Shown here: piece after piece, positions 1 through 64,000 of the stretch | Numbering within the stretch: position 1 is the first letter of the stretch | Layout of the letters: each line of letters opens with the position of its first letter | From: an uncultured Gammaproteobacteria bacterium | GTDB lineage: Bacteria > Patescibacteriota > Microgenomatia > CAZETR01 > Amesbacteraceae | NCBI GenBank assembly: GCA_964633995.1 | Contig: CAZWKN010000002.1 | Location: 113,119-177,118, forward strand | Length of the DNA stretch: 64,000 bases | Reading direction: 5' to 3' | Notes under the pieces: model-generated | Databases searched by the model: none | Told to the model about the DNA's origin: nothing | Seen by the model: only the letters and a program-made list of their open reading frames with translations | Program-made: the position numbers and the translations under genes

Positions 1-1
1 T

Positions 2-619
2 ATTCAGAAGAGGCCCAGCAAGAAGAGACAAGAAGGCAAACAAGTAGCTAATAAATCCCCATTTTTTTACCGCGTTTCCCGTGCCGTAAAGGCATTTCAA
101 CCCTTGGCCTCGTACGTGGTATCCCCTTTCAATAAAGTCCGATGCATGCCAGGTGGAAAGATGTCTTTGGTATTTATTACCATCGTAGGGATCCTGGGGT
201 AGGTCTCCGGCCGGGGTAATAATAACCACTCTTTTCCTAGCAATTTTTTCAAGCTGCCCCATAAACGCAAAACCTTCGGATTTAGATAAATGTTCGATCG
301 CTTGTGAACAGAAACAAATATCAAACTGGCCGGCTTTAAAAGGAAGTTTGCGAATATCCGATTTGACCAGTTTTGAATATACACCGGTTGCTTTAGCTTT
401 TTTTAAATATGGAGGAAAGATGTCTACAGCAGTAACGTCGAGGTGGTGATCGGCATTTAGCATTGACATAAACTTGCCGTTTCCACATGCAACATCCAGA
501 ACTTTTGTGCCCGCTCCCTCCAGAGCTTGAATGGCCATATTATAGTGCGTGTGATGTATTTTCCGGTACACCGGAGTAAATAAATCATCGAGACTTCTGA
601 TGATGTTTAATTTATCCAT
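2..619 (-). CDS. Class I SAM-dependent methyltransferase; 3' end runs off the window start, so it is absent from the ORF track, which appears to require a stop codon
   Basis: Manual minus-strand translation from ATG at 619..617 is open to position 2: MDKLNIIRSL...VLDVACGNGKF (motif I GxGxG)...VDIFPPYLKKAK...FDICFCSQAIEHL...RVVIITPAGD. The track ORF 97..384 is a different, shorter frame and is probably spurious. Confidence 0.6.
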   Translation of the reverse strand, partial: MDKLNIIRSLDDLFTPVYRKIHHTHYNMAIQALEGAGTKVLDVACGNGKFMSMLNADHHLDVTAVDIFPPYLKKAKATGVYSKLVKSDIRKLPFKAGQFDICFCSQAIEHLSKSEGFAFMGQLEKIARKRVVIITPAGDLPQDPYDGNKYQRHLSTWHASDFIERGYHVRGQGLKCLYGTGNAVKKWGFISYLFAFLSLLAGPLLN

Positions 620-2631
620 AGTTTGACTTTTGGAAGTATTTTACACCAAAGATTGAGAATATCTATCAACGGCTTGGTATCTAAATGTCGACCATACTTA
701 TCAAAGTAGCGTCGATGTAATGTCCTAACAAGACAATACGGAACCGCTGAGATGATGACATCGATAGGAATATTCATGGCTTGCGAATATTTAACAATCA
801 CAGATTTTAATATCGGGGAATAGATGCCATTACCTGTGAAATTGGCCTCAAAACAGAGGGGCATGGTCCCAACGCGTGCCTGATTAATGACAAAAGTTAA
901 CAGATCGAAAAAGGGTGTGCTTTTGGGCTTAAAAAATTCCCAATCAATGACACTTACTTTGTCCCCTGAAACAATCATATTGGTTTTTACAAAATCCCCA
1001 TGTTCGGGGACAATGGGGAGAGTAAGTTCGTGAGTACTGGCAAAATATTTATTAAGCAAACCAACTAATAATGCAGACGTTTCTGATGGTAAACCGATAG
1101 ATTTTATGGCTTCTAAATATGACGATTGCTCTTTTTTCAAATCTGTTTTTGACCAAACGCCCAGTTTATTTTCGGATTGGAAGTTTATTAGCCAATTGAC
1201 GACTGCGAGATTGTCGGACATGTTAAAGGTTTGGCACACCCTGCCATGTAAAAAGGGTTCAAAATAAACTTTTCTTCCAAGTATGTTTAGGGGTGTAATT
1301 ATTAAATTGTTCCACTTAGACAAGTGTTTTTCTTCTGTGTCCAGCGACTTTTCAAATTCCTTAAACCGGGAAAATTTTGCAATACCAACTGGTCGGCCGT
1401 TATTTAATAAGAAATAGTTAATTTTTGAATTAATTCCATGAGTACCACTTCTTCTTACAAAACTTGTCGCCTTGGGAAAATGCTCCAATAATTTGGTTTC
1501 GAAACTTTTTGGATTGAATTCTTTGTACGAATAAATTAGGTAATTGGGAGATAGCCAAGGGATTAGAAGCTTAATTAACTTAGCAGGCACATACGTACCA
1601 AAACGAGTCGCCAATTTACTTAAAAATGTGACACTAAAATCGTGTTCTTTAAAGTGCTTGAGAAGAAAAGCGAAACTTTGAGAATCAAACAATCCAGATT
1701 CTGAGGGACTATTGTAGGACAGAACCCAATTAAAAATAATTTTTGAAAAACCTACAGACCTAATCAGGTCGGCATATCCTTTCCAAGTGTAGGTATATGT
1801 TCTGTAATCAGGCCAATCCAGGGCCATGCGTTTATCAGAAAGGTATTCGTTTTTGGTTTTTCTAAACAACCTGACTGTGAGATCGGCCAATTTTCTGGGC
1901 ATGAGACTTGTAAAGGGAAGTCCACTGTGATCGAGGGAACCCAAAAAAAGAAAAAGGGCTATCCGATTTTCTATTCCAATATAAAGACAACCACCTGGTT
2001 TTAGTATTCGATAAATTTCACTTAGAAATCGCTGCTGAAGATTTCTGGGGTTTTGGGAAAAATCTGACAATCCAATCCACTCCAAAACTCCATTCACCGA
2101 AATCAAATCAAATGAGTTATCGGGAAACGGCAAGTTTTGCCAGGATGATCTGACAAAATGTATATTGGTCCGACCTTCCTGCCTGGCTCTAATCCGTTGA
2201 AAATCAATTCTTTGGGGAACAGACTCTAGAGACCATACTTCGCTGGTATGTCTCGAGAGGGCAAAGGTGATCGACCCCCACCCACTCCCTATATCCAAGC
2301 TTCGTGATTCTTGGTTGAGATTTTGGCAGCTAAAAATCCAATCCGCACGACTGTAACTTAGAATATATTCACTCATACCCGGGTATTCGGATTCTAAGTT
2401 GCTTACCGCAGACACATAGCCTTCTTTTACAGATTGAGTGTTTAATAAGGCTGCTCTGAGTTCCGATATCTCCCCCCAATAATAAGTTTTGTTATGAGCT
2501 AATAAATCAAAGTATTTGTTTTTCGAATCACTAGTACCAAGCACTTTGGAACAACCCGGACAACGGATCCGACCGTTGGTAATATTCAATTTTGATTTAC
2601 AAGTTGGACATGCTAGATCAAGCTGTTTCAT
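607..2631 (-). CDS. Three-domain fusion: N-terminal zinc ribbon (CPTC...CPGC), class I SAM methyltransferase (DIGSGWGS...LKPGGCLYIGIEN), C-terminal APH/choline-kinase-like phosphotransferase (HGDFVKTNMIV...VSVIDWEF)
   Basis: CxxC...CxxC pair at the N-terminus; MTase motif I and post-motif; Brenner-type HGD catalytic loop and IDWE (DFG-equivalent) typical of the PF01636 phosphotransferase family. Confidence 0.7.
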   Translation of the reverse strand: MKQLDLACPTCKSKLNITNGRIRCPGCSKVLGTSDSKNKYFDLLAHNKTYYWGEISELRAALLNTQSVKEGYVSAVSNLESEYPGMSEYILSYSRADWIFSCQNLNQESRSLDIGSGWGSITFALSRHTSEVWSLESVPQRIDFQRIRARQEGRTNIHFVRSSWQNLPFPDNSFDLISVNGVLEWIGLSDFSQNPRNLQQRFLSEIYRILKPGGCLYIGIENRIALFLFLGSLDHSGLPFTSLMPRKLADLTVRLFRKTKNEYLSDKRMALDWPDYRTYTYTWKGYADLIRSVGFSKIIFNWVLSYNSPSESGLFDSQSFAFLLKHFKEHDFSVTFLSKLATRFGTYVPAKLIKLLIPWLSPNYLIYSYKEFNPKSFETKLLEHFPKATSFVRRSGTHGINSKINYFLLNNGRPVGIAKFSRFKEFEKSLDTEEKHLSKWNNLIITPLNILGRKVYFEPFLHGRVCQTFNMSDNLAVVNWLINFQSENKLGVWSKTDLKKEQSSYLEAIKSIGLPSETSALLVGLLNKYFASTHELTLPIVPEHGDFVKTNMIVSGDKVSVIDWEFFKPKSTPFFDLLTFVINQARVGTMPLCFEANFTGNGIYSPILKSVIVKYSQAMNIPIDVIISAVPYCLVRTLHRRYFDKYGRHLDTKPLIDILNLWCKILPKVKLWIN

Positions 2632-3653
2632 GAATAGTATTTTCTGTAAATTGTAAATAATGATTCGTGGGACATAATTTTGGCATAAATAAACTCGTCG
2701 TCAACTCGCCGGGTATTTTGGACCTGTTCTCTTAAATTGAGAGTGTCTTTAATGTTAGCTAGATTCCAAACAAAGGAAGTAATAAATGCCAGGAGGGCGG
2801 ATGGATCAAATTTAGTAACTAAAATAATAATCCCTCTGGCAAAAATAATTAAAATCGAGATGGGTAAATATTTTATCAGGTATGGCAGGCTATAGTTTTT
2901 AATGAGTGTTCTTAGGGTATTTTTATTTATGTGAAAATAGACAAAGTACCTAGTGGCACGCATCAATTCTTCACGTTGTTTTTGGGTTTTAGACCAATGC
3001 CATACTTTTGAGGTCGGAACGTAAAGAATTTTATAACCCGCTAACCATATGCGCCAACAAAAGTCTAAATCCTCGGTATGGACAGCTAATTGCTCGTCAA
3101 AACCAAGTACTGTTGCCATAACTTCTTTTTTTACAGCCAGGGCTGCCGAAATGGATACGGTTTCAGCTGGAATAGTCCATTGTTTTTCTGAATCCGGCCG
3201 TCCACTTCCCCTGGCTATGCCCCATCCTGTGTGGGGGATCAGTAATAATCCCGCTGTTGAAACCCGATCGGGATATTGAAAATTTAATGTTTTACTGCAG
3301 GTTGAACCAAGGTTGTTTGAACTTGTTAGTGGACCTACCAGCTCCTTAAGCCAATTCTTGTCCACCCGAGTGTCGTTATCCAAAAAAACAAGAATGGAAC
3401 CTTTTGAAACTGCTATCGCCTTATTGCGACTCGCCGACGCACCTAAATTTACGGAGTTGGTGATAATTTTTATTCGCCGGTCTTTTTTACTGGCAGATGT
3501 TAACAGTGACAAACTAGCGTCGGTTGAAGCATCGTCGATAAACAGTACTTCAAAATTAGTGTAAGTCGAACTTAATACTGAGGACATGCAGTCTGCTAAA
3601 AATTGGGCTCCGTTGTAATTTGGAACAATTATTGAAACAAGCGGGTTGGTCAT
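2628..3653 (-). CDS. GT2 family glycosyltransferase (GT-A fold)
   Basis: SIIVPNYNG...FIDDASTD...LVFLDNDTRV (DxD). Track ORF extends to 3755, but the internal ATG at 3653 (MTNPLVSIIVP) gives an ATGA overlap with the stop of the upstream MTase. C-terminal TM segment. Confidence 0.8.
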   Translation of the reverse strand: MTNPLVSIIVPNYNGAQFLADCMSSVLSSTYTNFEVLFIDDASTDASLSLLTSASKKDRRIKIITNSVNLGASASRNKAIAVSKGSILVFLDNDTRVDKNWLKELVGPLTSSNNLGSTCSKTLNFQYPDRVSTAGLLLIPHTGWGIARGSGRPDSEKQWTIPAETVSISAALAVKKEVMATVLGFDEQLAVHTEDLDFCWRIWLAGYKILYVPTSKVWHWSKTQKQREELMRATRYFVYFHINKNTLRTLIKNYSLPYLIKYLPISILIIFARGIIILVTKFDPSALLAFITSFVWNLANIKDTLNLREQVQNTRRVDDEFIYAKIMSHESLFTIYRKYYS

Positions 3654-4336
3654 GTGTGTTTTTTGACTGCAATCAAAAACCCAGCTAGCTCGGGTAATAG
3701 ATAAGTAATGGGGGTGAAGATATATTGACAGGCAAAATATATTGGAACTTGCCAACTAGATTTGGGCGGACCAATACGAAGTCCAAATCCATAAATTTTG
3801 TAACCATAGTTTGTAAAGTCGCTAACAGACCAGGCGGATACATGGCTGTCTGACGGTACAAACTCGGGCTGATGATGCAACATAGCATTTGGAGTAACGA
3901 TAATTGATATCCCTCTACAAACCCTGTCTAGGTCTGTTAAAAACTGCCGGCCGTCGATCTTGGATAAATGAGCTATCACCTCAATGGCCAGAAAAAGATC
4001 AACAGATCTAGAATTAAATGGTAAATGCTTTAAATCTCCAGTAACGTACTTGTCGTAAATATTATGTTTTTTGGCTATCTGAAGATATTCGGAGGAAATG
4101 TCCATACCAATAAGCTTTGAACCTGTAAGATCTCTAGTCGCTCTTAATAAATAACCATATATTCCTTTACCACAACCCCCTTCTACAATTGTTTTCCCTG
4201 CTAAATCATGAGGAATAAAATTAAAAACCAGGGGATGGTGAAAAAACATTGAAATACCCGCCCACTTGAATGATTTTTTTTGAGCCATCCGAATTATAAT
4301 ATCACAATGTGGGATTTTTTCTTTGATCCGCAGCAT
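3650..4336 (-). CDS. Class I SAM-dependent methyltransferase
   Basis: IVEGGCGKGIYGYLL (motif I), GMDISSEYL, LFLAIEVIAHL. The real start may be an internal Met (4288), since 4280..4336 overlaps the divergent plus-strand ORF. Confidence 0.8.
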   Translation of the reverse strand: MLRIKEKIPHCDIIIRMAQKKSFKWAGISMFFHHPLVFNFIPHDLAGKTIVEGGCGKGIYGYLLRATRDLTGSKLIGMDISSEYLQIAKKHNIYDKYVTGDLKHLPFNSRSVDLFLAIEVIAHLSKIDGRQFLTDLDRVCRGISIIVTPNAMLHHQPEFVPSDSHVSAWSVSDFTNYGYKIYGFGLRIGPPKSSWQVPIYFACQYIFTPITYLLPELAGFLIAVKKHT

Positions 4337-6547
4337 GTATTTTTTTACTTTAGACTATGGACTGCGTTGGGTCTGATGGCTTACTTGGGAATTAGAATTA
4401 CTGATTTATGGCTTAACACCAATAATAAATGTTTTAGATTGGGAATTGGGATGATGGTTGGTTTTGCGGTCTTTGACGTACTTATTAATTTTATTGCTTA
4501 TGCGATCAAAGGAGAGATGGGAATAATAATGGCGATAGTTTTGATGATAATTTTGAGTTTGATACTTAAAAAGAAAACACCAATTACTGAACTAGTTCCA
4601 CGTAGATGGTCTAAGGCGATTGTCTTAACACTGGTATATCTAGCGGGGATTTTTTGGTACGCAAGCTCGGTAGACATGGCCTCCAGTGCACCGAAGTACT
4701 GGAGTATTGCTTTATCTTTTTCCAGAGGGAATTTTCCGACCAAAATTCCATGGCAACCCAACATGCTAACCGTATACCACCACGCCCCATATGTGATTAT
4801 GGGTTCTCTACATGCCTTGTCGGGGCTGAATATTTCCATCGTACACCGATTTGTCTCGGTATACGTCATTTGGGCTACTTTTTTTGTGCTGCTTGGAATG
4901 GCAAGAGAATACAGGAGCGGACTTGTCTCGCTAGTACCGCCATTATTTGCCATCCTGCTGGTAGGTGGTCCAGTCGTTAGATTCTCTCCCATTGTCTCTT
5001 TTACTCCACTGCTGGATTACGTTGATTTTATTAGTTGGCTTGGGGCAGGAGTGACTAATTTAAACGGCCTGGTTTATGCGAATTATCACATTTTTGGCAT
5101 GGGGGGGATGTTGGTCACTGTTGTTTTATGTATAAAAAATTGGACAAGCTTTAGCATAAAAACATGGGCACCCATAATTGGCATGTCGATATTTACCTTG
5201 GCGTCCGAGGAGGTCATATTTATTCCTCTGATATTTATCATTCTAGTTTATTTTTGCCGATCCTATTTTTTGAATAAAAAGGATGTGAGTTTGGGTCGGG
5301 GTGTGAAAGTGTGCGTGGTACTGGCCAGTGTTTTTACGGTGCTTTTTTGTGCAGTTCAGAACACCATTAGAGATAGCTTGATTACCAGATCCCCTGATCA
5401 GCCTAGATATCAACTTGTGACTAAACAGGATGTACTAAAGAGGATTGACTGGTTGTTTCCCGAACCTCAAGCCGGATGGGTTATTCCAAGTTTGGGATTA
5501 CTTTTAGGAGTCGTTTTGATGCTAGGATTTGCTACTAAGTCGGACGAAATTAACATTCTGGCTTATTCGAGTTTAATTTTTGGTTTTTTTGCTATCGTAC
5601 TAAATCAACCGGGATTTCCCACTAATGCGACAAGAATGATAAATTATGCCTATGCTATGCTTTTTTTGGCTCTTGGCTTCATTATTGTAAAAATTAAGTG
5701 GTTTGGACCATTGTTGCTAACAGTGATTATTCCACAACTGCTTGTGGGTCATGTTAAAGCATGGGATAGCTTGGTTAATGCTGGAAACTTAAATTATTAC
5801 GTTTACAATTTCGGATTTAGCCAGGAACCTTTGGAATGGTTACATAGAAATCTTCCATTTGATAAACGGATTGTGTTAGTTGACGAATATCCCAAAGAAC
5901 GCTCTAGTCTAATTGGACCCGCACTAGAGGAATACGGCTTATTCATCCCCACCGGTGATCCCAGGGTTAAAATGGACTTGCCTGAAATAGGAATGGATTG
6001 GATTGATGTGGTGACGACATTAAATCCAAGTGCAATAAATTCTTTGGGTGCGCAAATTATTTTTATCAAAACTGGAAGTGGGGAACGATTTTCAAACCAC
6101 AGAAGGGAACAGTTAAAAGACGGCTCACTGTTTAAACCAATTCATATTGACAAAACGGGAGTTGTTTATGAAATTACCGACAAATTCAGAAGGCTGAATG
6201 ATAATGAAATGTCAATTAGGTCCAGTTTAGATTTGGTCAAATCAGACTCGAGGGTGTATTTGGGAAGATTTAAGGTTTTGGAGATCAGAAAAGCGGCGTT
6301 GTTAAACTTGGGAAATAGAACCAGACTCTATGGTCCCATGTATAAGATAAGCGAAGATTATTACATAGTTACCGAAGCACCGATGCCTAAAATTGCTCAA
6401 AAAAGTGACGGACCGATTGATTTTGTGTTTGCGGATCCAAATAACTTTCCAAGTGAACTAAACATTAGCGACTTTGTTCAAGTTAGTAAATCTGAGTACT
6501 TTTCACTTTGGAAAAGTCGGACTAGTGGCCAGCAGAATGCCCGATAG
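4280..6547 (+). CDS. Large polytopic membrane protein with C-terminal soluble (probably extracytoplasmic) domain; GT-C-like candidate, function unknown
   Basis: About 12 hydrophobic segments in the first ~480 aa, then a ~270-aa hydrophilic tail. The likely true start is M33 (4376, MAYLG), which would remove the overlap with 3650..4336. One of two plus-strand genes inside the minus-strand run. Confidence 0.5.
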   Translation: MSHPNYNITMWDFFFDPQHVFFYFRLWTALGLMAYLGIRITDLWLNTNNKCFRLGIGMMVGFAVFDVLINFIAYAIKGEMGIIMAIVLMIILSLILKKKTPITELVPRRWSKAIVLTLVYLAGIFWYASSVDMASSAPKYWSIALSFSRGNFPTKIPWQPNMLTVYHHAPYVIMGSLHALSGLNISIVHRFVSVYVIWATFFVLLGMAREYRSGLVSLVPPLFAILLVGGPVVRFSPIVSFTPLLDYVDFISWLGAGVTNLNGLVYANYHIFGMGGMLVTVVLCIKNWTSFSIKTWAPIIGMSIFTLASEEVIFIPLIFIILVYFCRSYFLNKKDVSLGRGVKVCVVLASVFTVLFCAVQNTIRDSLITRSPDQPRYQLVTKQDVLKRIDWLFPEPQAGWVIPSLGLLLGVVLMLGFATKSDEINILAYSSLIFGFFAIVLNQPGFPTNATRMINYAYAMLFLALGFIIVKIKWFGPLLLTVIIPQLLVGHVKAWDSLVNAGNLNYYVYNFGFSQEPLEWLHRNLPFDKRIVLVDEYPKERSSLIGPALEEYGLFIPTGDPRVKMDLPEIGMDWIDVVTTLNPSAINSLGAQIIFIKTGSGERFSNHRREQLKDGSLFKPIHIDKTGVVYEITDKFRRLNDNEMSIRSSLDLVKSDSRVYLGRFKVLEIRKAALLNLGNRTRLYGPMYKISEDYYIVTEAPMPKIAQKSDGPIDFVFADPNNFPSELNISDFVQVSKSEYFSLWKSRTSGQQNAR

Positions 6548-7441
6548 TGTACCACGCAATAAATTTAAATACTTACCTATTCTTTGGTATCTGAACGCAA
6601 GAAATAGATAATACAACAGAAATAATGGTAAAAATACCGCAAGAAACAAAAAGAAATTTTTACCAAACCGCCTCATAAACAGAATCCTGTTTTGACCAAT
6701 ATAAAAAGCGTAACGGTCGAAGAGTCGGTACACCTCTTCTACCGGATTGCGGGAAAGATCGTGAAGCGCAGTTGCTTTGGCTGAATAGTAAATTGTAAAC
6801 CCCATTTTTTTGGCTCTAAAACAAAAATCCGCATCTTCCCATGACGAGACAAATATAGGGTCAAACTTTTTGACCTCTGATATTACTTGTCTACTTACTA
6901 ACATCGCTGCCGGGGCAATTTGAACGGCTTGATCGCAATTAAACTGGTAGGAATCCAAACCGTTTCTGAACAATACCTGTCCAGTAATTAAATTTACATC
7001 GGTTCCAGCCGACCAGATTACTGTCGGATCTGATTTGTAGACTATTTTTGGTGTCACTATGTCTGCCTTTAAAGTAATGGCGGTATCCAACAACGACTTA
7101 ACCATATCACGACCAGCTTCCATGTCGTGGTCAAAAAACAAAATGTAATCGTATTTATCGCCGGCTGAAGCTATTCCTGCATTCCTGCCACCCACTACTC
7201 CCAGATTCTCCGGTAAAGTGATCAGCGTAACTTTTGGAAAAGAGGTTTTTACCACATGGCGCGTGGCGTCAGTAGAGTTGTTGTCTATTACAATAATTGT
7301 TGAGACGGCGACGGTCTGATTGTTAAGAGACTGTAAGCAGTTTGATATTGTTCGCTCTCCGTTCCATGTAGGGACCACTGCTACGATTTTTGGCATAGTT
7401 CCAATACTTTTGTTAAAACTTCTTTGGCTCTCTTTTCCCAT
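6503..7441 (-). CDS. GT2 family glycosyltransferase with C-terminal TM helices
   Basis: IVAVVPTWNGE...IIVIDNNSTD...ILFFDHDMEA (DxD). The probable start is M16 (7396, MPKIVAVV). Confidence 0.8.
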   Translation of the reverse strand: MGKESQRSFNKSIGTMPKIVAVVPTWNGERTISNCLQSLNNQTVAVSTIIVIDNNSTDATRHVVKTSFPKVTLITLPENLGVVGGRNAGIASAGDKYDYILFFDHDMEAGRDMVKSLLDTAITLKADIVTPKIVYKSDPTVIWSAGTDVNLITGQVLFRNGLDSYQFNCDQAVQIAPAAMLVSRQVISEVKKFDPIFVSSWEDADFCFRAKKMGFTIYYSAKATALHDLSRNPVEEVYRLFDRYAFYIGQNRILFMRRFGKNFFLFLAVFLPLFLLYYLFLAFRYQRIGKYLNLLRGTLSGILLATSPTFPK

Positions 7442-8571
7442 GAGTAATTCGTGCTTATCAATTTCTCGGCCTGGGTTGAAACGGCTGCATATAGAGTCTT
7501 ATTAGTAAGCAGGTTAGTAATTGTTTCGGCAAACTGGTTAATATCTCCAATGGGGACTTTTAGCATTCCCATAGGATAGTACGATTTGTAAGCCGGGAGA
7601 TCAAACCCAACACACGGGAGTCCAAATGCCATGGCTTCCGCCGAAGCCATGCCCCCTGAATCATAATAAGCTGGATGCACAACCACCCGGCTAGTATTAA
7701 AGATAGAATATTTTTCAGGCCCGTCATATATGTAACCTTTTAGAATTATATTGGCGTTTAGATTTAATTCGTCTATTCTATGGACGACTTGAGGCATAAG
7801 CTCTCCGTCGCCGATCATTATTAATTTTGCTGAGGGTTTGGTTTTGACTACGCTTGCCCAGATATCAATTAATTCAAGTACCCCTTTTTGGGGATGAAAT
7901 CTACCTTGAAAAATAGCATCGTATACTTTTTGTTTTTTTTGATTTGTCGTCCTGAATTTCTTTATGGCCGATACGTCAACTGCACCCAAAACCGCCAGCG
8001 ATTTGGGGAATTTGGAAGTTTCCAGTGAATTATTTACCAGGACTAAATTCGCTGAATGAGCTAATAGTGGTTTTGCAATGAACTGTGACAACCAATACAG
8101 GAGCGATGCAAGCTTGTATGTATGTTTCCTTTTCCCTTCTGTATAGCCTCTAAATGGATTTGGTGCTGTTTGAAACCAACCCCCAAACCAATGAGTTTTG
8201 GGGAATCTAAATTTCAATATGGCCGCGGGAAAAACGTCCATCCAAAAATCTGAACACGAATATAAGAAATCCTTGGGTTCCACTTTTAATGTCAAACCCA
8301 ACCACACCCCTGCAAATATTCTGGCAATGTAATTTACAAAAAAACCAAACCTTGACCAGGTAGAAAGTTTCAAGACATGGATATGCACTAGATTGTGGGC
8401 AAGGTGCTGATGAGCAATTATTCCAGCCCCCTCTTCCCAGACATAAATGTGTATTGGATATCCAAGGCTAGCCCATTGTTTGGCAAATTCTATAAATATT
8501 CGATCTCCGCCAGATAACCCCTCACCTACTGCCGCAAGCGCAAAAAAACGAAATGCAGGTTGATTAGGCAT
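7381..8571 (-). CDS. GT4 family glycosyltransferase (GT-B fold)
   Basis: C-terminal GT4 signature: FQGRFHPQKG...LIMIGDG...VVVHPAYYDSGGMASAEAMAFGLPCVGFDLP. Confidence 0.8.
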   Translation of the reverse strand: MPNQPAFRFFALAAVGEGLSGGDRIFIEFAKQWASLGYPIHIYVWEEGAGIIAHQHLAHNLVHIHVLKLSTWSRFGFFVNYIARIFAGVWLGLTLKVEPKDFLYSCSDFWMDVFPAAILKFRFPKTHWFGGWFQTAPNPFRGYTEGKRKHTYKLASLLYWLSQFIAKPLLAHSANLVLVNNSLETSKFPKSLAVLGAVDVSAIKKFRTTNQKKQKVYDAIFQGRFHPQKGVLELIDIWASVVKTKPSAKLIMIGDGELMPQVVHRIDELNLNANIILKGYIYDGPEKYSIFNTSRVVVHPAYYDSGGMASAEAMAFGLPCVGFDLPAYKSYYPMGMLKVPIGDINQFAETITNLLTNKTLYAAVSTQAEKLISTNYSWEKRAKEVLTKVLELCQKS

Positions 8572-9358
8572 GTGGATTTGAACAGACGGCGATCAAATCA
8601 AGTGCGCCTGTTGTACGACTTGATAACTTATAATCATTGAGTGTTATGGACAAATAACTTGAGGTCAAAATTCGCCTCCGGGCAATTGAAGCCAAGAGTG
8701 AAAATAGTAATTTTTTAAGGCTTGTTGGGATCAACATTCTTAATTTAAATTTGTCTCTTTTCATTATAGACTGTACCGATTTTGCCCTTGCTTGTTCAAA
8801 TTGATTAGCTGGGCCTATCGGAAAGAGTCCGTATAGTTTGATTTTTTTAAAGTACTTGGTTAATAGAGCTTTTAACTCAAATGCCGAAAATTCTTTGACA
8901 TGAAAGGGGTTTTCGTTAAACGACTGAGTCAGGGCGTTGGGGGTAGAAATAATCAGTAGTCCTTGTGGTTTTAGCCAATTAAGAAGTGTATTAAAATAGC
9001 CGGATAAGTCGTCCAAGTGTTCAATCACCTGAAGCGAAACAATCACATCGAATTGCCGGTCAATGGTTGGGTATCTTATGTCCTGATATTGGTATTCCAG
9101 GTTAGGCTGAGTATTACTTTGGCGTGCTTGATGAATAGTCGATTTGCTGTAATCGATTGCCAAAACGGATGTGGCGGTGGTGGCCAAGAGTTTTGAACCT
9201 TCCCCTACTCCACAACCTAAATCCAGAACTTTTTTATTTTTACAAAATTTGGTACAGAAACTATAAACTTTCTGGTGTTGTATAAAAGTCGGGTAAAAAT
9301 AATCTGCCTTACCGGTCGAACGCTCGGCAGTAATGAATTTATTCATATTATTCATCAA
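8564..9358 (-). CDS. Class I SAM-dependent methyltransferase
   Basis: VLDLGCGVGEGSKLL (motif I), LAIDYS, VIVSLQVIEHL, LKPQGLLIISTPN. Confidence 0.85.
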   Translation of the reverse strand: MMNNMNKFITAERSTGKADYFYPTFIQHQKVYSFCTKFCKNKKVLDLGCGVGEGSKLLATTATSVLAIDYSKSTIHQARQSNTQPNLEYQYQDIRYPTIDRQFDVIVSLQVIEHLDDLSGYFNTLLNWLKPQGLLIISTPNALTQSFNENPFHVKEFSAFELKALLTKYFKKIKLYGLFPIGPANQFEQARAKSVQSIMKRDKFKLRMLIPTSLKKLLFSLLASIARRRILTSSYLSITLNDYKLSSRTTGALDLIAVCSNPHA

Positions 9359-11315
9359 AGACTAATGTAAACTCATATTTGCCTGTTTTGTAAATAACCC
9401 AGCCGTTTGCAAACCCATTTGCCAAAACGTGTCGATGGGGCACAGATACAGTTGATTTTAGCACCCAATTGTCGTTGAAAGTATCTGATAAAACCACTAA
9501 AAATGGCCCTTGGGCATCGAGAATTGTTAAACGATATTTAGTGTTGGAAATTTTTGTAATCCGGTATTTTGGAAGAACCATTGGGGATTGAATATCGAAG
9601 TTGGTTACCGCGACGGTGTGGGGGTCAAATCGATCGGAGGTTATTTCATCAACTACGTTTACCAAATTGGTCTGAAATATTGCGCTTGGGACTATATACA
9701 CCCTTTCCAAACGCCAATTATTGGCTATGGGCACAACGGTTAACATGCCTACCCGCTTAGGTGCCGATAGGTGTTTCCAAGTGGTAATGTAGTCGGGCTG
9801 GGTTAACAGGTTTTCCGAGACAAAACTGGCGTCTAAATCATGCCTAACAACTATGTTGTGGACGTTCATTACAGTGAGTAAATTAACAAAATTTGAGTTG
9901 GTTAAATTAGGTTCAAGTGCTTTTAAAAAGGAATCATAGTATTTGGTTTTAAGCAGTCTAGAAATAACAGGGTTAGCAAAAAAGAATTCACTCGGATCAC
10001 CACCGCGGTAACCCCATGAATACCTAACCCCTTCCCCCAGAGAAAACGGGAGCATAAAGACTCTACCCAAACCATCCTCCAATTCCATATTTGTTTGTTT
10101 AACATAGTCTGGAACACGTACTTTGAGTGAGTTTGAAAAGACAGAACCTGTCAATAGTGGAAGCGTTACTGAAAACATCAAAATAAACGATAATGCTTTT
10201 TTTACTGGGGACAAATGTATTATCCCCACCGCAAAGAAAATCGAATAGGCCATTACGTATACCAGCCCAAATTTCTCGAAGGGGTTTCTAAATACCGTGG
10301 AAGCTGGCACATATTTAAACAAGGTGTAAAAGAAAAGTTTACCGAACGGAGGATTAGTCGCTTTTGACACAAATAACCCAATAAAGAAAATTAGCCATAC
10401 ATACCATCGTATGGAATTTTTTTTTATGTGAAGCGCCCCCACTAATGCGATAGAAAATAGCACCAATTCGGAAATTATAAACTTGGGCTGACCACCGGCC
10501 TCTCTTAACAAGATGAGATCTGGAATGGTAAAAAATTTACTAAGCGACACGACTGTCCCATAAGAACTTTGAAATCCGCCAACTTCCGAAAAAGCTTGGG
10601 AATTGAGTTTGGCATAAGGAACGATCCACCATAAATTAATACATACCCAGACGAGAACTAATACGACAAGACTCTTTACAGGATGTATTAGTTTTGTGAA
10701 ATGAGTAACAAGAAACACAAAGGTAAGTAACCAAAAGGTAATTACCCAACTTGGAGCACCAAAAGCACTTGTTGAGAGCAAGGAAGCTATGATATATAAC
10801 AATAAATTGGACAGACTACCCGACCTTAAATATCTTATAGATCCTAGCGTAAACAAGGGAATGGTGGCCCAAGCTACGATTCCGGTAAATAAAAATCTCG
10901 ACCAAATTTGAGTCATTGAATACTGGTTAAACACATAAAAGACAGAAGCAAAGAACGCCAACAATGAATTTGAATAATCAGGCGTTGTTAATTCCTTGGT
11001 TAGTAAATAAAAAGAAATCCAACCACAGACAAGCAGGGCAAATGCAGTTAAGGCCTGAGTAACAACTATTGAATTAGTTAGCTTATAAACCAATGAAACC
11101 GGATAGAAGAATGCCACTCTGGGAAGAAGTACCGGCATTGGATAGCCGGTCCCAGTACTTACCCAGGAAGAGCTAAATAGTTTTACTGTTTGAACGGGAT
11201 TGTAAAAGGGCATACCCTCCTCCCCAGTGGCCAACATACGCCCGTCTCTAAACCACACAATCGTTATTAGTAGGGATGAAAATATAATTCCTATGAATAT
11301 CCACTTACTTTTCAT
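9348..11315 (-). CDS. Large polytopic membrane protein (655 aa) with C-terminal soluble domain; GT-C-like candidate, family not recognised
   Basis: Hydrophobic N-terminal ~420 aa with many predicted TM helices, then a hydrophilic ~230-aa tail; sits inside the glycosyltransferase run. Confidence 0.45.
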   Translation of the reverse strand: MKSKWIFIGIIFSSLLITIVWFRDGRMLATGEEGMPFYNPVQTVKLFSSSWVSTGTGYPMPVLLPRVAFFYPVSLVYKLTNSIVVTQALTAFALLVCGWISFYLLTKELTTPDYSNSLLAFFASVFYVFNQYSMTQIWSRFLFTGIVAWATIPLFTLGSIRYLRSGSLSNLLLYIIASLLSTSAFGAPSWVITFWLLTFVFLVTHFTKLIHPVKSLVVLVLVWVCINLWWIVPYAKLNSQAFSEVGGFQSSYGTVVSLSKFFTIPDLILLREAGGQPKFIISELVLFSIALVGALHIKKNSIRWYVWLIFFIGLFVSKATNPPFGKLFFYTLFKYVPASTVFRNPFEKFGLVYVMAYSIFFAVGIIHLSPVKKALSFILMFSVTLPLLTGSVFSNSLKVRVPDYVKQTNMELEDGLGRVFMLPFSLGEGVRYSWGYRGGDPSEFFFANPVISRLLKTKYYDSFLKALEPNLTNSNFVNLLTVMNVHNIVVRHDLDASFVSENLLTQPDYITTWKHLSAPKRVGMLTVVPIANNWRLERVYIVPSAIFQTNLVNVVDEITSDRFDPHTVAVTNFDIQSPMVLPKYRITKISNTKYRLTILDAQGPFLVVLSDTFNDNWVLKSTVSVPHRHVLANGFANGWVIYKTGKYEFTLVFDE

Positions 11316-12351
11316 TGGTTTTCCAATTCAATTTTTGAAACGTATTTTTCCCTCGAAGAAAAAAGTCCACACAGACACTTCCCTGGTACACAGGCAAGAC
11401 ATTCAATTTTTTAGCCGTTTTTACTCTCCTGGAAAACATTGAAGGCAGTAACACCATAAAGTGAATATGACCAAACAGTAGGGCTAGTACATAATTAAAC
11501 TTGCCAGTAATTAGATAATAAAAATAAGTTACCAATTCAAGTGGAAGTCTTAACAAAAAGACTTTCCATAGGTCAGATGACGAAAGATTTTTTACAAGCA
11601 AGAGTAAATTATTTCGGTGCTCCCAAAGTCTTTTTTTTATCGGAGAATTTTTACTTGTTGCTGCTACTTTGTGATATACAACCGCAGAAGGTTCCGATAT
11701 TACACGAAAATTAGAATTTAAGACACGCCAGCAAAAATCAATTTCTTCCATGTAATTAAAAAATGTGTTATCAAAAAGTCCGCCCGTAACTTTTAGTAGA
11801 CTTTTCCTGAACATTAGAGCAGCACCACTGGCCCAAAATAAGTTTGTGCGCGTGTCATACTGGCCGACGTCCATCTCCTGGTTTTCAAATAATCTCCCCC
11901 TTGTAAACGGGTAACCTAATAAATCGATGAATCCCCCACAAGCACCCGCGTAATCAAACCTCGATTTGTCGTAATAATATTTAATTTTCGGCTGGACTAC
12001 CCCAATTGTTGAGTCCTGATCCAAAGCTTTGACCAGATTAACTATACAGTTTTTTACAAGCAGGGTATCGTTGTTTAGAAGTAATACATATTTTCCTTTG
12101 ACATGTGAGATAGCAGCGTTATTACCTCCGGTGAAGCCCAGATTTTTTTGGAATCTAAGAACTTTAATTTTGGCTTTAAATTGTTGCTGCAAGATCTTGG
12201 CTTCATTAACCAATGACCCATTGTCGCAAACGAGTATCTCAAGATGTGATAAATAGTTTTTTTGTGACTTTAATATCGAATTAACGCACTCTTTGGTATC
12301 ATTAAGACCATTGAAATTCAAAATTACTATTGAGGTAAGTATTTTGTTCAT
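11305..12351 (-). CDS. GT2 family glycosyltransferase with C-terminal TM helices
   Basis: SIVILNFNGLNDT...ILVCDNGS...VLLLNNDTLL (DxD). Confidence 0.8.
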   Translation of the reverse strand: MNKILTSIVILNFNGLNDTKECVNSILKSQKNYLSHLEILVCDNGSLVNEAKILQQQFKAKIKVLRFQKNLGFTGGNNAAISHVKGKYVLLLNNDTLLVKNCIVNLVKALDQDSTIGVVQPKIKYYYDKSRFDYAGACGGFIDLLGYPFTRGRLFENQEMDVGQYDTRTNLFWASGAALMFRKSLLKVTGGLFDNTFFNYMEEIDFCWRVLNSNFRVISEPSAVVYHKVAATSKNSPIKKRLWEHRNNLLLLVKNLSSSDLWKVFLLRLPLELVTYFYYLITGKFNYVLALLFGHIHFMVLLPSMFSRRVKTAKKLNVLPVYQGSVCVDFFLRGKNTFQKLNWKTNEK

Positions 12352-13727
12352 TGTCTCCAGTATAATTTGGCTGTTTGAAAAGATAAATCGGGAAGATAAT
12401 TATTTTTTTCTACAAACTCTGAAATCCAATCTGTATTTTCATATGTAACGATTACAGCCGGAGATTTAGAAAGACCTGATTTTAATTCTTCGAGTGCACC
12501 GGGAATTGGTAATCCAAACGTATTGGCGTATTTGGTGGTTGGACGCCTGTCTGAATAAAACAGTAGTTCAGGGTCATCGTACCACATAAAGACCTGGGCA
12601 TCTTGAGGCGTCATTTTTTTGATCTTTAATCCAATGGCTCTGCCATCGTAGGCATATTTTGTGGTTGGTCCGAACGTGTAAGTGTACGCTAGTGAAGGAG
12701 GACAAAAAAACAACCAACCCCACCGAAAAAAAATAAAGCACAAAGCTAAAACAATAATTTTTCTGGCACTGTAATATTGCCACAACCACGCCATAAGCAA
12801 GATACTTGATTGAATCATGGGGAAATAGTAGTGGGCAACATTTCTTGAAGTAATTTTTGCTCCTAAATAATAGGCCAAAAACCACATAACAAGTATCAAA
12901 AAGTTAGAGGTAATCTTGGTTTTTGAAAAAATAATTGCTACGACCGTCGAACCAATGAGTACTAAAGCCAACGGAGGCAGGGTGACTAACCAGGGTATTA
13001 ATCCGTGTTTAGTAATCGACTCGAAAATACCTGTTTCAACATAAAATTTATTAAACAAAACAACCTGATTAAAAAAGTCAGTCAGACCCCGAGTTTGTGC
13101 AAACCAATATATAACGCTAATTATCGGTACCAGGGTCCCAGTGGCAAAAAAAAGAAGAGTCCTAACTCGATCATGTTTGGTTTTGAAAAATAAGATAATG
13201 AAAATTAACAGCAAGTTCACAAAAGCCACGGGTTTAATCAGGAGCGAAAAACCTGAAAGAAGTCCTAAGAACATGGGCTTATGATTAAAGTTCTTGTCGA
13301 GTAACCAAAGTTCAGCTAGCAAAAACGTGGACATAAAAACTTCAGTATTGCTTAACTGGCCTTCCAGGAGAAAGGAATTAGCCAACAAAATGTAAATAGC
13401 AGTAAAGAGATTGGCAGTGTTTTTATTAGCTGAAAATTTAATGAGAAGTAGATATATTAACAGGCCAGAGACCACAGAATTGACAAAACCCAAAAGTCTT
13501 ACAGAAAATTCTGACGCCCCAGTAAATTGAAACATAGCCCAATAAAGCAATTGAATCCCCGGTGGTTTGTGTTCAAATAAATCACGGTAAAGGACAAAAT
13601 CGGCATGAAAAAGTCGGGATGCGGCAAAAGCATACATGCCCTCGTCCCTATTTAGAGGCAAAGTCCAGGTTTGCCACCGCAGAACAAACGTCGCTAGAAG
13701 AAGTATTGTAATAATCCATTTGTTCAT
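12348..13727 (-). CDS. GT-C fold membrane glycosyltransferase, ArnT/PMT-like (GT83/GT39-type)
   Basis: Polytopic; first-loop acidic motif LNRDEGMYAFAASRL, typical of polyprenyl-phosphate-sugar-dependent GT-C enzymes. Confidence 0.65.
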   Translation of the reverse strand: MNKWIITILLLATFVLRWQTWTLPLNRDEGMYAFAASRLFHADFVLYRDLFEHKPPGIQLLYWAMFQFTGASEFSVRLLGFVNSVVSGLLIYLLLIKFSANKNTANLFTAIYILLANSFLLEGQLSNTEVFMSTFLLAELWLLDKNFNHKPMFLGLLSGFSLLIKPVAFVNLLLIFIILFFKTKHDRVRTLLFFATGTLVPIISVIYWFAQTRGLTDFFNQVVLFNKFYVETGIFESITKHGLIPWLVTLPPLALVLIGSTVVAIIFSKTKITSNFLILVMWFLAYYLGAKITSRNVAHYYFPMIQSSILLMAWLWQYYSARKIIVLALCFIFFRWGWLFFCPPSLAYTYTFGPTTKYAYDGRAIGLKIKKMTPQDAQVFMWYDDPELLFYSDRRPTTKYANTFGLPIPGALEELKSGLSKSPAVIVTYENTDWISEFVEKNNYLPDLSFQTAKLYWRQ

Positions 13728-13732
13728 TAAAT

Positions 13733-14452
13733 TTAGGAAAGTTCGTCCCAGTATTTGAAAATTTCTTTAAAGATCATTAGGGGTACTTTGGGATGGACGA
13801 AGGCAAATATTTTACTTCTTTTCCCAATTTCGTAGATAGTCTTGCCCTTGGTCCTAGGAAAATGTCGCACACCAACCTGTCCTATCGTAAAGCCCTGTTT
13901 CTGAGCTTTTAGCAAAACCTCTGCGTCAATTAAGCCAGTTTCGCATTTTAAATCTAGGTTTTTAAATATTGTTCTTTTATATAGCTTAAAAGAACAATCA
14001 ATATCCTTAACTCGCAAACCAAGTAACAGGCTAATAATAATATTGTATGCATGAGAAACTAATATTCTCATTAAGGGGTCGTTGTGGTTAATCCTATAGC
14101 CTGCGACTATGTCGTAATGCTTGATCAATGGGATAAGTTTAGTTAAATCATGAATATCAAACTGCCCATCGGAGTCAGTATAAAAAATTAGCTCTCCCCG
14201 AGCGGAGCTAAAACCGGACCTCAATGTGGCCCCATATCCTTTATTAACTTCGTGGGTAACCAATCTAAGATTTGGTACATGCTTGATTAAACTACTAACC
14301 ACTTTTCCTGTTTTATCGAGACTCCCATCATTGACTACAATAATTTCATAGGAAGAAAAATTTTTGGCAAGAAACTTGTTGATTGAGTTAACAACAGGGC
14401 GAATGTTTTCTTCTTCATTATATGCAGGTAGCACCACCGATATCTTTTTCAT
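13733..14452 (-). CDS. Polyprenyl-phosphate glycosyltransferase (DPM1/ArnC/GtrB-like GT2)
   Basis: ISVVLPAYNEEENI...YEIIVVNDGSLDKTGKV...VNKGYGATLRSGF...IFYTDSDGQFD, the short soluble GT2 architecture of dolichyl/undecaprenyl-phosphate sugar synthases. Confidence 0.85.
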   Translation of the reverse strand: MKKISVVLPAYNEEENIRPVVNSINKFLAKNFSSYEIIVVNDGSLDKTGKVVSSLIKHVPNLRLVTHEVNKGYGATLRSGFSSARGELIFYTDSDGQFDIHDLTKLIPLIKHYDIVAGYRINHNDPLMRILVSHAYNIIISLLLGLRVKDIDCSFKLYKRTIFKNLDLKCETGLIDAEVLLKAQKQGFTIGQVGVRHFPRTKGKTIYEIGKRSKIFAFVHPKVPLMIFKEIFKYWDELS

Positions 14453-14457
14453 AGAAT

Positions 14458-15297
14458 CTACTTTTGAGCCTCTATGAATATACCTACTGTAGGAGTAGAC
14501 AAAGAAAATTCTCTGTCGTTGTAGCCATCAATATACTTGATGAAGTTTAATAATTGTTGATACCAATTATCGGGCTTGGTTTCACTAGTAAATTTGTTCA
14601 GGGTTGTGGTAATTGTTTTTGGAAAAAGCTTTGATTTACGGATGTTGTAACCAATATTAAGTAAAAAATGATTGAATGGTATACCCCTATTAGTTATGAC
14701 CTTTATTTTGTTGACTGTCAGGCCAGCGCTTTCTACCGCTGAGACGAGACTTTGAGGAGTATAAAGTCTAATATGCTGATTCCAAACTCCTGCCCAAAAA
14801 CCATTTTTGAAGTGAAAATTAAATAAATGCTCTAATAACCAATTAACCGGATCCCACAATAATGGATAGTTGTGGCTTGGGACGGTTATTGCGATTTTTC
14901 CACCCTTTTTTATAATGCGCTTAAACTCTTTTAAGCCTGCTACATCGTCGGGGAGATGTTCCAAAACCTCACTACAGATAACTTTGTCGAACGATCCAGC
15001 CTTAAATGGCATTTTGGTTACATCGCCTTCAACCAATTTAAGTTTGTTTGATCTGACGTAATTTTTAGCTAAAGCCAATGCCTTGGGATTGTCATCTAGA
15101 CCAACCAGCTTAGCTTTTGACAGGTTTGACAAAAGATGAAGGTAAAAACCGTCACCGCAACCAGCATCTAGCACAACTTCGTTCGGCTTGGGATCAAGTG
15201 ACAAAACTATTTCTTTTGCCCGTCGCTTCAAACACATGTCTCCCGTGTTGAAAAGTAATTTATCAAGCAGTTTTTTGTCCAACATAGATCGAATCAT
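14458..15297 (-). CDS. Class I SAM-dependent methyltransferase
   Basis: VLDAGCGDGFYLHLL (motif I), LVGLDDNP, VICSEVLEHL, GGKIAITVP. Confidence 0.85.
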   Translation of the reverse strand: MIRSMLDKKLLDKLLFNTGDMCLKRRAKEIVLSLDPKPNEVVLDAGCGDGFYLHLLSNLSKAKLVGLDDNPKALALAKNYVRSNKLKLVEGDVTKMPFKAGSFDKVICSEVLEHLPDDVAGLKEFKRIIKKGGKIAITVPSHNYPLLWDPVNWLLEHLFNFHFKNGFWAGVWNQHIRLYTPQSLVSAVESAGLTVNKIKVITNRGIPFNHFLLNIGYNIRKSKLFPKTITTTLNKFTSETKPDNWYQQLLNFIKYIDGYNDREFSLSTPTVGIFIEAQK

Positions 15298-16429
15298 ACA
15301 TGGTAGTAATAACTTTGGCTAGTCTTGGACCAAACTTTTTTGCGAATCGTGCTGACTGTTCTGACATGTCTTGTGCGACATCTGGATGTGTAATTAGATA
15401 ATTGACTTTGTCTACGATCTCGTTTACTTCTGGATGTACTAAAAATGCTACTTTTTCCGGGAGTCGATATGCTCCAGAACCGGGGTTAGTTACGATTACT
15501 GGAGTTCCGCAAGATAATGAGTCAAGGATTGAATAGGCCATGTCCTCTTTGTAGAGAGCGGGGTAGATCATCACGTCAGACGCTGAGTAGATCGGAGGAA
15601 GATCGTCGTGGGGAATTTTTCCCAAAAAATGTATGTTGGGAAAGTGCTTTGTAGCAGACAAAACCGCGTTTAATTCCGGGCCATCATCTCCTACAATTTT
15701 TAAAGATATTTTTTGAGAAATTTTCGATAGGGTTTCCAATACCAGCCTTATGCCCTTTTCGGGAATAAGTCGTCCAACATAAAGTGCGGTAAAAACATTT
15801 TGCCATCCTAATTTTTTACGTAGAGCTGCTTTTTTTAGTGATGGCTTAAATTTCTCTTGATCAATCCAGTGACTAAATATTTTTATTTTTTTTGGATCAA
15901 GTCCCAGGCTGACAAGTTCCTTTTTTGAGTCGTAAGATTGAGCCAAAATCCCATCCAATCCGGACAGAAGCCATCTAGAAATTGTAAAAAATAAGGTTTT
16001 TTCCTTGAAATTAAATAGCGTCTCCGTGCTCATAACCACGGGCTTGTTGAAAAGAATTTTTAAAATCCTCGCTGAAAATGCCGAGGAGAGTCCAATAGCG
16101 TGAATTACATCCACTTTTCGATTATTAACAAGCATGAAAAAAAACGATCTTATAAATAGATATGGCGTAAGATATAAAAAATTAAAAATGGGGTGTAAAT
16201 TAACGAACACGTTAAAATAATTACCAGAAATCCAGCTATAACGGTGAATTTCAAGATTTGGGCTGATCTCAACTCCTAGGCCTTTCGCTTTCGTTGTAAT
16301 TGGTTGATAAGTTAGAACGTAAGTAAAATAGCCATGGGTACTAAGATAATTTGTCAAATCGTTTAAATGTACTTCGACCCCACCCAAATTTGGCCTGAAG
16401 GCGGGAGTGATAAGTAATATATTTTTCAT
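15263..16429 (-). CDS. GT4 family glycosyltransferase
   Basis: MKNILLITPAF...YVGRLIPEKG...KIVGDDGPE...EDMAYSILDSLSCGTPVIVT. Confidence 0.8.
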   Translation of the reverse strand: MKNILLITPAFRPNLGGVEVHLNDLTNYLSTHGYFTYVLTYQPITTKAKGLGVEISPNLEIHRYSWISGNYFNVFVNLHPIFNFLYLTPYLFIRSFFFMLVNNRKVDVIHAIGLSSAFSARILKILFNKPVVMSTETLFNFKEKTLFFTISRWLLSGLDGILAQSYDSKKELVSLGLDPKKIKIFSHWIDQEKFKPSLKKAALRKKLGWQNVFTALYVGRLIPEKGIRLVLETLSKISQKISLKIVGDDGPELNAVLSATKHFPNIHFLGKIPHDDLPPIYSASDVMIYPALYKEDMAYSILDSLSCGTPVIVTNPGSGAYRLPEKVAFLVHPEVNEIVDKVNYLITHPDVAQDMSEQSARFAKKFGPRLAKVITTMYDSIYVGQKTA

Positions 16430-17535
16430 GGTAGAAAGATGTTAACGAACTGATTATAGCTGGTTTCCCACGAGAATTTTTTGGAATGCTCAACGCATTG
16501 TTTGGACAAACTTTGAAGCAGTTGTTTGTTTTCGATAAGGCTAAGAATGGAATTGGAGATTTCAGATACTGCCGGGTTTGAGGAAAGGACGATGCCAGTC
16601 TTACCGTTAATAACTGAATCCCTAAGACCCGTTACATCGGTGACAATAGCGGGGGTTCCACAAGCTGCACACTCGGTAACCGTCATACCCCAACCCTCTT
16701 TGACCGAAGGAAAGACAAGAACCCAGGCTGATTGCATAAGTTTCAATTTGGCGTCTTTTGAATTTTTGGAAAAGAACCATGTATTTTCATCTGCAAAAAA
16801 AACATTATTTTGTAAATTTAAACTATTACGTAGGGCTTGCAAATTAGCCCGCTCATAGCCGGTGCCAATTATTGTTAATTTAGCTTTTGGATATTTTAGG
16901 ACAACATCTACCATGGCCCGTACAGCCAAATCGGTTCTTTTCATTCTTACTAATCTGTTTACACAAATAAAATGGGGGTTCTTGTCTTTTTTGCCAGGTT
17001 TATACCTTTGACGATCCAGTCCAAGTGAAAAGGTGAAAATATTGCGGGACGGGATGCCCATCGATTCCAAATCTTTTTTTGTGCTGTTTGCATAACAGAC
17101 AAATTTGGTTGTCCGATAAAATAGATACTGAATAACTTCGATAAAGTAGCCAAATTGGGCAATCAGGGGTGGAAACTCATAAAAAAAGACCTCCCTGGCC
17201 AGTTGATTAAGATAGGCTACTTTCAAGGATTTCCATGCCCAAAGTGGAGTCTGCCAACAAATAGTATTAGAGGCATCTAAGATGACATCTGGTTTTTGGT
17301 GCAGTGACCAATAATAAATTGGGGCGATAAAGAATGTTGTTACCAAATTACCACGACGAATGATTGTTATTCCGTCAATGACTTCCGAAGAAGCCGCACC
17401 TTTATAGCTTTTGCAATACCAAGTGACATTATGTCCGTCTAAAACCAGGCGTTTTGCCAATTCATAAATAATGACTTCAGCTCCACCAACAGCAGGGTTT
17501 CTGATGTCTTTCCAATTCAAAATCAAGATCTTCAT
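16426..17535 (-). CDS. GT4 family glycosyltransferase
   Basis: MKILILNW...VNRLVRMKRTDLA...IIGTGYE...VKEGWGMTVTECAACGTPAIVTDV. Confidence 0.8.
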   Translation of the reverse strand: MKILILNWKDIRNPAVGGAEVIIYELAKRLVLDGHNVTWYCKSYKGAASSEVIDGITIIRRGNLVTTFFIAPIYYWSLHQKPDVILDASNTICWQTPLWAWKSLKVAYLNQLAREVFFYEFPPLIAQFGYFIEVIQYLFYRTTKFVCYANSTKKDLESMGIPSRNIFTFSLGLDRQRYKPGKKDKNPHFICVNRLVRMKRTDLAVRAMVDVVLKYPKAKLTIIGTGYERANLQALRNSLNLQNNVFFADENTWFFSKNSKDAKLKLMQSAWVLVFPSVKEGWGMTVTECAACGTPAIVTDVTGLRDSVINGKTGIVLSSNPAVSEISNSILSLIENKQLLQSLSKQCVEHSKKFSWETSYNQFVNIFLP

Positions 17536-18569
17536 GCCAATTTATTCTTAATAGTTCCCCAGCCATAAACCACGCAAATACCCAAACACATAACTGGGTG
17601 AATAAACCAAGCTGGGTCGTGGATATGCACAAAACCAACTAAAGCGTCGATCGTGGGTTTGACAAGAGTTAAACTGTAAAATATATATTTAATCAGAGCC
17701 AGCTCGTCACCAGGCATGTAAACACTGTATCGTCTCTTTGAATTGTCTGCAAAATGATACTGAGTTACAAATTTCAATCGCCGGCTTAGAAAACTTCCTA
17801 TTCCTCTGGACCCAGTCAGATGTATCAATGAGTTTTTCACAAATGCAAACCTGGTGTGACCAGATTTAATTACATCCACCATGACATCAATCGGATAGTG
17901 GTGACTGGGGCGAACATCGGCATTGTTTTTTACAAGAACACGTCTCATCAAACATCCATTAGTCCCTATGGTTGGAACTTTTCTGGGATTGGGATCAAAT
18001 TCGACAATATAGTAATCTCCCTTGTCCTGTGAACGGCCAAGTAGATTCCAGTGCCGGGATGTTTGAGACATACGGTCTGCCTTGCCAAGGTAATATGGAA
18101 TGGGATCAAGCGTCCCAAACAACGCATAATACCTATCGAGAGCCGAAAATTTTGGATCGTATTTGAAATAACAACTTTCAACCGCAACTACCTTAGGATC
18201 ATCTAGTAGAGGCTGAACAAGTTCGCGCAGATAATTTGGGGTTGGCATGAAATTGTCATGATCAAGAATTAGTACCAACTCGTTTTTAGCGGCGTTGAAT
18301 GCAACTCCTCGGTTGTATTCTGCGTTTTGATGCTCTTTCGGGATATAAACCACCTTGGTGTTAAATTTTTTTGCCAGGGGAATTATTTGCTTTGAGCCAC
18401 CATGACCCAAGATAATTTCGATGTTTTTTTGTGGATAATTTTGCGCCCTGACCAATTGCAAACAATGTTCAAGAATCTGTTCAGATCCGTCGTAGCTGGC
18501 GGTTACCACAGATATGGTAGGTAATTTTATTGTTGTTTTTGCCATACGACTTTTTGTAAATAGTTCCAT
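17532..18569 (-). CDS. GT2 family glycosyltransferase
   Basis: ISVVTASYDGSEQ...IEIILGHGGS...LVLILDHDNFMP (DxD). Confidence 0.75.
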   Translation of the reverse strand: MELFTKSRMAKTTIKLPTISVVTASYDGSEQILEHCLQLVRAQNYPQKNIEIILGHGGSKQIIPLAKKFNTKVVYIPKEHQNAEYNRGVAFNAAKNELVLILDHDNFMPTPNYLRELVQPLLDDPKVVAVESCYFKYDPKFSALDRYYALFGTLDPIPYYLGKADRMSQTSRHWNLLGRSQDKGDYYIVEFDPNPRKVPTIGTNGCLMRRVLVKNNADVRPSHHYPIDVMVDVIKSGHTRFAFVKNSLIHLTGSRGIGSFLSRRLKFVTQYHFADNSKRRYSVYMPGDELALIKYIFYSLTLVKPTIDALVGFVHIHDPAWFIHPVMCLGICVVYGWGTIKNKLA

Positions 18570-19348
18570 ATTGATGATGGAAGGGTTTTGTTTAACACAC
18601 TAAGAACTAGTGCATCAAAACCAATTAAGAGTTCTTTCGGTGGATTGGGTGACTGGAGCACCTGTAATAGTTTTAAAGACACGTTGTCTGGGGTTGTCAT
18701 AGGTAATAATAGTCTCAAAAGTGGAATTTTTGACCTTGCAGACTTAGGTGGCTCGGGAATATTGGGATTGCTAATTGCACCCGGCAATATGCAAGTTACG
18801 TGAACATTCCTTGGAGATAACTCAAAATATTGAGCTTCTACTAGCGCGCGAAGCGCATGTTTGGACGCAGAATAAATACTGTAATTTGGGAAACTTATTA
18901 GTCCACTTAATGATGAAACCGCTATTAAATGACCAGAATTTTTCGTTAGCATTGGTAAACACAAATTAGCAATCCGTAAATAGCCGATGGTATTTAGGTC
19001 TAACGTCTTTGCAAGGTCGGAGGGAAGAGCTGCTGAGCTTAAACCTGACGGGCTTATACCAACAAGGTAAATTAGAGCATCCAAACCGATTGTGGATTTC
19101 AATAATTCTCCCACGGCAGCCTGACATGACTTGTCTGAGGTGACATCAATTTGAACTGGTACGACGAACTTTTCAGCCTGAATTCGAGTTGAATCGTAAC
19201 CTGCGTACACCATGTAACCTTGACTAACTAATAAGTGGGTTAGGCTGGTCCCCAGCCTAGAAGATGCCCCAACTATAAATACTTTTTTGATCATGCTAAA
19301 TATTTTACAACGAATTGACCTCCCAAATTTGGGAATTTGAGTTTTCAA
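18527..19348 (-). CDS. Short-chain dehydrogenase/reductase (SDR) family oxidoreductase
   Basis: Probable start M19 (19294): MIKKVFIVGASSRLG (Rossmann TGxxxG-type); YSASKHAL (YxxxK catalytic motif). Confidence 0.8.
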   Translation of the reverse strand: MKTQIPKFGRSIRCKIFSMIKKVFIVGASSRLGTSLTHLLVSQGYMVYAGYDSTRIQAEKFVVPVQIDVTSDKSCQAAVGELLKSTIGLDALIYLVGISPSGLSSAALPSDLAKTLDLNTIGYLRIANLCLPMLTKNSGHLIAVSSLSGLISFPNYSIYSASKHALRALVEAQYFELSPRNVHVTCILPGAISNPNIPEPPKSARSKIPLLRLLLPMTTPDNVSLKLLQVLQSPNPPKELLIGFDALVLSVLNKTLPSSIWNYLQKVVWQKQQ

Positions 19349-21113
19349 ATATCAAATTAATCCCGTAATCGCCTGGCGAAAACCGTAGTTTCTCCTGATA
19401 ATCCCCATATTTTACAAGGTAAATATATTTTACCCCTAATCGTTTAATCATGTCCCGAGCCTTACTCCGGTCGGTCTCAGGTAATAAGGTTTTGGAGTAA
19501 ACAATTTTTTTATGTGTATAGTTTGCAACATATTTACGAAAATTTGCAAAGACAGCGGGCATGTTATCTCCATACCAGGCGCACTGCAAACATTCGGATG
19601 AATTGACCAGTATTTTTCCTGGGGGCGCTAATCGTAATTTTTCTAGGCCTGCTATTTCGTCTTGGGACACGCTATAAGTTGTGTAATTTATTTTATTTAT
19701 CTTGCCCAGGAGGATCGTTTTGAACAGGGCTTTGGGTGAAAGCATTATATGTTTTGTTTCAAGACTAGGACCTATAAACGTAAGCCCTTGTGTCGGTGCG
19801 GGCCAAAACTTTTTTGGGTTGACCGTAACAGCTGTTTTATCAACACTGAGTGTTAGAAATCTTGATGTTAAAACATGCTTAGGAATGTCTTTAACTTGAC
19901 CTGTAATTACAAAATGGTCTGGAAATAGCTTAACTTGAGCAGGCCCATAGTTCCAAATCTCGGACTGGTTTTGAAAGCTATCGATAACCGATGGCACATA
20001 AACTCTCAAATTATCTTCTGGGTTTGGCCAAATAAAGTATGGCTCCCGAAAATTTTCTGGGTATGCCCTAAGGTCAACGATAGTATGGGTAGCCAGATCA
20101 ATGCCGACCCTATAATACGGAGATTGATACCAAATAAATTTGTCGTCTCCTATTTGATGTGCTGGTGATGCACTTGGAAACTTGTGTAGATACCAGTCTG
20201 AAAATTCGGCCATCGTTTTAAACTTGGCCTTTTTGGCCAATAAAACTTTTAGCTGATTTTCAAATTCGCCTGAAAAAGTCTCTTTGGGAAAGTCGTTTTC
20301 CAAGCCAACTGTAATTTGAGAAAAAGAATTAGAAGTGTCGAGATAGGTGTCTACAAGCCTACTAAAATAATCGGTGTTATATTTTTCTTCGGTAGTGAAA
20401 TAGTCTTGGGTACTATACAGGCTACTTGAATATCCTCTTTTTGGTTCTCTGGCAGCCCATTGCAACGTAACTACTTTTATTTTGTTATCCAGACTATTGG
20501 CTGGAATGGCAGCATTGATCTTGTTTGGGTAATAGGGAACTGACCAATACGTGCCCCATATTTGATAGTTGTCAGTAGAAAATTGATCGGAACAACTAAG
20601 ATTTGCAGTAATCCCATATTTTTGCTGCATGTAGTCTAGAGAAAAACTATCTATCCACCACGCCCCAACCGACTTGGGATACTGGCCAAATTCTTGTTTA
20701 AATTTTTCAAATATTGTATCTATTAATTTTTTCCTATCGTTTTGAACATATCCTGATAAGAATACGGACCTAGCAAAATGCCACGAACCCGACTGGTTGT
20801 ACCCTACTCCTGAATTTTTTGCAAAAAACGGTGAGATTTCTAAAAACACTCCCTGTTCCTGGTTTGCAACCATTTTTTTGGTTTCGGCTGATAACTCCTT
20901 GTTATTCAGCGCGTCGTAAGTAAACAACCAGGTCGCGGGTAAATTATATTTTAATACAATTGCGTATTGGGCTTTTAGACTTTCAACAGGATCGTGGTTG
21001 TATTTGGAAAGTCTGACTGGGTTTACTATGGTAATGTATCTGTCGTCAGTATCAGCTTGTGCGGGCAATGTTGAAATTACTAATAACAAAAAGACCAGCG
21101 CAACTGTTTTCAT
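19305..21113 (-). CDS. Secreted protein (signal peptide), function unknown; possibly a carbohydrate-active or esterase-like fold
   Basis: N-terminal MKTVALVFLLLVISTLPAQA followed by a ~580-aa hydrophilic protein with several Cys. It is the only clearly secreted soluble protein in the locus. No motif I can assign with confidence. Confidence 0.45.
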   Translation of the reverse strand: MKTVALVFLLLVISTLPAQADTDDRYITIVNPVRLSKYNHDPVESLKAQYAIVLKYNLPATWLFTYDALNNKELSAETKKMVANQEQGVFLEISPFFAKNSGVGYNQSGSWHFARSVFLSGYVQNDRKKLIDTIFEKFKQEFGQYPKSVGAWWIDSFSLDYMQQKYGITANLSCSDQFSTDNYQIWGTYWSVPYYPNKINAAIPANSLDNKIKVVTLQWAAREPKRGYSSSLYSTQDYFTTEEKYNTDYFSRLVDTYLDTSNSFSQITVGLENDFPKETFSGEFENQLKVLLAKKAKFKTMAEFSDWYLHKFPSASPAHQIGDDKFIWYQSPYYRVGIDLATHTIVDLRAYPENFREPYFIWPNPEDNLRVYVPSVIDSFQNQSEIWNYGPAQVKLFPDHFVITGQVKDIPKHVLTSRFLTLSVDKTAVTVNPKKFWPAPTQGLTFIGPSLETKHIMLSPKALFKTILLGKINKINYTTYSVSQDEIAGLEKLRLAPPGKILVNSSECLQCAWYGDNMPAVFANFRKYVANYTHKKIVYSKTLLPETDRSKARDMIKRLGVKYIYLVKYGDYQEKLRFSPGDYGINLIFENSNSQIWEVNSL

Positions 21114-21116
21114 TCA

Positions 21117-21929
21117 TCAGGGAGTGTTTACTTTAAAGTTTAGTTCTGGATCGAAACGCCATTTCCTTCTGTTGGTATCCGAATAATAATTTAGAAATCT
21201 TAATCGATAAAATACCGCAAATGTGTCTATTAACATCTGGTATACGAAATAAATAAATTTTTTACTGGTAACGGTAGACGCTTTGCCAAAATCGAGTTTC
21301 AATTCAATCGGTGCTTCGTAAATTCTTTTAAAACCTAAGTAATGTGCAACTGCTAATATTTCTATATCAAATGCAAACTCTTTGATAATCAGCCTGGGCA
21401 ATACTTCCTCCAAAACCTGTCTTCGGTAACATTTTAAGCCTGCTTGAGTGTCCCTTATGTTTAAACCAAAGAGAATCTTTACAAGCAGGGAATACACGGT
21501 TGACACTACTTTTCTCTGCCATGGATAGATAACTTTTGAGGCAGGATGACGCTTTGACCCAACGACAATATCTGCGTTGTACCACTCAAAGTGCTCTAGA
21601 ATCATTGAAAGTCCGTTTGGATTGATATCCATACCAGAATCAATAAAGGCAATAATGTCTCCCTTGGATCTGGCCATGCCGTATCGGACAGCATGACCCT
21701 TTCCCCTATTAGTTTCATAGCCCACTACTTTGATGTCTTTAAACCTTTTTGCTAGAGGGAGAGCCTTGTCGTAGGTTTTGTCACTTTTTCCATCAACTAC
21801 ACAAATGATCTCCGACGGGTATCTAAGTTTCTGAAGGACGGCACGAAGGCGTAGTAGTTCACGCCGAATAGTTGCTTCCTGTTTATAGGCAGGTACTATG
21901 ACTGAGAGCAGTCTTACGGCTGAAGTCAT
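21117..21929 (-). CDS. Polyprenyl-phosphate glycosyltransferase (DPM1/GtrB-like GT2)
   Basis: LSVIVPAYKQEATI...IICVVDGKSDKT...NRGKGHAVRYGM...IAFIDSGMD. Confidence 0.8.
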   Translation of the reverse strand: MTSAVRLLSVIVPAYKQEATIRRELLRLRAVLQKLRYPSEIICVVDGKSDKTYDKALPLAKRFKDIKVVGYETNRGKGHAVRYGMARSKGDIIAFIDSGMDINPNGLSMILEHFEWYNADIVVGSKRHPASKVIYPWQRKVVSTVYSLLVKILFGLNIRDTQAGLKCYRRQVLEEVLPRLIIKEFAFDIEILAVAHYLGFKRIYEAPIELKLDFGKASTVTSKKFIYFVYQMLIDTFAVFYRLRFLNYYSDTNRRKWRFDPELNFKVNTP

Positions 21930-23041
21930 GCCACCCAGTAACCATTCGCAAATAAACCCAAGAATACCAGCATAGCCATGATATTACACAAAAAATAAAA
22001 AATTAAAAGTTTTGAACTCAGTTTTGATAAAAAAAGTCCCAAAAGGATAAAGGAGGGAAAACAAGTTAATGCGTATCTGGGCAATGAAGTGAGCGTTCCC
22101 GTAAGCGTGGGCGTAAGTAGACATAAAAAATTGAATATTGAATAGGATGGCCTTTGTTTTAGGAGTGAAATAACTGCTAGTGCAATAAATTCAACCCCAA
22201 CAAAAGCTTCAAGTAGGATAGTGGGGTACATTGGAATAGATTTGTCGACCGTAAGAATCATTTTTACATACCTCCAAATTACTTGATAAGGAAGAACTAT
22301 TTTTTCGCTACGAGACTGGCCAAATAATTTTTGAGCATGAACGAAAGCCAAATAATCTCCTGTGGTTTTATGTAAAAACAACATATATGAAATAAGCCCA
22401 AGAGGGACAAGAACTACCCCAACCAAACTTAAAAGAGAGGCCTTGCTCTCTGATCGCCTTCCAAGCCATTCTAGAAAAAGCGCTGGAAATATAAATATCC
22501 CCACTAGCCTGGTGTTAGCGGCCAGTGCTCCCAAAACACCCGCTAATAACCATTTATTCTTTCTGGAAAAATAAAAACTAGAGACGGTCAAAAGAAAAAA
22601 GACACCCTCGGTATAAACTGAGGTGAAAAAGAAACTTACCGGAAAAGCTAACAAAGCAAGTATGGTTAGATTGATTACTTTTGGGCCATAATCCATTCGA
22701 AGAAGTTTGTTAAAAACAAGTAAACCCACAAAAAAACTTAGTGTCGATATCCACGTACCAGTCAATATTCTATCTTTGAAAATTGGGGCGAATAAATTAA
22801 TTAAACGGGGATAAAGAGGGAAAAAAGCGTGTTGGGCATATCCATAGCCACTAGCAGCAATTGCTAGATAGAGATTGCCGTCAAAGTTCGCTCTAAAGTT
22901 AACAAGTGGATTTGATAAGTAAGTCTGGGTTGCCCCACCAAGATATTGGGTTGTTCGCGGTATGAACTGCCCTGTTAGCGCAACTATACTTACAATTAAC
23001 ACCTCCCACACAGCCACGAAAAATAAAAGTTTTTTAATCAT
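21926..23041 (-). CDS. Polytopic membrane protein, GT-C-like (DUF2029/GT87/PIG-V-like mannosyltransferase type)
   Basis: About 10 TM helices. Immediately downstream of a polyprenyl-P sugar synthase with a 4-nt overlap. Confidence 0.5.
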   Translation of the reverse strand: MIKKLLFFVAVWEVLIVSIVALTGQFIPRTTQYLGGATQTYLSNPLVNFRANFDGNLYLAIAASGYGYAQHAFFPLYPRLINLFAPIFKDRILTGTWISTLSFFVGLLVFNKLLRMDYGPKVINLTILALLAFPVSFFFTSVYTEGVFFLLTVSSFYFSRKNKWLLAGVLGALAANTRLVGIFIFPALFLEWLGRRSESKASLLSLVGVVLVPLGLISYMLFLHKTTGDYLAFVHAQKLFGQSRSEKIVLPYQVIWRYVKMILTVDKSIPMYPTILLEAFVGVEFIALAVISLLKQRPSYSIFNFLCLLTPTLTGTLTSLPRYALTCFPSFILLGLFLSKLSSKLLIFYFLCNIMAMLVFLGLFANGYWVA

Positions 23042-23814
23042 ACGCTCTTTGTAATTTGCCAGAGCTTTATATACGATATTGGAAATCGTAAGCCCGAAAA
23101 TAAAGCAAAGACAAAACCCGCAAAACCATCTACGTACCCCCTATGGCGCAGATAAATGAATAAAAATTCAGTTAATGGTTTTATAAACAAAAAATTGAAC
23201 GTGGATAACGGATGTATTTTTACGTTATCAGTTGCCATAGACTTTGCAATTAAGTCCGTATATCTGTTTAATCTGACAAGATATTTGTCAAAATTTGTGT
23301 CTCCATAATGGAGCAAATTGTTAGTCAAATGACCAACAGGCCCTGAAACTTTAGCTTGTTCATGGACATCCTGTGCCGGTAACGTACCACAAAGCTTTTT
23401 ATATAATCTTAATGTGTAATCCGGATATTGTCCGCCTTTGGTTAAAAACCGATTCAGAAAAAAATTTGACCTGGGTATCCAATAACCGCAGAGTTCGGAA
23501 TGATCTTTGGAAGTCTCAGTAAGAACTTCTGCTGCCAGCTCTGGAGTGACAACCTCGTCGGCATCTAGCTGAAAAATCCATTCGCCAACAGCTGCGTCGA
23601 TGGCCTTTCTTTTGTTGATATGAAAGTTGGGAGGATTAGTGGTTACAATAACACGAGCCTTGTATTTTTTTGCTATTGCAACAGTGGCATCTTCAGATGC
23701 TCCGTCTACAACAACGATCTCGTCTGCAATATGTTTGACTGATTCCAAACATCTTGCAATATTTTGTTCTTCGTTGTGAGTAGCCAAGACCACTGATAAT
23801 CTTTTTTTTGCCAT
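23038..23814 (-). CDS. GT2 glycosyltransferase, WaaE/KdtX-like subfamily
   Basis: LSVVLATHNEEQNIARCLESVKHIADEIVVVDGASEDATVAIAKKYKARV...QLDADEVV. Confidence 0.8.
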   Translation of the reverse strand: MAKKRLSVVLATHNEEQNIARCLESVKHIADEIVVVDGASEDATVAIAKKYKARVIVTTNPPNFHINKRKAIDAAVGEWIFQLDADEVVTPELAAEVLTETSKDHSELCGYWIPRSNFFLNRFLTKGGQYPDYTLRLYKKLCGTLPAQDVHEQAKVSGPVGHLTNNLLHYGDTNFDKYLVRLNRYTDLIAKSMATDNVKIHPLSTFNFLFIKPLTEFLFIYLRHRGYVDGFAGFVFALFSGLRFPISYIKLWQITKSV

Positions 23815-23815
23815 A

Positions 23816-25429
23816 TTAGTTTGAAATTATTTTAAACGCTGGCTCACTATTTAAGAAATTTATTGTCTTGACGACGTTTACTCCGGCTGAAGGAATATCT
23901 TCTGGGGCAGCAACAATCATAGTTGAGTGAATGTCTCGAACTTTTTCCCAAGGAGTCGAAGTAAAGGTATATTTATCAAACTGCCTAACAGTAGAAAAAT
24001 TAAACTTGTCACGAAATGAGAGCTGGTGGTGCCTCTGAAATTTGGCTGGAGGGTAGGCGGAATAAAAAAGGAATAGTATGTATGGTTGATCGTATTTATC
24101 GGTGATGTATACTTTGGAATATTTGTCCTGATTTGACTGTACATAAGACACTAATTGTTTAAAACCATATTCCCAAGCAGAAGGATAGGTCTTGGGGTAG
24201 TGAGCATAATATTCATGTAAATATCTGGAAACTTGCCACACCATACAACTTACATAAATAAGTATGCAAACAACCTTACGCCTTTTGTAAACGAGTGAAA
24301 AGCAATAGTTAACTCCCAAGGCGATAATTATGGTTAATGGAACTATCATGTTTTGCGCTCTTAAGGCGTGGGGGGTTTGGAAAGTAAGAGCTGAAGCAAC
24401 CGGAGCAACTAATAACCAGATCCAGATTAGTTTTGAATAGGGTGTTTGATGTTTGATTAGAAAAATAACTCCAGCGACAAGAAAAAGTGCGTCAGTTATG
24501 TAAAGTAATCCAGTTTCAGGCACTTTGTTTCGTTCAATGACGTCACCGCTTATAAATAGAAAATTTCCATCAAAGTGATCAAAGTAATTCTTAAAATATT
24601 GAATGGAATAGATTACGGGGCGATTGTGAAGCACTTTCGCCATAAGCCCACTAAGTCCTATGCCGTGAAACCCACGTAATTCTCTTACCCTATTTAGTGG
24701 TCCTATATCAGATAACAAACCTACCCCAGAAAACCGAGAAATGGCGTCAGAGAAAAACACGGAGTGAACTAGGGGTAGTAATAATATAGCCGATAGGCCT
24801 AAGCAGAGAAGTAAGTTTTTTAAATTTTGCTTAAAGTGCTGGGGATTAGTTATAAACAATAATATGCCCAACAACGGCACAAGTACGCGAGCAGATTGAT
24901 AGGCATACATGGCAAAAACAAAATTGAGAAGTGAGAATTGAAAATTAAGAATATTTCCTGTTTTTAGCCATTTGATAAATTGCCACATGCCTATTAACAT
25001 CAAGGTTGTAGCCAAATTTACCTCCCAAGCACCACGAGAAAAATGAATGTGCCAGGGCGAAATAGCCAACAAGAGTGCTGAAAGAAAACCTACTCCTTTG
25101 AATAATTCATCTGCCAATAGCCACATGACTATAACGGCAAGTGTTCCCGCAATTACCGAAGGCAAGCGAACAGCAAATTCAGTTAATCCAAATAGTTTAA
25201 CAAAAGGAATTAAGATGTATGCGTATAGCGCGGGCTTGAAATCTCCAAACGATTCTAAGTTTACTGGCCATGCGTGGCCATGCTCGTCCTTGCCTGTTAA
25301 CAGCAACGAATACGCATTGTAACCCAAAGCAGCTTCATCGGCGTTTAAACCTGCCGGGTAATTTACTATCTGCCAGTAACGAAGGATAAAAGCCAGAGAA
25401 ATAATTAAAATAAATATTATTTTTTTCAT
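23816..25429 (-). CDS. GT-C fold membrane glycosyltransferase, PMT/ArnT-like (GT39/PMT_2-type); paralog 1 of 6
   Basis: RYWQI..YPAGLNADEAALGYNAYSLLLTGKDEHGHAWPV...SFGDFKPALYAY...RLPSVIAGTL; about 11 TM helices plus a C-terminal soluble domain. Confidence 0.7.
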   Translation of the reverse strand: MKKIIFILIISLAFILRYWQIVNYPAGLNADEAALGYNAYSLLLTGKDEHGHAWPVNLESFGDFKPALYAYILIPFVKLFGLTEFAVRLPSVIAGTLAVIVMWLLADELFKGVGFLSALLLAISPWHIHFSRGAWEVNLATTLMLIGMWQFIKWLKTGNILNFQFSLLNFVFAMYAYQSARVLVPLLGILLFITNPQHFKQNLKNLLLCLGLSAILLLPLVHSVFFSDAISRFSGVGLLSDIGPLNRVRELRGFHGIGLSGLMAKVLHNRPVIYSIQYFKNYFDHFDGNFLFISGDVIERNKVPETGLLYITDALFLVAGVIFLIKHQTPYSKLIWIWLLVAPVASALTFQTPHALRAQNMIVPLTIIIALGVNYCFSLVYKRRKVVCILIYVSCMVWQVSRYLHEYYAHYPKTYPSAWEYGFKQLVSYVQSNQDKYSKVYITDKYDQPYILFLFYSAYPPAKFQRHHQLSFRDKFNFSTVRQFDKYTFTSTPWEKVRDIHSTMIVAAPEDIPSAGVNVVKTINFLNSEPAFKIISN

Positions 25430-25430
25430 A

Positions 25431-27017
25431 TTATTTTAAGCCGACCACATAGAGCCCTGACGACCCATCGACGTATGGAATAGCCGCAAGCGGAATTAAG
25501 TTTGACTGGTCGGGTGGATGGTCGGGAATCTCATACTTGTCCCCCACTAAAAGCACTGAATTTCTAGTTCGTTCAGCTGGCCAATTAATTTTTTCAAAAT
25601 TAATCCCGTCGAAAAAACTTACCTCACCCACATCACCATAGATGTTATCAACCGATTTGGAATGGGAGAGGAAAAATCTGGGATCAATTTTGTTGTAATA
25701 CAGGAAATAGATATATGGTTGACCCAGGGAGGTGGAAAAAACAATACGATTATATTTATCTTTATTTTGGTTGACGATAGCTACTGCTTGTTTATATGGT
25801 GTCATCCAGTACTTGGAAAAATAGAACGGAGAGTGGACAAAATATAAATCCATAAAGTAGACCGTGCTAAACGCCAGAAAGGCAAAATAGACCAGAGTCA
25901 TTAGTTTGTTTTTAAACATAACCGACAAACCTATACCGCCAATAACCGACAACGGAATAACCATTGGCAAGGACCTAACTCCGGAAACTATATCCCGAGA
26001 CAAAGCTGATGGTAACGGTGAAAGCAGTAACCACAACCAAATTAGTTTATTGCGGTGTGATTTTGACATGATGAGTGCGTATAGTCCTAGTATTATGGGA
26101 ATAACCTCCGGGAAATGAAGATATCCGTAAAAAGGCAGAGCGTGCCTTGGATTTGACCAATCACCCTCACTAAATAAAAATCTAGGAGACAAGTGATTAA
26201 GATAACGTTGGACGATCCCTCTTAGTTGATCGTAGACTTCGGAATGGTATAAAACAAACAACGGACTGCTGGTAGTCGAGGTGTCTTGGTTTAGGATTTG
26301 ATTGATACTGTCTGCTGTTCTGGTGTAGTTAAACAAGCTAAATACCCGAAGTCGACCAGATTGGGTTTTTAAGTTAACGATCAGGGGAAAAACAAATATG
26401 GTCAGCACAGCAAGGGGCCGAACAAGTGTAGTCCATTTTGGTCTTAATGAAACAAGCAAGGCCAATAGGATTAATGGCGTAAACAGCTTAGAGCCTTGAT
26501 ATGTCCAAAAAGTCAGGCCTAGCATGATCGAGGCTAAAACAAATTTTTTTCTTAGGAATAGAGTTGCTCCTAGTGTTGTTAAAAGAAGGGCCAAATTGGC
26601 CTCCCATGCCCCTCGGGAGAAAATAATTGCCCATGGGGAAATGGTGAGCATAACGCTGGCAAACAAACCGGAACGTGTGCCAGATAGATGTGAAGTCAAA
26701 AGATACACCGCGATTATCAGGAGCGTACCCACAATGGCCGAAGGAAGTCGGGTAGAAAATTCGTTCAGGCCGAAGACGGCAGTAAACGGCACTGTAATGT
26801 AGACGTAGAGCCCTGGTTTATAATCGCCAAAAGATTTGAAAACAAGTGGCATTATCTGACCATGTTCATCGGCTCCTGTTTTTAAGAGTGAGAAGGAGTT
26901 ATAACCTAACGCAGCTTCGTCCCAGGTTAAACCAGCGGGTCGATCGGCTAGCCTGATTGTCCTTACAAGAAACGCTGTGGCAATAATAAGTATTAAGAAT
27001 AAATATTTCTTCGTCAT
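25431..27017 (-). CDS. GT-C fold membrane glycosyltransferase, PMT/ArnT-like; paralog 2 of 6 (tandem)
   Basis: RPAGLTWDEAALGYNSFSLLKTGADEHGQIMPL...SFGDYKPGLYVY...RLPSAIVGTL, collinear with 23816..25429. Confidence 0.7.
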   Translation of the reverse strand: MTKKYLFLILIIATAFLVRTIRLADRPAGLTWDEAALGYNSFSLLKTGADEHGQIMPLVFKSFGDYKPGLYVYITVPFTAVFGLNEFSTRLPSAIVGTLLIIAVYLLTSHLSGTRSGLFASVMLTISPWAIIFSRGAWEANLALLLTTLGATLFLRKKFVLASIMLGLTFWTYQGSKLFTPLILLALLVSLRPKWTTLVRPLAVLTIFVFPLIVNLKTQSGRLRVFSLFNYTRTADSINQILNQDTSTTSSPLFVLYHSEVYDQLRGIVQRYLNHLSPRFLFSEGDWSNPRHALPFYGYLHFPEVIPIILGLYALIMSKSHRNKLIWLWLLLSPLPSALSRDIVSGVRSLPMVIPLSVIGGIGLSVMFKNKLMTLVYFAFLAFSTVYFMDLYFVHSPFYFSKYWMTPYKQAVAIVNQNKDKYNRIVFSTSLGQPYIYFLYYNKIDPRFFLSHSKSVDNIYGDVGEVSFFDGINFEKINWPAERTRNSVLLVGDKYEIPDHPPDQSNLIPLAAIPYVDGSSGLYVVGLK

Positions 27018-28576
27018 AGTGCAGTAATATTAAAGGCGGTTGTCCCGTCTAAAAAGAGAATTTTTCCCAAGTCCGCACCTGACTTGGGATGATCTTGACT
27101 GGAAAACACAAGCACATGTTTTCCAGACGATGCCGAAATAGATTGGATGTCCCAATCGTTGACGAATTTAAACTTGTCGAAACCATCTACCCAGTACCAA
27201 TTGGCATGATAATCCCAGGCGAAATTAGGATCTTTTAATAATTTGTCCGAACTCCATCGCAAATTCCATAGCAAAAATTCATGTGGCTCTGCGTGACGTT
27301 TGGTAATAATAATTTCATCATATTCGGAATAATGGTGTCTGACAAATTCCGCCAACTGAGAATAGCCATATTGCCAACTAGCTGAATACATTTTAGGATA
27401 TTGAGAGAAATAGTAAAAAAAATAATTTGCACTAAGTGTTAGATAAAGTATTACAGTAGAAATCAGAATAATTTTACTGTATTTGGTCGCTACGAATACT
27501 AATCCCGAAGCGGTAACTATTTGGACGATTGGCAGCATGGTAGTGGCCCGAATAACAGCATATTGATCACGAGTTATGGCGGCAGGTAAGGGAGCCAGTA
27601 AAAGCCAAGTTAATAATAATTTATCTTTTCTGAACAATAAAAGGGTTAGGCCAATGTAAAAGAAGGGCAGACTTACAATAGGTAAAACTCCAAAGTGAGG
27701 AATGCTGTACTGGTATTGGGTTCCACCTGATAAAAACAAAAACTTGGGAGAAAAGTAACCAACATAGTTGGTAAGCACCTTAGTTACTACAAATAGTGGC
27801 CTGTTATAAACCAGGCGCGACAACAAAGCTGGTAATCGAGAAGTGTTTCTTTGGTGTTCTATTTGACCGATAGCGCCGGTGTCTAAAATACCTACCCATG
27901 TGCTCCGCGCCCGAGATTGAGGAGAAAATAGAATAACAACCGCTGGAATGAAAAACAGCACAATCCACAACCAGGTCATTTTTGATCTAATAAATTTAGG
28001 TATTTGGCTTGCCATAAGCAGGGGTGAGAAAATTCTGGTGTTGTGGTAAGCATAAAGACTTAGTCCGCTAAAAAGAGCTGAAAATGAATAGTTGTTATTG
28101 AGAATGTAAACTAACCCCAAAGATGAAAGAAGTACTGACCAATTCGATTGGAAAACGGCTCTTGATGGAAAGAAAGTCCAGGGATCCATGGCCATAAATA
28201 AAGCGGATAATACGGCTATTTTCTTATTTTTGCTCCATAGATATGCGGCATGAAATACAATAAAAATACAGAGTGTACCGATAAGTGCATGTGGCAATCT
28301 AGCTGAAAAATCCGACGGACCCAATAATGCAAATACTGCGGAGGTGAAATAAAGATTTAACGGCAAGGGATAATCGCCATAAGCTCTAAAATTGCCTATC
28401 GGCAAGATTTTTCCCCACTGATCTGCTCCTGTATGCAGGAGTGAAAGTGCATTATAGGCATGACTTACTTCGTCCCAGTTTAATGCAGGAGGAAAGGATT
28501 CTAAATGGTACAACCGCAAAAAACCACCTACGGCAATTATCAGGCTTAAAACTAAAAGAGTGCGAAAGCGGTCCAT
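27014..28576 (-). CDS. GT-C fold membrane glycosyltransferase, PMT/ArnT-like; paralog 3 of 6 (tandem)
   Basis: FPPALNWDEVSHAYNALSLLHTGADQWGKILP...RLPHALIGTL. Confidence 0.65.
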   Translation of the reverse strand: MDRFRTLLVLSLIIAVGGFLRLYHLESFPPALNWDEVSHAYNALSLLHTGADQWGKILPIGNFRAYGDYPLPLNLYFTSAVFALLGPSDFSARLPHALIGTLCIFIVFHAAYLWSKNKKIAVLSALFMAMDPWTFFPSRAVFQSNWSVLLSSLGLVYILNNNYSFSALFSGLSLYAYHNTRIFSPLLMASQIPKFIRSKMTWLWIVLFFIPAVVILFSPQSRARSTWVGILDTGAIGQIEHQRNTSRLPALLSRLVYNRPLFVVTKVLTNYVGYFSPKFLFLSGGTQYQYSIPHFGVLPIVSLPFFYIGLTLLLFRKDKLLLTWLLLAPLPAAITRDQYAVIRATTMLPIVQIVTASGLVFVATKYSKIILISTVILYLTLSANYFFYYFSQYPKMYSASWQYGYSQLAEFVRHHYSEYDEIIITKRHAEPHEFLLWNLRWSSDKLLKDPNFAWDYHANWYWVDGFDKFKFVNDWDIQSISASSGKHVLVFSSQDHPKSGADLGKILFLDGTTAFNITAL

Positions 28577-30120
28577 ATGAGAACTATAAATAACCCAAAT
28601 AAACTTAGTAAATTGCCAATATGTCTTACGTCAGTGTCCTTAAATGATAGCTTAACAATGTGAACCCCGCTGGGAACTTTTAGTGAGACTAGCCCAGAAG
28701 CAGATGGCGTGATCGGGGTAGGTTTTGAATCTAGTTGAGCCGTCCAGCCGGGGAAGTAAACGACTGGCAATAACACCCGGGTTGATTCGTTGGGTACACT
28801 GACAGTAAAACTGTTGACCGAATTGCCTCGGTTGGCTACTAAAACAAACGGTGACAAAGCGGGAGCGAACTGAGTTGGAGGGTTACCAGCGATTTTTGGC
28901 CAATAATCTTTGTGGGCTGTCCTGCTTTCGTCCCAAAACCTACCTGAAAAGAATTGGTTGTCTGATAGATTAAGCCAAATGTCAGGACGAAAAAAAGAAA
29001 AATTGGTAATGATTATCAAAAGTAATAAACCGGTGATCAAGTAACGATTGGCCAACTTACTTGCCAAAGCTCCACCAGCCATAGAGATAAAAAAGATGCC
29101 TACGCCCACATACCTCCAGGGGAATTGGATGAATTTTAAAAAAGGTAACAAATTCCAAATAAAAGCTGATTTTCCATGGGCCATAAAGAGGGCCAATAGA
29201 CCTAGGAAAACAAACCCTACCGCTTTCTTGTTTCGGGTAACAATAACGGCCAGAAGTGCAACCGCCCATTGAATTTGGCCTAATGAGATACTAAGGAATT
29301 TTTTAGCCCATAGCGAGGCCCCGTAACCCCAGTATCTGGAAATAAACAATTCCTTAAGCGTGGCGAAATGAATATGATAGTCGTAATAACCCTGGGTTGT
29401 CCTGGCTAAATCAACCAGATGGCTCTCAAATATCACCGGAAAAATATAGTAGGAAGAGAGGATCACGGATACAATACCAGCAAGCATAAGTTTAAAAAAA
29501 GACCAAAATTTGTGCTGGAATACCCAATAAATTGCCAAAAAGGGTAGGAACATGATTACAGATAGATTGTGAGTGGTGATAAGTCCGGCCAGACAAAGAC
29601 TGAAGGCAATTAAGTATTTTGAATTTTTGGTCTCTAAAAATTTGTCCAAGGCTAAAAGAATCAGAGGAAAAAAAACAAAGGCGAGCGACTCAGGCAACGC
29701 AGCCCGAACCCAGACATCGGTTGACCTATATGGTGCATAGGTATAAAGCAATGCTGATACAAGTCCGCCCCAACTCCCCCAGTGGTGTTTGCCAAATAAA
29801 TACATGGCGACTCCGGAAGCTAGTAGTGAAAAGGCGAATGCAGCTTTCGTTGAATCCAAGATCGACAAACCCAACAAATGAAACATTTCTCCTAGCCAAA
29901 AACCGGTTTGGGGATAATAGTTGAAAAGGGGTTCGCCATAACCCATTTCTGCGTCTGAGGTCCAACGGCAGGGAAATTGACGTTCTTGGACACATTTATC
30001 AAACTCGAATAACCTAAAATGGGGGAAATCCTGCATGGTGTAGATACCTGACCTAAACATGAGCGAGCAGGTGGGAAGCGCGAGAAGTAAGAAGATTAGG
30101 ACCCACTTGAACCGTGCCAT
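28552..30120 (-). CDS. Polytopic membrane protein of a 'PTPS-related/YfhO-like' GT-C-type family with C-terminal beta-rich domain; paralog A of 3
   Basis: N-terminal GIYTMQDFPHF...FDKCVQERQFPCRWTSDAEMGYGEPLFNYYPQ, shared with 50642..52309 and 57570..59204. The family name is from memory of PF10131-like proteins and is not verified. Confidence 0.45.
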   Translation of the reverse strand: MARFKWVLIFLLLALPTCSLMFRSGIYTMQDFPHFRLFEFDKCVQERQFPCRWTSDAEMGYGEPLFNYYPQTGFWLGEMFHLLGLSILDSTKAAFAFSLLASGVAMYLFGKHHWGSWGGLVSALLYTYAPYRSTDVWVRAALPESLAFVFFPLILLALDKFLETKNSKYLIAFSLCLAGLITTHNLSVIMFLPFLAIYWVFQHKFWSFFKLMLAGIVSVILSSYYIFPVIFESHLVDLARTTQGYYDYHIHFATLKELFISRYWGYGASLWAKKFLSISLGQIQWAVALLAVIVTRNKKAVGFVFLGLLALFMAHGKSAFIWNLLPFLKFIQFPWRYVGVGIFFISMAGGALASKLANRYLITGLLLLIIITNFSFFRPDIWLNLSDNQFFSGRFWDESRTAHKDYWPKIAGNPPTQFAPALSPFVLVANRGNSVNSFTVSVPNESTRVLLPVVYFPGWTAQLDSKPTPITPSASGLVSLKVPSGVHIVKLSFKDTDVRHIGNLLSLFGLFIVLIWTAFALF

Positions 30121-30137
30121 AGCTCTATTATAGCTGG

Positions 30138-31751
30138 TTATGGCAGTTTGGGGAGTTTCTCAGCAACTGTTATTGTGGGTTCGCCGTTGGGAAGGTCGAT
30201 GTGAAAATAGTTTGGGAAATTCGGCGGAAACTCATCTGATTTACCCACAAACAAAGTGGGTACACGTACCTCCTCTTTGGGATGAATACTTCCAAACCTG
30301 TATTTGCCCAGGCGATAGCCGTCTAACTGATCTAGAAATTTAAGATTTTTGGCCTCAAAAACTAGCCAGGTGTTTGATGCAGCCTGATAGTCCTTGGGGG
30401 GGATTTTTTGAAAAAATGCCAAATAGATGTGTGGTTCTGACAAACCGGTACTAATTTGAACTTCTGAAAACCTGTCGGCAATATCAATAAATCTAGTAAA
30501 CGCCTGGTTTCGACCAAATAGCATGGATTGGCCTATTCTGTAAGAAGAAGTGTAAAAATACTCCTGTAAAAAAAACACGCAGGAGATGAAATAAAGAAGA
30601 CTAATAACTGGTAGATACTTTTTCTTTATAAGTGATATGCCACTGGCGGCGGCGATTGTCAAAAACGGAATCATGGACGCAGCTCTATTTGCTGCGTATC
30701 CCGGGCCTTTGGCAAGAGCAGCTGGTAAGGGGGCGACCAACAACATGGTCAGTATCAGGATGTTTGACGAATTTGGCTTTTTGATAGTAGAGATGCAGAA
30801 AAAAAGTAGAAATGGTAATTCAATTAAGTAAAGTAATCCTGTCCCAGGGAGCAATCCATATGTGCCTTCTGCGGGACCAGTTGTAAACAAAAATTGTGGA
30901 GAAAAATAAGTAAGATAGTTTTGAGTAAAAAGGCGAAAGACGTAGACTGCTTTATTGGAAAAAAATCTGGATACCGCATCGGGTAAACCTGCGTTTCTTG
31001 ACATAAATCTCATATCGCTGACGTATTGCCATTTGTCAGTAGGACTTAGTATTGAAACATCGGACACCCTGTGGACGCCTGCACCAAAATATGAGAGTAC
31101 GGCAGGAAGTGAGAGTACAGCTAAAACAATGATGAATTTAGTAAACCCAAGAAATGGTTTTTTTATATGAGCAAACGCTAAAAAGAGCAGTAGTATCGGA
31201 GTGATTAATCTAGCCGAATGATACGAATAAAGATTGATGGCAAAGACGACCCCTGACCAAATAAAAGAATTTATCAAAAATAAATAAATCCCAAGAGGAA
31301 GAAAAAAGGTGACAAGATTGGCCTCAAATGCCCCCCGCGATAGACCTATTGACCAGGGAGAAATGGCTGTTAATGCCGCAGTTATCAGGGCGGTGTTGTC
31401 GGACGTCAGTTTTTTTGACAATAAATAGACCGAGACTATGGCCAGTGTCCCAATTAGAGCATTTGGCAAACGTGTGGCAAATTCGTTTAAGCCGAACAAT
31501 TTTATTGACGGTAGACTTAGAAAGACATATAGCGGCATTTTGTAATCACCAAACGATCTTAAATTTTTATAGGGCAACCTATACCAAGGTGTCCCCCATT
31601 CGTCCATTCCTGTTTGTAAAATAGAATAAGCGTTGTAGCCAAAGGCGGCTTCATCAGGTGTAAACCCTGGTGGATTAGTTGATAGTTTGTAAACACGGAG
31701 AAATAGCCCAATGGCTACTACAAAACTAAGTATTAAAACATGACGATTCAT
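30138..31751 (-). CDS. GT-C fold membrane glycosyltransferase, PMT/ArnT-like; paralog 4 of 6
   Basis: NPPGFTPDEAAFGYNAYSILQTGMDEWGTPW...SFGDYKMPLYVF...RLPNALIGTL. Confidence 0.7.
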   Translation of the reverse strand: MNRHVLILSFVVAIGLFLRVYKLSTNPPGFTPDEAAFGYNAYSILQTGMDEWGTPWYRLPYKNLRSFGDYKMPLYVFLSLPSIKLFGLNEFATRLPNALIGTLAIVSVYLLSKKLTSDNTALITAALTAISPWSIGLSRGAFEANLVTFFLPLGIYLFLINSFIWSGVVFAINLYSYHSARLITPILLLFLAFAHIKKPFLGFTKFIIVLAVLSLPAVLSYFGAGVHRVSDVSILSPTDKWQYVSDMRFMSRNAGLPDAVSRFFSNKAVYVFRLFTQNYLTYFSPQFLFTTGPAEGTYGLLPGTGLLYLIELPFLLFFCISTIKKPNSSNILILTMLLVAPLPAALAKGPGYAANRAASMIPFLTIAAASGISLIKKKYLPVISLLYFISCVFFLQEYFYTSSYRIGQSMLFGRNQAFTRFIDIADRFSEVQISTGLSEPHIYLAFFQKIPPKDYQAASNTWLVFEAKNLKFLDQLDGYRLGKYRFGSIHPKEEVRVPTLFVGKSDEFPPNFPNYFHIDLPNGEPTITVAEKLPKLP

Positions 31752-32182
31752 AGTCTATACAAGCTGGTAAAAGCCAGTGAATTCAAATCATCAACATACA
31801 CCTCCAAGTGGGAGGGATCAGATGGGGATATGGTTATGGTTAGTTTGTCTGTGGAATTTATTGGAGGAAATTGAAAACGAAGATTGGATGGATCTCCAGT
31901 ATTCCGACCCGAAAAAGTGGAAGTGAATAAACGAGTATTGGTTGAATCGGTTATCTCAAACATAAATTGATCAGTATTTTGCAATCCAGGATTTTTGAAG
32001 CTTAAAACAACAATGTTTGTTCCCGAGTGCCTTGGCGAAAACGTCGACGAAATTGGACCTATTATTTGGGTAAAGTGAGTTCCTGGCTTTGAATAATCGA
32101 GCCTGTTTTTGACAAAAAACCTAGGGATGAGAGAAGAGACGCCCAAAAAGATAATTGGAAGCAAGAATAGACTATACTTCAT
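31748..32182 (-). CDS. Small signal-peptide/anchored protein (144 aa), Ser/Thr-rich, predicted beta-rich; unknown
   Basis: MKYSLFLLPIIFLGVSSL then a hydrophilic S/T/N-rich domain. 4-nt overlap with the upstream GT-C gene implies co-translation with the glycosyltransferases. Confidence 0.45.
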   Translation of the reverse strand: MKYSLFLLPIIFLGVSSLIPRFFVKNRLDYSKPGTHFTQIIGPISSTFSPRHSGTNIVVLSFKNPGLQNTDQFMFEITDSTNTRLFTSTFSGRNTGDPSNLRFQFPPINSTDKLTITISPSDPSHLEVYVDDLNSLAFTSLYRL

Positions 32183-33320
32183 ATTCAGCCTTTCGGTCTA
32201 AAACCATCCACAAAGACGCGGCAGCAAGTATGGTGTTTGAACAATTGAGTAATAACGTCAAAATGTGTTTATCGATTAGGCTGGAAATCGGCGGGAGTAA
32301 CAATAATCCCGGATCAAACGGGGAAAAAATACCCCAGGTTAGAAACGGGTCCGAAGATAATATAAGCGACCCAAACCATCCCAACAAAAACAAAGCCCCG
32401 GGAAGCCAATTACGAGTATTGACCAAGTACAAGCTGATAAAGGGCACGGCCCACAAAGCCCATTGGGGGTTAAATCTAATGCCTAGCAAGACAAGTAAAA
32501 TTATCGGGAGGTAAAACGTTGCTGGTTTTTGAGTTGATTTAAAGGCGTATAGCCAAACCATAATAAGGGCTCCTGGAATTAGTAGGATGGCTTGATCAAA
32601 TCCAATCGAGAGTGATAATTGAAACAGCCTTTGGCTAAGCCCCGATAGAAGAGTATCCTGAAAAAATGCTGGTGTGGTTACAAAAGGGAGCAAGGTGACG
32701 AGATATGTACCTACACCCAATATAAATAATTTTGGTTTTTTTAACCAAAGGGGCAATAGTAAAAGCGGATAAGCCTTAAATGAACCCCCTAACCCCAATA
32801 AAATTACTGCCCAAACAGGAGAAACCACTAAACTGGCAACAGTCAGCAGAACCGGAAGAATATCAATTTGACCCATTAAAACGGTAACATAAATGCTAAT
32901 TGGATTAAAAAACCAAAGCGCCAATAAGAGAATTTTATTTTTGGGGCGGACTGCCTTTGAGACCAGAAGTCCGGTGAGTATGTGTAACAAGATCAGAGGT
33001 AATTTGGTTAGAAACAGAAAGGTGTGGATACCAGAGACGTCGACGGCGGTATTACCCATCGCAAGCCATGACCTGAAACCCAATCCCGCAAATAAGTTTA
33101 CGATAGGAAATAACAGACCAAAAATAAGATAGGTAAGCGGTGGATATACAAATGGCCCGGAGCTGCTAGGATGTAGGGCTGTGTAACTGTAGATATTGAA
33201 GACCCCCGATGAAAGATGTTTGGATAGTGAATAAATTATCTTTAAGTCGGGGTGGAAGTAAAACGGGGCCAGAAGTAAATATGTAAACGCAGCTAATAAA
33301 AATATGTGTTTAACCTTCAT
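32172..33320 (-). CDS. Polytopic membrane protein, GT-C-like (DUF2029/GT87-like)
   Basis: WFFNPISIYVTVLMGQIDILPVLL motif shared with 33310, 40325 and 49368 paralogs. Confidence 0.5.
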   Translation of the reverse strand: MKVKHIFLLAAFTYLLLAPFYFHPDLKIIYSLSKHLSSGVFNIYSYTALHPSSSGPFVYPPLTYLIFGLLFPIVNLFAGLGFRSWLAMGNTAVDVSGIHTFLFLTKLPLILLHILTGLLVSKAVRPKNKILLLALWFFNPISIYVTVLMGQIDILPVLLTVASLVVSPVWAVILLGLGGSFKAYPLLLLPLWLKKPKLFILGVGTYLVTLLPFVTTPAFFQDTLLSGLSQRLFQLSLSIGFDQAILLIPGALIMVWLYAFKSTQKPATFYLPIILLVLLGIRFNPQWALWAVPFISLYLVNTRNWLPGALFLLGWFGSLILSSDPFLTWGIFSPFDPGLLLLPPISSLIDKHILTLLLNCSNTILAAASLWMVLDRKAEYEV

Positions 33321-34497
33321 GGTGATAACTATAGTGTAGTAAATTGAAAAAGAAAATCAAAATTATGCCAAGTGTTGAAAGATTGACAAGCCAGGTAGTT
33401 TCCAAAATTGCTCTAAGCATAGGAATAAAGGGTTCCCACCAGTTGTGGTACATATTTGCAAAATTAAAGAGTGAGACAAGCACGATACTGAATAGTTGAG
33501 ATTTGTTCTTGGTAGAGGTGATCGCCAAAAAAGGAATAGCAGCCCCAAGATATCTCTCGTGCATTCTGGTTAAGAATAGAAACGCGGCATAGGTTGTTAG
33601 CCCAAAAGCCCAATAGATATTGGTTTTGGAAATTTTTTTTATAATAAATATTAGACATACTGCAAATAGTAGATAACCTGCTAGTCTATAATTGGTATCG
33701 TGTATTTTCCCCAAGCCAGTTAATAAAGACCAGAAGTTAAATGCGTGATCAGTTACATAATCAGATCCTGATCCGGTTTGAATCTTGTTTACATAAGTTG
33801 AAAAGGTAAAGGAAAACGGCAAAGAGATGATAAAAAATGTGGTCAAAAAAACTACAAATGACTGAATGATTGTTTTAGGTTTGTGAGACCTTAGGAAAAA
33901 TAGAGCATAAAGAGGAATGAAAATTATGGTGGACTGCTTAGTGAGTAACGCCAGAGTAAAAAAACTTACAGAAACAAACGGCTTTTTTATCAGATGGAGG
34001 CTGAGAAGTGTAAACAAGACGGGGATTGACTCAATCTGTCCCCAATAGGAGCTGTTGTAAACCAAAGCCGGATTAAGACAAATCAACATCATGGAAAGCC
34101 AATAATTTTTGGTAATTTTGTAAATAAGCACAGCCAATCCCACGTCTGCCAAAATAGCCCAAAACTTAAAAAATCCAGGGTGAGTTGCTGGACGTTCTAG
34201 AAACCAGACCAAGCGAGATGGATAGAGCTGAAACGAAGAATTGAGATGGGTTGAGAGGCCGATGGTCGATCTGTACAGATATTCCGAACCGGTAAATAAA
34301 GCCAAAGCTATCGGAGGATAGGTCGGGGTCATGGTGTGATACTTGTAAACAAACTCCCGAGAGTACACACCCACTGGACCGTTGGTTAGGATATCTATAC
34401 CCCAGGAAATGTGGTTATTCACATCGCCACTGAAACCTGAAAATATAAACAAACACCGGACGATAAAAGCAATTATGATGAGAGAAAAATATTTCAC
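33310..34497 (-). CDS. Polytopic membrane protein, GT-C-like (DUF2029/GT87-like); tandem paralog
   Basis: LNPALVYNSSYWGQIESIPVLFTL... Confidence 0.5.
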   Translation of the reverse strand: MKYFSLIIIAFIVRCLFIFSGFSGDVNNHISWGIDILTNGPVGVYSREFVYKYHTMTPTYPPIALALFTGSEYLYRSTIGLSTHLNSSFQLYPSRLVWFLERPATHPGFFKFWAILADVGLAVLIYKITKNYWLSMMLICLNPALVYNSSYWGQIESIPVLFTLLSLHLIKKPFVSVSFFTLALLTKQSTIIFIPLYALFFLRSHKPKTIIQSFVVFLTTFFIISLPFSFTFSTYVNKIQTGSGSDYVTDHAFNFWSLLTGLGKIHDTNYRLAGYLLFAVCLIFIIKKISKTNIYWAFGLTTYAAFLFLTRMHERYLGAAIPFLAITSTKNKSQLFSIVLVSLFNFANMYHNWWEPFIPMLRAILETTWLVNLSTLGIILIFFFNLLHYSYHHEG

Positions 34498-36098
34498 TGG
34501 CTCTTGGTAACAAGATAAAAAATTGGTTGGTTGTAGGGGTTAGTCGAGGTGGAAAGAACTTTTACTCCTGCCGGAGGACTAGTGCGCCAATCCCAATCTC
34601 CGGCAACATCGTCTCTTTGACTAATTAAGTAAACTGCGTTGGGAAAAAGCCTAGATCCAAATTGAACATTTTTGGAGTCGTCGGAAAAATTGCCAAAAAA
34701 GTATTTTCCATCGAGCGAAAAGCCATTGTAGCCCGGTAGAATTTCGTTTTCCGGTTGATCCTTTTTGAAAATCGCCTGAAACCTTAAGGGTGAATAGCGC
34801 GTATAAAATAAAAATCTTATTAGAGAAGGCTCGTAACTATTGTTAATGATTACCCTAGAATAATCTGGCGATAATTTGGCAATATCTATCATTGCTTGTT
34901 TAAAGCCTACATGCCACCATCTCCAAGAAGTTTGCGGATAATGAACAAGGTAATAGTGTGCTCCCGACAAAAAGTTGATACTCAAAAGAACAAGTGTGGA
35001 GAGGAATAGTAACTTGGTTTTTTTTAGATAAAGTAACCCAGAGCCCAAAATGACTGCCAACGGAATGGTCATTAAAAATGATCTGGTTGCATGCCAACTA
35101 CCGTCAATTGTTAAAGCGGCGGGAATAGGGGCTAGCAACAACCAAAATATCCACATAAATTCACGTTTTTTGAACAGGTATATCAATCCTAAAAGTAGTA
35201 GGGGTGAGGTCAGGGGTAATAATTCACCAAAATATTGCATATTGTGGCGAACTGTTGGGTCGCCCCTAACAAAAAGAAATTCGGTAGAAAAACTACGTAA
35301 ATAATTCGTTAAAAACCGCAGAGAAATAGTTTCAACTTTGTTGTGAAACAGGCGCTCAAGTAGGGAGTTGTCGCCATTTCGAAGCGAAAGCACTGTGTCA
35401 GTCAATTCACGACTTTGTAGAATGCTGAGTGTTTGAAATCTCTCGGTCGCTTTGCCAAAGACAATACTAGTCAAAAAGGGGGCTGTTAAAATTAACAATA
35501 ACGCAATCGAAACAAATTGAGGACGAACTTTTTTGTAAAGATGAAGACCTAGAATTAGTAGTGGGGTGAATACTGTGGCAGTGCTATAGGTATAAAAGGT
35601 AAGGGCGAACAGAACGGTCGAAAGGAGAAATTTTCGCCGAATGAACATTACAACTGCGGCCAGAGTGAGATAGGCTAGGATTACAACCTCAAACGCGGCG
35701 CGTGAATAGTGAATATGCCATGGCATAAATGCAATAAACGCTGCGGAATATAACGCAAGGGATTTAGACCTTGATACGAGGTAGACTAGACCAAACAACA
35801 ACACAGGGGTAAGCGAACCAAACACAACCTCTGGTAACCTGACTCCCCATTCCGTGTTACCAAATATTAAAATAGACGGCACGGTGGCATAAATAAGCAA
35901 AGGAGCTCGCCATTCCGCCAAGGAATGGATATAGACCGGAAGTGGTTGCCCGTAAAAATCTTTTCCAGTCTTAAGTAATGAGTATGCCTGGTATCCTACA
36001 TCTATCTCGTCGCCAAAAAGTTCCGGAGGCGAATGGGTGAGCATTCCACCCCTTAAAATACTCGAAATAATCAGGATTACTGACAACAATAAGGGCAT
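34494..36098 (-). CDS. GT-C fold membrane glycosyltransferase, PMT/ArnT-like; paralog 5 of 6
   Basis: HSPPELFGDEIDVGYQAYSLLKTGKDFYGQPLPV...RLPEVVFGSL. Confidence 0.7.
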   Translation of the reverse strand: MPLLLSVILIISSILRGGMLTHSPPELFGDEIDVGYQAYSLLKTGKDFYGQPLPVYIHSLAEWRAPLLIYATVPSILIFGNTEWGVRLPEVVFGSLTPVLLFGLVYLVSRSKSLALYSAAFIAFMPWHIHYSRAAFEVVILAYLTLAAVVMFIRRKFLLSTVLFALTFYTYSTATVFTPLLILGLHLYKKVRPQFVSIALLLILTAPFLTSIVFGKATERFQTLSILQSRELTDTVLSLRNGDNSLLERLFHNKVETISLRFLTNYLRSFSTEFLFVRGDPTVRHNMQYFGELLPLTSPLLLLGLIYLFKKREFMWIFWLLLAPIPAALTIDGSWHATRSFLMTIPLAVILGSGLLYLKKTKLLFLSTLVLLSINFLSGAHYYLVHYPQTSWRWWHVGFKQAMIDIAKLSPDYSRVIINNSYEPSLIRFLFYTRYSPLRFQAIFKKDQPENEILPGYNGFSLDGKYFFGNFSDDSKNVQFGSRLFPNAVYLISQRDDVAGDWDWRTSPPAGVKVLSTSTNPYNQPIFYLVTKSQ

Positions 36099-36117
36099 TT
36101 CTGATATTATACATTTA

Positions 36118-36993
36118 ATGTTGTCGGTAATAATAATCTCTTACAATACCAAGGATGTTACGTTGGAGTGTTTGAGCAGGCTAAATAAATCTAAAGGGGT
36201 CAAGTATGAAACTATTGTGGTAGACAACGCCTCTACCGATGGGTCTGCTCAAGCTATTCTGAAGACTTTTCCGGATGTTAAATTAGTTGAAAGTAAAGTA
36301 AATTTGGGATTTGCTGGCGGAAATAATTTGGGAATGAAAATGGCCAAAGGGGAAAAGTTGATACTACTGAATTCAGATTGTTTCGTAAACCCGGACACTT
36401 TAGCCAATTTACCTGACTTAGACGTGGTCGGGTGCAAACTACTAAATAAGGATGGTTCGGTTCAACAATCTTGGGGCTATTTTCCAACGCTTAGAAGGAT
36501 TACCCAAATGATGTTTTTTGTCGATAATTTTCCTATTATCCGCAAGTTCATCGATTCGATTCACGTAAGAGATGTGTCCAGGTACCAGACGCAACATGAG
36601 GTCGACTGGGTTACAGGGGCGTTTGTAATGGTAAGAAGGATTATCTTTGAAACGGTGGGGGGTATTGATGAAAAGTATTTTATGTATGGAGAAGAAATGG
36701 AGTGGATGTATAGAATAAAAAAAGCTGGTTTTAAGATTTGGTATTCTCCGGAACCCCTGGCTACACACTTGTTAGGCGCTAGTTCGTCAAACCGAGCACC
36801 TGCTGTCGTTGGGGAAATTAAGGGATGGATGTATTGGTTTGCAAAACACAACCCGGTTTGGCAACAGAAACTCCTGCCTTTGGTAATTTTGATTGGATGT
36901 TTGCTTAGAGTTGTGCTTAAGCCAGCTATGTCGAAGTATTATTTGCAAACAATTTCCGAAATTTTTGCCCCGTCCAGGAAACGAGTGCCATAA
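36118..36993 (+). CDS. GT2 family glycosyltransferase
   Basis: MLSVIIISYNTKDVT...TIVVDNASTDGS...LILLNSDCFV. The track ORF starts at 36037; the internal start at 36118 avoids overlap with 34494..36098. Confidence 0.8.
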   Translation: MLSVIIISYNTKDVTLECLSRLNKSKGVKYETIVVDNASTDGSAQAILKTFPDVKLVESKVNLGFAGGNNLGMKMAKGEKLILLNSDCFVNPDTLANLPDLDVVGCKLLNKDGSVQQSWGYFPTLRRITQMMFFVDNFPIIRKFIDSIHVRDVSRYQTQHEVDWVTGAFVMVRRIIFETVGGIDEKYFMYGEEMEWMYRIKKAGFKIWYSPEPLATHLLGASSSNRAPAVVGEIKGWMYWFAKHNPVWQQKLLPLVILIGCLLRVVLKPAMSKYYLQTISEIFAPSRKRVP

Positions 36994-37783
36994 CGACCGA
37001 TTTTCCCCAGCCGTTATACCAAATTCCGGCTTCAGTACGATATCTTTCGGATGATGATGAGGTGTTGGGAATATTCAACATTTTTCTAATTGGATATATT
37101 AATGTTTCGATTAGATTTCGATATTTTTGGTTTTGGATTTGTTTCGAACTTTGGCCGTGTTCATGGACGATAGTTACATCACTATCAAAATATACTTTCA
37201 AGCCAGCTGCGCGGATTCGCCGGCAATAGTCCAAATCTTCGTAGTACATAAACACTTTTTCGGTAAATAAACCAATCTTGGTTAATGTGGACTTTGGAAA
37301 AAACATACATGCTCCTGAAACCGCATTTACCTCAGACGTAAGATTTGGTGTATATTTCGGAGTGTTTGTCAAAATTCTAGGTTCCAAAAAAACCGAACCC
37401 TGGGGATTTCCGTTTGGATCGACAAATTTGGGTCCCATGACACCCATGTCCAAATGGCGCCGGGTAAATTCTAAGGCTTTTGAAAAAAAATCTTTAGGAA
37501 TTTGCGTGTCGGGGTTGAGAAGCAAAATATAATCACCCGTCGCCTTCTTCAGACCTTGGTTTACGGCTCGAGGGAAACCTAAATTTTTGCTATTTGCAAC
37601 GATCGGTGCGATTTGCAAATCCTTGGCGACCTGGACTGAGTTGTCTGATGAGGCGTTATCGATGACTATAGTTTCAAGATTTGGATATTTGGTGGCAAGA
37701 ATTGATTGTAAACAACGCTTGAGAGAGTTTGCCACGTTCCAGCTGACAATAATTACACTAATTTTAGAAATTGATTTTTTCAC
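36926..37783 (-). CDS. GT2 family glycosyltransferase (GTG start)
   Basis: VKKSISKISVIIVSWNVANSL...TIVIDNASSDNS...ILLLNPDTQI. Its 3' end overlaps the convergent GT2 36118..36993 by 68 nt. Confidence 0.8.
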   Translation of the reverse strand: MKKSISKISVIIVSWNVANSLKRCLQSILATKYPNLETIVIDNASSDNSVQVAKDLQIAPIVANSKNLGFPRAVNQGLKKATGDYILLLNPDTQIPKDFFSKALEFTRRHLDMGVMGPKFVDPNGNPQGSVFLEPRILTNTPKYTPNLTSEVNAVSGACMFFPKSTLTKIGLFTEKVFMYYEDLDYCRRIRAAGLKVYFDSDVTIVHEHGQSSKQIQNQKYRNLIETLIYPIRKMLNIPNTSSSSERYRTEAGIWYNGWGKSVVMALVSWTGQKFRKLFANNTST

Positions 37784-39465
37784 AAATTTAGCAACTCCCT
37801 TTTTACAATAAAGCTTCCTATAATGAGAATGTCTACGCTTCCTCTGAGGAGATGTTCTATTGCTTGGGACGGAGATCTAACAATCGGGAGTCCATGTTCG
37901 TTGAAACTCGTGTTTAAAACCAGTGGTACCTTTTTTATTTTGTAAAATTCGGATATCAATTCCCAATATAAAGGATTGAATTCTTTTTTGACAGTTTGTG
38001 GTCGAATTGAACTATCGACATGTACCGCTGATGGAATTAGTTTTTTCTTATCGTTTTTACAATCAAAAGATATTATCATGAAGGGGGCATCGGAAGAATT
38101 TACCAGATATTCTTCTTTATATTCATCAAGAATAGATGAAGCATAAGGAATAAACCAATCCCTTTTCTTTAAAATTAAATTAACCCTTTCTACACTCTTT
38201 GGGTTAGTTGGATCTGCTAAAACCGATCTGTTGCCTAACGCTCTTGGCCCGTATTCCATTTTTCCCTGAAACCAACCTACAATGTTCCCTTCGGAAATCA
38301 ATTTGGCTGCCTCGAATGCCACGTTATCCGACTTTTCGTAATTTAACTTATAACTTTCAAGAGCCTGCTCTATTTCAAGATCTGAATATTCTGTTCCTAG
38401 ATAAACATGCTCTAATTTTTTGGGTGTCCAAACGTTTCCCCTTGCCTTTGTTAACTGTTGACAAACTTCCAAAGCGGCACCAACGGCTAATCCTCCATCA
38501 CCGGCATTGGGGTGAATGTATAAATTTTGAACCTCTTGTAATTCTCTTATTTTTTTATTTAACTTAACATTAAAAAAAATTCCGCCACCTAAACAAATGT
38601 TGTGTATCCCTGTTTTTTTAATGTGGTTTTTAACTAGTGATGTTGCAATGTTTTCGAGAAGAAGTTGTCCAGACGCAGCGATGTCTCTTTTGCCGAATTT
38701 TGAGATATACGAATTAAATATTTCTGCATTTGTAAGGTGTGCATTTCTATAAAATGAATAAAGAACGTCTTTTGAAGTTTCGATTTTATTTTGCAAATTG
38801 AAGTTGTATTTAAATGTGATGCTCGATTTTTCTTTAGAATATTTAATTATTTTATAAAACTCTTTGTCGTTTATGGGGTGTCCGTACGCAGCTAAAGCCA
38901 TTGTTTTGCCTTCCCCCTCCCACGGAGAGAAACCTAAGCTTTCTGTCAAGGCGCTGTAGAATGATCCTAGAGAATTTTTCTTGTCTTCGAAAGCTAACTT
39001 TTGTACAAGTTTATAATTTTCACCTTTCCATACACTCATGCTTTCGTGATCACCGTATCCATCAAGACATAAAATCAGAGATTTTGACATTCCTGAAGTG
39101 TAAAACGTCGCAGATGCATGTGAAAGGTGATGGTTGACAAAGAAAATTGGTTTATTTACAACGAATGGTTCTATAAATCGTTCAATGAATTCTTGTCTCC
39201 AGGGGTATTCGCTTTCAGTCCCCAGTTTGAATGGTTCGTGACTTGATTTCTTGCTTGGAATTGCTATCGCGTCAATAATACTAGGACTTATTTTTGTAAT
39301 TCGGAAAACTTCTCTAACTGAATTCCAGGGAGGTGAGCTGTCATGTTTTGTTCCAGTCATTCTTTCTTCGTTTACGGCTGCTAGTATTTCGCCATCTCTG
39401 ACTAGCGAGGCACCCGAATCGTGATTTCCCGTTTCTGAATGTGTATGGATTCCAAGAATAAGCAT
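37780..39465 (-). CDS. Carbamoyltransferase, NodU/CmcH/NovN family (O-carbamoylation of a sugar)
   Basis: MLILGIHTHSETGNHDSGASLVRDGEILAAVNEERMTGTKHD, the characteristic N-terminus of the NodU/HypF-like carbamoyltransferase family; ~560 aa as expected. Confidence 0.85.
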   Translation of the reverse strand: MLILGIHTHSETGNHDSGASLVRDGEILAAVNEERMTGTKHDSSPPWNSVREVFRITKISPSIIDAIAIPSKKSSHEPFKLGTESEYPWRQEFIERFIEPFVVNKPIFFVNHHLSHASATFYTSGMSKSLILCLDGYGDHESMSVWKGENYKLVQKLAFEDKKNSLGSFYSALTESLGFSPWEGEGKTMALAAYGHPINDKEFYKIIKYSKEKSSITFKYNFNLQNKIETSKDVLYSFYRNAHLTNAEIFNSYISKFGKRDIAASGQLLLENIATSLVKNHIKKTGIHNICLGGGIFFNVKLNKKIRELQEVQNLYIHPNAGDGGLAVGAALEVCQQLTKARGNVWTPKKLEHVYLGTEYSDLEIEQALESYKLNYEKSDNVAFEAAKLISEGNIVGWFQGKMEYGPRALGNRSVLADPTNPKSVERVNLILKKRDWFIPYASSILDEYKEEYLVNSSDAPFMIISFDCKNDKKKLIPSAVHVDSSIRPQTVKKEFNPLYWELISEFYKIKKVPLVLNTSFNEHGLPIVRSPSQAIEHLLRGSVDILIIGSFIVKRELLNL

Positions 39466-39535
39466 ATACTTCTATAAATTAATGATTCTAGGATACGAAA
39501 ATCGAGGACTACCCCTTGATGGTCGGATTAGATTC

Positions 39536-39567
39536 CAGCTAACAATTATTACACTAATTTTGTCCAT
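39536..39567 (-). pseudogene. About 30-nt remnant of a GT2 gene 5' end (could encode MDKISVIIVSWN) lying across the stop codon of GT2 39549..40328 and the spacer upstream of the carbamoyltransferase
   Basis: The minus-strand sequence AAAATTAGTGTAATAATTGTTAGCTGGAAT matches, with about 3 mismatches, the N-terminal coding sequence (KISVIIVSWN) of GT2 36926..37783 at 37741..37770. Confidence 0.45.
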
Positions 39568-40328
39568 ATGGCCCAAAGAGTGGGTAAAAGATAACCGGGG
39601 TGATGAAAGATCCTGGATCCTAGATGATAGATGTGAGAAAAATAATATTTAGATTCCAAGTTGTTCCAATGGGCAAGTAAATAATTTCTGTCTTTGGTTA
39701 ATTGAAGAGATTTTCTAGAAAACGTTTTGTTGAACGTCGATTCAGGAGTCGCGTGGGTAACTTTTGCCTTTGGGTCCCAGATTATCTCGTATCCTTTATT
39801 TCTGGCACGCCAACTGATATCTAGATCTTCATAATACCCGGGAGAAAAACGAGAATCGAAGCCACCAAGCTGATCCCATTGTGATTTACGAAAAGCGGCA
39901 CTGCCACCGGACGCCCAAAATGAAGAATGTAGCTTATCGTCTATCGGGCCATTATAAAATTCCAGAAAACCATTTTTAATCTCGGCCTTTGCCCAAGAAC
40001 GGCCCTGTTCGTTGAAAGTGACGGCAAAAACTTTAGGATCGGAAAAATGAGGTAAAACAAATTTGAGTAGGTTTCTATCTGGGTTAACATCTTGATTTAG
40101 CAGAATAATAATTTCACCAGAAGCTGCCGCAAAACCATCGTTAACTGATATGGGAAAACCCTTGTTGGATTTATGACGAATTATTTTAATGTTTGACGCG
40201 GTTACAGGATCACGTGATGCATCATCTACGACAATTATTTCATCGGCTCCCAAATTCCGAACTGAAGCTAAATTGGAGTCTAAAAACTGTTGCCCGTTGT
40301 AGGCTGGTATAACAACTGAGGTGGTCAC
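39549..40328 (-). CDS. GT2 family glycosyltransferase
   Basis: TSVVIPAYNGQQFL...IIVVDDASRD...IILLNQDVNP. Confidence 0.8.
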   Translation of the reverse strand: MTTSVVIPAYNGQQFLDSNLASVRNLGADEIIVVDDASRDPVTASNIKIIRHKSNKGFPISVNDGFAAASGEIIILLNQDVNPDRNLLKFVLPHFSDPKVFAVTFNEQGRSWAKAEIKNGFLEFYNGPIDDKLHSSFWASGGSAAFRKSQWDQLGGFDSRFSPGYYEDLDISWRARNKGYEIIWDPKAKVTHATPESTFNKTFSRKSLQLTKDRNYLLAHWNNLESKYYFSHIYHLGSRIFHHPGYLLPTLWAIWTKLV

Positions 40329-41497
40329 AGAAGCATTCCAATAAATAATGACAGGCCAGAAGCTGCCAACAAACTTCTGGCAAGCGAGGCAAGCTGATCG
40401 GGTGGATAGTGTGGAGCAATAAACCCGGAAAGAGAAAAGGTGCTGCCGAATAGTCCAAAGTTTAGGGATGGTTCAAACAGGAGTATTAACAACAAACATG
40501 CTAGTAAAAAAATCGCAATCGGAAGCCTGGATTGATGTTTGTATACCCACGCTAAAACTAATGTGGGCGAGGACCAAGTAAGCCATTGAGGGTGAAAATG
40601 AGTTACAGAATAAAAAAGCATGGGAACGGCAAGAAACCACCCCCAGATATCAATAACTTTGGGTTTAACAAAATTTAGAAAATATATCAAAAATAAGCCC
40701 ATGAAAAATAAAGAAAGGTATTGAGATCCAGACACCGGGATTTTGGCAAAAAGCAATTTATCAGACTGACTAGCCAGTAGGGCGTAGTGTTTAAAGGCGG
40801 GAGATGCTAAGTATGGCAACAAGGTTAGCAAATAAACTGATAAGCCGGTGAGAATATTTTTGATTTTTGACCCAGGTAGCAACGGGAGTAATAAAAGGGT
40901 AAAAGGTTTGAAACCTGCACTTAAAGCCACGCTGGCCGCAGCCAATAGCTGATTTTTTTTTGAAAAATAAAGAGCGATTAGGATAAACAAAGCCACGAAG
41001 ATGTCAAACTGGCCAACCATATAAGATGTATACACGTTGATAGGGTTAAACAGCCACACTAGGGAGCCCAACAGCCGTTTTTCGGGGTTGAGAATTTTTC
41101 TTAATACGAAAAGACAAAGCCCATCGGCTATTAAATAGGGCAGTTTGAGCAGGAATAATAATAGTGGTAAATTCGGATTGCCAACAACTTTACCTATATC
41201 GTCTAGCAGGATCATGAAGAGCGGTTTGGGGTATAGTGGATAAAGTAGCTTATTAAATAATCCGTGGGTTAGATAAGCGACGGGTGGGTAAATAAACAAA
41301 TCGTCTCCATAAAGTTTTACCCAGGTATGATTGCGGGGCAATTTACTAATATGATCGTAGAAAGTAAAAATCTCGCCTTTTTGAGCTATTAGAAAACCGG
41401 CCAAATTGACTGCTCTAAAGTCCGGGTGGATGGTTGTAACCATCAGAACAAGGCGTAGTACTAAACCGGCAATTAACCATGGAACCAGTTTTTTCAT
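40325..41497 (-). CDS. Polytopic membrane protein, GT-C-like (DUF2029/GT87-like)
   Basis: WLFNPINVYTSYMVGQFDIFVALFILIAL...GFKPFTLLLLPLL. Confidence 0.55.
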   Translation of the reverse strand: MKKLVPWLIAGLVLRLVLMVTTIHPDFRAVNLAGFLIAQKGEIFTFYDHISKLPRNHTWVKLYGDDLFIYPPVAYLTHGLFNKLLYPLYPKPLFMILLDDIGKVVGNPNLPLLLFLLKLPYLIADGLCLFVLRKILNPEKRLLGSLVWLFNPINVYTSYMVGQFDIFVALFILIALYFSKKNQLLAAASVALSAGFKPFTLLLLPLLPGSKIKNILTGLSVYLLTLLPYLASPAFKHYALLASQSDKLLFAKIPVSGSQYLSLFFMGLFLIYFLNFVKPKVIDIWGWFLAVPMLFYSVTHFHPQWLTWSSPTLVLAWVYKHQSRLPIAIFLLACLLLILLFEPSLNFGLFGSTFSLSGFIAPHYPPDQLASLARSLLAASGLSLFIGMLL

Positions 41498-42525
41498 AAC
41501 AATCTCTCTAGGGTGGCATTAAATACGTTTGTATCAAATAGTTTACTCTTTTTGATTGCCGACTGAGATAGGGCATCAACTTTAGAGGCATGTCGTGAAA
41601 GCTCTAGTGTGAGCCTCTCAAGTTGTTTTGGATCATCCCAGAGATAGCCATTAAGGTCGTTATCCACTATTTCCCTGTGCCCACCGAGATTGGTAATTAA
41701 TGGAACAGCACCAGCAGCCATGGCCTCAACAACGGTGATCCCAAAATGTTCCTGTTTGAGAAGATTTTCCTGGTCCGCCATAAACCCACTTGCTGACCAG
41801 TAAAACTTTCCTCGTCCACACAGGTTTGTTATCTCTGTAAAAGATGGGTTGAAGAGAAATTCTATTGGTAATCCCTTAGCCTGGTCAGTTAGGGTGTGTA
41901 TGGCTTTCTCGGTTGTCCCGACCCCGACTCCACCTGCCAAAACTAATTTCCACCCAGGAAGTTTTTTTGAGATACGGGCGAATGAGCTGATTAGTGTGGC
42001 GTGACCTTTTTGTTGAGTTAAGTTTGAAAATCTACCAATATAAAAAATTAAGTTGTCTTTATGTTTTGGAACAAACGCCTGTGTGTCTACGGGAGGATAA
42101 AGAATATGACTATGTATTTTGAACTCTTTATCAATAGCAAGTTTTGTAAAATCGGAATTGACAACAAAGACATAGAGTTTTGCCTTTAGTTGGTTGATAA
42201 AGCTTTTACCACCAATGTCCTTGAAAGGAAATTGAAAATGAATGATAGTTTTTTTGGAAAAAGAGGTCGGTAGACTTCCATCAGAGACCCAAAATACCAA
42301 ATCGAAACCCAAAGTACTTTGGATTTTGCCAAACCTAGCTTGAGAAATATCAATACCAAATCTGGTTTGAATTTCCGGGGAAACATTTTCCGGCCAGTTG
42401 ACACTTACCTGATGACCCTGGTCCAGAAAATATCTAATAGCCGCCGATACATAGCGTTCACCTCCACCAAACGTATTCCAGTAAGGATTAAATACTGCTA
42501 TTTTTTTCATATCTGAGCCTCCCAA
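41494..42525 (-). CDS. GT4 family glycosyltransferase
   Basis: YIGRFSNLTQQKG...LVLAGGVG...GITVVEAMAAGAVPLITNLGGHREIV. Confidence 0.8.
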   Translation of the reverse strand: MGGSDMKKIAVFNPYWNTFGGGERYVSAAIRYFLDQGHQVSVNWPENVSPEIQTRFGIDISQARFGKIQSTLGFDLVFWVSDGSLPTSFSKKTIIHFQFPFKDIGGKSFINQLKAKLYVFVVNSDFTKLAIDKEFKIHSHILYPPVDTQAFVPKHKDNLIFYIGRFSNLTQQKGHATLISSFARISKKLPGWKLVLAGGVGVGTTEKAIHTLTDQAKGLPIEFLFNPSFTEITNLCGRGKFYWSASGFMADQENLLKQEHFGITVVEAMAAGAVPLITNLGGHREIVDNDLNGYLWDDPKQLERLTLELSRHASKVDALSQSAIKKSKLFDTNVFNATLERLL

Positions 42526-43244
42526 ACTCTGGCATATATTATAAATGTATTAAAGACTTGAAATAGGCCGTCAATTACACCTTCTACACCATCTCTAGCT
42601 GCCTGAAATTTAATAAAACGTATCCAAAATTCTGTGGCCATCACCCTAATAAACCTCCACCAAACAATTGGCGGGTGTTTGGATTTAAGCCGAAGTTGTG
42701 ACTCATAACCAGTATAGAGAAGTGTTTTGTCTACCATCGTTGATAAATCTCGGTGGGAAAAGTGGACCATCTGATGCGAAAGAGTTGACAGTTCACAGTT
42801 GAATTCTGGCTGTTCATGCAGGTCTCCACGGTAACCTATTAGACAGGTCCGCTGGAATAAGCGGATTACTTTATCATTACCCCAACCACCAAAATGCATA
42901 AACCTACCTAGATAATTATTCAGGCGGGGAATTTCATACACCCCTTTGTGTTTTGTTTTTACAATTTCTATAATTTCATTTTTTAGCTTAGGGGTAATAC
43001 GTTCATCGGCGTCGACAAAGAGAATCCAATCACCCTGCGCTGCTTTTAGGCCATCATTTCTGAACTTAGAATAAGTTGTACCATGAGATGTAACTATTCT
43101 GGCTCCGAATTTTTTGGCAATGACGTTAGTAAGATCAGTATTTCCCGTATCTACTACGACCACCTCATCGGCAAATTCGACTGATTCCAGACAACCCCCA
43201 AGCATTGTTTGTTCGTTTTTGGTTATGATGACGACACTAAGCAT
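42507..43244 (-). CDS. GT2 glycosyltransferase, WaaE/KdtX-like subfamily
   Basis: Probable start M15: MLSVVIITKNEQTMLGGCLESVEFADEVVVVDTGNTDLTNVIAKKFGARIV...FVDADERI. Confidence 0.8.
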   Translation of the reverse strand: MLSVVIITKNEQTMLGGCLESVEFADEVVVVDTGNTDLTNVIAKKFGARIVTSHGTTYSKFRNDGLKAAQGDWILFVDADERITPKLKNEIIEIVKTKHKGVYEIPRLNNYLGRFMHFGGWGNDKVIRLFQRTCLIGYRGDLHEQPEFNCELSTLSHQMVHFSHRDLSTMVDKTLLYTGYESQLRLKSKHPPIVWWRFIRVMATEFWIRFIKFQAARDGVEGVIDGLFQVFNTFIIYARVWEAQI

Positions 43245-44136
43245 ACGAGCCCTTACCCAGATTGTTAAAATAGTAGTCCAAAACACCTTTTTTCTGCCAT
43301 TTTCTTCCGTTTATGAGCTGCCAAATCGACTGACGGATTAAGGCAATTTTTGTACGAAATGGCGCATGACTGATTCCAAACATCAGCCGATTTCTGGTTA
43401 TGTAGTAATCCTGGAGATCTGACCCAATGCCGGTTGCTTGAGCGTTGGCGTGCCAGGCAACACTCTTATATGAGTACATCAGATCGAAACCAAATTTTCT
43501 GGCTCTCTGGCACAAATCGTTTTCTTCGAAATACAAAAAATATTTCGAATTCAATAAGCCTACTTTGTCAAATACTTCACTTCTTATAAACATGGAAGCC
43601 CCGGTTATAAAATCAGACTTGGCATCTTTGTCGAATTGTCCATGGTCTACTTGGTCTACTCCTATATGTTCAGACGCGACGTTTTTCCAATCAATACGAC
43701 CTCCTGCAAACCAAATTACCCTGCCCAAATCTGATTTTTGATATTTATCCTTGTGAAATTCATAGCCGGATTTGAAATATATTTTCGACCCAAAAATACC
43801 AGCGTGTGGATATGTTTTTGCAGCAACAACTAGGGAAATAAGGGCGTTTGGATCTAATTCAATGTCTGGATTTACTATCCAAAAAAAATCAGGGCGATTT
43901 TTCTGACCTTCACGGATACCAATATTATTGCCCTCTGCGTATCCATAATTTTTGGAGTTACGAATGATTTTAACTGGGAATTTGGAAATTAGGCTCAAAG
44001 AGTTATCGGAGGAATTATTGTCTACGACAATGATTTCTAGTTGGTGAGATGATTTTTTTAGTTTGACGAGAGACTCTAAACATCTGGAAATATAGCCTTC
44101 ACCATTCCAATTAAGCACGATTACTGCAATTTTCAT
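43237..44136 (-). CDS. GT2 family glycosyltransferase
   Basis: MKIAVIVLNWNGEGYISRCLESL...IIVVDNNSSDNS. Confidence 0.8.
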   Translation of the reverse strand: MKIAVIVLNWNGEGYISRCLESLVKLKKSSHQLEIIVVDNNSSDNSLSLISKFPVKIIRNSKNYGYAEGNNIGIREGQKNRPDFFWIVNPDIELDPNALISLVVAAKTYPHAGIFGSKIYFKSGYEFHKDKYQKSDLGRVIWFAGGRIDWKNVASEHIGVDQVDHGQFDKDAKSDFITGASMFIRSEVFDKVGLLNSKYFLYFEENDLCQRARKFGFDLMYSYKSVAWHANAQATGIGSDLQDYYITRNRLMFGISHAPFRTKIALIRQSIWQLINGRKWQKKGVLDYYFNNLGKGSYA

Positions 44137-45035
44137 AATCCCAATTTACGAACTGTTTTAAGCAGAAGTTTGCCTAAAAACCCACTCTCGGATATTTTTG
44201 ATTGAATAAGCCACCAGTTAAAATCGCGGGCGGATTGGGCAAGAACTGTTTTGACCTCGGCAGGGTCAAGTGGTTTTGTGACAAACGCACTTGATTGCCA
44301 AAGTTTTAAGTATAAAACTAGTTCCGAAAACGCCTGAAGCAGAGATAGGGCTAGGCCGTGGAGTCCTTCTTTGTAGGCGTGTCTGGAAAAATATTGAGAT
44401 AGGAATTCTTCTGACGGTTTTGTTAATAGATCTGTCCACGAAAAATTATAACCGGCAGCCAGTTTTAATTTTAATTGGTGATCGGTATAGCGGTTTAACC
44501 TTTCAACGTATTGGCTAATTGATGTGTAATGATGGTGGACCAAACCAAATTTTTCCTGGGCAGGCAAGTCGGCACCCTTGCCCTTGGTGAGTGGGATACT
44601 GTGAATGGCGTCGCCCCAGGTTACTGAGCCTTTTTTAAATAATCGATATACGTAATCAGGCCACCAATGTGAACTTTTTATCCACTTGCCAAAGATGAGG
44701 CTTTTCCTGGGTATACGAAAATAATCCGGACCATTGGACATAGCTATTTGTGACTTGATCTCCTCTGCTAATGAGGGGGGTACTTCTTCGTCGGCATCGA
44801 GAAGCAAGATCCAGTCTCCCTTGGCTTTGGAAATGGAAAAATTACGGACGGGTTCGACTATTCCCGTGTTTTTGTGATGAAATACCTTACAACCAAGCTG
44901 TTTGGCTATTTTGACTGTCTCATCAGTGCTTTCGGTGTCGACGACTATAACCTCGTCCGCTATTCCTTTTATCGACGAAACGGCCCTTTCCAGATTCAAT
45001 TCTTCATTCCAGGCAGTAATTACTACGGAAAGCAT
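44133..45035 (-). CDS. GT2 glycosyltransferase, WaaE/KdtX-like subfamily; first gene of the long minus-strand unit
   Basis: MLSVVITAWNEELNLERAVSSIKGIADEVIVVDTESTDETVKIAKQLGCKV...LLDADEEV. Confidence 0.8.
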   Translation of the reverse strand: MLSVVITAWNEELNLERAVSSIKGIADEVIVVDTESTDETVKIAKQLGCKVFHHKNTGIVEPVRNFSISKAKGDWILLLDADEEVPPSLAEEIKSQIAMSNGPDYFRIPRKSLIFGKWIKSSHWWPDYVYRLFKKGSVTWGDAIHSIPLTKGKGADLPAQEKFGLVHHHYTSISQYVERLNRYTDHQLKLKLAAGYNFSWTDLLTKPSEEFLSQYFSRHAYKEGLHGLALSLLQAFSELVLYLKLWQSSAFVTKPLDPAEVKTVLAQSARDFNWWLIQSKISESGFLGKLLLKTVRKLGL

Positions 45036-45077
45036 GAATTCATTTTACTATATCGAGGTTTATGATACGATTGGGTC
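45036..45077. promoter_or_regulatory. 42-bp divergent intergenic spacer that must hold the promoters of both the 45-kb minus-strand unit and the plus-strand 45078..52309 operon
   Basis: It is the only spacer between oppositely oriented gene blocks. AT-rich, with TATATC/TATGAT -10-like hexamers; no operator repeat is evident. Confidence 0.3.
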
Positions 45078-46436
45078 GTGAAAACAGTGTGGCCGGTTTT
45101 AGTAATTTTAGCTATTTTTCTTACTTACATACACCTAAACCAGAGTTTTGCCCCCTACCCCAGTGAATTTGGACCACTCTGGATGGGCAAGACGAGAATT
45201 CCGGGATTGGTAATTAGTTGTTTGGCACTAAGTGTATTTGGATTATGGCTTTCTCGAACCGAAAAAAAAGTCGCCGTGGTATCTACGATGTTTTTGGGTA
45301 CTAGTTTATGGTGGATGTTATCGTCTCTTTTTTATCCCCTAACCGGCCTGACTTTTTTGGCTATTTGTCTGGTGCTGCTATTTGAAAACAAAGGCCTAAG
45401 ATGGCTGCTTTTGGTGATATTGGCATTAAGTGGTTTGATGGGAACAATGTGGGGATTGGTATATTCAACTCATAAAAAAGATTGGTTATTACTGGTTATT
45501 GTGGTGTTGATTGGAAGCCGGGCCGTGCTTACAGATAATGCATGGGTTGCTGCGCAAACAACTATCCCCAAAATAGCTGAAGAGGTCAGGGTTAGGATGC
45601 AGGAAGAGTTTAAGGTGAATGGATATAACATGATATGGCCGTTTAGAGTAAAACTTCTGGGATATAATACGTACTATTTTGCTGTCCGAGAAGGATACAA
45701 GGAACTTGTTAAAGTAATGGATTTTGATTTTTTGACTAGTCCTGGTCAGCAAAGCGCTACAATTAGCAGAGGGCTATGGACCGCCAAAGGGCTACCTGTT
45801 GTTTACTTTTGGTTGGTTTTATTGGCGATATGGGGACTATTTAATCGCGAAACTGTTTCTGATCAACTTAAAAAAACTAGTTGGATCCTGCTTGTGTGGG
45901 GACTGTTGGCTGGGATGGTTAGCCCTGGTCCCAAATTGGTTCAGTCGGCGATCGGAGTGGCTGCGTTTGTAGCAATCTGGGCTGGAGTGGGATTTATTAA
46001 TCTTAGAAATATGGGGAAAATTGTAGTGGTTGTGATTGGTTCATTGGGAATAACTTTTGGAACATGGCATCTGTTGACACATGAACTGTATTGGAGAGAC
46101 AACCGTCCATGGGTGTTTGAACAAATGGCAAAATCTGCAGTTAAACATGGGGCAGGAAGACCTGTCGTGGCTTCTAGCCTATTGGGGGATCCGAGCTCTT
46201 ATTTCACATCGCAAGCCACATTTAGACATTTTGATCTGACGACCGAAAAACTGGATAAAGAAATTGTCTATATAGGTTTACCTGGAGAGTTCTTAGGTGA
46301 CCGGAGTAAAAAGGGAGATAATCATTTTGAAAGCTCGTGGCTACCATCAGAGATGAAACTGCTAGAAACGATTCCAATTCACGACACGGTTAGTTTTGGT
46401 AATGGAGACTCTATATGGGTAGTCGAAACAAAGTAA
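45078..46436 (+). CDS. Polytopic membrane protein with C-terminal soluble domain; unknown (GTG start)
   Basis: About 10 TM helices, then a ~110-aa hydrophilic tail. First gene of the plus-strand membrane-protein operon. Confidence 0.5.
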   Translation: MKTVWPVLVILAIFLTYIHLNQSFAPYPSEFGPLWMGKTRIPGLVISCLALSVFGLWLSRTEKKVAVVSTMFLGTSLWWMLSSLFYPLTGLTFLAICLVLLFENKGLRWLLLVILALSGLMGTMWGLVYSTHKKDWLLLVIVVLIGSRAVLTDNAWVAAQTTIPKIAEEVRVRMQEEFKVNGYNMIWPFRVKLLGYNTYYFAVREGYKELVKVMDFDFLTSPGQQSATISRGLWTAKGLPVVYFWLVLLAIWGLFNRETVSDQLKKTSWILLVWGLLAGMVSPGPKLVQSAIGVAAFVAIWAGVGFINLRNMGKIVVVVIGSLGITFGTWHLLTHELYWRDNRPWVFEQMAKSAVKHGAGRPVVASSLLGDPSSYFTSQATFRHFDLTTEKLDKEIVYIGLPGEFLGDRSKKGDNHFESSWLPSEMKLLETIPIHDTVSFGNGDSIWVVETK

Positions 46437-48013
46437 TTTTTTCCACTATTGCCTTGGCGGGCATCGTGATCATGGGTGGGTATTTGAGAATTACCAGAAT
46501 TTCCGAATCTCCTCCGAGTGTAAACTGGGACGAAGCGGCTCTTGGATACAATTCTCTTGCGCTTTTTAAGACCGGACGAGATGAGTTTGGAAAAAAGATG
46601 CCATTGTCACTGAGATCTTTTGACGATTACAAACCAGCACTGTATTCATATTTAACCACGGGGTTTGTGGCCGGATTAGGCTTAAATGAATTGTCCACCA
46701 GACTAACTTCGATTGCTTCCGGTTTGATGCTGATTGCGTTGATGTATTATCTAGCCACAAAATTGACCGGAAGGCCTGAAATAGGACTGACTGCGGGACT
46801 ACTTATAGCGACAAGCCCTTGGGCAGTGCATTTTTCCAGAATTGCTTTCGAGGCCAACCTGGCGTGCATGCTATATTTTGCTGGCATAGCTTGTTTTGTA
46901 GCTGGATTGACGAAACCAAAATACGGCTACATTTCGGTGTTTTTGATGGTGTTATCAATGTACGCCTATCACGCCCAAAGGGCGATTGCATTACCGACCC
47001 TTGTTTTACTAGGGCTTGTATTCAAGCCCAAAGTTAAAATTGGGTGGCTGCTTGTCGCAGTAGTAGGGCTATTGCCACTTGGGATATCTTCTTTAGTGGA
47101 TCCCATTGGGGCCAGGCTAACTGCGACTAATATATTCAGACTTTGGCCATTCGTACCCTTGGAATTTAATGCTGGCCTGATTGCGTCCGGATATAGTTTG
47201 GTGTGGATGGTAGTGGGCCATTATTTGGCTTATCTATCGCCGGTAAATTTATTCTGGCAAGGTTCCGTTGAGCCTATTTTGAGAATGCCCCATCTGGGAC
47301 TTTTTGTTACAGAAGCACTTCCGTTGTTTATTGCCGGCTGGATAGTTTTACCGAAACAAAAAGCGTTAGCAAAGTTAATTATTTGCTTGGCGGTGCTTAC
47401 TCCACTTCCCGGAGTTATAACTTGGAATTGGTTTTCGGTGGTTCGATCATTGGCTGTTTATCCAACCTGGACACTAGTAATGGCCACCGGGGCAGTATTG
47501 GGCTTTGAAAGTATCAGGGGCAAGTTGGCAAAAATCAGTGCTCTAACACTTACCGTTGTGGTCTTTGGAATTTCCTGTGTGTACTCCATGGCAAGTTTAA
47601 TTTTGTACTACCCCGTGGAAACATATGGAGATTTCCAGCCGGGGTTTGAAAAAAGCGCACCATATTTAGTGGGCCGTGAACCAAGTGTAAGAGAAATTGT
47701 TTTTGACAGTCCCCATATTGCACCGTATATTTTTGTTTTGTTTTACGGCAAGTACCCGCCCGGTAAATATTTCGTTGAAGCAGGGTTGGACAGAAAAAAC
47801 TCAGGAACAGAAGATTATGTTTTTGGTAAATGGCAGTTTAGGAAAATTGATCCTAAATTTGATTTTGAAAAACGAAATGTTATCTTGGTGGGCTCTGTAT
47901 TTAGTATTCCAGATTATAAAGTTGAAGAGCTAAAGCGGGATGGAAAGCTGATAAAGTTAACTGATTTTCCCGACGCTATGGGCTATACTAGCTTGAGGGC
48001 TATTGAGTTATGA
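46415..48013 (+). CDS. GT-C fold membrane glycosyltransferase, PMT/ArnT-like; paralog 6 of 6
   Basis: ESPPSVNWDEAALGYNSLALFKTGRDEFGKKMPL...SFDDYKPALYSY...RLTSIASGLM. Confidence 0.7.
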   Translation: MGSRNKVIFSTIALAGIVIMGGYLRITRISESPPSVNWDEAALGYNSLALFKTGRDEFGKKMPLSLRSFDDYKPALYSYLTTGFVAGLGLNELSTRLTSIASGLMLIALMYYLATKLTGRPEIGLTAGLLIATSPWAVHFSRIAFEANLACMLYFAGIACFVAGLTKPKYGYISVFLMVLSMYAYHAQRAIALPTLVLLGLVFKPKVKIGWLLVAVVGLLPLGISSLVDPIGARLTATNIFRLWPFVPLEFNAGLIASGYSLVWMVVGHYLAYLSPVNLFWQGSVEPILRMPHLGLFVTEALPLFIAGWIVLPKQKALAKLIICLAVLTPLPGVITWNWFSVVRSLAVYPTWTLVMATGAVLGFESIRGKLAKISALTLTVVVFGISCVYSMASLILYYPVETYGDFQPGFEKSAPYLVGREPSVREIVFDSPHIAPYIFVLFYGKYPPGKYFVEAGLDRKNSGTEDYVFGKWQFRKIDPKFDFEKRNVILVGSVFSIPDYKVEELKRDGKLIKLTDFPDAMGYTSLRAIEL

Positions 48014-49371
48014 AAAGGTTTTGGTGGATTGTCTTGGTGGTAGTGATAATGGTGGTCAGGCTTTACAGAATTGATACCCATTCACACTTTATGACAGACG
48101 AATCCTCCGATTTGGTCCGGATGCATCAAATCTATGTGGAAAGGATGATTACCCTGGTGGGCCCAATCTCAGAGGACAGGAGTCACGTTTTTAGCTCGCT
48201 AACATACTACATGCTCTTGCCATTTGCTGTGATGTTTAATTTTGATCCCTTAGGCCCGGTCGTCGGCATGGTGTTTTGGGGAAGCTTAACTGCGATTATG
48301 TTAGCGATGGCAATAAAAAAAATAAACCCGAATTTTACGTTTATTGGAGCTATTTTTGTCTCCTTGTGGTGGCCATTGGTGTTAGGTTCCAGATGGGCAT
48401 GGAATCCAAACCTGGTAGCGTTTTGGATTGTCCTGGGATGGCATTTTTGCCAAAAAAAGGTCAGCTGGATGCAACTTCTTGGTGGATTATTTATGGGCTT
48501 GGCCGTGCATCATCATTATCTAGCCATACTACCTATCGGGGTGTATTTATTAATAAATCGAAACGGCTTTTTTGCGGCTGGATTGGCAGCTGCCTGGTTG
48601 CCTTTTGTCGCATTTGACTTAAGACATCCACCGGGTCTATTTATCATGCGCAGCCTAAACTATTATTCTGGAACAAAACAAGGATTCGAACTGCACAAAT
48701 CAATCCTTATGGCGTGGTCGACTTTTTCCGAGTATTTCTTTCCTCAGATAAGCCAGGTTTTTGTGACGATAGGCATATCTGCGTTGGTTGGATGGGACAT
48801 ACTTCGGCATAAAGCCTACTTATTTGGACTGGCGAATTGGATTGTTGCCTTAGTGGGTTTAATTTTATTATCTTTCCAATTTCACTATGTGCTACCAGTT
48901 GCTGTTTTTTTTGTATTGTGGATTTTTGCAAAACGGAATGGATTTGGAAAGGTTGTACAACTAATCATTATAATTACGATAATTTGCGGGTCGATACTTA
49001 AATTTTCTAAGGAAATTTCCTCGTATTCGCTTTACGGAAATTTAAAGGAGACCAGGCAGATTGTTAAAATTATCAGTGACCAAATTACAACACAAAAACT
49101 TGTCAATCCAAATTTGGCAATTCTGGCTAGTGATGATATATATACCAACGGGAATAAATATCGGGACCTACTATTGGTTAATAACATCAGACTAAGAATG
49201 GCTTCTGAATACGAGATCTCTGATAATTTGTTTGTGGTAACCCAAAAGGATGAACAAACTATCAGAGATGATCCGGCAGCCGAAAGAGCGAAGTTTAGGC
49301 CAGGACCGTTATATGGCTACTGGCAAATTCCAAATTCCAGTTGGAGAGTTTATCAGTTTAATAAATATTGA
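48010..49371 (+). CDS. Polytopic membrane protein, GT-C-like candidate
   Basis: About 11 TM helices; early-loop acidic motif HFMTDESSD; C-terminal ~110-aa soluble domain. Confidence 0.45.
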   Translation: MKRFWWIVLVVVIMVVRLYRIDTHSHFMTDESSDLVRMHQIYVERMITLVGPISEDRSHVFSSLTYYMLLPFAVMFNFDPLGPVVGMVFWGSLTAIMLAMAIKKINPNFTFIGAIFVSLWWPLVLGSRWAWNPNLVAFWIVLGWHFCQKKVSWMQLLGGLFMGLAVHHHYLAILPIGVYLLINRNGFFAAGLAAAWLPFVAFDLRHPPGLFIMRSLNYYSGTKQGFELHKSILMAWSTFSEYFFPQISQVFVTIGISALVGWDILRHKAYLFGLANWIVALVGLILLSFQFHYVLPVAVFFVLWIFAKRNGFGKVVQLIIIITIICGSILKFSKEISSYSLYGNLKETRQIVKIISDQITTQKLVNPNLAILASDDIYTNGNKYRDLLLVNNIRLRMASEYEISDNLFVVTQKDEQTIRDDPAAERAKFRPGPLYGYWQIPNSSWRVYQFNKY

Positions 49372-50645
49372 TGAAAAAGTTTTTACTAATACTGGTGCTT
49401 GTATCGGGAATGTGGCTACGCTTGTGGTTGGCGCCGAAGGCGTTTCATGATGACATATACAGTAATGCCGGTTGGGGTACATGGATTTACCAACATGGCC
49501 CCAAGGGCTTTTATGAAAATAACGTCTGGGTCTATTCATGGCCAACCCAACCCCCACTTATTAGTTACATATATGGTTGGAATAAATCATTTTATGTCGA
49601 ACTGCTGGGGAGAATTGCTTGGATAAATCATCAGGTGCAAAAAATTTATTACGTTAGTTGGCTGGACAACTTCGTACAATGGTTTGCTTTTGGAATCGTA
49701 AATATTGAAATTCCGTTTCAGATAGGCTATTTGATTACCATGAAACTTTTGCCAATTTTTGCCGATGTAGGCATTGCGCTGCTAATGTATAAATTGTCGA
49801 ATAGATTGTTTTGGCCAACGGTGTATTTATTTTTTCCGTTTAGCTGGTATTTGTCTGCTTTGTGGGGCCAGTATGACCAGGTGAGTTCATTGATATTGTT
49901 TTTAGCATTTTTGGCCGTAACAAAAAAGAAAATTGTTTGGCTATCACCTATTCTTGCCGCCATTTCGATTTTGCTTAAGCCCACCGGACTCGTGCTCATG
50001 CCCCTTTTGGCAGGAATGTACATCTGGAAATGCAAATATTGGAAGCAACTGATTTTTGGCGGGTTGTTGGGGTTGTGCGTGTTTACTAAATCCACCAGCT
50101 TGTTTGCCGATCGAGGCGAGTTTGCGTATTGGCACCACACGCTTATTCGGATGGTCTTTTTCAAGTCGGAATTTAGAGTGTCGACAAATGCATTTAACGC
50201 ATGGCGCATATTAATTGGCAATAAGGCAGTGAATCAGGATGCCAAATTTTTGAGCCTTCCTGCCAAATGGTGGGGCTATGGAGTGATGGCCATTTCACTG
50301 ATAATAGTATTTAAAAAATACAGGAAGTGGACTGACCGAGAAATCACTGAATCCGTATTCCTGATATCAGGCTCTGCCTGGATGTTTATGACCGGAATGC
50401 TGGATAGGTATGTGTTTATGGCCATCTTCACCGGATTGGTTGCTTGTATGTACAATCAAAAATTACTTAGCTACTGGGTTGTATTGGCGTTAATTTTTTC
50501 GATCAACCTGTATCACGGTTGGTGGTTTCCAAATGGCTTTGTATTAAAACAAATTTTGGAATGGAATAATGGAGTAATTACGCAGGGTTTATCTTTGGTT
50601 AATGTGTTGGTGTATATTAAGATGGCAAAATTGATTGTGGCATGA
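49368..50645 (+). CDS. Polytopic membrane protein, GT-C-like (DUF2029/GT87-like)
   Basis: FPFSWYLSALWGQYDQVSSLILFLAFLAV...ILLKP. Confidence 0.55.
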   Translation: MMKKFLLILVLVSGMWLRLWLAPKAFHDDIYSNAGWGTWIYQHGPKGFYENNVWVYSWPTQPPLISYIYGWNKSFYVELLGRIAWINHQVQKIYYVSWLDNFVQWFAFGIVNIEIPFQIGYLITMKLLPIFADVGIALLMYKLSNRLFWPTVYLFFPFSWYLSALWGQYDQVSSLILFLAFLAVTKKKIVWLSPILAAISILLKPTGLVLMPLLAGMYIWKCKYWKQLIFGGLLGLCVFTKSTSLFADRGEFAYWHHTLIRMVFFKSEFRVSTNAFNAWRILIGNKAVNQDAKFLSLPAKWWGYGVMAISLIIVFKKYRKWTDREITESVFLISGSAWMFMTGMLDRYVFMAIFTGLVACMYNQKLLSYWVVLALIFSINLYHGWWFPNGFVLKQILEWNNGVITQGLSLVNVLVYIKMAKLIVA

Positions 50646-52309
50646 AAAACATAATTATTCTGGTACTATTCGCGGTCTTGACGTTCCCTGCTTACAAGGC
50701 CTTACGACATCCAGGACTTATATATGGACATGATTCTGAATCGGTGTTATTTCGGTCAATTGAGTTCCGCCAGGCGATAGCTGACGGCAATTTTCCAGTT
50801 AGGTGGTCAAAAAGATTGGACTATGGGTTGGGACAACCAACATTTACGTTTACGTACAATTTGCCATATTATTTATCGTTTGGGCTGGGGCTAGTGGGCC
50901 TTTCGGAGCTCTGGTCATTTAAACTAATTTATGCGCTTAGTTTCCCATTAAGCGCATTTTTTGCGTACTTGTGGCTTAGAAAGCACGTGGGGACAAAGGC
51001 AGCATTGCTGGGAGGACTTTTTTATACTTACTCACCATATCATTTTGCAAACGTGTATGTCAGAGCGGCATTTGGAGAAATCGTAGCTGCCACCGTGGCG
51101 CCTTTGGTTTTTTATGGAGTATTTTTACTGGCTACAAAAACTGACCTTCGGAATATTGCCAAATGCGGGTTGCTGGTGGCATTGATGGCATTAAGTCATA
51201 ATTTCTACTTAATTATCCTCTTGCCCATATTGACTGGTTATTATTTTGTAGTTGCCCGCAATTTCAGAATTTGGACTGTAATTGCCTGGGGCCTAGTGGT
51301 GACATTGGGAATTGGTTTGGCAAGCTATTATTTAATCCCGGCATTTGTATATAAGGATCTGACTTTCTTAACAGATATGGCCAGGTGGTTTTCGGAAAAT
51401 AATAATTTTATTACCGCCAAGGATTTGCTTGCGTCTTCTTGGGGATTTGGGGGTTTAAGACGAGACGGAGGCGACGGGTTGTTATCCATTCAAATTGGAT
51501 TAGTACATCTGGCCTTGGCAACAGGCAGTTTGATACTAATATTAAAAAACCGACTGGCTTCGGGGCAAAAAAAAGTAACTTTGTTTTTTTTGATAGTGCT
51601 ATGTGGAATTGTATTTTTGATGCATAAGGAAAGTACCTTTGTCTGGGACATGCTTCCCATCCTCAAAAACCTTCAATTCCCATGGAGGTTAATGTTTGTA
51701 GTAAATCTGGTAGTGGCATTTTGCATAGGGCTATTTTTTGATCGAAATTTGAAAACGGTGATAGTTTTTACTTTAATTATCGGCTTAATCGGTGTAAGTA
51801 GTAGATATTGGCATGTACATCGATATTTTCCATGGATTGATCCCACCCCCAAAACCATTGGCTACCCCGGGACTTTGACTATGCTCTTTGAAGAGACACC
51901 AAGATGGCATGAGATCCGCCAGGAACCAAATCCGCACTTTTTGGCACAAGTGAGTTCAGGTGAGGCAGATACGTCTGAGTTGGCGTGGAAGACAAATTAC
52001 CAAGCAGTGAGCGTTGATTGTAAACACGATTGTGTAATTGCTTTCAAAACACATTTTTGGCCGGGGTGGAAAGTATACGTAGATTCAAAAGAGACAGCAT
52101 TAATAGACCCTTATGATGAGCTTAGTCAGGGGTTATTGAGTTTGAAAGTGCCGAACGGAAAACACATAGTGGAGGCGAAACTTTCTGAACCTTTATTGGG
52201 AAAAATTGGCGACACGGTTACGATATTTTTTGGACTTATTACAACTATTCTTTTTGTGGCACCTTCCAAATTTCCGTTTCTGAATCGGAATAAACTTTGG
52301 ATAAGTTAA
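50642..52309 (+). CDS. 'PTPS-related/YfhO-like' polytopic membrane protein with C-terminal beta-rich domain; paralog B of 3
   Basis: RHPGLIYGHDSESVLFRSIEFRQAIADGNFPVRWSKRLDYGLGQPTFTFTYNLPYY. Confidence 0.45.
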   Translation: MKNIIILVLFAVLTFPAYKALRHPGLIYGHDSESVLFRSIEFRQAIADGNFPVRWSKRLDYGLGQPTFTFTYNLPYYLSFGLGLVGLSELWSFKLIYALSFPLSAFFAYLWLRKHVGTKAALLGGLFYTYSPYHFANVYVRAAFGEIVAATVAPLVFYGVFLLATKTDLRNIAKCGLLVALMALSHNFYLIILLPILTGYYFVVARNFRIWTVIAWGLVVTLGIGLASYYLIPAFVYKDLTFLTDMARWFSENNNFITAKDLLASSWGFGGLRRDGGDGLLSIQIGLVHLALATGSLILILKNRLASGQKKVTLFFLIVLCGIVFLMHKESTFVWDMLPILKNLQFPWRLMFVVNLVVAFCIGLFFDRNLKTVIVFTLIIGLIGVSSRYWHVHRYFPWIDPTPKTIGYPGTLTMLFEETPRWHEIRQEPNPHFLAQVSSGEADTSELAWKTNYQAVSVDCKHDCVIAFKTHFWPGWKVYVDSKETALIDPYDELSQGLLSLKVPNGKHIVEAKLSEPLLGKIGDTVTIFFGLITTILFVAPSKFPFLNRNKLWIS

Positions 52310-53855
52310 ATTGCGCTAGGTTTATGGCCACAGGCATCAGTTTGGGAATGTAAACGTAAGAGATGTGGTTGGTAGTCAGAAAGTTATTAACCTGATTGGG
52401 ATATGTGCCTGAAAAGAAATCTACGATCTGGAGATGGCGTGATTTCCAGTCGTAGCCAGTTATATTTAAGTTTACTTCATCGGCTAAATATGTTTGTTGT
52501 CCAGAATAAGCGGAAATATAGCCAGTAGATTCATATAAATAAAGTGGCCTGGGAGGAGAATGTTCAAACTTGCTACTTAAGCTCTTGTCAAACACTGGTG
52601 TAAGTACAACACCTTGAGGAAGTCTGCCAAGAAAAGTTAGGGCGGACAACTCCTGTGACGAAATTTTCGCCGGCGGTCTTTTCGGTAGGTAGTGCCTTAA
52701 AGTGCCAAGCGTAGTGGGAATAGTTAACAATACAATCATTAGACATAAGAGTTTATTTGGCCGCAAACTTGCAAATGATATTCCGGCCAACAAACCAAGT
52801 GCAAATTGTGAATAATAAAAAAACTGGATAGTATTCCAGGCTGTGCCGGACTGGGTAAACAACATTGGAATAAACAGGCCAACAACTACAACTGTGATCA
52901 AAAAAATTTGTAGTGCATCCAGTTTTTTTGGGGCCTTAACTAACCCTATTAACCGTGTTCCAAAATTACCCAAGGTAAAAATTAACAAGGCAAGTGAAAA
53001 GGCAGGAATGCCTTTTAGGAGATTAGTGCTAATTCTGTAAGTGTTCAGAGCCGAAAAAAACTTAGGACTATTTAACCGATCGGGGCCCATCATGGTTTCT
53101 AAAAACCAAAGCGGCTGAAAGTGCAGTAGTTTTACTGAAGATGAATTCAATGGCATAAATAATCCGAGTGAAATTATCACTGACGGCAGTAATACTTTGA
53201 GCCATTTTTTATTTTTTAGGCTGCCTAATGCCAACCCGGCAAAACTTAATAGGCCGATGTATATTTTGATTTCCGGTAAAATTGAAAACACTAAAATAGC
53301 CGATAGAAAGCGATTTTTGTGCAATAGTATAAGTCCTAATAATAATAGAGCTAGTGAGAATGCGTAGGGGGGGTTTATGAGTGTAGAGATAGATTGTTGG
53401 GCCCAAAAAACAGACTCCCCTGCCCCCATGACCCATCCAAGGCTTCCTCCAAAATAAACAAAAAATAATGTCCATAAGGCTGCCAACTTCGACTTTTGCC
53501 AACTAAGTATGAAAAAGTAGGCAAGTAATCCGATTAAGGCAGATATTAAAACTGGAAAGATTTGAAAGTATAAGATGGTAACCGGAAGCTTGGTTATAAG
53601 GTGGATGAATGTCACCAATAAATCAAATCCCAGATGGTAATTTTTTATGGCTTCTCCTGCAAATATTGGCATGTCCAAAGAGCCCCTAGAAAGACTCTGG
53701 ATAAGCGATATGTGCCAAATACCGTCGTGCCCATTTGGACCCCAAAAACCCAAGCCATACGAGTAGGTTAGGCCATTTTTAACCATGGTCACCAGCCATG
53801 TTATGGAACCGATAAGGATGACTAGCCAGTGTTTATTTTTTTTGACGAAAGGCAT
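52245..53855 (-). CDS. Polytopic membrane protein (536 aa) directly downstream of the Wzx flippase; possible polymerase/ligase-like or GT-C enzyme
   Basis: About 12 TM helices with a ~130-aa C-terminal soluble domain. No family motif recognised; the context call comes from adjacency to wzx. Confidence 0.4.
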   Translation of the reverse strand: MPFVKKNKHWLVILIGSITWLVTMVKNGLTYSYGLGFWGPNGHDGIWHISLIQSLSRGSLDMPIFAGEAIKNYHLGFDLLVTFIHLITKLPVTILYFQIFPVLISALIGLLAYFFILSWQKSKLAALWTLFFVYFGGSLGWVMGAGESVFWAQQSISTLINPPYAFSLALLLLGLILLHKNRFLSAILVFSILPEIKIYIGLLSFAGLALGSLKNKKWLKVLLPSVIISLGLFMPLNSSSVKLLHFQPLWFLETMMGPDRLNSPKFFSALNTYRISTNLLKGIPAFSLALLIFTLGNFGTRLIGLVKAPKKLDALQIFLITVVVVGLFIPMLFTQSGTAWNTIQFFYYSQFALGLLAGISFASLRPNKLLCLMIVLLTIPTTLGTLRHYLPKRPPAKISSQELSALTFLGRLPQGVVLTPVFDKSLSSKFEHSPPRPLYLYESTGYISAYSGQQTYLADEVNLNITGYDWKSRHLQIVDFFSGTYPNQVNNFLTTNHISYVYIPKLMPVAINLAQFNLSKVYSDSETEIWKVPQKE

Positions 53856-55311
53856 GTGACATTTTTGTTAAGTCAATTAACAATTGAGGTCCTGTTAAGC
53901 CGTATAGCGCAGCCAAAAAGACCACGCCAGAAATTAACACGTTGAGAATTAAGGTCGGCCAGGAAGACGGCAGGATAGTTTTTAAACCTATGGTTATCAA
54001 AAGCATTGCGACAGTGGCAAGTAAAGGCTTGAGGATACTTTGGGAAAATTGAAACCCAGTAATTTTTTGAACAATTACGATAGGAATAATTGAAAATACT
54101 GAAATAATCGCGGTGGCATACGCCACTCCCAAATAGCCAAATTTGTGGGCCAAAACCGGAGTTAGTCCCCAGGCTAAGGCTAACCACATAAGCATCAATG
54201 CGGTGTTTATCTTTACTTTGCCGAGGGAATTTAACGTATTTGAAAGTGGAGTTGAGATACTTGCCCAGGCAGTGTTAATGCAAAACAAGGTTAGGGGAAA
54301 CAACGCATCCTGCCATTTTGAATATTTGGGAATCAGGCGAACCACTTCCGGAGCCAGTATCGCCAATCCTGCTGTAAAAGGAAAAGTTGCAGCGGAAATA
54401 AAAAATAGGGTTTTTTCAAGACTTTTTTTCAGATCATTCGGATGGTTTTGCATACGAGAAAACGTAGGAAAAGTGACTTTGGTAACATTGTCCATAACTA
54501 GTCTTAAGGGCTGTTCTGAATAGTTTCTGGCCCAACTAATGATTCCCACTCCCTCGGTGCCAATAATTTTCCAGACAACTAATTCTATAAACCTATCCTT
54601 GACTACGGCTATAAACGTATTGAGTTGGTATGGCAAACCGAACTTTAACAAATTGTTTAGCGACGATTTTGAGAGCGAAAAGCCAATTGGCCAGGGCGAA
54701 AGAAAATAGATCAGAGCGGTGCCAACGATCCCCCGTAACATCACTGCCCAGGCATAGGCATATATTCCATCGCCCCTCCAGGCAAAAAAGACTGCTACAA
54801 ACCAATAAACGATATTTTCTACCACTTCTACCGCAGCTAAGTTTTTAAATAGCAGATGTCTTTCCAAAATTACAGAGGGGATTGTCTTGAGAGAAGCCAG
54901 AAAAAAAGCAAGCAGTAAGCTATTGAATAAGAAAACACCACCAGCTGGAAACTGGTAATACCGGGCGAGACCGGGAGCCAGAAGAAACATGACTATACAT
55001 CCGGAAATAACTAATATCTGCTGAAGGGTGAAGGTTGTCCGGAGATCTGATACCGTAGGACTGTCTTTTTTTTGAACCAGTGATGCCGCCAAGCCAACGT
55101 CTGAGAAATAACCCAATATTATTACCAGATTGTTAATTGCGGCAAATAGTCCGAATTCGTACCTTTTAAGATAAAAGGACAGAAGAGAAATGCCAATTAG
55201 ACTGATAACGCGGATAACAAATGTCCGACTGATTAAAGTGACTATGCCGGAGAGGGTTCTGGATTTGACGGTGAGTAGATCTATTTCTCCAGCGACCGGT
55301 TCGGAGTCCAT
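53833..55311 (-). CDS. wzx: Wzx-type oligosaccharide flippase (MOP superfamily polysaccharide biosynthesis protein)
   Basis: 492 aa with about 14 TM helices; N-terminus RTLSGIVTLISRTFVIRVISLIGISLL...GLFAA...GYFSDVGLAASLVQKKD, typical of PF01943/PF13440 flippases. Confidence 0.8.
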   Translation of the reverse strand: MDSEPVAGEIDLLTVKSRTLSGIVTLISRTFVIRVISLIGISLLSFYLKRYEFGLFAAINNLVIILGYFSDVGLAASLVQKKDSPTVSDLRTTFTLQQILVISGCIVMFLLAPGLARYYQFPAGGVFLFNSLLLAFFLASLKTIPSVILERHLLFKNLAAVEVVENIVYWFVAVFFAWRGDGIYAYAWAVMLRGIVGTALIYFLSPWPIGFSLSKSSLNNLLKFGLPYQLNTFIAVVKDRFIELVVWKIIGTEGVGIISWARNYSEQPLRLVMDNVTKVTFPTFSRMQNHPNDLKKSLEKTLFFISAATFPFTAGLAILAPEVVRLIPKYSKWQDALFPLTLFCINTAWASISTPLSNTLNSLGKVKINTALMLMWLALAWGLTPVLAHKFGYLGVAYATAIISVFSIIPIVIVQKITGFQFSQSILKPLLATVAMLLITIGLKTILPSSWPTLILNVLISGVVFLAALYGLTGPQLLIDLTKMSHAFRQKK

Positions 55312-55326
55312 GCAGTTATTCTATCA

Positions 55327-56619
55327 TCAATAGCGATAGTGATCAGCCTTAAAGGGCCCGTTTTTGGAGACGCCAAGATATTCCGCCTGATCGGGGGTTA
55401 ACCTGGTCAATTTTCCCCCTAATTGACCAATGTGGAGCATTGCCACTTTTTCATCCAAATATTTAGGCAGCCTGTATACACCCACTTCGTACTTTTTTGT
55501 GAAAAGCTCTATCTGGGCCAAAACCTGATTGGTAAACGAATTGGACATGACGAAGGACGGATGGCCCGTAGCACAGCCGAGGTTGACTAACCTGCCTTCT
55601 GCCAAAAGGATAATGCGATGGCCATCTGGAAACGTATATTGATCAACTTGTGGTTTAATCTGTTCTTTTTTGATCTTTGGGAAATCGTTTAAGGCTTTGA
55701 CCTGAATTTCCACGTCGAAGTGACCAATGTTGCATACGATTGCGGTGTCTTTCATGTGTTTCATATGTTCGAGCGTGATAATGTCTTTACATCCCGTTGC
55801 AGTAACAAAAATATCCGCTCTTTTTACAGCTTCGGCCATTGTGACAACCTCATAGCCCTCCATTAAAGCTTGAAGTGCACAAATCGGATCGATCTCAGCG
55901 ACAAGAACCCTACAACCAAATCCCCTAAGCGACTGTGCACTACCTTTGCCAACATCTCCAAAACCATTAACCACTGCCACTTTTCCGGCCAACATGATAT
56001 CCGTTGCCCGTTTAATGCCGTCTGCAAGAGATTCGCGACAACCATAGAGGTTGTCAAATTTTGATTTGGTGACACTGTCATTGACGTTAATTGCAGGAAT
56101 TTTAAGTTCACCTTTAGAGTGCCGCTGATAGAGATGATGAACCCCGGTAGTGGTTTCTTCTGACACTCCTCTAATATCTTTTAATAACTCTGGATGTTTT
56201 TCGTGTACCCAGCCAGTCAGGTCTCCACCGTCATCCAATAGTAAGTTTGGACCGCGGCCTTTTGAGAACTTAAGTGTCTGATCAGTGCACCACCAATAGT
56301 CTTTCTCGGACTCGCCTTTCCAAGCAAAGACCGGCGTGTTGGCTGCTGCAATCGCGGCAGCGGCGTGATCTTGAGTAGAAAAAATATTACACGATGCCCA
56401 TCTAACGTCCGCACCCAACGCCTGAAGAGTTTCGATTAGCACGGCCGTTTGAATAGTCATGTGCAGTGAACCGGAAATTCTAGCATTTTTGAGAGGTTTT
56501 GATTTTGAATATTCGCGCCTAAGACTCATTAGGCCCGGCATTTCATTTTCGGCAAGTTTAATTTCCATCCGACCCCAACGAGCTAAGGAGAGATCTTTGA
56601 CTTTGTAGTCTTTGGTCAT
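55327..56619 (-). CDS. ahcY: Adenosylhomocysteinase (S-adenosyl-L-homocysteine hydrolase)
   Basis: [28 protein letters not shown]...[40 protein letters not shown]..., the canonical AHCY NAD-binding and substrate motifs; 430 aa. Confidence 0.95.
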
Positions 56620-57560
56620 GAGAGCTTTAGTTCTTGGTGATAATTTTCAAAATAACGGGAAACATACTGTGAAATAGAATATTCGTGAGTCATGGTACCA
56701 TATTTTTCTACAGTGTAAACAGCGGAAACCGATCCCATCTGGCCGCAAGTTTGCAAATCAAAGCCCCGAATAAGCCCTGCGACAAAACCCCCCCTAAAAG
56801 CATCTCCTGCTCCGGTGGGGTCCAAAGAATTTTCTGGGGATGCGGGGGCTATTTCAAAACGGGCAGACGGTGTTTCAATAATGGAACCTTTTTGGCCAAG
56901 TGTGGTAATCAAAATTGGAACTGATTTAACAAGTGCTGAATGGGAAACGGAAAGCTTTTTTTCGATAAGTGATATTTCGTAATCATTGCCTATTAAAATA
57001 TAGGCCCCGGAGGCTAAATCTTTGAGATCCTTTTTGGTAAACGCGTCTATTTGGAAAGCTGGATCAAATAAATATGGTATTTTTTTGTCTTGACATTCTA
57101 GTCCATATTTTTTCATTGCCTCCGGGCTAGTCGGAGCGAGAATGGCAAGTTCGGGACGGGGGTTGATAGTATTTATGGACAAGTCGTTAGCATATTTGGT
57201 AGCACCGGCATAAAACGACCCTATTTGATTGTCGTCCTGGTCTGTAACTACAAAGTAAGAGCCCGTAGTAACGTCCGGAAATGTTTGAATGTAAACTGTG
57301 GAGATCTTTCGATTTTCCAGAAATTTAAGATATGGTGCAAAGTCGTTACCAGCCGGAGCAACAATATATGGATTGACGCCCAAGAGTTTCAAATTGTATG
57401 CAATATTGCCTGCAGTACCCCCCAATTGCTTTTCCAACTTATTGACCAAAAAACTTAGGGAAATTTTGTGTATCTTATCCGGCATGATCCTATCCGCAAA
57501 GCGGCCAGGAAAATCCATGATGTAGTCAAACCCCAACGTACCCGTTACAACCACACACAT
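56616..57560 (-). CDS. PfkB-family carbohydrate/nucleoside kinase, most likely adenosine kinase
   Basis: [12 protein letters not shown]-terminal motif and [18 protein letters not shown]-terminal PfkB signature. Start and stop overlap ahcY (ATGA), which suggests an SAH-to-adenosine-to-AMP couple. Confidence 0.8.
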
Positions 57561-57569
57561 ATCAAAAGA

Positions 57570-59204
57570 TTATATACGTTTAACTAAAAAATACACCAGA
57601 CACAAAACAGCCCCAAGTGAAACTAAGTTACTTAAAATCCGAATAGGTGTGTCGGTAAACCTGGCCACCAGATCGTGACTGCCCGGGGAAACTGTTAACT
57701 GCATACGACCAAGCAATTTGTCCGAAGTGTGATCAACTGTAACCTCTTTTCCATCTAACCATATTTTCCAACCGGGAAAATAAAACGTCTGAAGTTCGAT
57801 AGTGGTGGGTAGTGAATCAATGTTGACTCGATAATGTTGAAGATTGGACTTTTTGGAGATTCTAGTAAAGCTCCCTTGTCCAAAAATGTTTATGTCATCC
57901 CCTGCCTGATCAGGCGGAGGCAGTTTGGCTGATATGGGCAAATAATCGAAAATACTGGCAGTAATTAGAGCTTGCCAGGATTTGCCTGAAAACTTTTCTT
58001 GGTCAGTCATGGTGGGAAACCACTTGTCTGGATGGAAATAATTGGCGTTTAATAAGAGGAGAAGAGTTAAAGAGCAGGAGAGTATAAGTTTATTTTTTGT
58101 AAGTAAGGCAAAAGCTCCCGCAAGAAACGAAGCAGAAAAAGCTGCCAGAGTCATAAATCTCCAAGGAAATTGTAGGTATTGAATAGGCGGAATTAGTTTC
58201 CAAATAAATGTTGATTTCGAGTGGGCCATGAACAAGCTACCAAGAACACACATGGCAAGAAACAAGATCGTAAACTTGTGATCCTTGAGTTGTTTTACAA
58301 ACGGCAAAGAAACTAAGACAATAGTTGGGACAATCCAATGCAGAAAGCCTAAGGCGAAACTCATGCCATCTTTTGGCCCCAACAGAGATGGGCCATAGCC
58401 CCAGTTAATGTTAAAAAATAGTTGATTTAGATCCGCAAAGTGGGCTAGGTAGTTGAAATAGCCAACAACAATAGACTCGACGTGAGCAAACTTGGCTTCT
58501 AATAAAACTGGGATAGTAAAAAATGCGGCCAGGCATAGCGCTAAGACCGCAGAGAACGCTAAAGACACATATGTCGTAAAGCTGGACCTAAACCTTATAA
58601 GCCAAAACAGACACCAAATAATTAAAACCGGAGCAAAAATCATAAGCATGGGATTGTGAGACAGCATTAAACACGCGACCGACACTCCAACCCCCACAAT
58701 CCAATACCTCACCCCAGTTTTTATTAAACGATAGGTGGTCCAGAAGATAAGCGGGTAAAAGGCCATGGCCCAAAACTCGTTCATCGCCCCTCTGACATAA
58801 AAATCGACAGAATGATACGGAGCGTAGGTATAAAAGGCTGCTGAGATTAGTCCTCCGGTTCTACCCCAAAACTCTTTGCCCAATAAATACATATTTATTG
58901 CGCAGATGCCAAACCCCAATATCCCAACTAGTTTTACAATGTCGATATATTGTAGATTTAACAATCTGAATGGCTGACCAATTAGATAAGGCAAGGGAGG
59001 GTAATAATTAAACAGAGGATACCCGTACCCATAGCCCATATCCGGAACCCAACGGCAAGGAATTTGGTAGTCCTTAAAGCATTTGTCCAGTTGATATTGG
59101 CGCATTGATTGTAAGTCGTCGTGCATGGTGAAATATCCTGGTTGCATCAACCAGGATATTGCCGGTAAAATTAAAAGTAGGAGCCAAAAAAAATCTTTTT
59201 TCAT
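57570..59204 (-). CDS. 'PTPS-related/YfhO-like' polytopic membrane protein; paralog C of 3
   Basis: GYFTMHDDLQSMRQYQLDKCFKDYQIPCRWVPDMGYGYGYPLFNYYPPLPY. Confidence 0.45.
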   Translation of the reverse strand: MKKDFFWLLLLILPAISWLMQPGYFTMHDDLQSMRQYQLDKCFKDYQIPCRWVPDMGYGYGYPLFNYYPPLPYLIGQPFRLLNLQYIDIVKLVGILGFGICAINMYLLGKEFWGRTGGLISAAFYTYAPYHSVDFYVRGAMNEFWAMAFYPLIFWTTYRLIKTGVRYWIVGVGVSVACLMLSHNPMLMIFAPVLIIWCLFWLIRFRSSFTTYVSLAFSAVLALCLAAFFTIPVLLEAKFAHVESIVVGYFNYLAHFADLNQLFFNINWGYGPSLLGPKDGMSFALGFLHWIVPTIVLVSLPFVKQLKDHKFTILFLAMCVLGSLFMAHSKSTFIWKLIPPIQYLQFPWRFMTLAAFSASFLAGAFALLTKNKLILSCSLTLLLLLNANYFHPDKWFPTMTDQEKFSGKSWQALITASIFDYLPISAKLPPPDQAGDDINIFGQGSFTRISKKSNLQHYRVNIDSLPTTIELQTFYFPGWKIWLDGKEVTVDHTSDKLLGRMQLTVSPGSHDLVARFTDTPIRILSNLVSLGAVLCLVYFLVKRI

Positions 59205-60715
59205 TTGCCTGTGTTTAACTGGAAAAATAACAGATATTCTCTTTGGCCGATGGGAGACGTAGCTTTGGGATAACTTCCCAAGAGTTTGAGACCTAGGCTT
59301 TGGGGATCGGGAATGAAAAACCGGGTGGAATTTACAACGACAAACACCTGATTATCCTTTTGGGCGGTAATAAGTTTTTGGTCTATTGACGAAATTGAAG
59401 TCCCTATGCCGATTACCCGAACATTGGGCACGTCGTTTAAATATAATTGAAGAGCATTGAATGGGGTTCCAAAAAAACCCTCAGACCCTATAAGGACCGG
59501 GCCGGATTTTGCAAAGTTTCTCAACGAGTCGGCAACTTCTTTTAGTCCATATCCCGAGGTCCAGCCTTCCAAATACCCTTCCCGCTCTATTCTGGGCAAG
59601 GCCACAGAAGCAGGCTTTGAGATTAGTAGATAATCTATCCATATTGATGGCAGAATAAGCAAAAGGACCCCCACAAACACCAGTAAATGTTTCTGCGTTC
59701 TCTGACCTAGATGTTCCAATCCATGACTAATTAAAACGACAGCAAAGGGAACGGTGAAAAATATATACCTGGCGGTAAACGCTTTGGCAATCAACGACTG
59801 AGCAATGATTGGACACAGAAGCCAGAGTGAAGTTACACACCTGCTTTTCCAGTGAGAAAATCTGCCGCCCAACATTCCCCAGAAAAGAAACAACAGTCCG
59901 ACCGGTGTTACTAAATAAAAATAGAATTCGATGGAATCCTTAAGATGGGGAATCAGGGGATCCGATGGGTGTTTGAGTATATCCGAAAAACTAAAGACAT
60001 AATCTGCGTTGCGAAGTGCAATCATATGAAACTCTGGTCCAAGTCTTAGGATGTTGTACATACCAAAAGAAATGGTGAATGTCGCAAGAAACAAGAGACA
60101 AGAAACAAGAAAATTTTTCCAAGTTAATTTTGGCAAAAATATCAGAAGTGACGGTAAGAGGATAAGTGCAAACAATGCGGGCGATTTAGTAAGCCAAGCA
60201 AATCCAAAAGCGAAACCAGCTAGCATTGCGAAATCGAGACGCAGTTTACTAAACGAAATGTACATCAAATCAAAACCCCAAACCATGAACATGGCCAATA
60301 AACTATCTGCTAGTGCTAAACGGTTGAAAAAAACAGCAAACGGGATAACTGCCCACAATACGGAAGCCAGAAGTGTTAGCCGAGAATTTTTAAAAAGCAT
60401 TTGGGCCATGAGAGCGATACCCAATAGCGTGCCAATGCCAGACAAAGCCGAAAATGTTCTGGCGGCAACTAGCGGATCTGAAATTAATTTCAGAAACGGA
60501 ATAGTGGCCCACATGTACAACGGTTGTTTGCCGTCAGAGAGCGGCAAAAACCTGAGGGACGGCTCGACTCGCATGACTTGCGACCAGCGAATATAAATAG
60601 ATTCATCGGCAAAAATGGGGAAGGAGCCCAAGTTTGCAAACCTTAGTACTGTTGCCAACAGCAGGATTAAAAATCCAATAGTTAATACTTTTAAACTAGG
60701 TTTCATAAAACTCAA
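59201..60715 (-). CDS. GT-C fold membrane glycosyltransferase, ArnT/PMT-like (GT83/GT39-type)
   Basis: LGSFPIFADESIYIRWSQVM first-loop acidic motif; about 12 TM helices. Confidence 0.65.
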   Translation of the reverse strand: MSFMKPSLKVLTIGFLILLLATVLRFANLGSFPIFADESIYIRWSQVMRVEPSLRFLPLSDGKQPLYMWATIPFLKLISDPLVAARTFSALSGIGTLLGIALMAQMLFKNSRLTLLASVLWAVIPFAVFFNRLALADSLLAMFMVWGFDLMYISFSKLRLDFAMLAGFAFGFAWLTKSPALFALILLPSLLIFLPKLTWKNFLVSCLLFLATFTISFGMYNILRLGPEFHMIALRNADYVFSFSDILKHPSDPLIPHLKDSIEFYFYLVTPVGLLFLFWGMLGGRFSHWKSRCVTSLWLLCPIIAQSLIAKAFTARYIFFTVPFAVVLISHGLEHLGQRTQKHLLVFVGVLLLILPSIWIDYLLISKPASVALPRIEREGYLEGWTSGYGLKEVADSLRNFAKSGPVLIGSEGFFGTPFNALQLYLNDVPNVRVIGIGTSISSIDQKLITAQKDNQVFVVVNSTRFFIPDPQSLGLKLLGSYPKATSPIGQREYLLFFQLNTGK

Positions 60716-60755
60716 AAAATCTAAACTTCAAAAACTCAAAGCAAACATCAAATAA

Positions 60756-61256
60756 TTAAATAATAACCATTATAAGTATAGCCGAAATTAGCAAGACTAT
60801 TTCTAACACAACATTCGCCTTTGCCTTTTTAAGATAATTACTGATTATCATTTTATTGCCAGCGACCCGTTTTTCTTTTGAAGTAAATGTCGTGAAGGGA
60901 TAACCCCAGTTAATTTGAGGATAGCTACTTACTTCCTGAAGCCCTAGTTTACAAAACCAATATCCGATGTCATCTAATATTAGATGAAGCAATAGTGAAG
61001 CTAATATTAAAATGTTAAAATCAAAAAAGTATGAAAAAACAACCCATGCCACAATAGCAAACAGGGGGGTATGGGTTATCAAATCATGGTGTTGGTCCCC
61101 TCTTTTTCCAGTTACAAACCCCACCAGTAAATCTAAATCCAAGACATTTCCAAAAACAATTATTTTAAAAAGATCCATTGAAGAAGGTTCGTATCCAAAC
61201 AGCCGTGGCGACTGGGCCAAGATGTAGGACGCGGCTATGTGGCCAATGAATAGCAT
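60756..61256 (-). CDS. Small integral membrane protein, DUF457/YdjM-like metal-dependent hydrolase family (tentative)
   Basis: Probable start M28 MLFIGHIAASYIL...; His/Asp-rich DQHHDLITHT; four TM segments. Track ORF starts at 61337 and would overlap the upstream gene by 77 nt. Confidence 0.4.
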   Translation of the reverse strand: MLFIGHIAASYILAQSPRLFGYEPSSMDLFKIIVFGNVLDLDLLVGFVTGKRGDQHHDLITHTPLFAIVAWVVFSYFFDFNILILASLLLHLILDDIGYWFCKLGLQEVSSYPQINWGYPFTTFTSKEKRVAGNKMIISNYLKKAKANVVLEIVLLISAILIMVII

Positions 61257-61260
61257 GTAT

Positions 61261-61617
61261 TTATTGAATATCTGTTTTTTTGATAATACTGGTAAGGATG
61301 TAGGTGAGTTCTTTAGATTCTTGAAGAAGAGCATCAAACTCTAGGTCGGTAAATTCTACTGCCTCTTTGAGACCGGCAATCCAGATGGAAAACTCCCTTA
61401 GTTCTTTGCGGGATGTTTTTAGACATTTGACAAAATCTTTTTTGCTCATGGCCTCACTGGCTTCACAATAATTTGCGCCAGCTGAACCCGAAGACGAGAC
61501 CAACTGGGGAATTAGGCGGGCTGTTAGTGGTGTAACTTTAATCTTCTTACAAAGCCTAATTGTTCGTAGGTGAAAACTTTTAAATCTTTCTTCAAGATTT
61601 TGGATTTTATTTTCCAT
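61261..61617 (-). CDS. Four-helix-bundle protein ('23S rRNA intervening-sequence protein' family, TIGR02436/PF05635-like)
   Basis: 118 aa; ...PQLVSSSGSAGANYCEASEAMSKKDFVKCLKTSRKELREFSIWI... matches the family hallmark (S-GANI-EG...S-KDF-..L.IA.GS..E). Confidence 0.65.
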   Translation of the reverse strand: MENKIQNLEERFKSFHLRTIRLCKKIKVTPLTARLIPQLVSSSGSAGANYCEASEAMSKKDFVKCLKTSRKELREFSIWIAGLKEAVEFTDLEFDALLQESKELTYILTSIIKKTDIQ

Positions 61618-62390
61618 TATTTTGCACTTTGCGTTTTTGATTTTTTGAGTTTTTCGTCATATCTACCAAGTATATCGTACAGGCGAATTTTAAAGGTGTC
61701 GATTGCCATCTGAAGAGGTTCTTTCCAAATATTAAGTCTGTCTGAATAATATTTGATCCAATCCACTGACACTTGATCTATCTTAAACCCATATTTTTTA
61801 GATAAAAAGAGGGCTTCGACATCAAACGCACCCATATATCCTCCAACCGTTTGTCCTTTGGGCAGACAGACCAAAAGATTGGTAAAAACTTTTTTTGCAG
61901 CTTGTGACGAAAAAGATTTAAACCCACACTGCGAATCCTTAATTCCAGGAATAGCGACAAGCTGGACCAAGGTCACAAATGCCAAACTACGGATTTTTCG
62001 AATTAAAGTGTCGTTTTGCGTTTGGGTGCGAACCCCAATTACGACATCTGCGCCCGATTTATGCGCGTCCAAAAATTTGGAAATTTGGCTCATGGGAGTC
62101 GACTGATCAAAGTCCGTGAACAAAACATACTCTCCGATAGCGGCCAATACACCGGCTGTCACAGCAGCCGCCTTTCCACCATGGGGTATTTGCATCACAC
62201 GAATGTTTTTTGCTTTTAGTTCAGACAAAAGGTTATAAGTGTCGTCTGTTGAACCGTCGTCGACAATAATCAATTCCCAAGAATATTTTTGATTTTTTAG
62301 ATAGGTCAGTGGTTCGTCTAAAACTCCATTTTTAAAATTTTCCGCCTCGTTGTAAGCTGGGATGACCACCGAAAGTAATGGTTGGGTCAT
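61617..62390 (-). CDS. Polyprenyl-phosphate glycosyltransferase (DPM1/GtrB-like GT2)
   Basis: LSVVIPAYNEAENF...ELIIVDDGSTDDT...HGGKAAAVTAG...VLFTDFDQSTP. Confidence 0.85.
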   Translation of the reverse strand: MTQPLLSVVIPAYNEAENFKNGVLDEPLTYLKNQKYSWELIIVDDGSTDDTYNLLSELKAKNIRVMQIPHGGKAAAVTAGVLAAIGEYVLFTDFDQSTPMSQISKFLDAHKSGADVVIGVRTQTQNDTLIRKIRSLAFVTLVQLVAIPGIKDSQCGFKSFSSQAAKKVFTNLLVCLPKGQTVGGYMGAFDVEALFLSKKYGFKIDQVSVDWIKYYSDRLNIWKEPLQMAIDTFKIRLYDILGRYDEKLKKSKTQSAK

Positions 62391-63136
62391 ACTTTATAAA
62401 CACCGGTAAGTGAGCGGAGGCGGACGAGGAAGAGACCTTTGAGACCGGCAATCATGTCTTTGGCAAACGAAACCCGACGCGATTCCTGATACCTCCAGGC
62501 AACTGGGATTTCGGCAATTTTGTAACCTAATTTGCGGCCCAAATAGAGCATTTCTACATCAAAACCCGGAGTAACCGCGGGGCCAGTTATTACCTGTGGC
62601 GGATTTAATTTGTTCATCATGGTAAAAATCTTTTGAACCGCCTCACTTGAAAAGGCCTTAAACCCACATTGAGTGTCATTAAATGGTAATCGAAGGATAA
62701 TTGCGCGGACAAGAACTTGTCCTAGGGCCAGAACCTGTCTAAACAGCGGCGCGCCTTCTCGCCCAGCCCTTGAGCCAATGACGATGCTGTACCCTTCTTT
62801 AAATTTCGGTAATAATTTGTCGAGCTCGCCGATTGGGGTAGCTTGGTCCATGTCTGTAAATAAAATAATTTTCCCGCGAGCTGCCAATGCTCCAGTAATC
62901 ACGGTCGCAGCCTTACCCATGTGAGGATTATCAATGACTCGAACTTCTGGTTTTTTCAAAGCAAATTCATGTAGAAGTTTGGAGGTAGCGTCGGTAGATC
63001 CGTCATTGACTAAAATTACTTCCCAGGTAAAGTCTTTTGTCTTTAAAAAATCTATGACCACATTAAGAGATCCACGCTGAAAATTGTCTTCCTCGTTGTA
63101 GGCCGGAATTATTATTGACAAATACGGGTCGGTCAT
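62387..63136 (-). CDS. Polyprenyl-phosphate glycosyltransferase (DPM1/GtrB-like GT2); tandem paralog
   Basis: Probable start M18: MTDPYLSIIIPAYNEEDNF...EVILVNDGSTDAT...HMGKAATVITG...ILFTDMDQATP. Confidence 0.85.
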   Translation of the reverse strand: MTDPYLSIIIPAYNEEDNFQRGSLNVVIDFLKTKDFTWEVILVNDGSTDATSKLLHEFALKKPEVRVIDNPHMGKAATVITGALAARGKIILFTDMDQATPIGELDKLLPKFKEGYSIVIGSRAGREGAPLFRQVLALGQVLVRAIILRLPFNDTQCGFKAFSSEAVQKIFTMMNKLNPPQVITGPAVTPGFDVEMLYLGRKLGYKIAEIPVAWRYQESRRVSFAKDMIAGLKGLFLVRLRSLTGVYKV

Positions 63137-63999
63137 TTTGTAAATCCAAACATGGGATCGGTAATGTTGGCATCTGGGCCAGAACAACTCAAATTCACGT
63201 CATTTTGATTATATCGTTTATAGTCGGGGTAGATCAAACCCAGAGCTCCAAACGACTTATCAATCTTGTCTACGAGGCTGTGGGGAAAGACTATGGAGTA
63301 CACGGGGCTGCTGCTACTGGGCTGGTTTACGTGCAATTTGGCAAGCCAGAAGAAATACCGGTAGCCTAAATTGTAACCGGGGTTGGTTATATACGACACA
63401 GAAACACATGGGTAGCCATGGATTCTGGCATCTGAAGAGATGAAAGATACTAGGGCTTTTTTTTCAATATATCCGTTATGGTTGATGTTGACATCAAGCA
63501 GGGCGCGTACATTGACGAAACAGTAGACGGCCAGAATGGCGTAGCCAGACAACTTAAGATTTGGCGATGATATCAGGAAATTGATGAACAATGCAGAAGC
63601 AGCTATCCATAGTACATTAAGACCATCTAAATAATATTCGGATAAATTTAGGGGTTGAAAATAAAAAAATACAAAGTATAGGAAAATCCAAACACCAAAC
63701 AACATTGGAGTATAACTCGGGAGTCGTTTTTTTAGCGTCAGAATGAGCACGGTGAGCAGGAATGTTCCGGGAACAATAAAGGGGTTAATTTTTTCATCTA
63801 AATTTGTGGCGATATTTCTATTGGCGTTTCTGTTGGCGTAAAGCACGATATGCCCAAGTTTTTGTATGAATGTTTGAGGCTTGGGCGTTACTTTCTTTGA
63901 GGTAAACATCGCCAAGGCCGATTTGGTCTGTGAAAAACCGTGACGGTATTCAAAGATAACAAGAGGCAACGACAAAACCAAAAACAAAAGTGCAGGCAA
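63133..63999 (-). CDS. Polytopic membrane protein, 5' end truncated by the window edge; probably another GT-C-type enzyme
   Basis: Hydrophobic segments throughout; upstream of the tandem polyprenyl-P sugar synthases with a 4-nt overlap. Confidence 0.45.
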   Translation of the reverse strand: MPALLFLVLSLPLVIFEYRHGFSQTKSALAMFTSKKVTPKPQTFIQKLGHIVLYANRNANRNIATNLDEKINPFIVPGTFLLTVLILTLKKRLPSYTPMLFGVWIFLYFVFFYFQPLNLSEYYLDGLNVLWIAASALFINFLISSPNLKLSGYAILAVYCFVNVRALLDVNINHNGYIEKKALVSFISSDARIHGYPCVSVSYITNPGYNLGYRYFFWLAKLHVNQPSSSSPVYSIVFPHSLVDKIDKSFGALGLIYPDYKRYNQNDVNLSCSGPDANITDPMFGFTK

Positions 64000-64000
64000 A

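What the first reader, a model, noticed from the sequence alone, without database searches (positions are those of the whole stretch)
39466..39567. About 30-nt remnant of a GT2 gene start duplicated upstream of the carbamoyltransferase
The minus-strand sequence AAAATTAGTGTAATAATTGTTAGCTGGAAT at 39536..39565 (across the TAA stop of GT2 39549..40328) nearly matches AAAATTAGTGTAATTATTGTCAGCTGGAAC. The second sequence encodes KISVIIVSWN at the N-terminus of GT2 36926..37783. The copy retains an ATG (39567) and could encode MDKISVIIVSWN before going out of frame. This looks like a recombination scar. It implies a GT2 gene once started here, or that gene-cassette shuffling between GT2 paralogs has occurred in this locus.
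Basis: seen in the sequence. Interest (0 to 1): 0.6.

Follow-up and report, generated by a model that had tools for sequence, protein, structure and literature searches.

The report
Orphaned gene start left by insertion
The 30-base repeat is the stranded original start of a glycosyltransferase gene, left behind when a foreign carbamoyltransferase gene was inserted between two overlapping genes of a sugar-chain operon in an uncultured Microgenomates bacterium; this is a clear but ordinary insertion scar.

Summary
The repeat is real. It is 27/30 identical, 0 matches are expected by chance, and all 3 differences are synonymous. It lies 4 nt from the stated position: copy 1 is 39532..39561 and copy 2 is 37736..37765, both on the minus strand. 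The copies flank the carbamoyltransferase (CBT) gene, 1796 nt apart.

In at least 15 related Microgenomates/Amesbacteria loci, a full-length GT2 gene ("GT2-B") starts at exactly this position. Its ATG lies 19-25 nt inside the 3' end of the upstream GT2 ("GT2-A"). The four closest relatives all show the 19-nt overlap that the window's relic ATG (39567) still has.

In the window, homology to those orthologs stops after codon 12 and resumes 1.8 kb downstream at the present GT2-B (36926..37783). The block in between is a 66-nt leader, CBT, and 14 nt that supply a new GTG start. No relative has this block. CBT is the strongest compositional outlier in the window, and its nearest known homolog is only 47% identical.

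"Shuffling between GT2 paralogs" is not: copy 2 is the same gene, displaced downstream. Only the relic's first 19 nt still have a job, encoding the GT2-A C-terminus and stop. A role as a relay uORF for CBT is possible but untested. This is an ordinary kind of event, clearly documented here.

The parts
39549..40328 (-). GT2-A, an intact family-2 glycosyltransferase of 259 aa. Its last 6 codons and TAA stop (39549..39567) are encoded by the relic start region of GT2-B.
   Evidence: Pfam PF00535 at 2.2e-19. Orthologs are 70-81% identical and the four closest have the same 259-aa length. The C-terminus ...LWAIWTKLV* aligns with orthologs.
39532..39567 (-). Relic start of GT2-B: the ATG plus 11 more codons (MDKISVIIVSWN). 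It occupies the ancestral position, overlapping GT2-A by 19 nt.
   Evidence: In alignment A2 it matches orthologous junctions through column 69: 23-30/39 upstream and 22-27/30 in the 30-mer. After that it falls to background, 7-17/40. The 19-nt overlap is identical to that in L007, L016, L041, L045, L047 and L048.
39532..39561 (-). Direct-repeat copy 1, the 30-mer of the finding with corrected coordinates.
39472..39567 (-). Dead-end ORF of 31 codons plus a TAG stop, headed by the relic start. It is in the same frame as CBT and ends 6 nt before the CBT ATG.
   Evidence: 29 codons downstream of the motif, against 240-280 in every ortholog.
39466..39531 (-). 66-nt leader of unknown origin. It is the left end of the inserted block.
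   Evidence: It has no significant similarity to any related locus or to the rest of the window. It has no promoter or terminator consensus, no stable fold (z = 0.38) and no Rfam family.
37780..39465 (-). Inserted carbamoyltransferase gene (NodU/CmcH type, 561 aa).
   Evidence: Pfam PF02543 plus PF16861. It is absent from every related locus. Its best homolog among 5.8 billion proteins is 47% identical. It has the lowest GC (0.367) and GC3 (0.313) in the cluster, and its tetranucleotide deviation ranks 1 of 147 windows.
37766..37783 (-). New 5' end of GT2-B: a GTG start overlapping the CBT stop (GTGA) plus 5 extra codons (KKSIS). It is the right end of the inserted block.
   Evidence: there is no homology to orthologs upstream of column 40 (7-13/39).
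37736..37765 (-). Direct-repeat copy 2, which forms codons 7-16 of the functional GT2-B.
36926..37783 (-). GT2-B, an intact family-2 glycosyltransferase of 285 aa. It is the gene that formerly started at 39567.
   Evidence: Pfam PF00535 at 1.5e-27. It is orthologous to the gene that directly follows GT2-A in relatives: 52-63% identity over the full length and 61-68% over the first 160 aa.

Best explanation
The 30-mer, together with the ATG at 39567, is the orphaned original start of the GT2 gene that now begins 1.8 kb downstream (GT2-B, 36926..37783).

Shown:
- In the ancestral arrangement, kept in at least 15 related Microgenomates/Amesbacteria loci, GT2-B's ATG lies 19-25 nt inside the 3' end of GT2-A.
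- In this lineage a block of about 1.77 kb sits after codon 12 of GT2-B. It consists of a 66-nt leader, a compositionally foreign carbamoyltransferase gene, and 14 nt that supply a new GTG start.
- Codons 3-12 of GT2-B are present on both sides of that block.

Inferred:
- Because GT2-A and GT2-B overlapped, an insertion between them could keep both genes intact only if the junction ended up present twice. One copy finishes GT2-A and the other starts GT2-B. Selection therefore retained an event with this duplication.
- The event was either an illegitimate insertion with a 30-nt target duplication, or a one-sided homologous join (homology-facilitated illegitimate recombination, or a Campbell-type crossover on the conserved 30-mer).
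- Today only the first 19 nt of the relic are functional, encoding the last six codons and stop of GT2-A. The remaining 17 nt and the 31-codon ORF they head are most likely a non-functional leftover that has not yet decayed.
For: 1. Position and sequence homology. Alignment A2, quantified, shows two half-junctions. The relic side matches 12 orthologous junctions upstream of and through the 30-mer, then drops to background. The GT2-B side does the reverse.
2. The four closest relatives (GT2-A 74-81% identical: L041, L045/46, L047, L048) all have a GT2-B ORF starting with the same 19-nt overlap.
3. The motif occurs once per locus in 20 other distinct loci (25 fetched loci, some of them duplicate copies). 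It heads a 240-280-codon ORF there, apart from L041 (cut by the contig end) and L023 (interrupted). Only the window and its identical copy L001 have two copies, one of which heads a 29-codon dead end.
4. CBT is absent from all related loci. Its nearest homolog is 47% identical, against 81% for GT2-A and 62% for GT2-B. It is the strongest compositional outlier of 147 windows.
5. This is the only gap in an otherwise tightly overlapping operon: 83 nt, against 4-50 nt overlaps elsewhere.
6. The same slot holds other accessory genes in other lineages, so it is a recurrent insertion point: VTT/DedA, C39-like peptidase, methyltransferase, PMT_2 plus GT2, YfhO-like, and unknowns.
Against: - Only one genome carries the arrangement, and L001 is the same organism. 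The event therefore cannot be dated or polarised with a sister lineage.
- No donor was found for CBT or for the 66-nt leader.
- The 30-mer is so conserved across species (mean 24.7/30) that the two window copies could be an in-situ duplication or the starts of two different alleles. The insertion mechanism is therefore unresolved.
- The relic has no nonsynonymous change, indel or stop in its 12 codons, and its ORF ends just before the CBT start. This is compatible with a recent event but also with retained function.
Confidence: 0.9

Rival explanations
1. Cassette replacement. CBT and the present GT2-B arrived together from a related donor in which they were already translationally coupled (GTGA). 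They were joined by homologous recombination inside or downstream of GT2-B and by an illegitimate join after codon 12 of the native gene. On this reading the relic is all that remains of the native GT2-B, and the present GT2-B is partly or wholly a xenolog.
For: - The new GTG start overlaps the CBT stop and adds a 5-codon extension. Other lineages with an insert in this slot show similar N-terminal extensions on GT2-B (L002 MSKEP-, L004 MPDSTPL-).
- All 3 differences between the copies are synonymous, as expected for two alleles that diverged while both were coding.
- GT2-B is less similar to the L041/L002/L042 group (64-68%) than those are to each other (84-85%).
Against: - The apparent discordance disappears when other cluster genes are compared. 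Window versus L002 is 53-64% for the neighbouring GT genes, while L002 versus L042/L004 is 65-84%. GT2-B at 59% therefore fits vertical descent.
- GT2-B has native-like GC and GC3 (0.399 / 0.392), whereas CBT does not.
- No donor with a CBT-GT2-B pair was found.
Confidence: 0.25
2. Exapted relay uORF. The relic start is still translated, as it was in the ancestor by coupling to GT2-A. Its 31-codon ORF carries ribosomes across the 83-nt gap and releases them 6 nt before the CBT ATG, so CBT is translationally coupled to the operon.
For: - The ATG and its upstream context are intact and identical in geometry to functional orthologous starts.
- The ORF stays open for 19 codons of non-homologous sequence and ends 6 nt before the CBT ATG.
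- CBT has no Shine-Dalgarno motif, and the operon otherwise relies on overlapping stop/start pairs.
Against: - Most genes in the window lack Shine-Dalgarno motifs whether or not they are coupled, so the missing motif says little.
- By my own rough estimate, not a tool result, an ORF staying open for 19 codons in DNA of this G+C content (CBT region 37%, window 40%) has a chance probability of roughly 0.3, so the geometry is only weakly surprising.
- There is no conservation test, because no second genome has the arrangement.
Confidence: 0.15
3. Intragenomic exchange between GT2 paralogs. The 30-mer was copied by gene conversion or ectopic recombination from one of the many GT2 genes of the window into a spacer that never held a gene start.
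For: The window holds at least 8 GT2-family genes. Their N-terminal beta-strand motif is similar at the protein level.
Against: - No other GT2 gene in the window carries the motif, even at the degenerate codon level with up to 3 substitutions.
- The relic lies at the exact orthologous position of the GT2-B start. It shares with orthologs the ATG, codon 2 and the 19-nt overlap, all of which lie outside the repeat and are absent from copy 2.
Confidence: 0.02
4. Target-site duplication of a transposable element, or an att-type site of an integrating element that carried CBT.
For: The direct repeats flank the insert exactly, with 1796-nt spacing.
Against: - From general knowledge, 30 nt is far longer than typical IS or transposon target duplications (2-14 bp).
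- The insert contains only the CBT ORF, with no transposase or integrase.
- There are no terminal inverted repeats at 39531/37766.
- No tRNA or known RNA was detected in the stretch scanned with Rfam, 39300..39750.
Confidence: 0.03

Closest known systems
Homology-facilitated illegitimate recombination (HFIR) products. HFIR is described in PMC3240628. It is invoked for displaced 'orphan' genes in Vibrio cholerae T6SS clusters and for Rhs/CDI loci in PMC5361080.
   Same: Foreign DNA has been inserted into a conserved operon. On one side the junction lies in a conserved, homologous stretch. On the other side it is an abrupt non-homologous join, and a stranded piece of the resident gene is left next to the newcomer.
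   Different: What is orphaned here is only a 36-nt 5' stub, not a whole immunity gene or a 3' toxin tip. No donor is known, so the one-sided homologous join is inferred rather than shown.
Glycosyltransferase gene remnants and mosaic structure in polysaccharide loci (O-antigen and capsule clusters). This comparison is from general knowledge and was not checked here.
   Same: It is a glycan-synthesis operon with a conserved backbone of glycosyltransferase genes. It has a variable slot where tailoring genes (here an O-carbamoyltransferase-type enzyme) come and go, leaving gene fragments.
   Different: The host is an uncultured CPR/Patescibacteria (Microgenomates) genome. The scar is forced by a 19-nt gene overlap, and no IS elements flank the slot.
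Transposon or IS target-site duplications
   Same: Direct repeats immediately flank the inserted DNA.
   Different: The repeat is 30 nt and already 10% diverged. The insert has no transposase and no terminal inverted repeats.
Upstream ORFs that couple translation by termination and reinitiation in polycistronic operons
   Same: A short ORF starts inside the preceding gene and stops 6 nt before the next start codon.
   Different: Its origin as a gene relic is demonstrated. Any coupling function is untested.

Membership tests
Insertion scar / 5' gene remnant | The sequence is homologous to the 5' end of an intact gene. | tested here: met
   27/30 identity to the window's GT2-B and 22-27/30 to 12 orthologous GT2-B starts.
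Insertion scar / 5' gene remnant | The remnant lies where the complete gene starts in related genomes. | tested here: met
   At least 15 loci have a GT2-B ORF that starts with a 19-25 nt overlap on GT2-A, full-length wherever the contig holds the whole gene. The window's relic has the 19-nt overlap.
Insertion scar / 5' gene remnant | Homology ends abruptly and the reading frame dead-ends. | tested here: met
   Identity falls to 7-17/40 after column 69. The ORF ends after 31 codons, against 240-286 in complete orthologs.
Insertion scar / 5' gene remnant | The intervening DNA is absent from relatives and looks foreign. | tested here: met
   There is no CBT in any related locus. The best homolog is 47% identical. 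Its tetranucleotide deviation ranks 1 of 147 windows.
Transposon/IS insertion with target-site duplication | A transposase or integrase, and terminal inverted repeats, within the insert. | tested here: not met
   The only ORF of any length in the insert is CBT. No inverted repeats lie at the insert ends.
Homology-facilitated illegitimate recombination product | A donor molecule shares the anchor sequence on one side only, and there is microhomology at the illegitimate joint. | not testable with these tools
   No donor sequence exists in the collections searched.
Conserved non-coding leader / regulatory RNA | The element is conserved as non-coding sequence upstream of the regulated gene in relatives, or matches a known RNA family or a stable structure. 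| tested here: not met
   In relatives the 30-mer is always a coding start. Rfam matches are all far below gathering scores. The fold z-score is 0.38.
Translational-coupling uORF | The short ORF is translated, and expression of the downstream gene depends on it. | not testable with these tools
   Only the geometry is known: the start lies inside GT2-A and the stop lies 6 nt before the CBT ATG.
GT2 glycosyltransferases (flanking genes) and NodU/CmcH carbamoyltransferases (insert) | Pfam domain matches above the gathering threshold. | tested here: met
   PF00535 scores 70-97 bits for both GT2 genes. PF02543 scores 164 bits and PF16861 scores 205 bits for CBT.

The most novel reading that the evidence does not exclude
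The unusually conserved 5' 30-mer of GT2-B averages 82% DNA identity across species, against about 56% in the next 40 nt. It might be more than a coding constraint: it could act as the recombination anchor that lets different tailoring genes be swapped into the GT2-A/GT2-B slot across Microgenomates. Genes found in that slot include carbamoyltransferase, methyltransferase, DedA/VTT and a C39-like peptidase. On this reading the window has preserved the one case where the exchange left its footprint, and the stranded start may now serve as a relay uORF for the newcomer.
Probability: 0.1. Interest if true: 0.45.

Novelty: new member of a known kind. Interest (0 to 1): 0.25.

Why it matters
The scar gives a base-pair-resolved record of how a tightly overlapping operon in a reduced CPR genome accepted a horizontally acquired glycan-tailoring gene without losing either neighbour. 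It also marks the GT2-A/GT2-B junction as a recurrent insertion slot in Microgenomates surface-glycan clusters.

For annotation, the 31-codon ORF should not be called a gene. The GTG at 37783 is the real GT2-B start.

Beyond that it is an ordinary evolutionary footprint, not a new mechanism.

Tried and rejected
1. Exact-protein look-ups. GT2-A returned only the same organism (L001, 100% identical), which says nothing about evolution. The GT2-B look-up found nothing on record.
2. A single-protein scan of genome contigs found nothing. It was repeated with alignment A1, which worked.
3. I tested the idea that GT2-B is a xenolog that arrived with CBT, because its identity to the L041/L002/L042 group is lower than the identity within that group. 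I rejected this as unsupported. Gene-by-gene comparison shows that the whole window cluster is about 53-69% identical to those loci, and that GT2-A is simply the slowest-evolving gene.
4. I searched for the origin of the 66-nt leader in all loci and in the window and found only chance-level hits.
5. I looked for a donor of CBT. The best hit was 47% identity, in unrelated lineages.
6. I looked for scars in the other lineages that have inserts in the slot (L002, L004, L020-L022, L038, L042) and found none.
7. Promoter/terminator scan, RNA folding and Rfam on the scar found nothing above background.
8. A Shine-Dalgarno survey, meant to judge whether CBT depends on coupling, was uninformative because most genes in the window lack such motifs.

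Full report
**Observation.** On the minus strand the window reads ...TTTGGGCCAT ATG GAC AAA ATT AGT GTA ATA ATT GTT AGC TGG AAT CTA ATC.... The 30-mer AAAATTAGTGTAATAATTGTTAGCTGGAAT is at 39532..39561, 4 nt lower than the finding states. Its partner AAAATTAGTGTAATTATTGTCAGCTGGAAC is at 37736..37765.
- Identity is 27/30. No other site in the 64 kb matches with up to 3 mismatches, and none of 100 shuffles produced a match.
- The three differences are all synonymous third-position changes.
- The ATG at 39567 and the TAA stop of the upstream GT2 (39551..39549, inside the repeat) are as described.
- The relic ORF reads MDKISVIIVSWNLIRPSRGSPRFSYPRIINL* and ends at 39472, 6 nt before the carbamoyltransferase ATG at 39465.
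- The two copies are direct repeats 1796 nt apart that bracket the carbamoyltransferase gene.
- The longest exact run they share is 14 nt, so an assembler could not have created the junction by collapsing a repeat. A second assembly of the same organism is identical.

**Gene content.** Pfam identifies 39549..40328 as a GT2 (called GT2-A here), 37780..39465 as a NodU/CmcH-type carbamoyltransferase (CBT; PF02543 plus PF16861), and 36926..37783 as a GT2 (GT2-B). All three sit in a long minus-strand operon of glycosyltransferases (GT2 x3, GT1, a 390-aa unknown, GT2-A, CBT, GT2-B), followed by a convergent GT2 and PMT-like membrane proteins. Neighbouring genes overlap by 4-50 nt. The 83-nt gap before CBT is the only gap in this run. 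Named homologs place the organism in the CPR/Patescibacteria, in the Microgenomates/Amesbacteria group.

**Related loci.** GT2-A homologs were traced to their contigs, to GTDB species genomes and to JGI metagenomes. The gene order around GT2-A is conserved.
- In L006, L007, L010, L011, L013, L014, L016, L018, L019, L024 and L026, and in the four closest relatives L041, L045/L046, L047 and L048 (GT2-A 74-81% identical), GT2-B follows directly. Its ATG lies 19-25 nt inside the GT2-A 3' end.
- The closest relatives have the 19-nt overlap that the window's relic ATG still has.
- A degenerate search for the motif finds it once per locus. It heads a 240-280-codon ORF in each, apart from L041 (cut by the contig end) and L023 (interrupted). 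Only the window and its twin L001 have two copies, one of which heads a 29-codon dead end.

**Breakpoints.** Alignment A2, quantified, shows two complementary half-junctions.

| Segment | Relic side vs orthologs | Present GT2-B side vs orthologs |
|---|---|---|
| Last 39 nt before the repeat | 23-30/39 | 7-13/39 |
| The 30-mer | 22-27/30 | 20-28/30 |
| Next 40 nt | 7-17/40 | 16-28/40 |

Relative to the ancestral arrangement, the window therefore carries an insertion after codon 12 of GT2-B. The inserted block is 39531..37766 (1766 nt): a 66-nt leader, the CBT ORF, and 14 nt that with the CBT stop create a GTGA-coupled GTG start and a KKSIS extension. A second copy of codons 3-12 follows it.

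**Foreignness of the insert.**
- CBT is absent from every related locus.
- Its nearest homolog among 5.8 billion proteins is 47% identical, from unrelated lineages, against 81% for GT2-A and 62% for GT2-B.
- It has the lowest GC and GC3 in the cluster. It is the most deviant of 147 sliding windows in tetranucleotide composition, about 3 sd from the mean.
- The 66-nt leader matches nothing.

**Why a duplication.** This part is inference. GT2-A's stop lies 19 nt inside GT2-B. Any insertion between the two genes that keeps both functional must leave the junction present twice. The upstream copy supplies GT2-A's last six codons and stop, and is still under selection. The downstream copy supplies the nucleotide-binding first beta-strand of GT2-B. 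The remaining 17 nt of the relic are a leftover.

How the insertion happened is unresolved. I considered three routes:
- an illegitimate insertion with a 30-nt target duplication;
- homology-facilitated illegitimate recombination, the mechanism defined in PMC3240628 and used to explain displaced orphan genes in PMC5361080;
- a single crossover on the conserved 30-mer.

The 30-mer is very conserved between species (mean 24.7/30). The relic is as close to L041 and L016 (27/30) as to the window's own copy, so the repeat identity cannot tell an in-situ duplication from a meeting of two alleles.

**A lead that failed.** GT2-B looked too divergent from the L041/L002/L042 group (64-68% against 84-85% within that group), which suggested it had arrived with CBT. 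Comparing all cluster genes showed that the window is 53-69% identical to those loci throughout, and that GT2-A is simply the most conserved gene. GT2-B also has native composition. Co-transfer is therefore not required. I keep it as a rival at modest probability because of the pre-formed GTGA coupling and the purely synonymous differences.

**Present-day function.** No promoter or terminator consensus, stable RNA fold or Rfam family lies in the scar. The relic ORF could still be translated and could deliver ribosomes to the CBT start. The geometry fits, but chance could produce it, and most genes here lack Shine-Dalgarno motifs anyway. This remains an untested possibility.

**Context.** The same slot holds different accessory genes in other lineages:
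- VTT/DedA (L002, L042);
- a C39-like peptidase (L038);
- a 168-aa unknown (L004);
- a methyltransferase (L022);
- PMT_2 plus GT2 on the opposite strand (L020);
- a 405-aa unknown (L021);
- a YfhO-like protein (L015).

None of these left a scar. The junction is a recurrent insertion point for tailoring genes, and the window is the one case found with the footprint preserved.

**Verdict.** The reading 'a GT2 gene once started here; recombination scar' is supported. 'Paralog shuffling' is not. This is a well-resolved example of a known kind of event, and of modest interest.

Noticed in passing
Slot between the GT2-A and GT2-B orthologs: L002 8774-9400, L042 6838-7479, L038 4832-5428, L004 8774-9280, L022 5854-6612, L020 5848-7787, L021 5870-7087, L015 6465-8528: The slot holds a different accessory gene in each lineage, or nothing at all. 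Contents seen are VTT/DedA, a C39-like peptidase, a 168-aa unknown, a methyltransferase, PMT_2 plus GT2 on the opposite strand, a 405-aa unknown, and a YfhO-like protein. It behaves as a hot spot for glycan-tailoring genes.
   Followed up: partly
window 37780..39465: The carbamoyltransferase is the strongest compositional outlier in the 64 kb. Its GC3 is 0.313, and its tetranucleotide distance ranks 1 of 147 windows. It has no homolog above 47% identity.
   Followed up: yes
window 39465..39567 (-): The relic ATG is in the same reading frame as the carbamoyltransferase ATG, 102 nt downstream. The two are separated only by TAG 39474..39472 and two codons.
   Followed up: no
L002 8774-8790 (also L003, L008): The start of the inserted VTT/DedA gene (ATGAAAAAATTCGTG) loosely resembles the ancestral GT2-B start (ATGGAAAAAATTAGCGT). 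The incoming gene may have captured that start, or the likeness may be chance.
   Followed up: no
window 36926..36993: GT2-B (minus strand) and the convergent GT2 at 36037..36993 (plus strand) overlap at their 3' ends by 68 nt. A similar convergent overlap of about 62 nt occurs in L002 and L007.
   Followed up: no
window 23816..31751 (-): There are five tandem paralogs of about 520-540 aa. Three match PMT_2, one matches YfhO/PTPS_related, and one has no Pfam hit. They form part of a run of about 35 genes on one strand.
   Followed up: partly
window, all gene starts: Only about 10 of 53 predicted genes have a Shine-Dalgarno-like motif upstream. Many starts overlap the preceding stop, which suggests translation here depends largely on coupling or on initiation without such a motif.
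   Followed up: partly
L023 5791-6557: The GT2-B ortholog in Amesbacteria GW2011_GWA1_47_20 is split after about 135 codons. The tblastn match comes in two pieces. This is a possible frameshift, pseudogene or assembly error.
   Followed up: no
window 42507..42525: A second 19-nt same-strand overlap occurs in the operon, between GT2 42507..43286 and GT1 41494..42525. It depends on a TTG start call, which was not verified.
   Followed up: no

What the first reader, a model, noticed from the sequence alone, without database searches (positions are those of the whole stretch)
52245..55311. Wzx flippase with an adjacent large membrane protein: a Wzx/Wzy-type branch coexisting with the lipid-P-monosaccharide/GT-C branch
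A clear MOP-family flippase (53833..55311) overlaps the start of a 536-aa, ~12-TM protein with a periplasmic C-domain (52245..53855). That second protein could be a Wzy-like polymerase or ligase. The locus would then combine cytoplasmic assembly of a lipid-linked oligosaccharide (GT2/GT4 enzymes), flipping, and extensive periplasmic modification by GT-C enzymes. That two-stage logic resembles eukaryotic or archaeal glycosylation more than typical bacterial O-antigen synthesis.
Basis: inference. Interest (0 to 1): 0.55.

Follow-up and report, generated by a model that had tools for sequence, protein, structure and literature searches.

The report
Wzx flippase coupled to OST-like transferase
The flippase gene is real, but its overlapping partner is not a Wzy polymerase: it belongs to an unnamed family of membrane glycosyltransferases from Microgenomates (candidate-phyla-radiation) bacteria, is built like an archaeal or eukaryotic oligosaccharyltransferase, and probably passes on the sugar chain that the flippase carries across the membrane.

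Summary
Both ORFs exist as described: a MOP/Wzx flippase (53833..55311, -) whose last 23 nt overlap the start of a 536-aa membrane protein (52245..53855, -; "X536").

The family has at least 1,520 clusters and occurs in 447 species genomes. All informatively named genomes are Microgenomates/Patescibacteria.

In 78 of 83 loci (80 related genomes) the Wzx gene lies upstream on the same strand, usually overlapping X536 by 4-44 nt. Three soluble GT2s and a GT4 follow. Some relatives are fused to a DUF3863 hydrolase/deacetylase-like domain, and one is also fused to Wzx.

Best reading: Wzx flips a lipid-linked glycan built by the cassette GTs, and X536 transfers it at the outer face. This resembles the lactococcal WpsG/WpsJ system or an OST. 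Whether the donor is an oligosaccharide or a single sugar, and what the acceptor is, remain untested. No priming phosphoglycosyl transferase was found nearby. I class it as a new variant of a known kind, of moderate interest.

The parts
53833..55311 (-). Wzx-type MOP flippase, 492 aa
   Evidence: Pfam Polysacc_synt_3 E 2.9e-49 and Polysacc_synt E 9.5e-19. NCBIfam MOP flippase E 7e-46, O-glycosylation flippase E 8e-33, TuaB E 3e-31, all below their equivalog cutoffs. No MurJ hit. At least 10 hydrophobic segments.
52245..53855 (-). X536: 536-aa member of an unnamed GT-C glycosyltransferase family with OST-like architecture
52689..53855 (-). X536 membrane domain (residues 1-389), about 11 TM, N-terminus in. 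All family-invariant polar residues sit on outward-facing loops.
   Evidence: AF2 helices and hydropathy. Short K/R-rich inner loops read from the sequence: KKNK, QKSK, HKNR, KNKKWLK, KAPKK, RPNK. Residues invariant or at least 90% conserved across 109 and 62 diverse relatives: D44, H48, N72-Y73-H74, E147, W151, N161, K197, P248, W250, N297, Q335, N341, Q344. D259 is 93% conserved in the 109-member set only.
53724..53726 (-). Codon for D44 (motif G-H-D-G-I-W-H), the proposed catalytic/metal-binding Asp of external loop 1
   Evidence: 100% conserved in 109 representatives. Translation checked. It sits 19 residues after TM1, as does PglB D56 in N-D-G-Y (PglB sequence). The assignment rests on position and was not checked by superposition.
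52248..52688 (-). X536 C-terminal extracytoplasmic alpha/beta domain (residues 390-536), similar to the AglB C-terminal core but lacking WWDYG
53833..53855 (-). 23-nt overlap between the Wzx stop and the X536 start (translational coupling); contains an A8 run
   Evidence: In 64 of 78 loci the overlap is 4-86 nt, with modes at 38 and 41 nt.
44133..45035 (-). Cassette GT2 number 1, soluble. It follows X536 directly in relatives.
   Evidence: Pfam GT2. No TM. Homologue at +1.7 kb on the same strand in 81 of 83 loci, 51% identity.
43237..44136 (-). Cassette GT2 number 2, soluble
   Evidence: Pfam GT2. Found in 73 of 83 loci at +2.6 kb.
42507..43286 (-). Cassette GT2 number 3, soluble
   Evidence: Pfam GT2. 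Found in 81 of 83 loci at +3.55 kb.
41494..42525 (-). Cassette GT4, soluble
   Evidence: Pfam Glycos_transf_1. Found in 71 of 83 loci at +4.3 kb.
45078..52309 (+). Five opposite-strand polytopic membrane-protein genes that split X536 from its usual GT2 neighbours. This is a lineage-specific insertion.
   Evidence: In relatives the GT2 follows X536 directly. Homologues of 45078..46436 and 48010..49371 occur in only 3-4 loci. 50642..52309 hits PTPS_related.
19305..21113 (-). Secreted or anchored 602-aa protein: a DUF3863-like (beta/alpha) barrel plus the same C-terminal domain as X536. In about 29% of family representatives this domain is fused to the N-terminus of X536.
57570..60715 (-). Two GT-C genes (PTPS_related, then PMT_2) that lie just upstream of Wzx in relatives
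   Evidence: Pfam. Found in 66 and 55 of 83 loci at -3.7 and -5.5 kb.
61617..63187 (-). Two GT2s that resemble polyprenol-phosphate sugar synthases. They are candidate donor-makers or primers.
   Evidence: NCBIfam PgfS E 5e-22 and 1e-18; ArnC-type E 2e-16 and 6e-14; dolichyl-phosphate hexose transferase E 4e-12 and 7e-11. All are below cutoffs. Conserved at about -7.1 kb in about 53 loci.
55327..57560 (-). S-adenosylhomocysteine hydrolase and a PfkB kinase, inserted between Wzx and the upstream GT-C genes
   Evidence: Pfam AdoHcyase E 3e-135 and PfkB E 3e-37. No homologue within 10 kb either side in the related loci.

Best explanation
The pair forms the export-and-transfer core of a surface-glycan pathway conserved in Microgenomates.

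Proposed sequence of events:
1. Soluble GT2, GT2, GT2 and GT4 enzymes build a glycan on a polyprenol phosphate carrier at the inner face of the membrane. This step is inferred.
2. The Wzx-type MOP flippase moves it to the outer face. The family assignment is shown; the substrate is inferred.
3. X536, made by translational coupling from the same mRNA, transfers the glycan from the lipid to an acceptor at the outer face. The acceptor could be a protein, a wall polymer or a growing chain.

X536 is an 11-TM GT-C enzyme with OST-like architecture. The invariant external-loop residues D44, N72-Y73-H74 and E147 (D259 is also highly conserved) would form the catalytic and phosphate/metal site. Its AglB-like C-terminal domain would hold the acceptor.

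X536 is not a Wzy/WaaL-type enzyme. I favour transfer of the whole oligosaccharide, as by lactococcal WpsJ or an OST, but have not shown it.
For: Fold:
- The AF2 model is confident (pLDDT 86.8, pTM 0.89).
- Foldseek independently ranks STT3, AglB, DPY19 and PglB first.

Coupling to Wzx:
- Wzx is upstream on the same strand in 78 of 83 loci. Four of the five exceptions are cut off by a contig end.
- In 64 loci the stop and start overlap by 4-86 nt.
- The coupling also holds in a distant lineage where X536 carries a DUF3863 domain (14-nt overlap).
- A triple fusion Wzx-DUF3863-X536 exists.

Cassette:
- Soluble GT2/GT2/GT2/GT4 genes follow directly in 71-81 of 83 loci.
- These GT2s do not resemble polyprenol-P monosaccharide synthases over their full length.
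- The GT2s that do resemble them, and in L086 a GT2-GtrA fusion, sit elsewhere. This suggests the monosaccharide branch has its own machinery.

Topology and conservation:
- All invariant polar residues map to outward loops.
- Extra TM segments in the fusions fit N-in/C-out.

Precedent: the L. lactis Wps model has GT2 priming on C55-P, soluble GTs, the Wzx WpsG and the GT-C WpsJ transferring the whole chain (PMC9574508).
Against: - There is no biochemical evidence, and neither donor nor acceptor has been identified.
- A Wzx plus GT-C pair can also move a single sugar (GacK/GacL in Group A Streptococcus; AglR/AglS in Haloferax, from my own knowledge).
- DPY19, a monosaccharide transferase, scores as well as the OSTs in Foldseek. 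OST-like shape therefore does not prove an oligosaccharide donor.
- The WWDYG motif that defines OST acceptor binding is absent.
- The C-domain also occurs on a non-GT protein, so it may be a general binding or docking module.
- The roles assigned to D44, E147 and D259 rest on position only. I could not superpose coordinates.
- No priming enzyme was identified.
Confidence: 0.6

Rival explanations
1. Monosaccharide side-chain system of the GacI/J/K/L or AglR/AglS type. Here Wzx flips a polyprenol-P-monosaccharide, and X536 adds that single sugar to a glycan that is assembled and exported by other means.
For: Wzx-family flippases paired with GT-C enzymes do exactly this in streptococci. The locus holds about 20 other GT-C-like proteins, DPM1/ArnC/PgfS-like GT2s, and no GtrA-type flippase in the window. 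This Wzx could therefore serve the monosaccharide branch. DPY19 is a top Foldseek match.
Against: The genes welded to Wzx-X536 are three soluble GT2s and a GT4. These do not look like polyprenol-P sugar synthases. The synthase-like GT2s lie 7 kb away, next to other GT-C genes. In L086 a GT2-GtrA fusion coexists with the Wzx-X536 pair. X536 is far more conserved (about 50% identity, apparently one copy per locus) than the variable GT-C paralogues.
Confidence: 0.25
2. X536 is a polymerase that does the job of Wzy on a GT-C(A) scaffold, as proposed for lactococcal WpsI. It would join flipped lipid-linked repeat units into a polymer.
For: The pathway has a flippase but no recognisable Wzy. GT-C-fold polymerases that use C55-P-oligosaccharide donors have been proposed. 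Fusion to a DUF3863 hydrolase/deacetylase-like extracytoplasmic domain is more typical of polysaccharide processing than of protein glycosylation.
Against: No Wzz/PCP-type chain-length regulator, LCP ligase or export component was found in the window or in 82 related loci. The architecture with an AglB-like acceptor domain resembles transferases more than known polymerases. Several small polytopic proteins without Pfam hits remain unassigned and could be the polymerase instead: 21926..23041, 32172..33320 and 40325..41497.
Confidence: 0.12
3. X536 is a Wzy/WaaL-family polymerase or ligase.
For: It is a large polytopic membrane protein next to a Wzx gene. Wzy proteins are known for escaping HMM detection.
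Confidence: 0.03

Closest known systems
Archaeal AglB / eukaryotic STT3 / bacterial PglB oligosaccharyltransferases
   Different: There is no sequence-level similarity: no PF02516 hit and hhalign probability below 1%. WWDYG is replaced by a poorly conserved 'xPFD'. X536 has about 11 rather than 13 TM and is only 536 aa. No sequon-binding motifs are recognisable, and the same C-domain is found on a non-GT protein. The acceptor is therefore probably not an N-X-S/T sequon.
Lactococcus lactis Wps pathway (WpsA/B, WpsC-F, Wzx WpsG, GT-C WpsJ and WpsI), as reviewed in PMC9574508
   Same: The logic is the same. No phosphoglycosyl transferase is needed because a GT2 primes on polyprenol monophosphate. 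Soluble GTs extend the chain, a Wzx flips the lipid-linked oligosaccharide, and a GT-C enzyme transfers or polymerises it outside. All of these gene types are present here, and no PGT was found.
   Different: X536 shows no detectable sequence relationship to any described GT-C family. No GacJ/WpsB-like activator or rhamnan/ABC-transporter branch was identified. The organism is a Microgenomates bacterium with a reduced genome. The Wps model itself is largely genetic.
Group A Streptococcus GacI/GacJ/GacK/GacL (a four-component glycosylation system)
   Same: A Wzx-family flippase is genetically paired with a GT-C transferase that acts outside the membrane.
   Different: That system moves one GlcNAc made by a membrane-associated GT2. 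Here the tightly linked GTs are four soluble enzymes, and X536 has an extra OST-like C-domain.
Wzx/Wzy-dependent O-antigen or capsule pathway
   Same: A Wzx flippase sits next to cytosolic GT2/GT4 enzymes that build a lipid-linked unit.
   Different: No Wzy_C/WaaL-fold protein, Wzz, LCP or initiating WbaP/WecA-type enzyme was found in the window or in relatives' flanks.

Membership tests
Wzy / WaaL / O-antigen polymerase-ligase (PF04932, PF14296) | Sequence match to the Wzy_C or O-antigen polymerase HMMs | tested here: not met
   X536 has no Pfam hit at E<=0.1. None of 62 diverse family members hits these models at E<=1.
Wzy / WaaL / O-antigen polymerase-ligase (PF04932, PF14296) | WaaL/SEDS-type membrane fold | tested here: not met
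   [not shown]
MOP flippase, Wzx type (for 53833..55311) | Polysacc_synt / Polysacc_synt_3 domain above the Pfam gathering score | tested here: met
   PF13440 168.3 bits (cutoff 23) and PF01943 68.3 bits (cutoff 28.2).
MOP flippase, Wzx type (for 53833..55311) | Match to a specific characterised equivalog (WzxE-like PRK10459, O-glycosylation Wzx, TuaB) | tested here: not met
   Scores of 157, 114 and 109 bits against cutoffs of 273, 720 and 580. It is a family member, but its substrate class is undetermined.
MOP flippase, Wzx type (for 53833..55311) | Not the lipid II flippase MurJ | tested here: met
   The window protein has no PF03023 hit at E<=0.1. One orthologue carries a precomputed MurJ hit alongside stronger Polysacc_synt hits.
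GT-C superfamily (class A) glycosyltransferase | Polytopic membrane domain with the GT-C fold | tested here: met
   [not shown]
GT-C superfamily (class A) glycosyltransferase | Conserved acidic residue in the first extracytoplasmic loop after TM1 | tested here: met
   D44 is 100% conserved in 109 and in 62 relatives. It lies on the outward loop under the N-in topology. The catalytic role is inferred.
GT-C superfamily (class A) glycosyltransferase | Uses a polyprenol-phosphate-linked donor | not testable with these tools
   This needs biochemistry.
STT3 / AglB / PglB oligosaccharyltransferase (PF02516) | Sequence match to the STT3 family | tested here: not met
   No Pfam hit. PDB profile searches gave no OST hit. 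hhalign against PglB gave probability 0.4%.
STT3 / AglB / PglB oligosaccharyltransferase (PF02516) | Closest structural neighbours are OST catalytic subunits | tested here: met
   [not shown]
STT3 / AglB / PglB oligosaccharyltransferase (PF02516) | C-terminal extracytoplasmic core (CC) domain | tested here: met
   [not shown]
STT3 / AglB / PglB oligosaccharyltransferase (PF02516) | WWDYG motif at the start of the C-terminal domain | tested here: not met
   The C-domain sequence has no WWD. The corresponding strand reads GVVLTPVFD. The position is variable in the family.
STT3 / AglB / PglB oligosaccharyltransferase (PF02516) | 13 transmembrane helices | tested here: inconclusive
   About 11 TM by helices, hydropathy and the positive-inside rule. 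The model coordinates could not be inspected.
Multi-component transmembrane glycosylation system (Gac/Wps type) | Wzx-family flippase genetically linked to a GT-C transferase | tested here: met
   78 of 83 loci, mostly with overlapping genes; fusions also exist.
Multi-component transmembrane glycosylation system (Gac/Wps type) | GacI/WpsA-like GT2 that makes polyprenol-P-sugar, with a GacJ/WpsB-like activator | tested here: inconclusive
   The GT2s at 61617..63187 resemble PgfS, ArnC and DPM-type enzymes, but below cutoffs. No small activator was identified.
Multi-component transmembrane glycosylation system (Gac/Wps type) | No initiating phosphoglycosyl transferase in the locus | tested here: met
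   No Bac_transf or MraY/WecA-type hit among the window ORFs of 150 aa or more, or in any gene cluster found in five or more of the 82 related loci; one 4-locus cluster (about 335 aa, +5.3 kb) and rarer ones were not scanned. The rest of the genome could not be examined.

The most novel reading that the evidence does not exclude
X536 could be a true bacterial offshoot of the STT3/AglB lineage. It would be a Microgenomates-wide oligosaccharyltransferase that has swapped the WWDYG sequon-binding site for a different acceptor site. It would then transfer whole glycans onto surface proteins such as S-layer proteins or pilins, or onto the wall, working as a physically coupled and sometimes fused flippase-modifier-transferase assembly line. 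That would be a new class of oligosaccharyltransferase and a general glycosylation system in candidate-phyla-radiation bacteria, possibly linked by descent or gene transfer to the archaeal pathway.
Probability: 0.2. Interest if true: 0.8.

Novelty: new variant of a known kind. Interest (0 to 1): 0.55.

Why it matters
Candidate-phyla-radiation bacteria depend on cell-surface contact with hosts, yet how they build their envelope glycans is largely uncharted.

This analysis gives a fold, a topology, candidate catalytic residues and a pathway position to a large protein family: at least 1,520 clusters at 50% identity, present in 447 species genomes. Pfam, NCBIfam and the source annotations currently leave it blank.

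The analysis also identifies a compact conserved cassette: Wzx, the OST-like GT-C enzyme, three GT2s and a GT4. Natural fusions tie three activities together: flipping, a DUF3863 hydrolase/deacetylase-like step, and transfer.

If the enzyme transfers whole oligosaccharides, it widens the known range of oligosaccharyltransferase-like enzymes beyond the WWDYG-bearing family. It would also offer a small, single-subunit scaffold for glycoengineering.

If it adds only single sugars, it is one more, unusually conserved, member of the three- or four-component glycosylation systems.

Tried and rejected
**X536 against known families and structures**
- Pfam and NCBIfam scans of X536 found nothing relevant.
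- Sequence and profile searches of the PDB with X536, A1 and A5 returned only noise: HIV Vif and triose-phosphate isomerase.
- A Pfam scan of 62 diverse family members returned only scattered chance hits.
- hhalign of the family against PglB was not significant. I use the alignment it printed only as a positional hint.
- hhalign against the window's own GT-C paralogues gave a marginal link to PMT_2 (probability 51% with A1, 9% with A5) and none to PTPS_related.
- BLASTP of the two C-domains found nothing; only profile-profile comparison showed the homology.

**Tools and look-ups that failed**
- Foldseek against AFDB50 was unavailable.
- Exact-sequence look-ups to extend the window failed or gave only a 3.9-kb contig. 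The flanking genome could therefore not be searched for a priming enzyme.

**Searches for other pathway components**
- I looked for a GtrA-type small flippase or other small ORFs in the window and found none.
- I looked for Wzy candidates among the small polytopic proteins without Pfam hits, using relaxed Pfam thresholds, and found nothing.

**Literature**
- Searches on CPR/Patescibacteria/Woesebacteria with oligosaccharyltransferase, STT3, GT-C, glycosylation and DUF3863 found nothing on this family.

**Ideas rejected**
- That the flippase is MurJ: rejected because it has no PF03023 hit.
- That the fused N-terminal half of the 1,000-1,160-aa relatives is the flippase: rejected because it is a DUF3863-like domain.
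Full report
**1. Observation**

Both ORFs exist exactly as described.
- 53833..55311 (-) encodes a 492-aa protein. It scores well above the gathering thresholds for Pfam Polysacc_synt_3 (E 2.9e-49) and Polysacc_synt.
- It also resembles NCBIfam MOP-flippase models (WzxE-like, O-glycosylation Wzx, TuaB), but below their equivalog cutoffs. It is therefore a Wzx-type MOP flippase of undetermined substrate. It shows no MurJ signal.
- 52245..53855 (-) encodes a 536-aa protein, which I call X536. Its ATG lies 23 nt upstream of the end of the flippase stop codon, inside an A8 run.
- The window is one very large glycan locus. It holds many GT2 and GT4 genes, SAM methyltransferases, a carbamoyltransferase and roughly twenty polytopic GT-C-like proteins.

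**2. What X536 is not**

- X536 has no Pfam or NCBIfam match, and therefore no Wzy_C or O-antigen-polymerase match.
- It has no PDB relative by sequence or by profile.
- None of 62 diverse family members hits any Pfam GT-C, STT3 or Wzy model.

**3. What X536 is**

- It belongs to a large, well-conserved family. The 5.8-billion-protein set holds more than 1,300 homologues, all unnamed or 'hypothetical'.
- The exhaustive library holds 1,520 representative clusters.
- 447 species-representative genomes carry it. All informatively named ones are Microgenomates (Woese-, Ames- and Blackburnbacteria) or 'Patescibacteria group'; one is labelled Clostridia and many TPA MAGs carry an implausible 'uncultured Gammaproteobacteria' label.
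- An AlphaFold2 model built on 32 homologues is confident (pLDDT 86.8, pTM 0.89).
- Foldseek, an independent method, ranks mammalian STT3, AglB, the OST-like C-mannosyltransferase DPY19 and PglB first.
- No WaaL, RodA or FtsW chain appears in either list.
- At profile level X536 is only marginally related to the PMT_2 paralogues in the same window, and not at all to the PTPS_related ones. It is a distinct GT-C family, visible only by fold.

**4. Anatomy**

- Helices, hydropathy and six short K/R-rich loops (KKNK, QKSK, HKNR, KNKKWLK, KAPKK, RPNK) give 11 TM. The N-terminus is inside, and the C-terminal domain of about 145 aa is outside.
- Residues invariant or at least 90% conserved across about 110 representatives all fall on outward loops or helix ends. 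They are H43-D44 and H48 (GHDGxWH, external loop 1), N72-Y73-H74-x-x-x-D78, E147/W151/N161-P-P (loop 2), K197, P248/W250/D259 (the long loop 4) and Q335/N341/Q344.
- D44 sits where GT-C enzymes carry their catalytic Asp. PglB has N-D56-G-Y at the equivalent place (sequence).
- These functional assignments rest on position. I could not superpose coordinates.
- The OST hallmark WWDYG is absent. The strand that would carry it reads GVVLTPVFD and varies across the family.

**5. Genomic coupling**

- Across 83 loci (80 related genomes), a Wzx homologue (median 43% identity) lies upstream on the same strand in 78. Four of the five exceptions are truncated by a contig end.
- In 64 loci the Wzx stop overlaps the X536 start by 4-86 nt, with modes at 38 and 41 nt.
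- Directly downstream come a GT2 (81 of 83 loci), a second GT2 (73), a third GT2 (81) and a GT4 (71). In this window they are 44133..45035, 43237..44136, 42507..43286 and 41494..42525, and all four lack TM segments.
- Here the cassette is split in two places. Five opposite-strand membrane-protein genes (45078..52309) separate X536 from the GT2s. An AdoHcy hydrolase and a PfkB kinase (55327..57560) separate Wzx from its usual upstream GT-C neighbours.

**6. Fusions**

- About 29% of full-length representatives carry an N-terminal extension of 400-650 aa.
- This extension is not the flippase. It consists of a signal peptide, a soluble domain and three extra TM segments.
- Its stand-alone homologue is in this window at 19305..21113 (36-43% identity).
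- One protein, P0167, fuses Wzx, DUF3863 and X536 in a single 1,639-aa chain.
- In a lineage with the DUF3863-X536 fusion, Wzx still overlaps its start by 14 nt. A separate GT2-GtrA fusion is also present there.

**7. Priming enzyme**

- No Bac_transf or MraY/WecA-type protein, Wzy_C, Wzz or LCP was found among the window ORFs of 150 aa or more, or in any gene cluster present in five or more of the 82 related loci within 10 kb either side; one 4-locus cluster and rarer ones were not scanned.
- The rest of the genome could not be reached.
- Two GT2s at 61617..63187 resemble polyprenol-phosphate sugar synthases of the PgfS, ArnC and DPM types, though below cutoffs.

**8. Mechanism**

The best-supported reading has three steps:
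1. The soluble cassette GTs assemble a glycan on a polyprenol phosphate.
2. Wzx flips it.
3. X536 transfers it at the outer face, and its C-domain engages the acceptor.

What is shown:
- the family of the flippase;
- the fold, topology and conservation of X536;
- the gene coupling and the fusions.

What is inferred:
- the donor;
- whole-chain transfer;
- the catalytic residues;
- the acceptor.

The closest described logic is the lactococcal Wps model. In it, a GT2 primes on C55-P, soluble GTs extend, the Wzx WpsG flips, and the GT-C WpsJ transfers the whole chain while the GT-C WpsI polymerises. The single-sugar version of that logic is streptococcal GacI/J/K/L (PMC9574508).

The main rival is that single-sugar mode, because Wzx plus GT-C pairs and OST-shaped enzymes such as DPY19 can both handle monosaccharide donors. 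A GT-C-type polymerase role is a further rival.

**9. Novelty and verdict**

- I found no description of this family in the searchable literature.
- It is a new GT-C family of OST-like architecture used in a known type of pathway, so I class it as a new variant of a known kind.
The 'Wzy-like' label is wrong, but the two-stage picture that resembles archaeal glycosylation is reasonable.
- Interest is moderate at 0.55. It would rise sharply if X536 proves to be a WWDYG-less oligosaccharyltransferase.

Noticed in passing
[not shown]
   Followed up: partly
window 53833..53855 (-): The overlap between Wzx and X536 contains an A8 run (CGTCAAAAAAAATAAAC), and the X536 frame is +1 relative to Wzx. The same frame relation (overlap length of 2 mod 3) holds in most related loci, and natural Wzx-containing fusions exist. 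Whether frameshifting ever yields a fused product was not examined.
   Followed up: no
window 55327..57560 (-): S-adenosylhomocysteine hydrolase (Pfam E 3e-135) and a PfkB-family kinase sit between Wzx and the upstream GT-C genes. They are absent from this position in related loci. This is plausibly SAH/adenosine salvage serving the many SAM methyltransferases of the locus (607..2631, 3650..4336, 8564..9358, 14458..15297).
   Followed up: partly
window 23816..31751 (-), also 12348..13727, 34494..36098, 59201..60715: There is a tandem array of five PMT_2 / PTPS_related GT-C paralogues of about 520-537 aa, plus further copies elsewhere. In total about 20 polytopic GT-C-like proteins lie in 64 kb, yet there is only one recognisable flippase and no GtrA-type protein in the window. 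How the polyprenol-P-sugar donors for all these enzymes cross the membrane is unexplained.
   Followed up: partly
window 21926..23041, 32172..33320, 33310..34497, 40325..41497, 45078..46436, 48010..49371: Six polytopic membrane proteins of 370-450 aa with no significant Pfam hit even at relaxed thresholds (33310..34497 gave only a PMT_2 match at E 0.83). Any of them could be a cryptic Wzy-like polymerase or a further new GT-C family. 40325..41497 follows the cassette GT4 in about 19 related loci at 47% identity.
   Followed up: partly
window 37780..39465 (-): A NodU/CmcH-type carbamoyltransferase (Carbam_trans_N and Carbam_trans_C, E 1e-60) lies inside the glycan locus. This implies O-carbamoylated sugars.
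   Followed up: no
window 52245..52309: The 3' ends of the convergent genes 50642..52309 (+) and X536 (-) overlap by 65 nt. This is unusually long for convergent genes and leaves no room for a terminator between them.
   Followed up: no
loci L004-L007, L014, L041 and others: Many TPA MAG records that carry this Microgenomates-type cassette are titled 'uncultured Gammaproteobacteria bacterium'. One is a complete 0.81-Mb chromosome (OZ246419.1). The label looks like a placeholder or an error in the records.
   Followed up: no
window 63133..63999 (-): This ORF runs off the window end. Its relatives form a PMT_2-like family of about 500 aa, present in two copies about 8 kb upstream of X536 in 61 related loci.
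   Followed up: partly

Follow-up and report, generated by a model that had tools for sequence, protein, structure and literature searches.

A predicted adenosine kinase–S-adenosylhomocysteine hydrolase gene pair at a patescibacterial glycan locus is probably a housekeeping module

Every SAM-dependent methyltransferase releases S-adenosylhomocysteine (SAH) as an inhibitory by-product. In the 64-kb stretch of DNA analysed here (hereafter called the window), genes for a predicted SAH hydrolase, AhcY, and a PfkB-family kinase, AdoK, are found in a very large envelope-glycosylation region that also harbours five methyltransferase genes. This raises the question of whether the pair is a dedicated part of the glycan locus or serves the cell in general. 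The relevant features are the following:

2..619, 607..2631, 3650..4336, 8564..9358 and 14458..15297, minus strand: five class I SAM-dependent methyltransferase genes, interspersed with GT2, GT4 and GT-C genes
53833..55311, minus strand: gene for a Wzx/MOP-family flippase (PF13440, 168 bits, and PF01943), the downstream neighbour of the pair, on the right side of the junction
55318..55323, minus strand: TAGAAT hexamer, candidate -10 element, 6 nt before the ATG start codon of wzx
55327..56619, minus strand: ahcY, coding for a 430-aa S-adenosyl-L-homocysteine hydrolase of the long type, whose nucleobase motif is HxTxQ and whose C-terminal tail reads ...KADHYRY
56616..56619, minus strand: ATGA start/stop overlap of adoK and ahcY, read directly from the sequence, with the TGA stop codon of the kinase gene over the ATG of ahcY
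56616..57560, minus strand: adoK, coding for a 314-aa PfkB-family nucleoside kinase (PF00294, 129 bits)
57570..59204, minus strand: gene for a PTPS_related/YfhO-like, GT-C-type membrane protein (PF10131, E=3.4e-5), the upstream neighbour of the pair, on the left side of the junction

Our analyses confirmed that adoK and ahcY form a genuine pair of overlapping genes, predicted from their sequences to encode an adenosine kinase and an SAH hydrolase. The ATGA overlap and the location between a GT-C gene and a Wzx flippase gene, both reported in an earlier sequence-only reading of this DNA, are correct, with gaps of 9 nt between the GT-C gene and adoK, -4 nt between adoK and ahcY and 15 nt between ahcY and wzx. 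The PF10131 score of the GT-C-like protein (23) is below the cutoff of 26.4, and its orthologues in two related loci, L081 and L083, match this signature; the NCBIfam MOP flippase match of Wzx is also below cutoff. The same reading placed the five methyltransferases alongside the pair. All five indeed harbour class I SAM-methyltransferase domains (Methyltransf_11/25/23/31) above the Pfam cutoffs, but 'alongside' overstates their proximity, as their genes (2..15297) are 40-55 kb away from ahcY. None of the five passes an NCBIfam equivalog model.

Co-expression of the pair with the glycan genes is likely, given the tight packing in a co-directional run of 11 genes. A promoter or terminator proper to the pair was considered and rejected: consensus promoter scans showed no enrichment over shuffled sequences, and no terminator-like site was found from the GT-C gene to wzx. 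Most orthologous loci keep a TAAAAT-like hexamer 6-8 nt ahead of the wzx ATG, irrespective of what precedes it, and the TAGAAT of the window might mark a transcription-unit boundary as a candidate promoter. An SAH riboswitch or another regulatory RNA was similarly discarded, with no Rfam match at the gathering threshold in the whole window. The GC contents of ahcY (0.451), adoK (0.419) and the window (0.402) differ to an extent that is unremarkable for conserved enzymes, and recent horizontal acquisition was not retained on grounds of composition. Of note, a 4-kb Logan contig displays the same ahcY-wzx arrangement.

We collected relatives of the kinase at an identity of at least 50% from 25 GTDB species representatives, 21 of which had enough flanking sequence. 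A co-oriented ahcY gene is present within ~1.7 kb downstream of the kinase gene in 20 of these 21 species, and the pairing was also found in Buchananbacteria, Saccharibacteria, Anaerolineae and Steroidobacteraceae. The ATGA overlap is specific to this genome, as the two genes are separated by 12 nt in L081 and L083 and are spaced in other relatives from an 11-nt overlap to ~1.7 kb. The usual context of the pair is YqeY-YbeY-DnaX-YbaB-PfkB-AhcY-...-Prs-RecR, without glycan genes (L015, L084, L088, L089, L090 and L092/L093), with an additional cystathionine-beta-synthase-like gene in the L092 neighbourhood; the context in L085 is RpiB-Rpe-LOG-PfkB-PfkB-AhcY-Cmk. The glycan genes of the window flank the pair in none of 80 GTDB loci. 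Our literature search found no paper describing an adoK-ahcY operon in Patescibacteria. The pair is a conserved housekeeping module in relatives where no glycan genes surround it, in substance an outcome that the sequence-only reading had named beforehand as speaking against its own proposal, and the view that the pair is functionally part of the glycan locus is not supported.

The glycan locus is itself found without the pair. Orthologues of the PMT2-PTPSrel-Wzx-membrane protein-GT2 locus were identified in 20 metagenomic contigs, none of which carries adoK-ahcY, and this lack of co-occurrence argues against a dedicated accessory of the locus. The junction is polymorphic: PTPSrel and wzx are at most 106 nt apart in 10 of these 20 pair-less contigs, and the same place is occupied by an IS200-like Y1 transposase gene in L103 and by MazE and PIN toxin–antitoxin genes in L104. 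The GT-C/wzx boundary is therefore permissive, being empty or filled with mobile or selfish cargo in other lineages. Only the window, L081 and L083 have the pair at this junction, in line with the earlier suggestion that the arrangement is uncommon. The pair and the locus occur independently of each other; adoK-ahcY is not a built-in part of the glycan locus and was joined to it in a few lineages only.

We consider it likely that the pair is an ordinary housekeeping module of Patescibacteria that moved to a permissive glycan-locus boundary in a few lineages, where it would ensure general SAH clearing and adenosine salvage. It counts against this relocation that the pair represents essentially the sole non-glycan metabolic content within the 64 kb, and that its tight packing makes co-expression with the glycan genes likely. 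Alternatively, a dedicated SAH-recycling pair might have been recruited to the glycan locus to relieve product inhibition of the five methyltransferases locally, in step with glycan synthesis. This would be consistent with the presence of five genuine SAM-methyltransferases in the same 64-kb region, with the 9- and 15-nt gaps to glycan genes without a terminator-like site, with the conservation of the embedding in L081 and L083, with a second juxtaposition to unrelated glycan genes in L087 and with the possibility that the placement has more than one origin. However, the methyltransferase genes of the window are remote, their substrates are predicted by no NCBIfam equivalog, and in L081, L083 and L087 the 8-10 kb around the pair contain no methyltransferase gene. 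In 20 contigs the orthologous locus functions although the pair is missing; one of them is L110, which is closely related to L081 (78-84% identity in four flanking proteins). The pair is a housekeeping module elsewhere, and the junction also accepts transposase or toxin–antitoxin genes. Moreover, because SAH and adenosine are freely diffusible, gene proximity brings no local chemistry but only possible co-expression. A dedicated function therefore appears unlikely; should it exist, the pair would illustrate, on a modest scale, how a module that clears a cofactor by-product can travel with a glycan island.

Further points against the relocation come from the distribution of the junction arrangement. 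The proteins flanking the pair in the window share 44-59% identity with those of L081 and L083, and the window and these two loci are not sisters in four neighbour-joining trees, which carry no support values. The same placement is thus present in two rather divergent lineages and may have arisen more than once. A conserved 15-nt ahcY-wzx spacer was dismissed as proof of a single insertion, because the TAAAAT-like element also precedes wzx in loci without the pair. In L087 the pair adjoins a different, non-orthologous glycan cluster, and the repeated juxtaposition of the pair with glycan genes could reflect selection. It is conceivable, but we find it quite improbable, that in a few Microgenomates lineages adoK-ahcY was captured at the GT-C/wzx boundary, possibly more than once, owing to an advantage of being co-expressed with a heavily methylating glycan pathway; the captured pair could be a second copy. 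The junction kinases of L081 and L083 share 73% identity, as compared with 84-93% for their flanking proteins, and the presence of a second copy beside a housekeeping one might explain this faster divergence. If the capture took place, the pair would represent a metabolic cassette for relief of product inhibition serving as a glycan-island accessory. In our preferred reading, the relocated housekeeping module is presumably present in a single copy in this genome.

These interpretations depend on the reactions catalysed by the two enzymes, starting with the kinase. Judging from sequence comparisons, the 314-residue PfkB protein is most likely an adenosine kinase of the Mycobacterium tuberculosis Rv2202c type. 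It harbours the PfkB hallmarks, i.e., the GG dipeptide and the C-terminal DxxGxGD catalytic/anion-hole motif, and the GGTAGN motif reported earlier is located at residues 47-52. Residues D12, G47-G48, N52 and D247-P-T-G-A-G-D253 are invariant among 121 members of the kinase family. Its best match in the PDB is the M. tuberculosis adenosine kinase (2PKF/4O1G), with E=2e-56 over the full length (residues 1-305) and 35% identity, followed by the B. thailandensis nucleoside kinase (3B1R, E=1e-49) and M. jannaschii MJ0406 (2C49, E=7e-34). Among the positions taken as adenosine contacts of the M. tuberculosis enzyme, D12, S36, F37, G48, N52, F116, Q173 and D257 are kept and three are changed (S8 to T, F102 to Y and Q172 to F); Q172 being presumably an adenine contact, its replacement by Phe is a point against this assignment.

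The PfkB protein might instead be a sugar kinase (ribokinase, fructokinase or sugar-1-P-forming) that supplies glycan precursors, its adjacency to ahcY being coincidental. PfkB is mainly a family of carbohydrate kinases, the gene is found within a glycan locus, and no curated equivalog model scores above its cutoff with this protein. Nevertheless, we regard a sugar kinase as highly improbable. Its best structural relatives over the full length come from adenosine and nucleoside kinases rather than ribokinases, and PDB chains deposited as ribokinases and not known as nucleoside kinases yield E values of 5e-8 or weaker. Ribokinase equivalogs fail by wide margins (TIGR02152, 71 bits for a cutoff of 299.65; NF008353, 26.5 for a cutoff of 341), and fructokinase and other sugar-kinase equivalogs are also far below their cutoffs. 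Thr49, which is conserved in 116 of the 121 family sequences and replaced by Val in 5, is found where the essential Lys of ribokinases (GGKGAN) would be, an equivalence set by motif register, not structural superposition. In human ribokinase this residue, K54, is essential and binds ribose, and the K54A and K54N variants are inactive (PMC12621476). Finally, the co-oriented, SAH-type ahcY found within ~1.7 kb in 20 of the 21 close species, independently of glycan genes, associates the kinase with an adenosine-producing enzyme. Comparing adenosine kinase with ribokinase features, a check proposed in the sequence-only reading, thus places the kinase on the adenosine side.

The earlier description of a canonical AhcY is well founded. 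The protein matches the TIGR00936 equivalog with 636.2 bits, above the cutoff of 497.6, over residues 5-422 of 430, and it harbours both PF05221 (AdoHcyase, substrate-binding) and PF00670 (AdoHcyase_NAD, NAD-binding). Its end-to-end alignment with rat SAH hydrolase over 428 residues shows 71% identity. The regions of H54, D130, K185/D189/N190, H300 and H352 and the C-terminal K/Y tail are kept, with residue roles drawn in part from literature cited in PMC10978960. The nucleobase motif is H53-M-T-I-Q57. HxTxE(Q)/HxTxQ(E) motifs characterize the SAH-preferring bacterial and eukaryotic enzymes, and HxExK those that prefer S-inosyl-homocysteine (SIH) (PMC10978960); the protein has the SAH-preferring signature and is a predicted SAH hydrolase. 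Most sister Microgenomates have a short, archaeal-like, HxTxE type of AhcY at the same genomic position. Among 49 AhcY genes that adjoin members of this kinase family, 37 code for HxTxE, 12 for HxTxQ and none for HxExK proteins; all carry SAH-type motifs, so that adenosine can be expected as the product of each. An alternative, namely an SIH hydrolase paired with a kinase for inosine or a broad range of nucleosides, as in the SAH route of archaea that depends on a deaminase, was prompted by Gln57 in place of the mammalian Glu. It could draw on the second- and third-best kinase relatives, which are broad-range nucleoside kinases, and on the archaeal-like short AhcY of most relatives. We rejected it as extremely improbable, because HxTxQ is a normal SAH-preferring signature, HxExK is absent from all 49 genes and none of the annotated neighbourhoods shows a deaminase gene.

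We propose the following scheme for the pair in its host, a bacterium that would belong to the Microgenomates (Patescibacteria/CPR). AhcY would hydrolyse SAH to adenosine and homocysteine, and the kinase encoded by the overlapping upstream gene would convert adenosine to AMP, drawing forward the thermodynamically unfavourable hydrolysis and salvaging the nucleoside. The logic of this chain of reactions, already put forward in the sequence-only reading, is supported. The two genes move as one unit across Patescibacteria, and in this lineage the unit is located where the GT-C operon borders on wzx; read-through from the GT-C genes upstream probably ensures its transcription. It would thus serve every methyltransferase of the cell, including those of the glycan locus, without being dedicated to the latter.

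These findings matter little beyond annotation. The conservation of the operon supports adenosine kinase as the annotation of these 'carbohydrate kinase family proteins'. The pair and the surrounding locus are each conserved, yet only a few lineages have them joined, and the junction concerned also takes transposase and toxin–antitoxin genes. This calls for caution, as deducing function from gene neighbourhood is risky in the small, gene-dense genomes of the CPR.

Each of the two proteins has well-characterized counterparts. AhcY is collinear with rat and human SAH hydrolases (PDB 1B3R/1LI4), starting at residue 4 and ending with the Lys/Tyr tail of the C terminus; all lack a 40-residue insert, and they have in common one motif of 19 residues and GHPSFVMS. 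The mammalian enzymes have HxTxE whereas AhcY has HxTxQ, the Gln variant being accepted in the SAH-preferring signature (PMC10978960). M. tuberculosis AdoK, the closest solved relative of the kinase, shares with it the N-terminal lid segment with S36-F37, D12, GG-x-x-G-N52, F116, Q173 and the DPTGxGD catalytic motif. They differ in overall sequence, with only 35% identity, and the Tyr and Phe that replace F102 and Q172 of the M. tuberculosis enzyme are found throughout the CPR family. A further difference is that adoK is not known to adjoin sahH in M. tuberculosis. This PfkB subfamily also includes MJ0406 and the B. thailandensis kinase, which score lower than M. tuberculosis AdoK. According to the title of Hansen et al. 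2006 (cited in PMC10248530), the former is a broad-specificity nucleoside kinase. The CPR kinase is unlikely to have this as its main role, in view of its conserved coupling to SAH-type AhcY.

The pair as a whole follows the logic of the SAH hydrolase–adenosine kinase (ADK) couple of the eukaryotic methyl cycle. Removal of adenosine by ADK sustains SAH hydrolysis and thereby protects the methylation potential, and ADK and AHCY are treated together in the literature. Unlike the eukaryotic couple, that of Patescibacteria would be hard-wired as a conserved operon, with a prokaryotic PfkB kinase of the M. tuberculosis type in place of eukaryotic ADK.

The first description of the window had placed an SAH hydrolase gene (ahcY) and a PfkB kinase gene (adoK) between a GT-C-type gene and a Wzx flippase gene, as a local SAH-recycling unit for a methylated glycan. 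Both ORFs, their overlap and their position were borne out. The source organism belongs to the Microgenomates (Patescibacteria), near Gottesmanbacteria and Collierbacteria, and the features concerned are:

2..15297: five methyltransferase genes, 40-55 kb from ahcY
53833..55311: Wzx/MOP flippase gene (wzx); the pair ends 15 nt before it
55318..55323, minus strand: TAGAAT hexamer upstream of the wzx ATG
55327..56619, minus strand: ahcY, 430-aa ORF
56616..56619, minus strand: ATGA overlap of kinase stop and ahcY start, read from the sequence
56616..57560, minus strand: adoK, PfkB kinase, 314-aa ORF
57570..59204: PTPS_related/GT-C-like membrane protein gene (PTPSrel); the pair begins 9 nt after it

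AhcY is canonical, as had been claimed. It harbours both AdoHcyase Pfam domains, passes the TIGR00936 adenosylhomocysteinase equivalog (636 bits, cutoff 497.6) and can be aligned over its whole length with rat SAHH (71% identity), sharing its catalytic motifs and the Lys/Tyr tail at the C-terminus. The kinase matches PF00294 (PfkB, 129 bits), with the expected GGTAGN motif at residues 47-52. Its best solved relative is the Mycobacterium tuberculosis adenosine kinase Rv2202c (Mtb AdoK; E=2e-56, full length, 35% identity), followed by the Burkholderia thailandensis and then the M. jannaschii nucleoside kinases. With the B. thailandensis chain, deposited as 'Ribokinase, putative', set apart, ribokinase-deposited chains match no better than E=5e-8, for the most part just over the C-terminal portion, and the kinase scores far under the cutoffs of ribokinase, fructokinase and other sugar-kinase equivalogs. 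Many of its homologs already bear the JGI label 'adenosine kinase'.

A 121-member family alignment shows no variation at D12, G47-G48, N52 or the DPTGAGD253 catalytic motif, and most of the residues that we take to be the adenosine contacts of Mtb AdoK are kept, with F102 replaced by Y and Q172 by F. The position of the essential Lys of ribokinases is occupied by Thr in 116 members and by Val in 5, Mtb AdoK included; in human ribokinase, K54 is essential, and the K54A and K54N variants are inactive (PMC12621476). The Lys-to-Thr change and the sub-cutoff equivalog scores favour an adenosine-type over a ribokinase-type kinase. The strongest evidence on the predicted substrate is genomic context: the AhcY proteins adjoining this kinase family carry the nucleobase motifs HxTxE (37 proteins) or HxTxQ (12), both SAH-type, and never HxExK, the S-inosyl-homocysteine type (PMC10978960). 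Since all kinase-adjacent AhcY proteins are of the SAH type, adenosine is the expected product for removal, and SAH and adenosine are the putative substrates of the two enzymes. The idea that AhcY might be an S-inosyl-homocysteine hydrolase, suspected from Gln57, was dropped, given that HxTxQ is SAH-type and that no neighbour carries HxExK.

The entire 64-kb window is a single glycosylation region. Approximately 20 GT2 genes, five GT4 genes and a dozen GT-C proteins of the PMT_2/PTPS_related kind are accompanied by Wzx, an SDR, a carbamoyltransferase of the NodU/CmcH type and the five class I SAM methyltransferases; about a dozen more large ORFs lack Pfam matches, several of them being membrane-protein-like by sequence. 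The pair belongs to a co-directional run of 11 genes, no terminator-like site was found around it, and it may be co-transcribed with its neighbours. No Rfam match was found anywhere in the window, and hence no SAH riboswitch. The methyltransferases are real, but at 40-55 kb from ahcY they do not lie alongside the pair as proposed; none passes an NCBIfam equivalog.

One of them (607..2631, minus strand; 674 aa) has its SAM-methyltransferase domain at residues ~105-218 only, the other ~450 residues being without Pfam match. The carbamoyltransferase (37780..39465, minus strand; Carbam_trans_N and Carbam_trans_C, E=1e-60) suggests O-carbamoylated sugars besides any methylation. Paralogous large membrane proteins are encoded in tandem at 23816..31751 and 45078..52309, comprising five consecutive minus-strand PMT_2/PTPS_related genes and a plus-strand five-gene block, four genes of which lack Pfam matches. 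As GT2_44133 directly follows the unk536 ortholog in four relatives (L100, L104, L110, L125), the plus-strand block is a genome-specific insertion or inversion. Among the GT genes lies a member of the 23S-rRNA-intervening-sequence-protein family (PF05635; 61261..61617, minus strand), 83-84% identical in the kinase-retrieved loci L081/L083, where its neighbours are far less conserved. It overlaps a YdjM-like membrane ORF (60756..61337, minus strand) by 77 nt, and the TTG start of the latter is therefore probably miscalled.

In relatives, adoK-ahcY constitutes a conserved housekeeping module. We inspected the neighbours in 80 GTDB species-representative loci retrieved by kinase. Kinase identity is at least 50% in 25 loci, 20 of which have a co-oriented ahcY at most ~1.7 kb downstream; four others have too little flank and one lacks ahcY. 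The pairing is also found in Buchananbacteria, Saccharibacteria, Anaerolineae and Steroidobacteraceae. The layout YqeY-YbeY-DnaX-YbaB-PfkB-AhcY-…-aminotransferase-Prs-RecR recurs (L015, L084, L088, L089, L090, L092/L093). In L085 (6144..10004), the order is RpiB-Rpe-LOG-PfkB-PfkB-AhcY-Cmk, where RpiB, Rpe, the LOG-family protein and the second PfkB kinase, ahead of the pair, would salvage ribose and nucleotides; in L086, the pair lies in a toxin-antitoxin-rich region. These neighbourhoods are of nucleotide, ribose and sulfur-amino-acid types, non-glycan. The window's Wzx, GT-C or GT2 genes flank the pair in none of these GTDB loci, and the assignment of the pair to the glycan locus is not supported, as relatives keep it as a housekeeping module without glycan genes beside it.

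In L092, ahcY is followed by a PALP+CBS (cystathionine-β-synthase-like) gene (13257..14612) and a class I/II aminotransferase gene (15428..16645), which would dispose of homocysteine. Two AhcY types occupy one syntenic slot (DnaX-YbaB-PfkB-AhcY-...-Prs-RecR) in related Microgenomates: a long type (L015 10980..12275, L092 10001..11296), which combines HxTxQ with an HYRY tail and shares 82-84% identity with that of the window, and a short, archaeal-like type (L084 11509..12777, L088 4172..5431, L090 3451..4719) with HxTxE, about 42-44% identical. The adjacent kinases are 57-65% identical throughout, and ahcY looks to have been replaced in situ beside a vertically inherited kinase. Long-type AhcY is found across many CPR classes at 80-85% identity. 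In L087 (907..9857), a 66% identical kinase and a short-type ahcY lie between a membrane protein gene and another glycan cluster (GT4, hexapeptide acetyltransferase, GT2, Wzy_C, PMT_2, GT4), whose genes share only 22-35% identity with any glycan gene of the window, making this a non-orthologous second juxtaposition.

Conversely, the glycan locus occurs without the pair. A search of metagenome contigs with the GT-C gene just upstream of the kinase yielded 32 loci, 20 of which have orthologs of both this gene and wzx, usually arranged as GT2-PMT2-PTPSrel-Wzx-membrane protein-GT2-GT2-GT2-GT4; several are near-duplicates, leaving about a dozen distinct arrangements. None of the 20 carries a kinase or ahcY gene at the PTPSrel-wzx junction. 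In ten loci, 3-106 nt separate PTPSrel from wzx. Inserts at the junction are:

L103, 8656..9342: IS200-like Y1 transposase (PF01797, E=6e-10)
L104, 8859..9505: MazE-like antitoxin and PIN toxin
L107, 8911..9237: unknown small ORF
window, 55312..57569: adoK-ahcY

In the orthologous glycan locus, this junction is a hot spot for insertions; the pair occupies it only in the window, L081 and L083. Four flanking proteins are 78-84% identical between L081 and the pair-lacking L110, and flanking proteins of L081 and the window 44-59%; in none of four glycan-gene NJ trees (no support values) does the window group as sister to L081/L083. Pair and locus are conserved separately and joined only sporadically. 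Between L081 and L083, the kinases at the junction (both 10001..10942) share only 73% identity, compared with 92% for AhcY and 84-93% for four flanking glycan proteins; the kinase appears to have evolved faster, or recombined, in that lineage.

A TAAAAT/TAGAAT hexamer is found 6-8 nt before the wzx ATG whatever lies upstream (L096, L097, L103, L104, L111, L113, L124, L125). It resembles the -10 box of a wzx transcript with a very short leader or none, suggesting a transcription-unit boundary at the junction that would account for the tolerance of insertions there. We rejected the conserved ahcY-wzx spacer as proof of a single insertion event, because the hexamer is also kept without the pair.

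We consider it likely that a general SAH-hydrolase/adenosine-kinase module was relocated to a permissive operon boundary in a very large glycosylation region, where it is probably transcribed by read-through. AhcY would split SAH into adenosine and homocysteine, and the kinase would phosphorylate adenosine to AMP; adenosine removal would pull the reversible hydrolysis forward, an effect that is established biochemistry. A module dedicated to glycan methylation, as in the sequence-only reading, is unlikely: its co-directional, tight packing with glycan genes, its identical placement in two divergent lineages and the separate juxtaposition in L087 with non-orthologous glycan genes speak for it, but the methyltransferases are 40-55 kb from ahcY, L081, L083 and L087 have none in the 8-10 kb around the pair, and near relatives keep the same locus without the pair. 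We know of no evidence for 'dedicated SAH recycling' with mycobacterial methylated polysaccharides, the proposed precedent.

Our literature search found no paper describing a Patescibacterial adoK-ahcY operon. Both enzymes belong to well-known families, and metabolically they correspond to the classical SAHH-ADK couple known from the methyl cycle; in Patescibacteria, however, it is encoded as a conserved operon with an Mtb-type PfkB kinase, a less familiar form of this couple.
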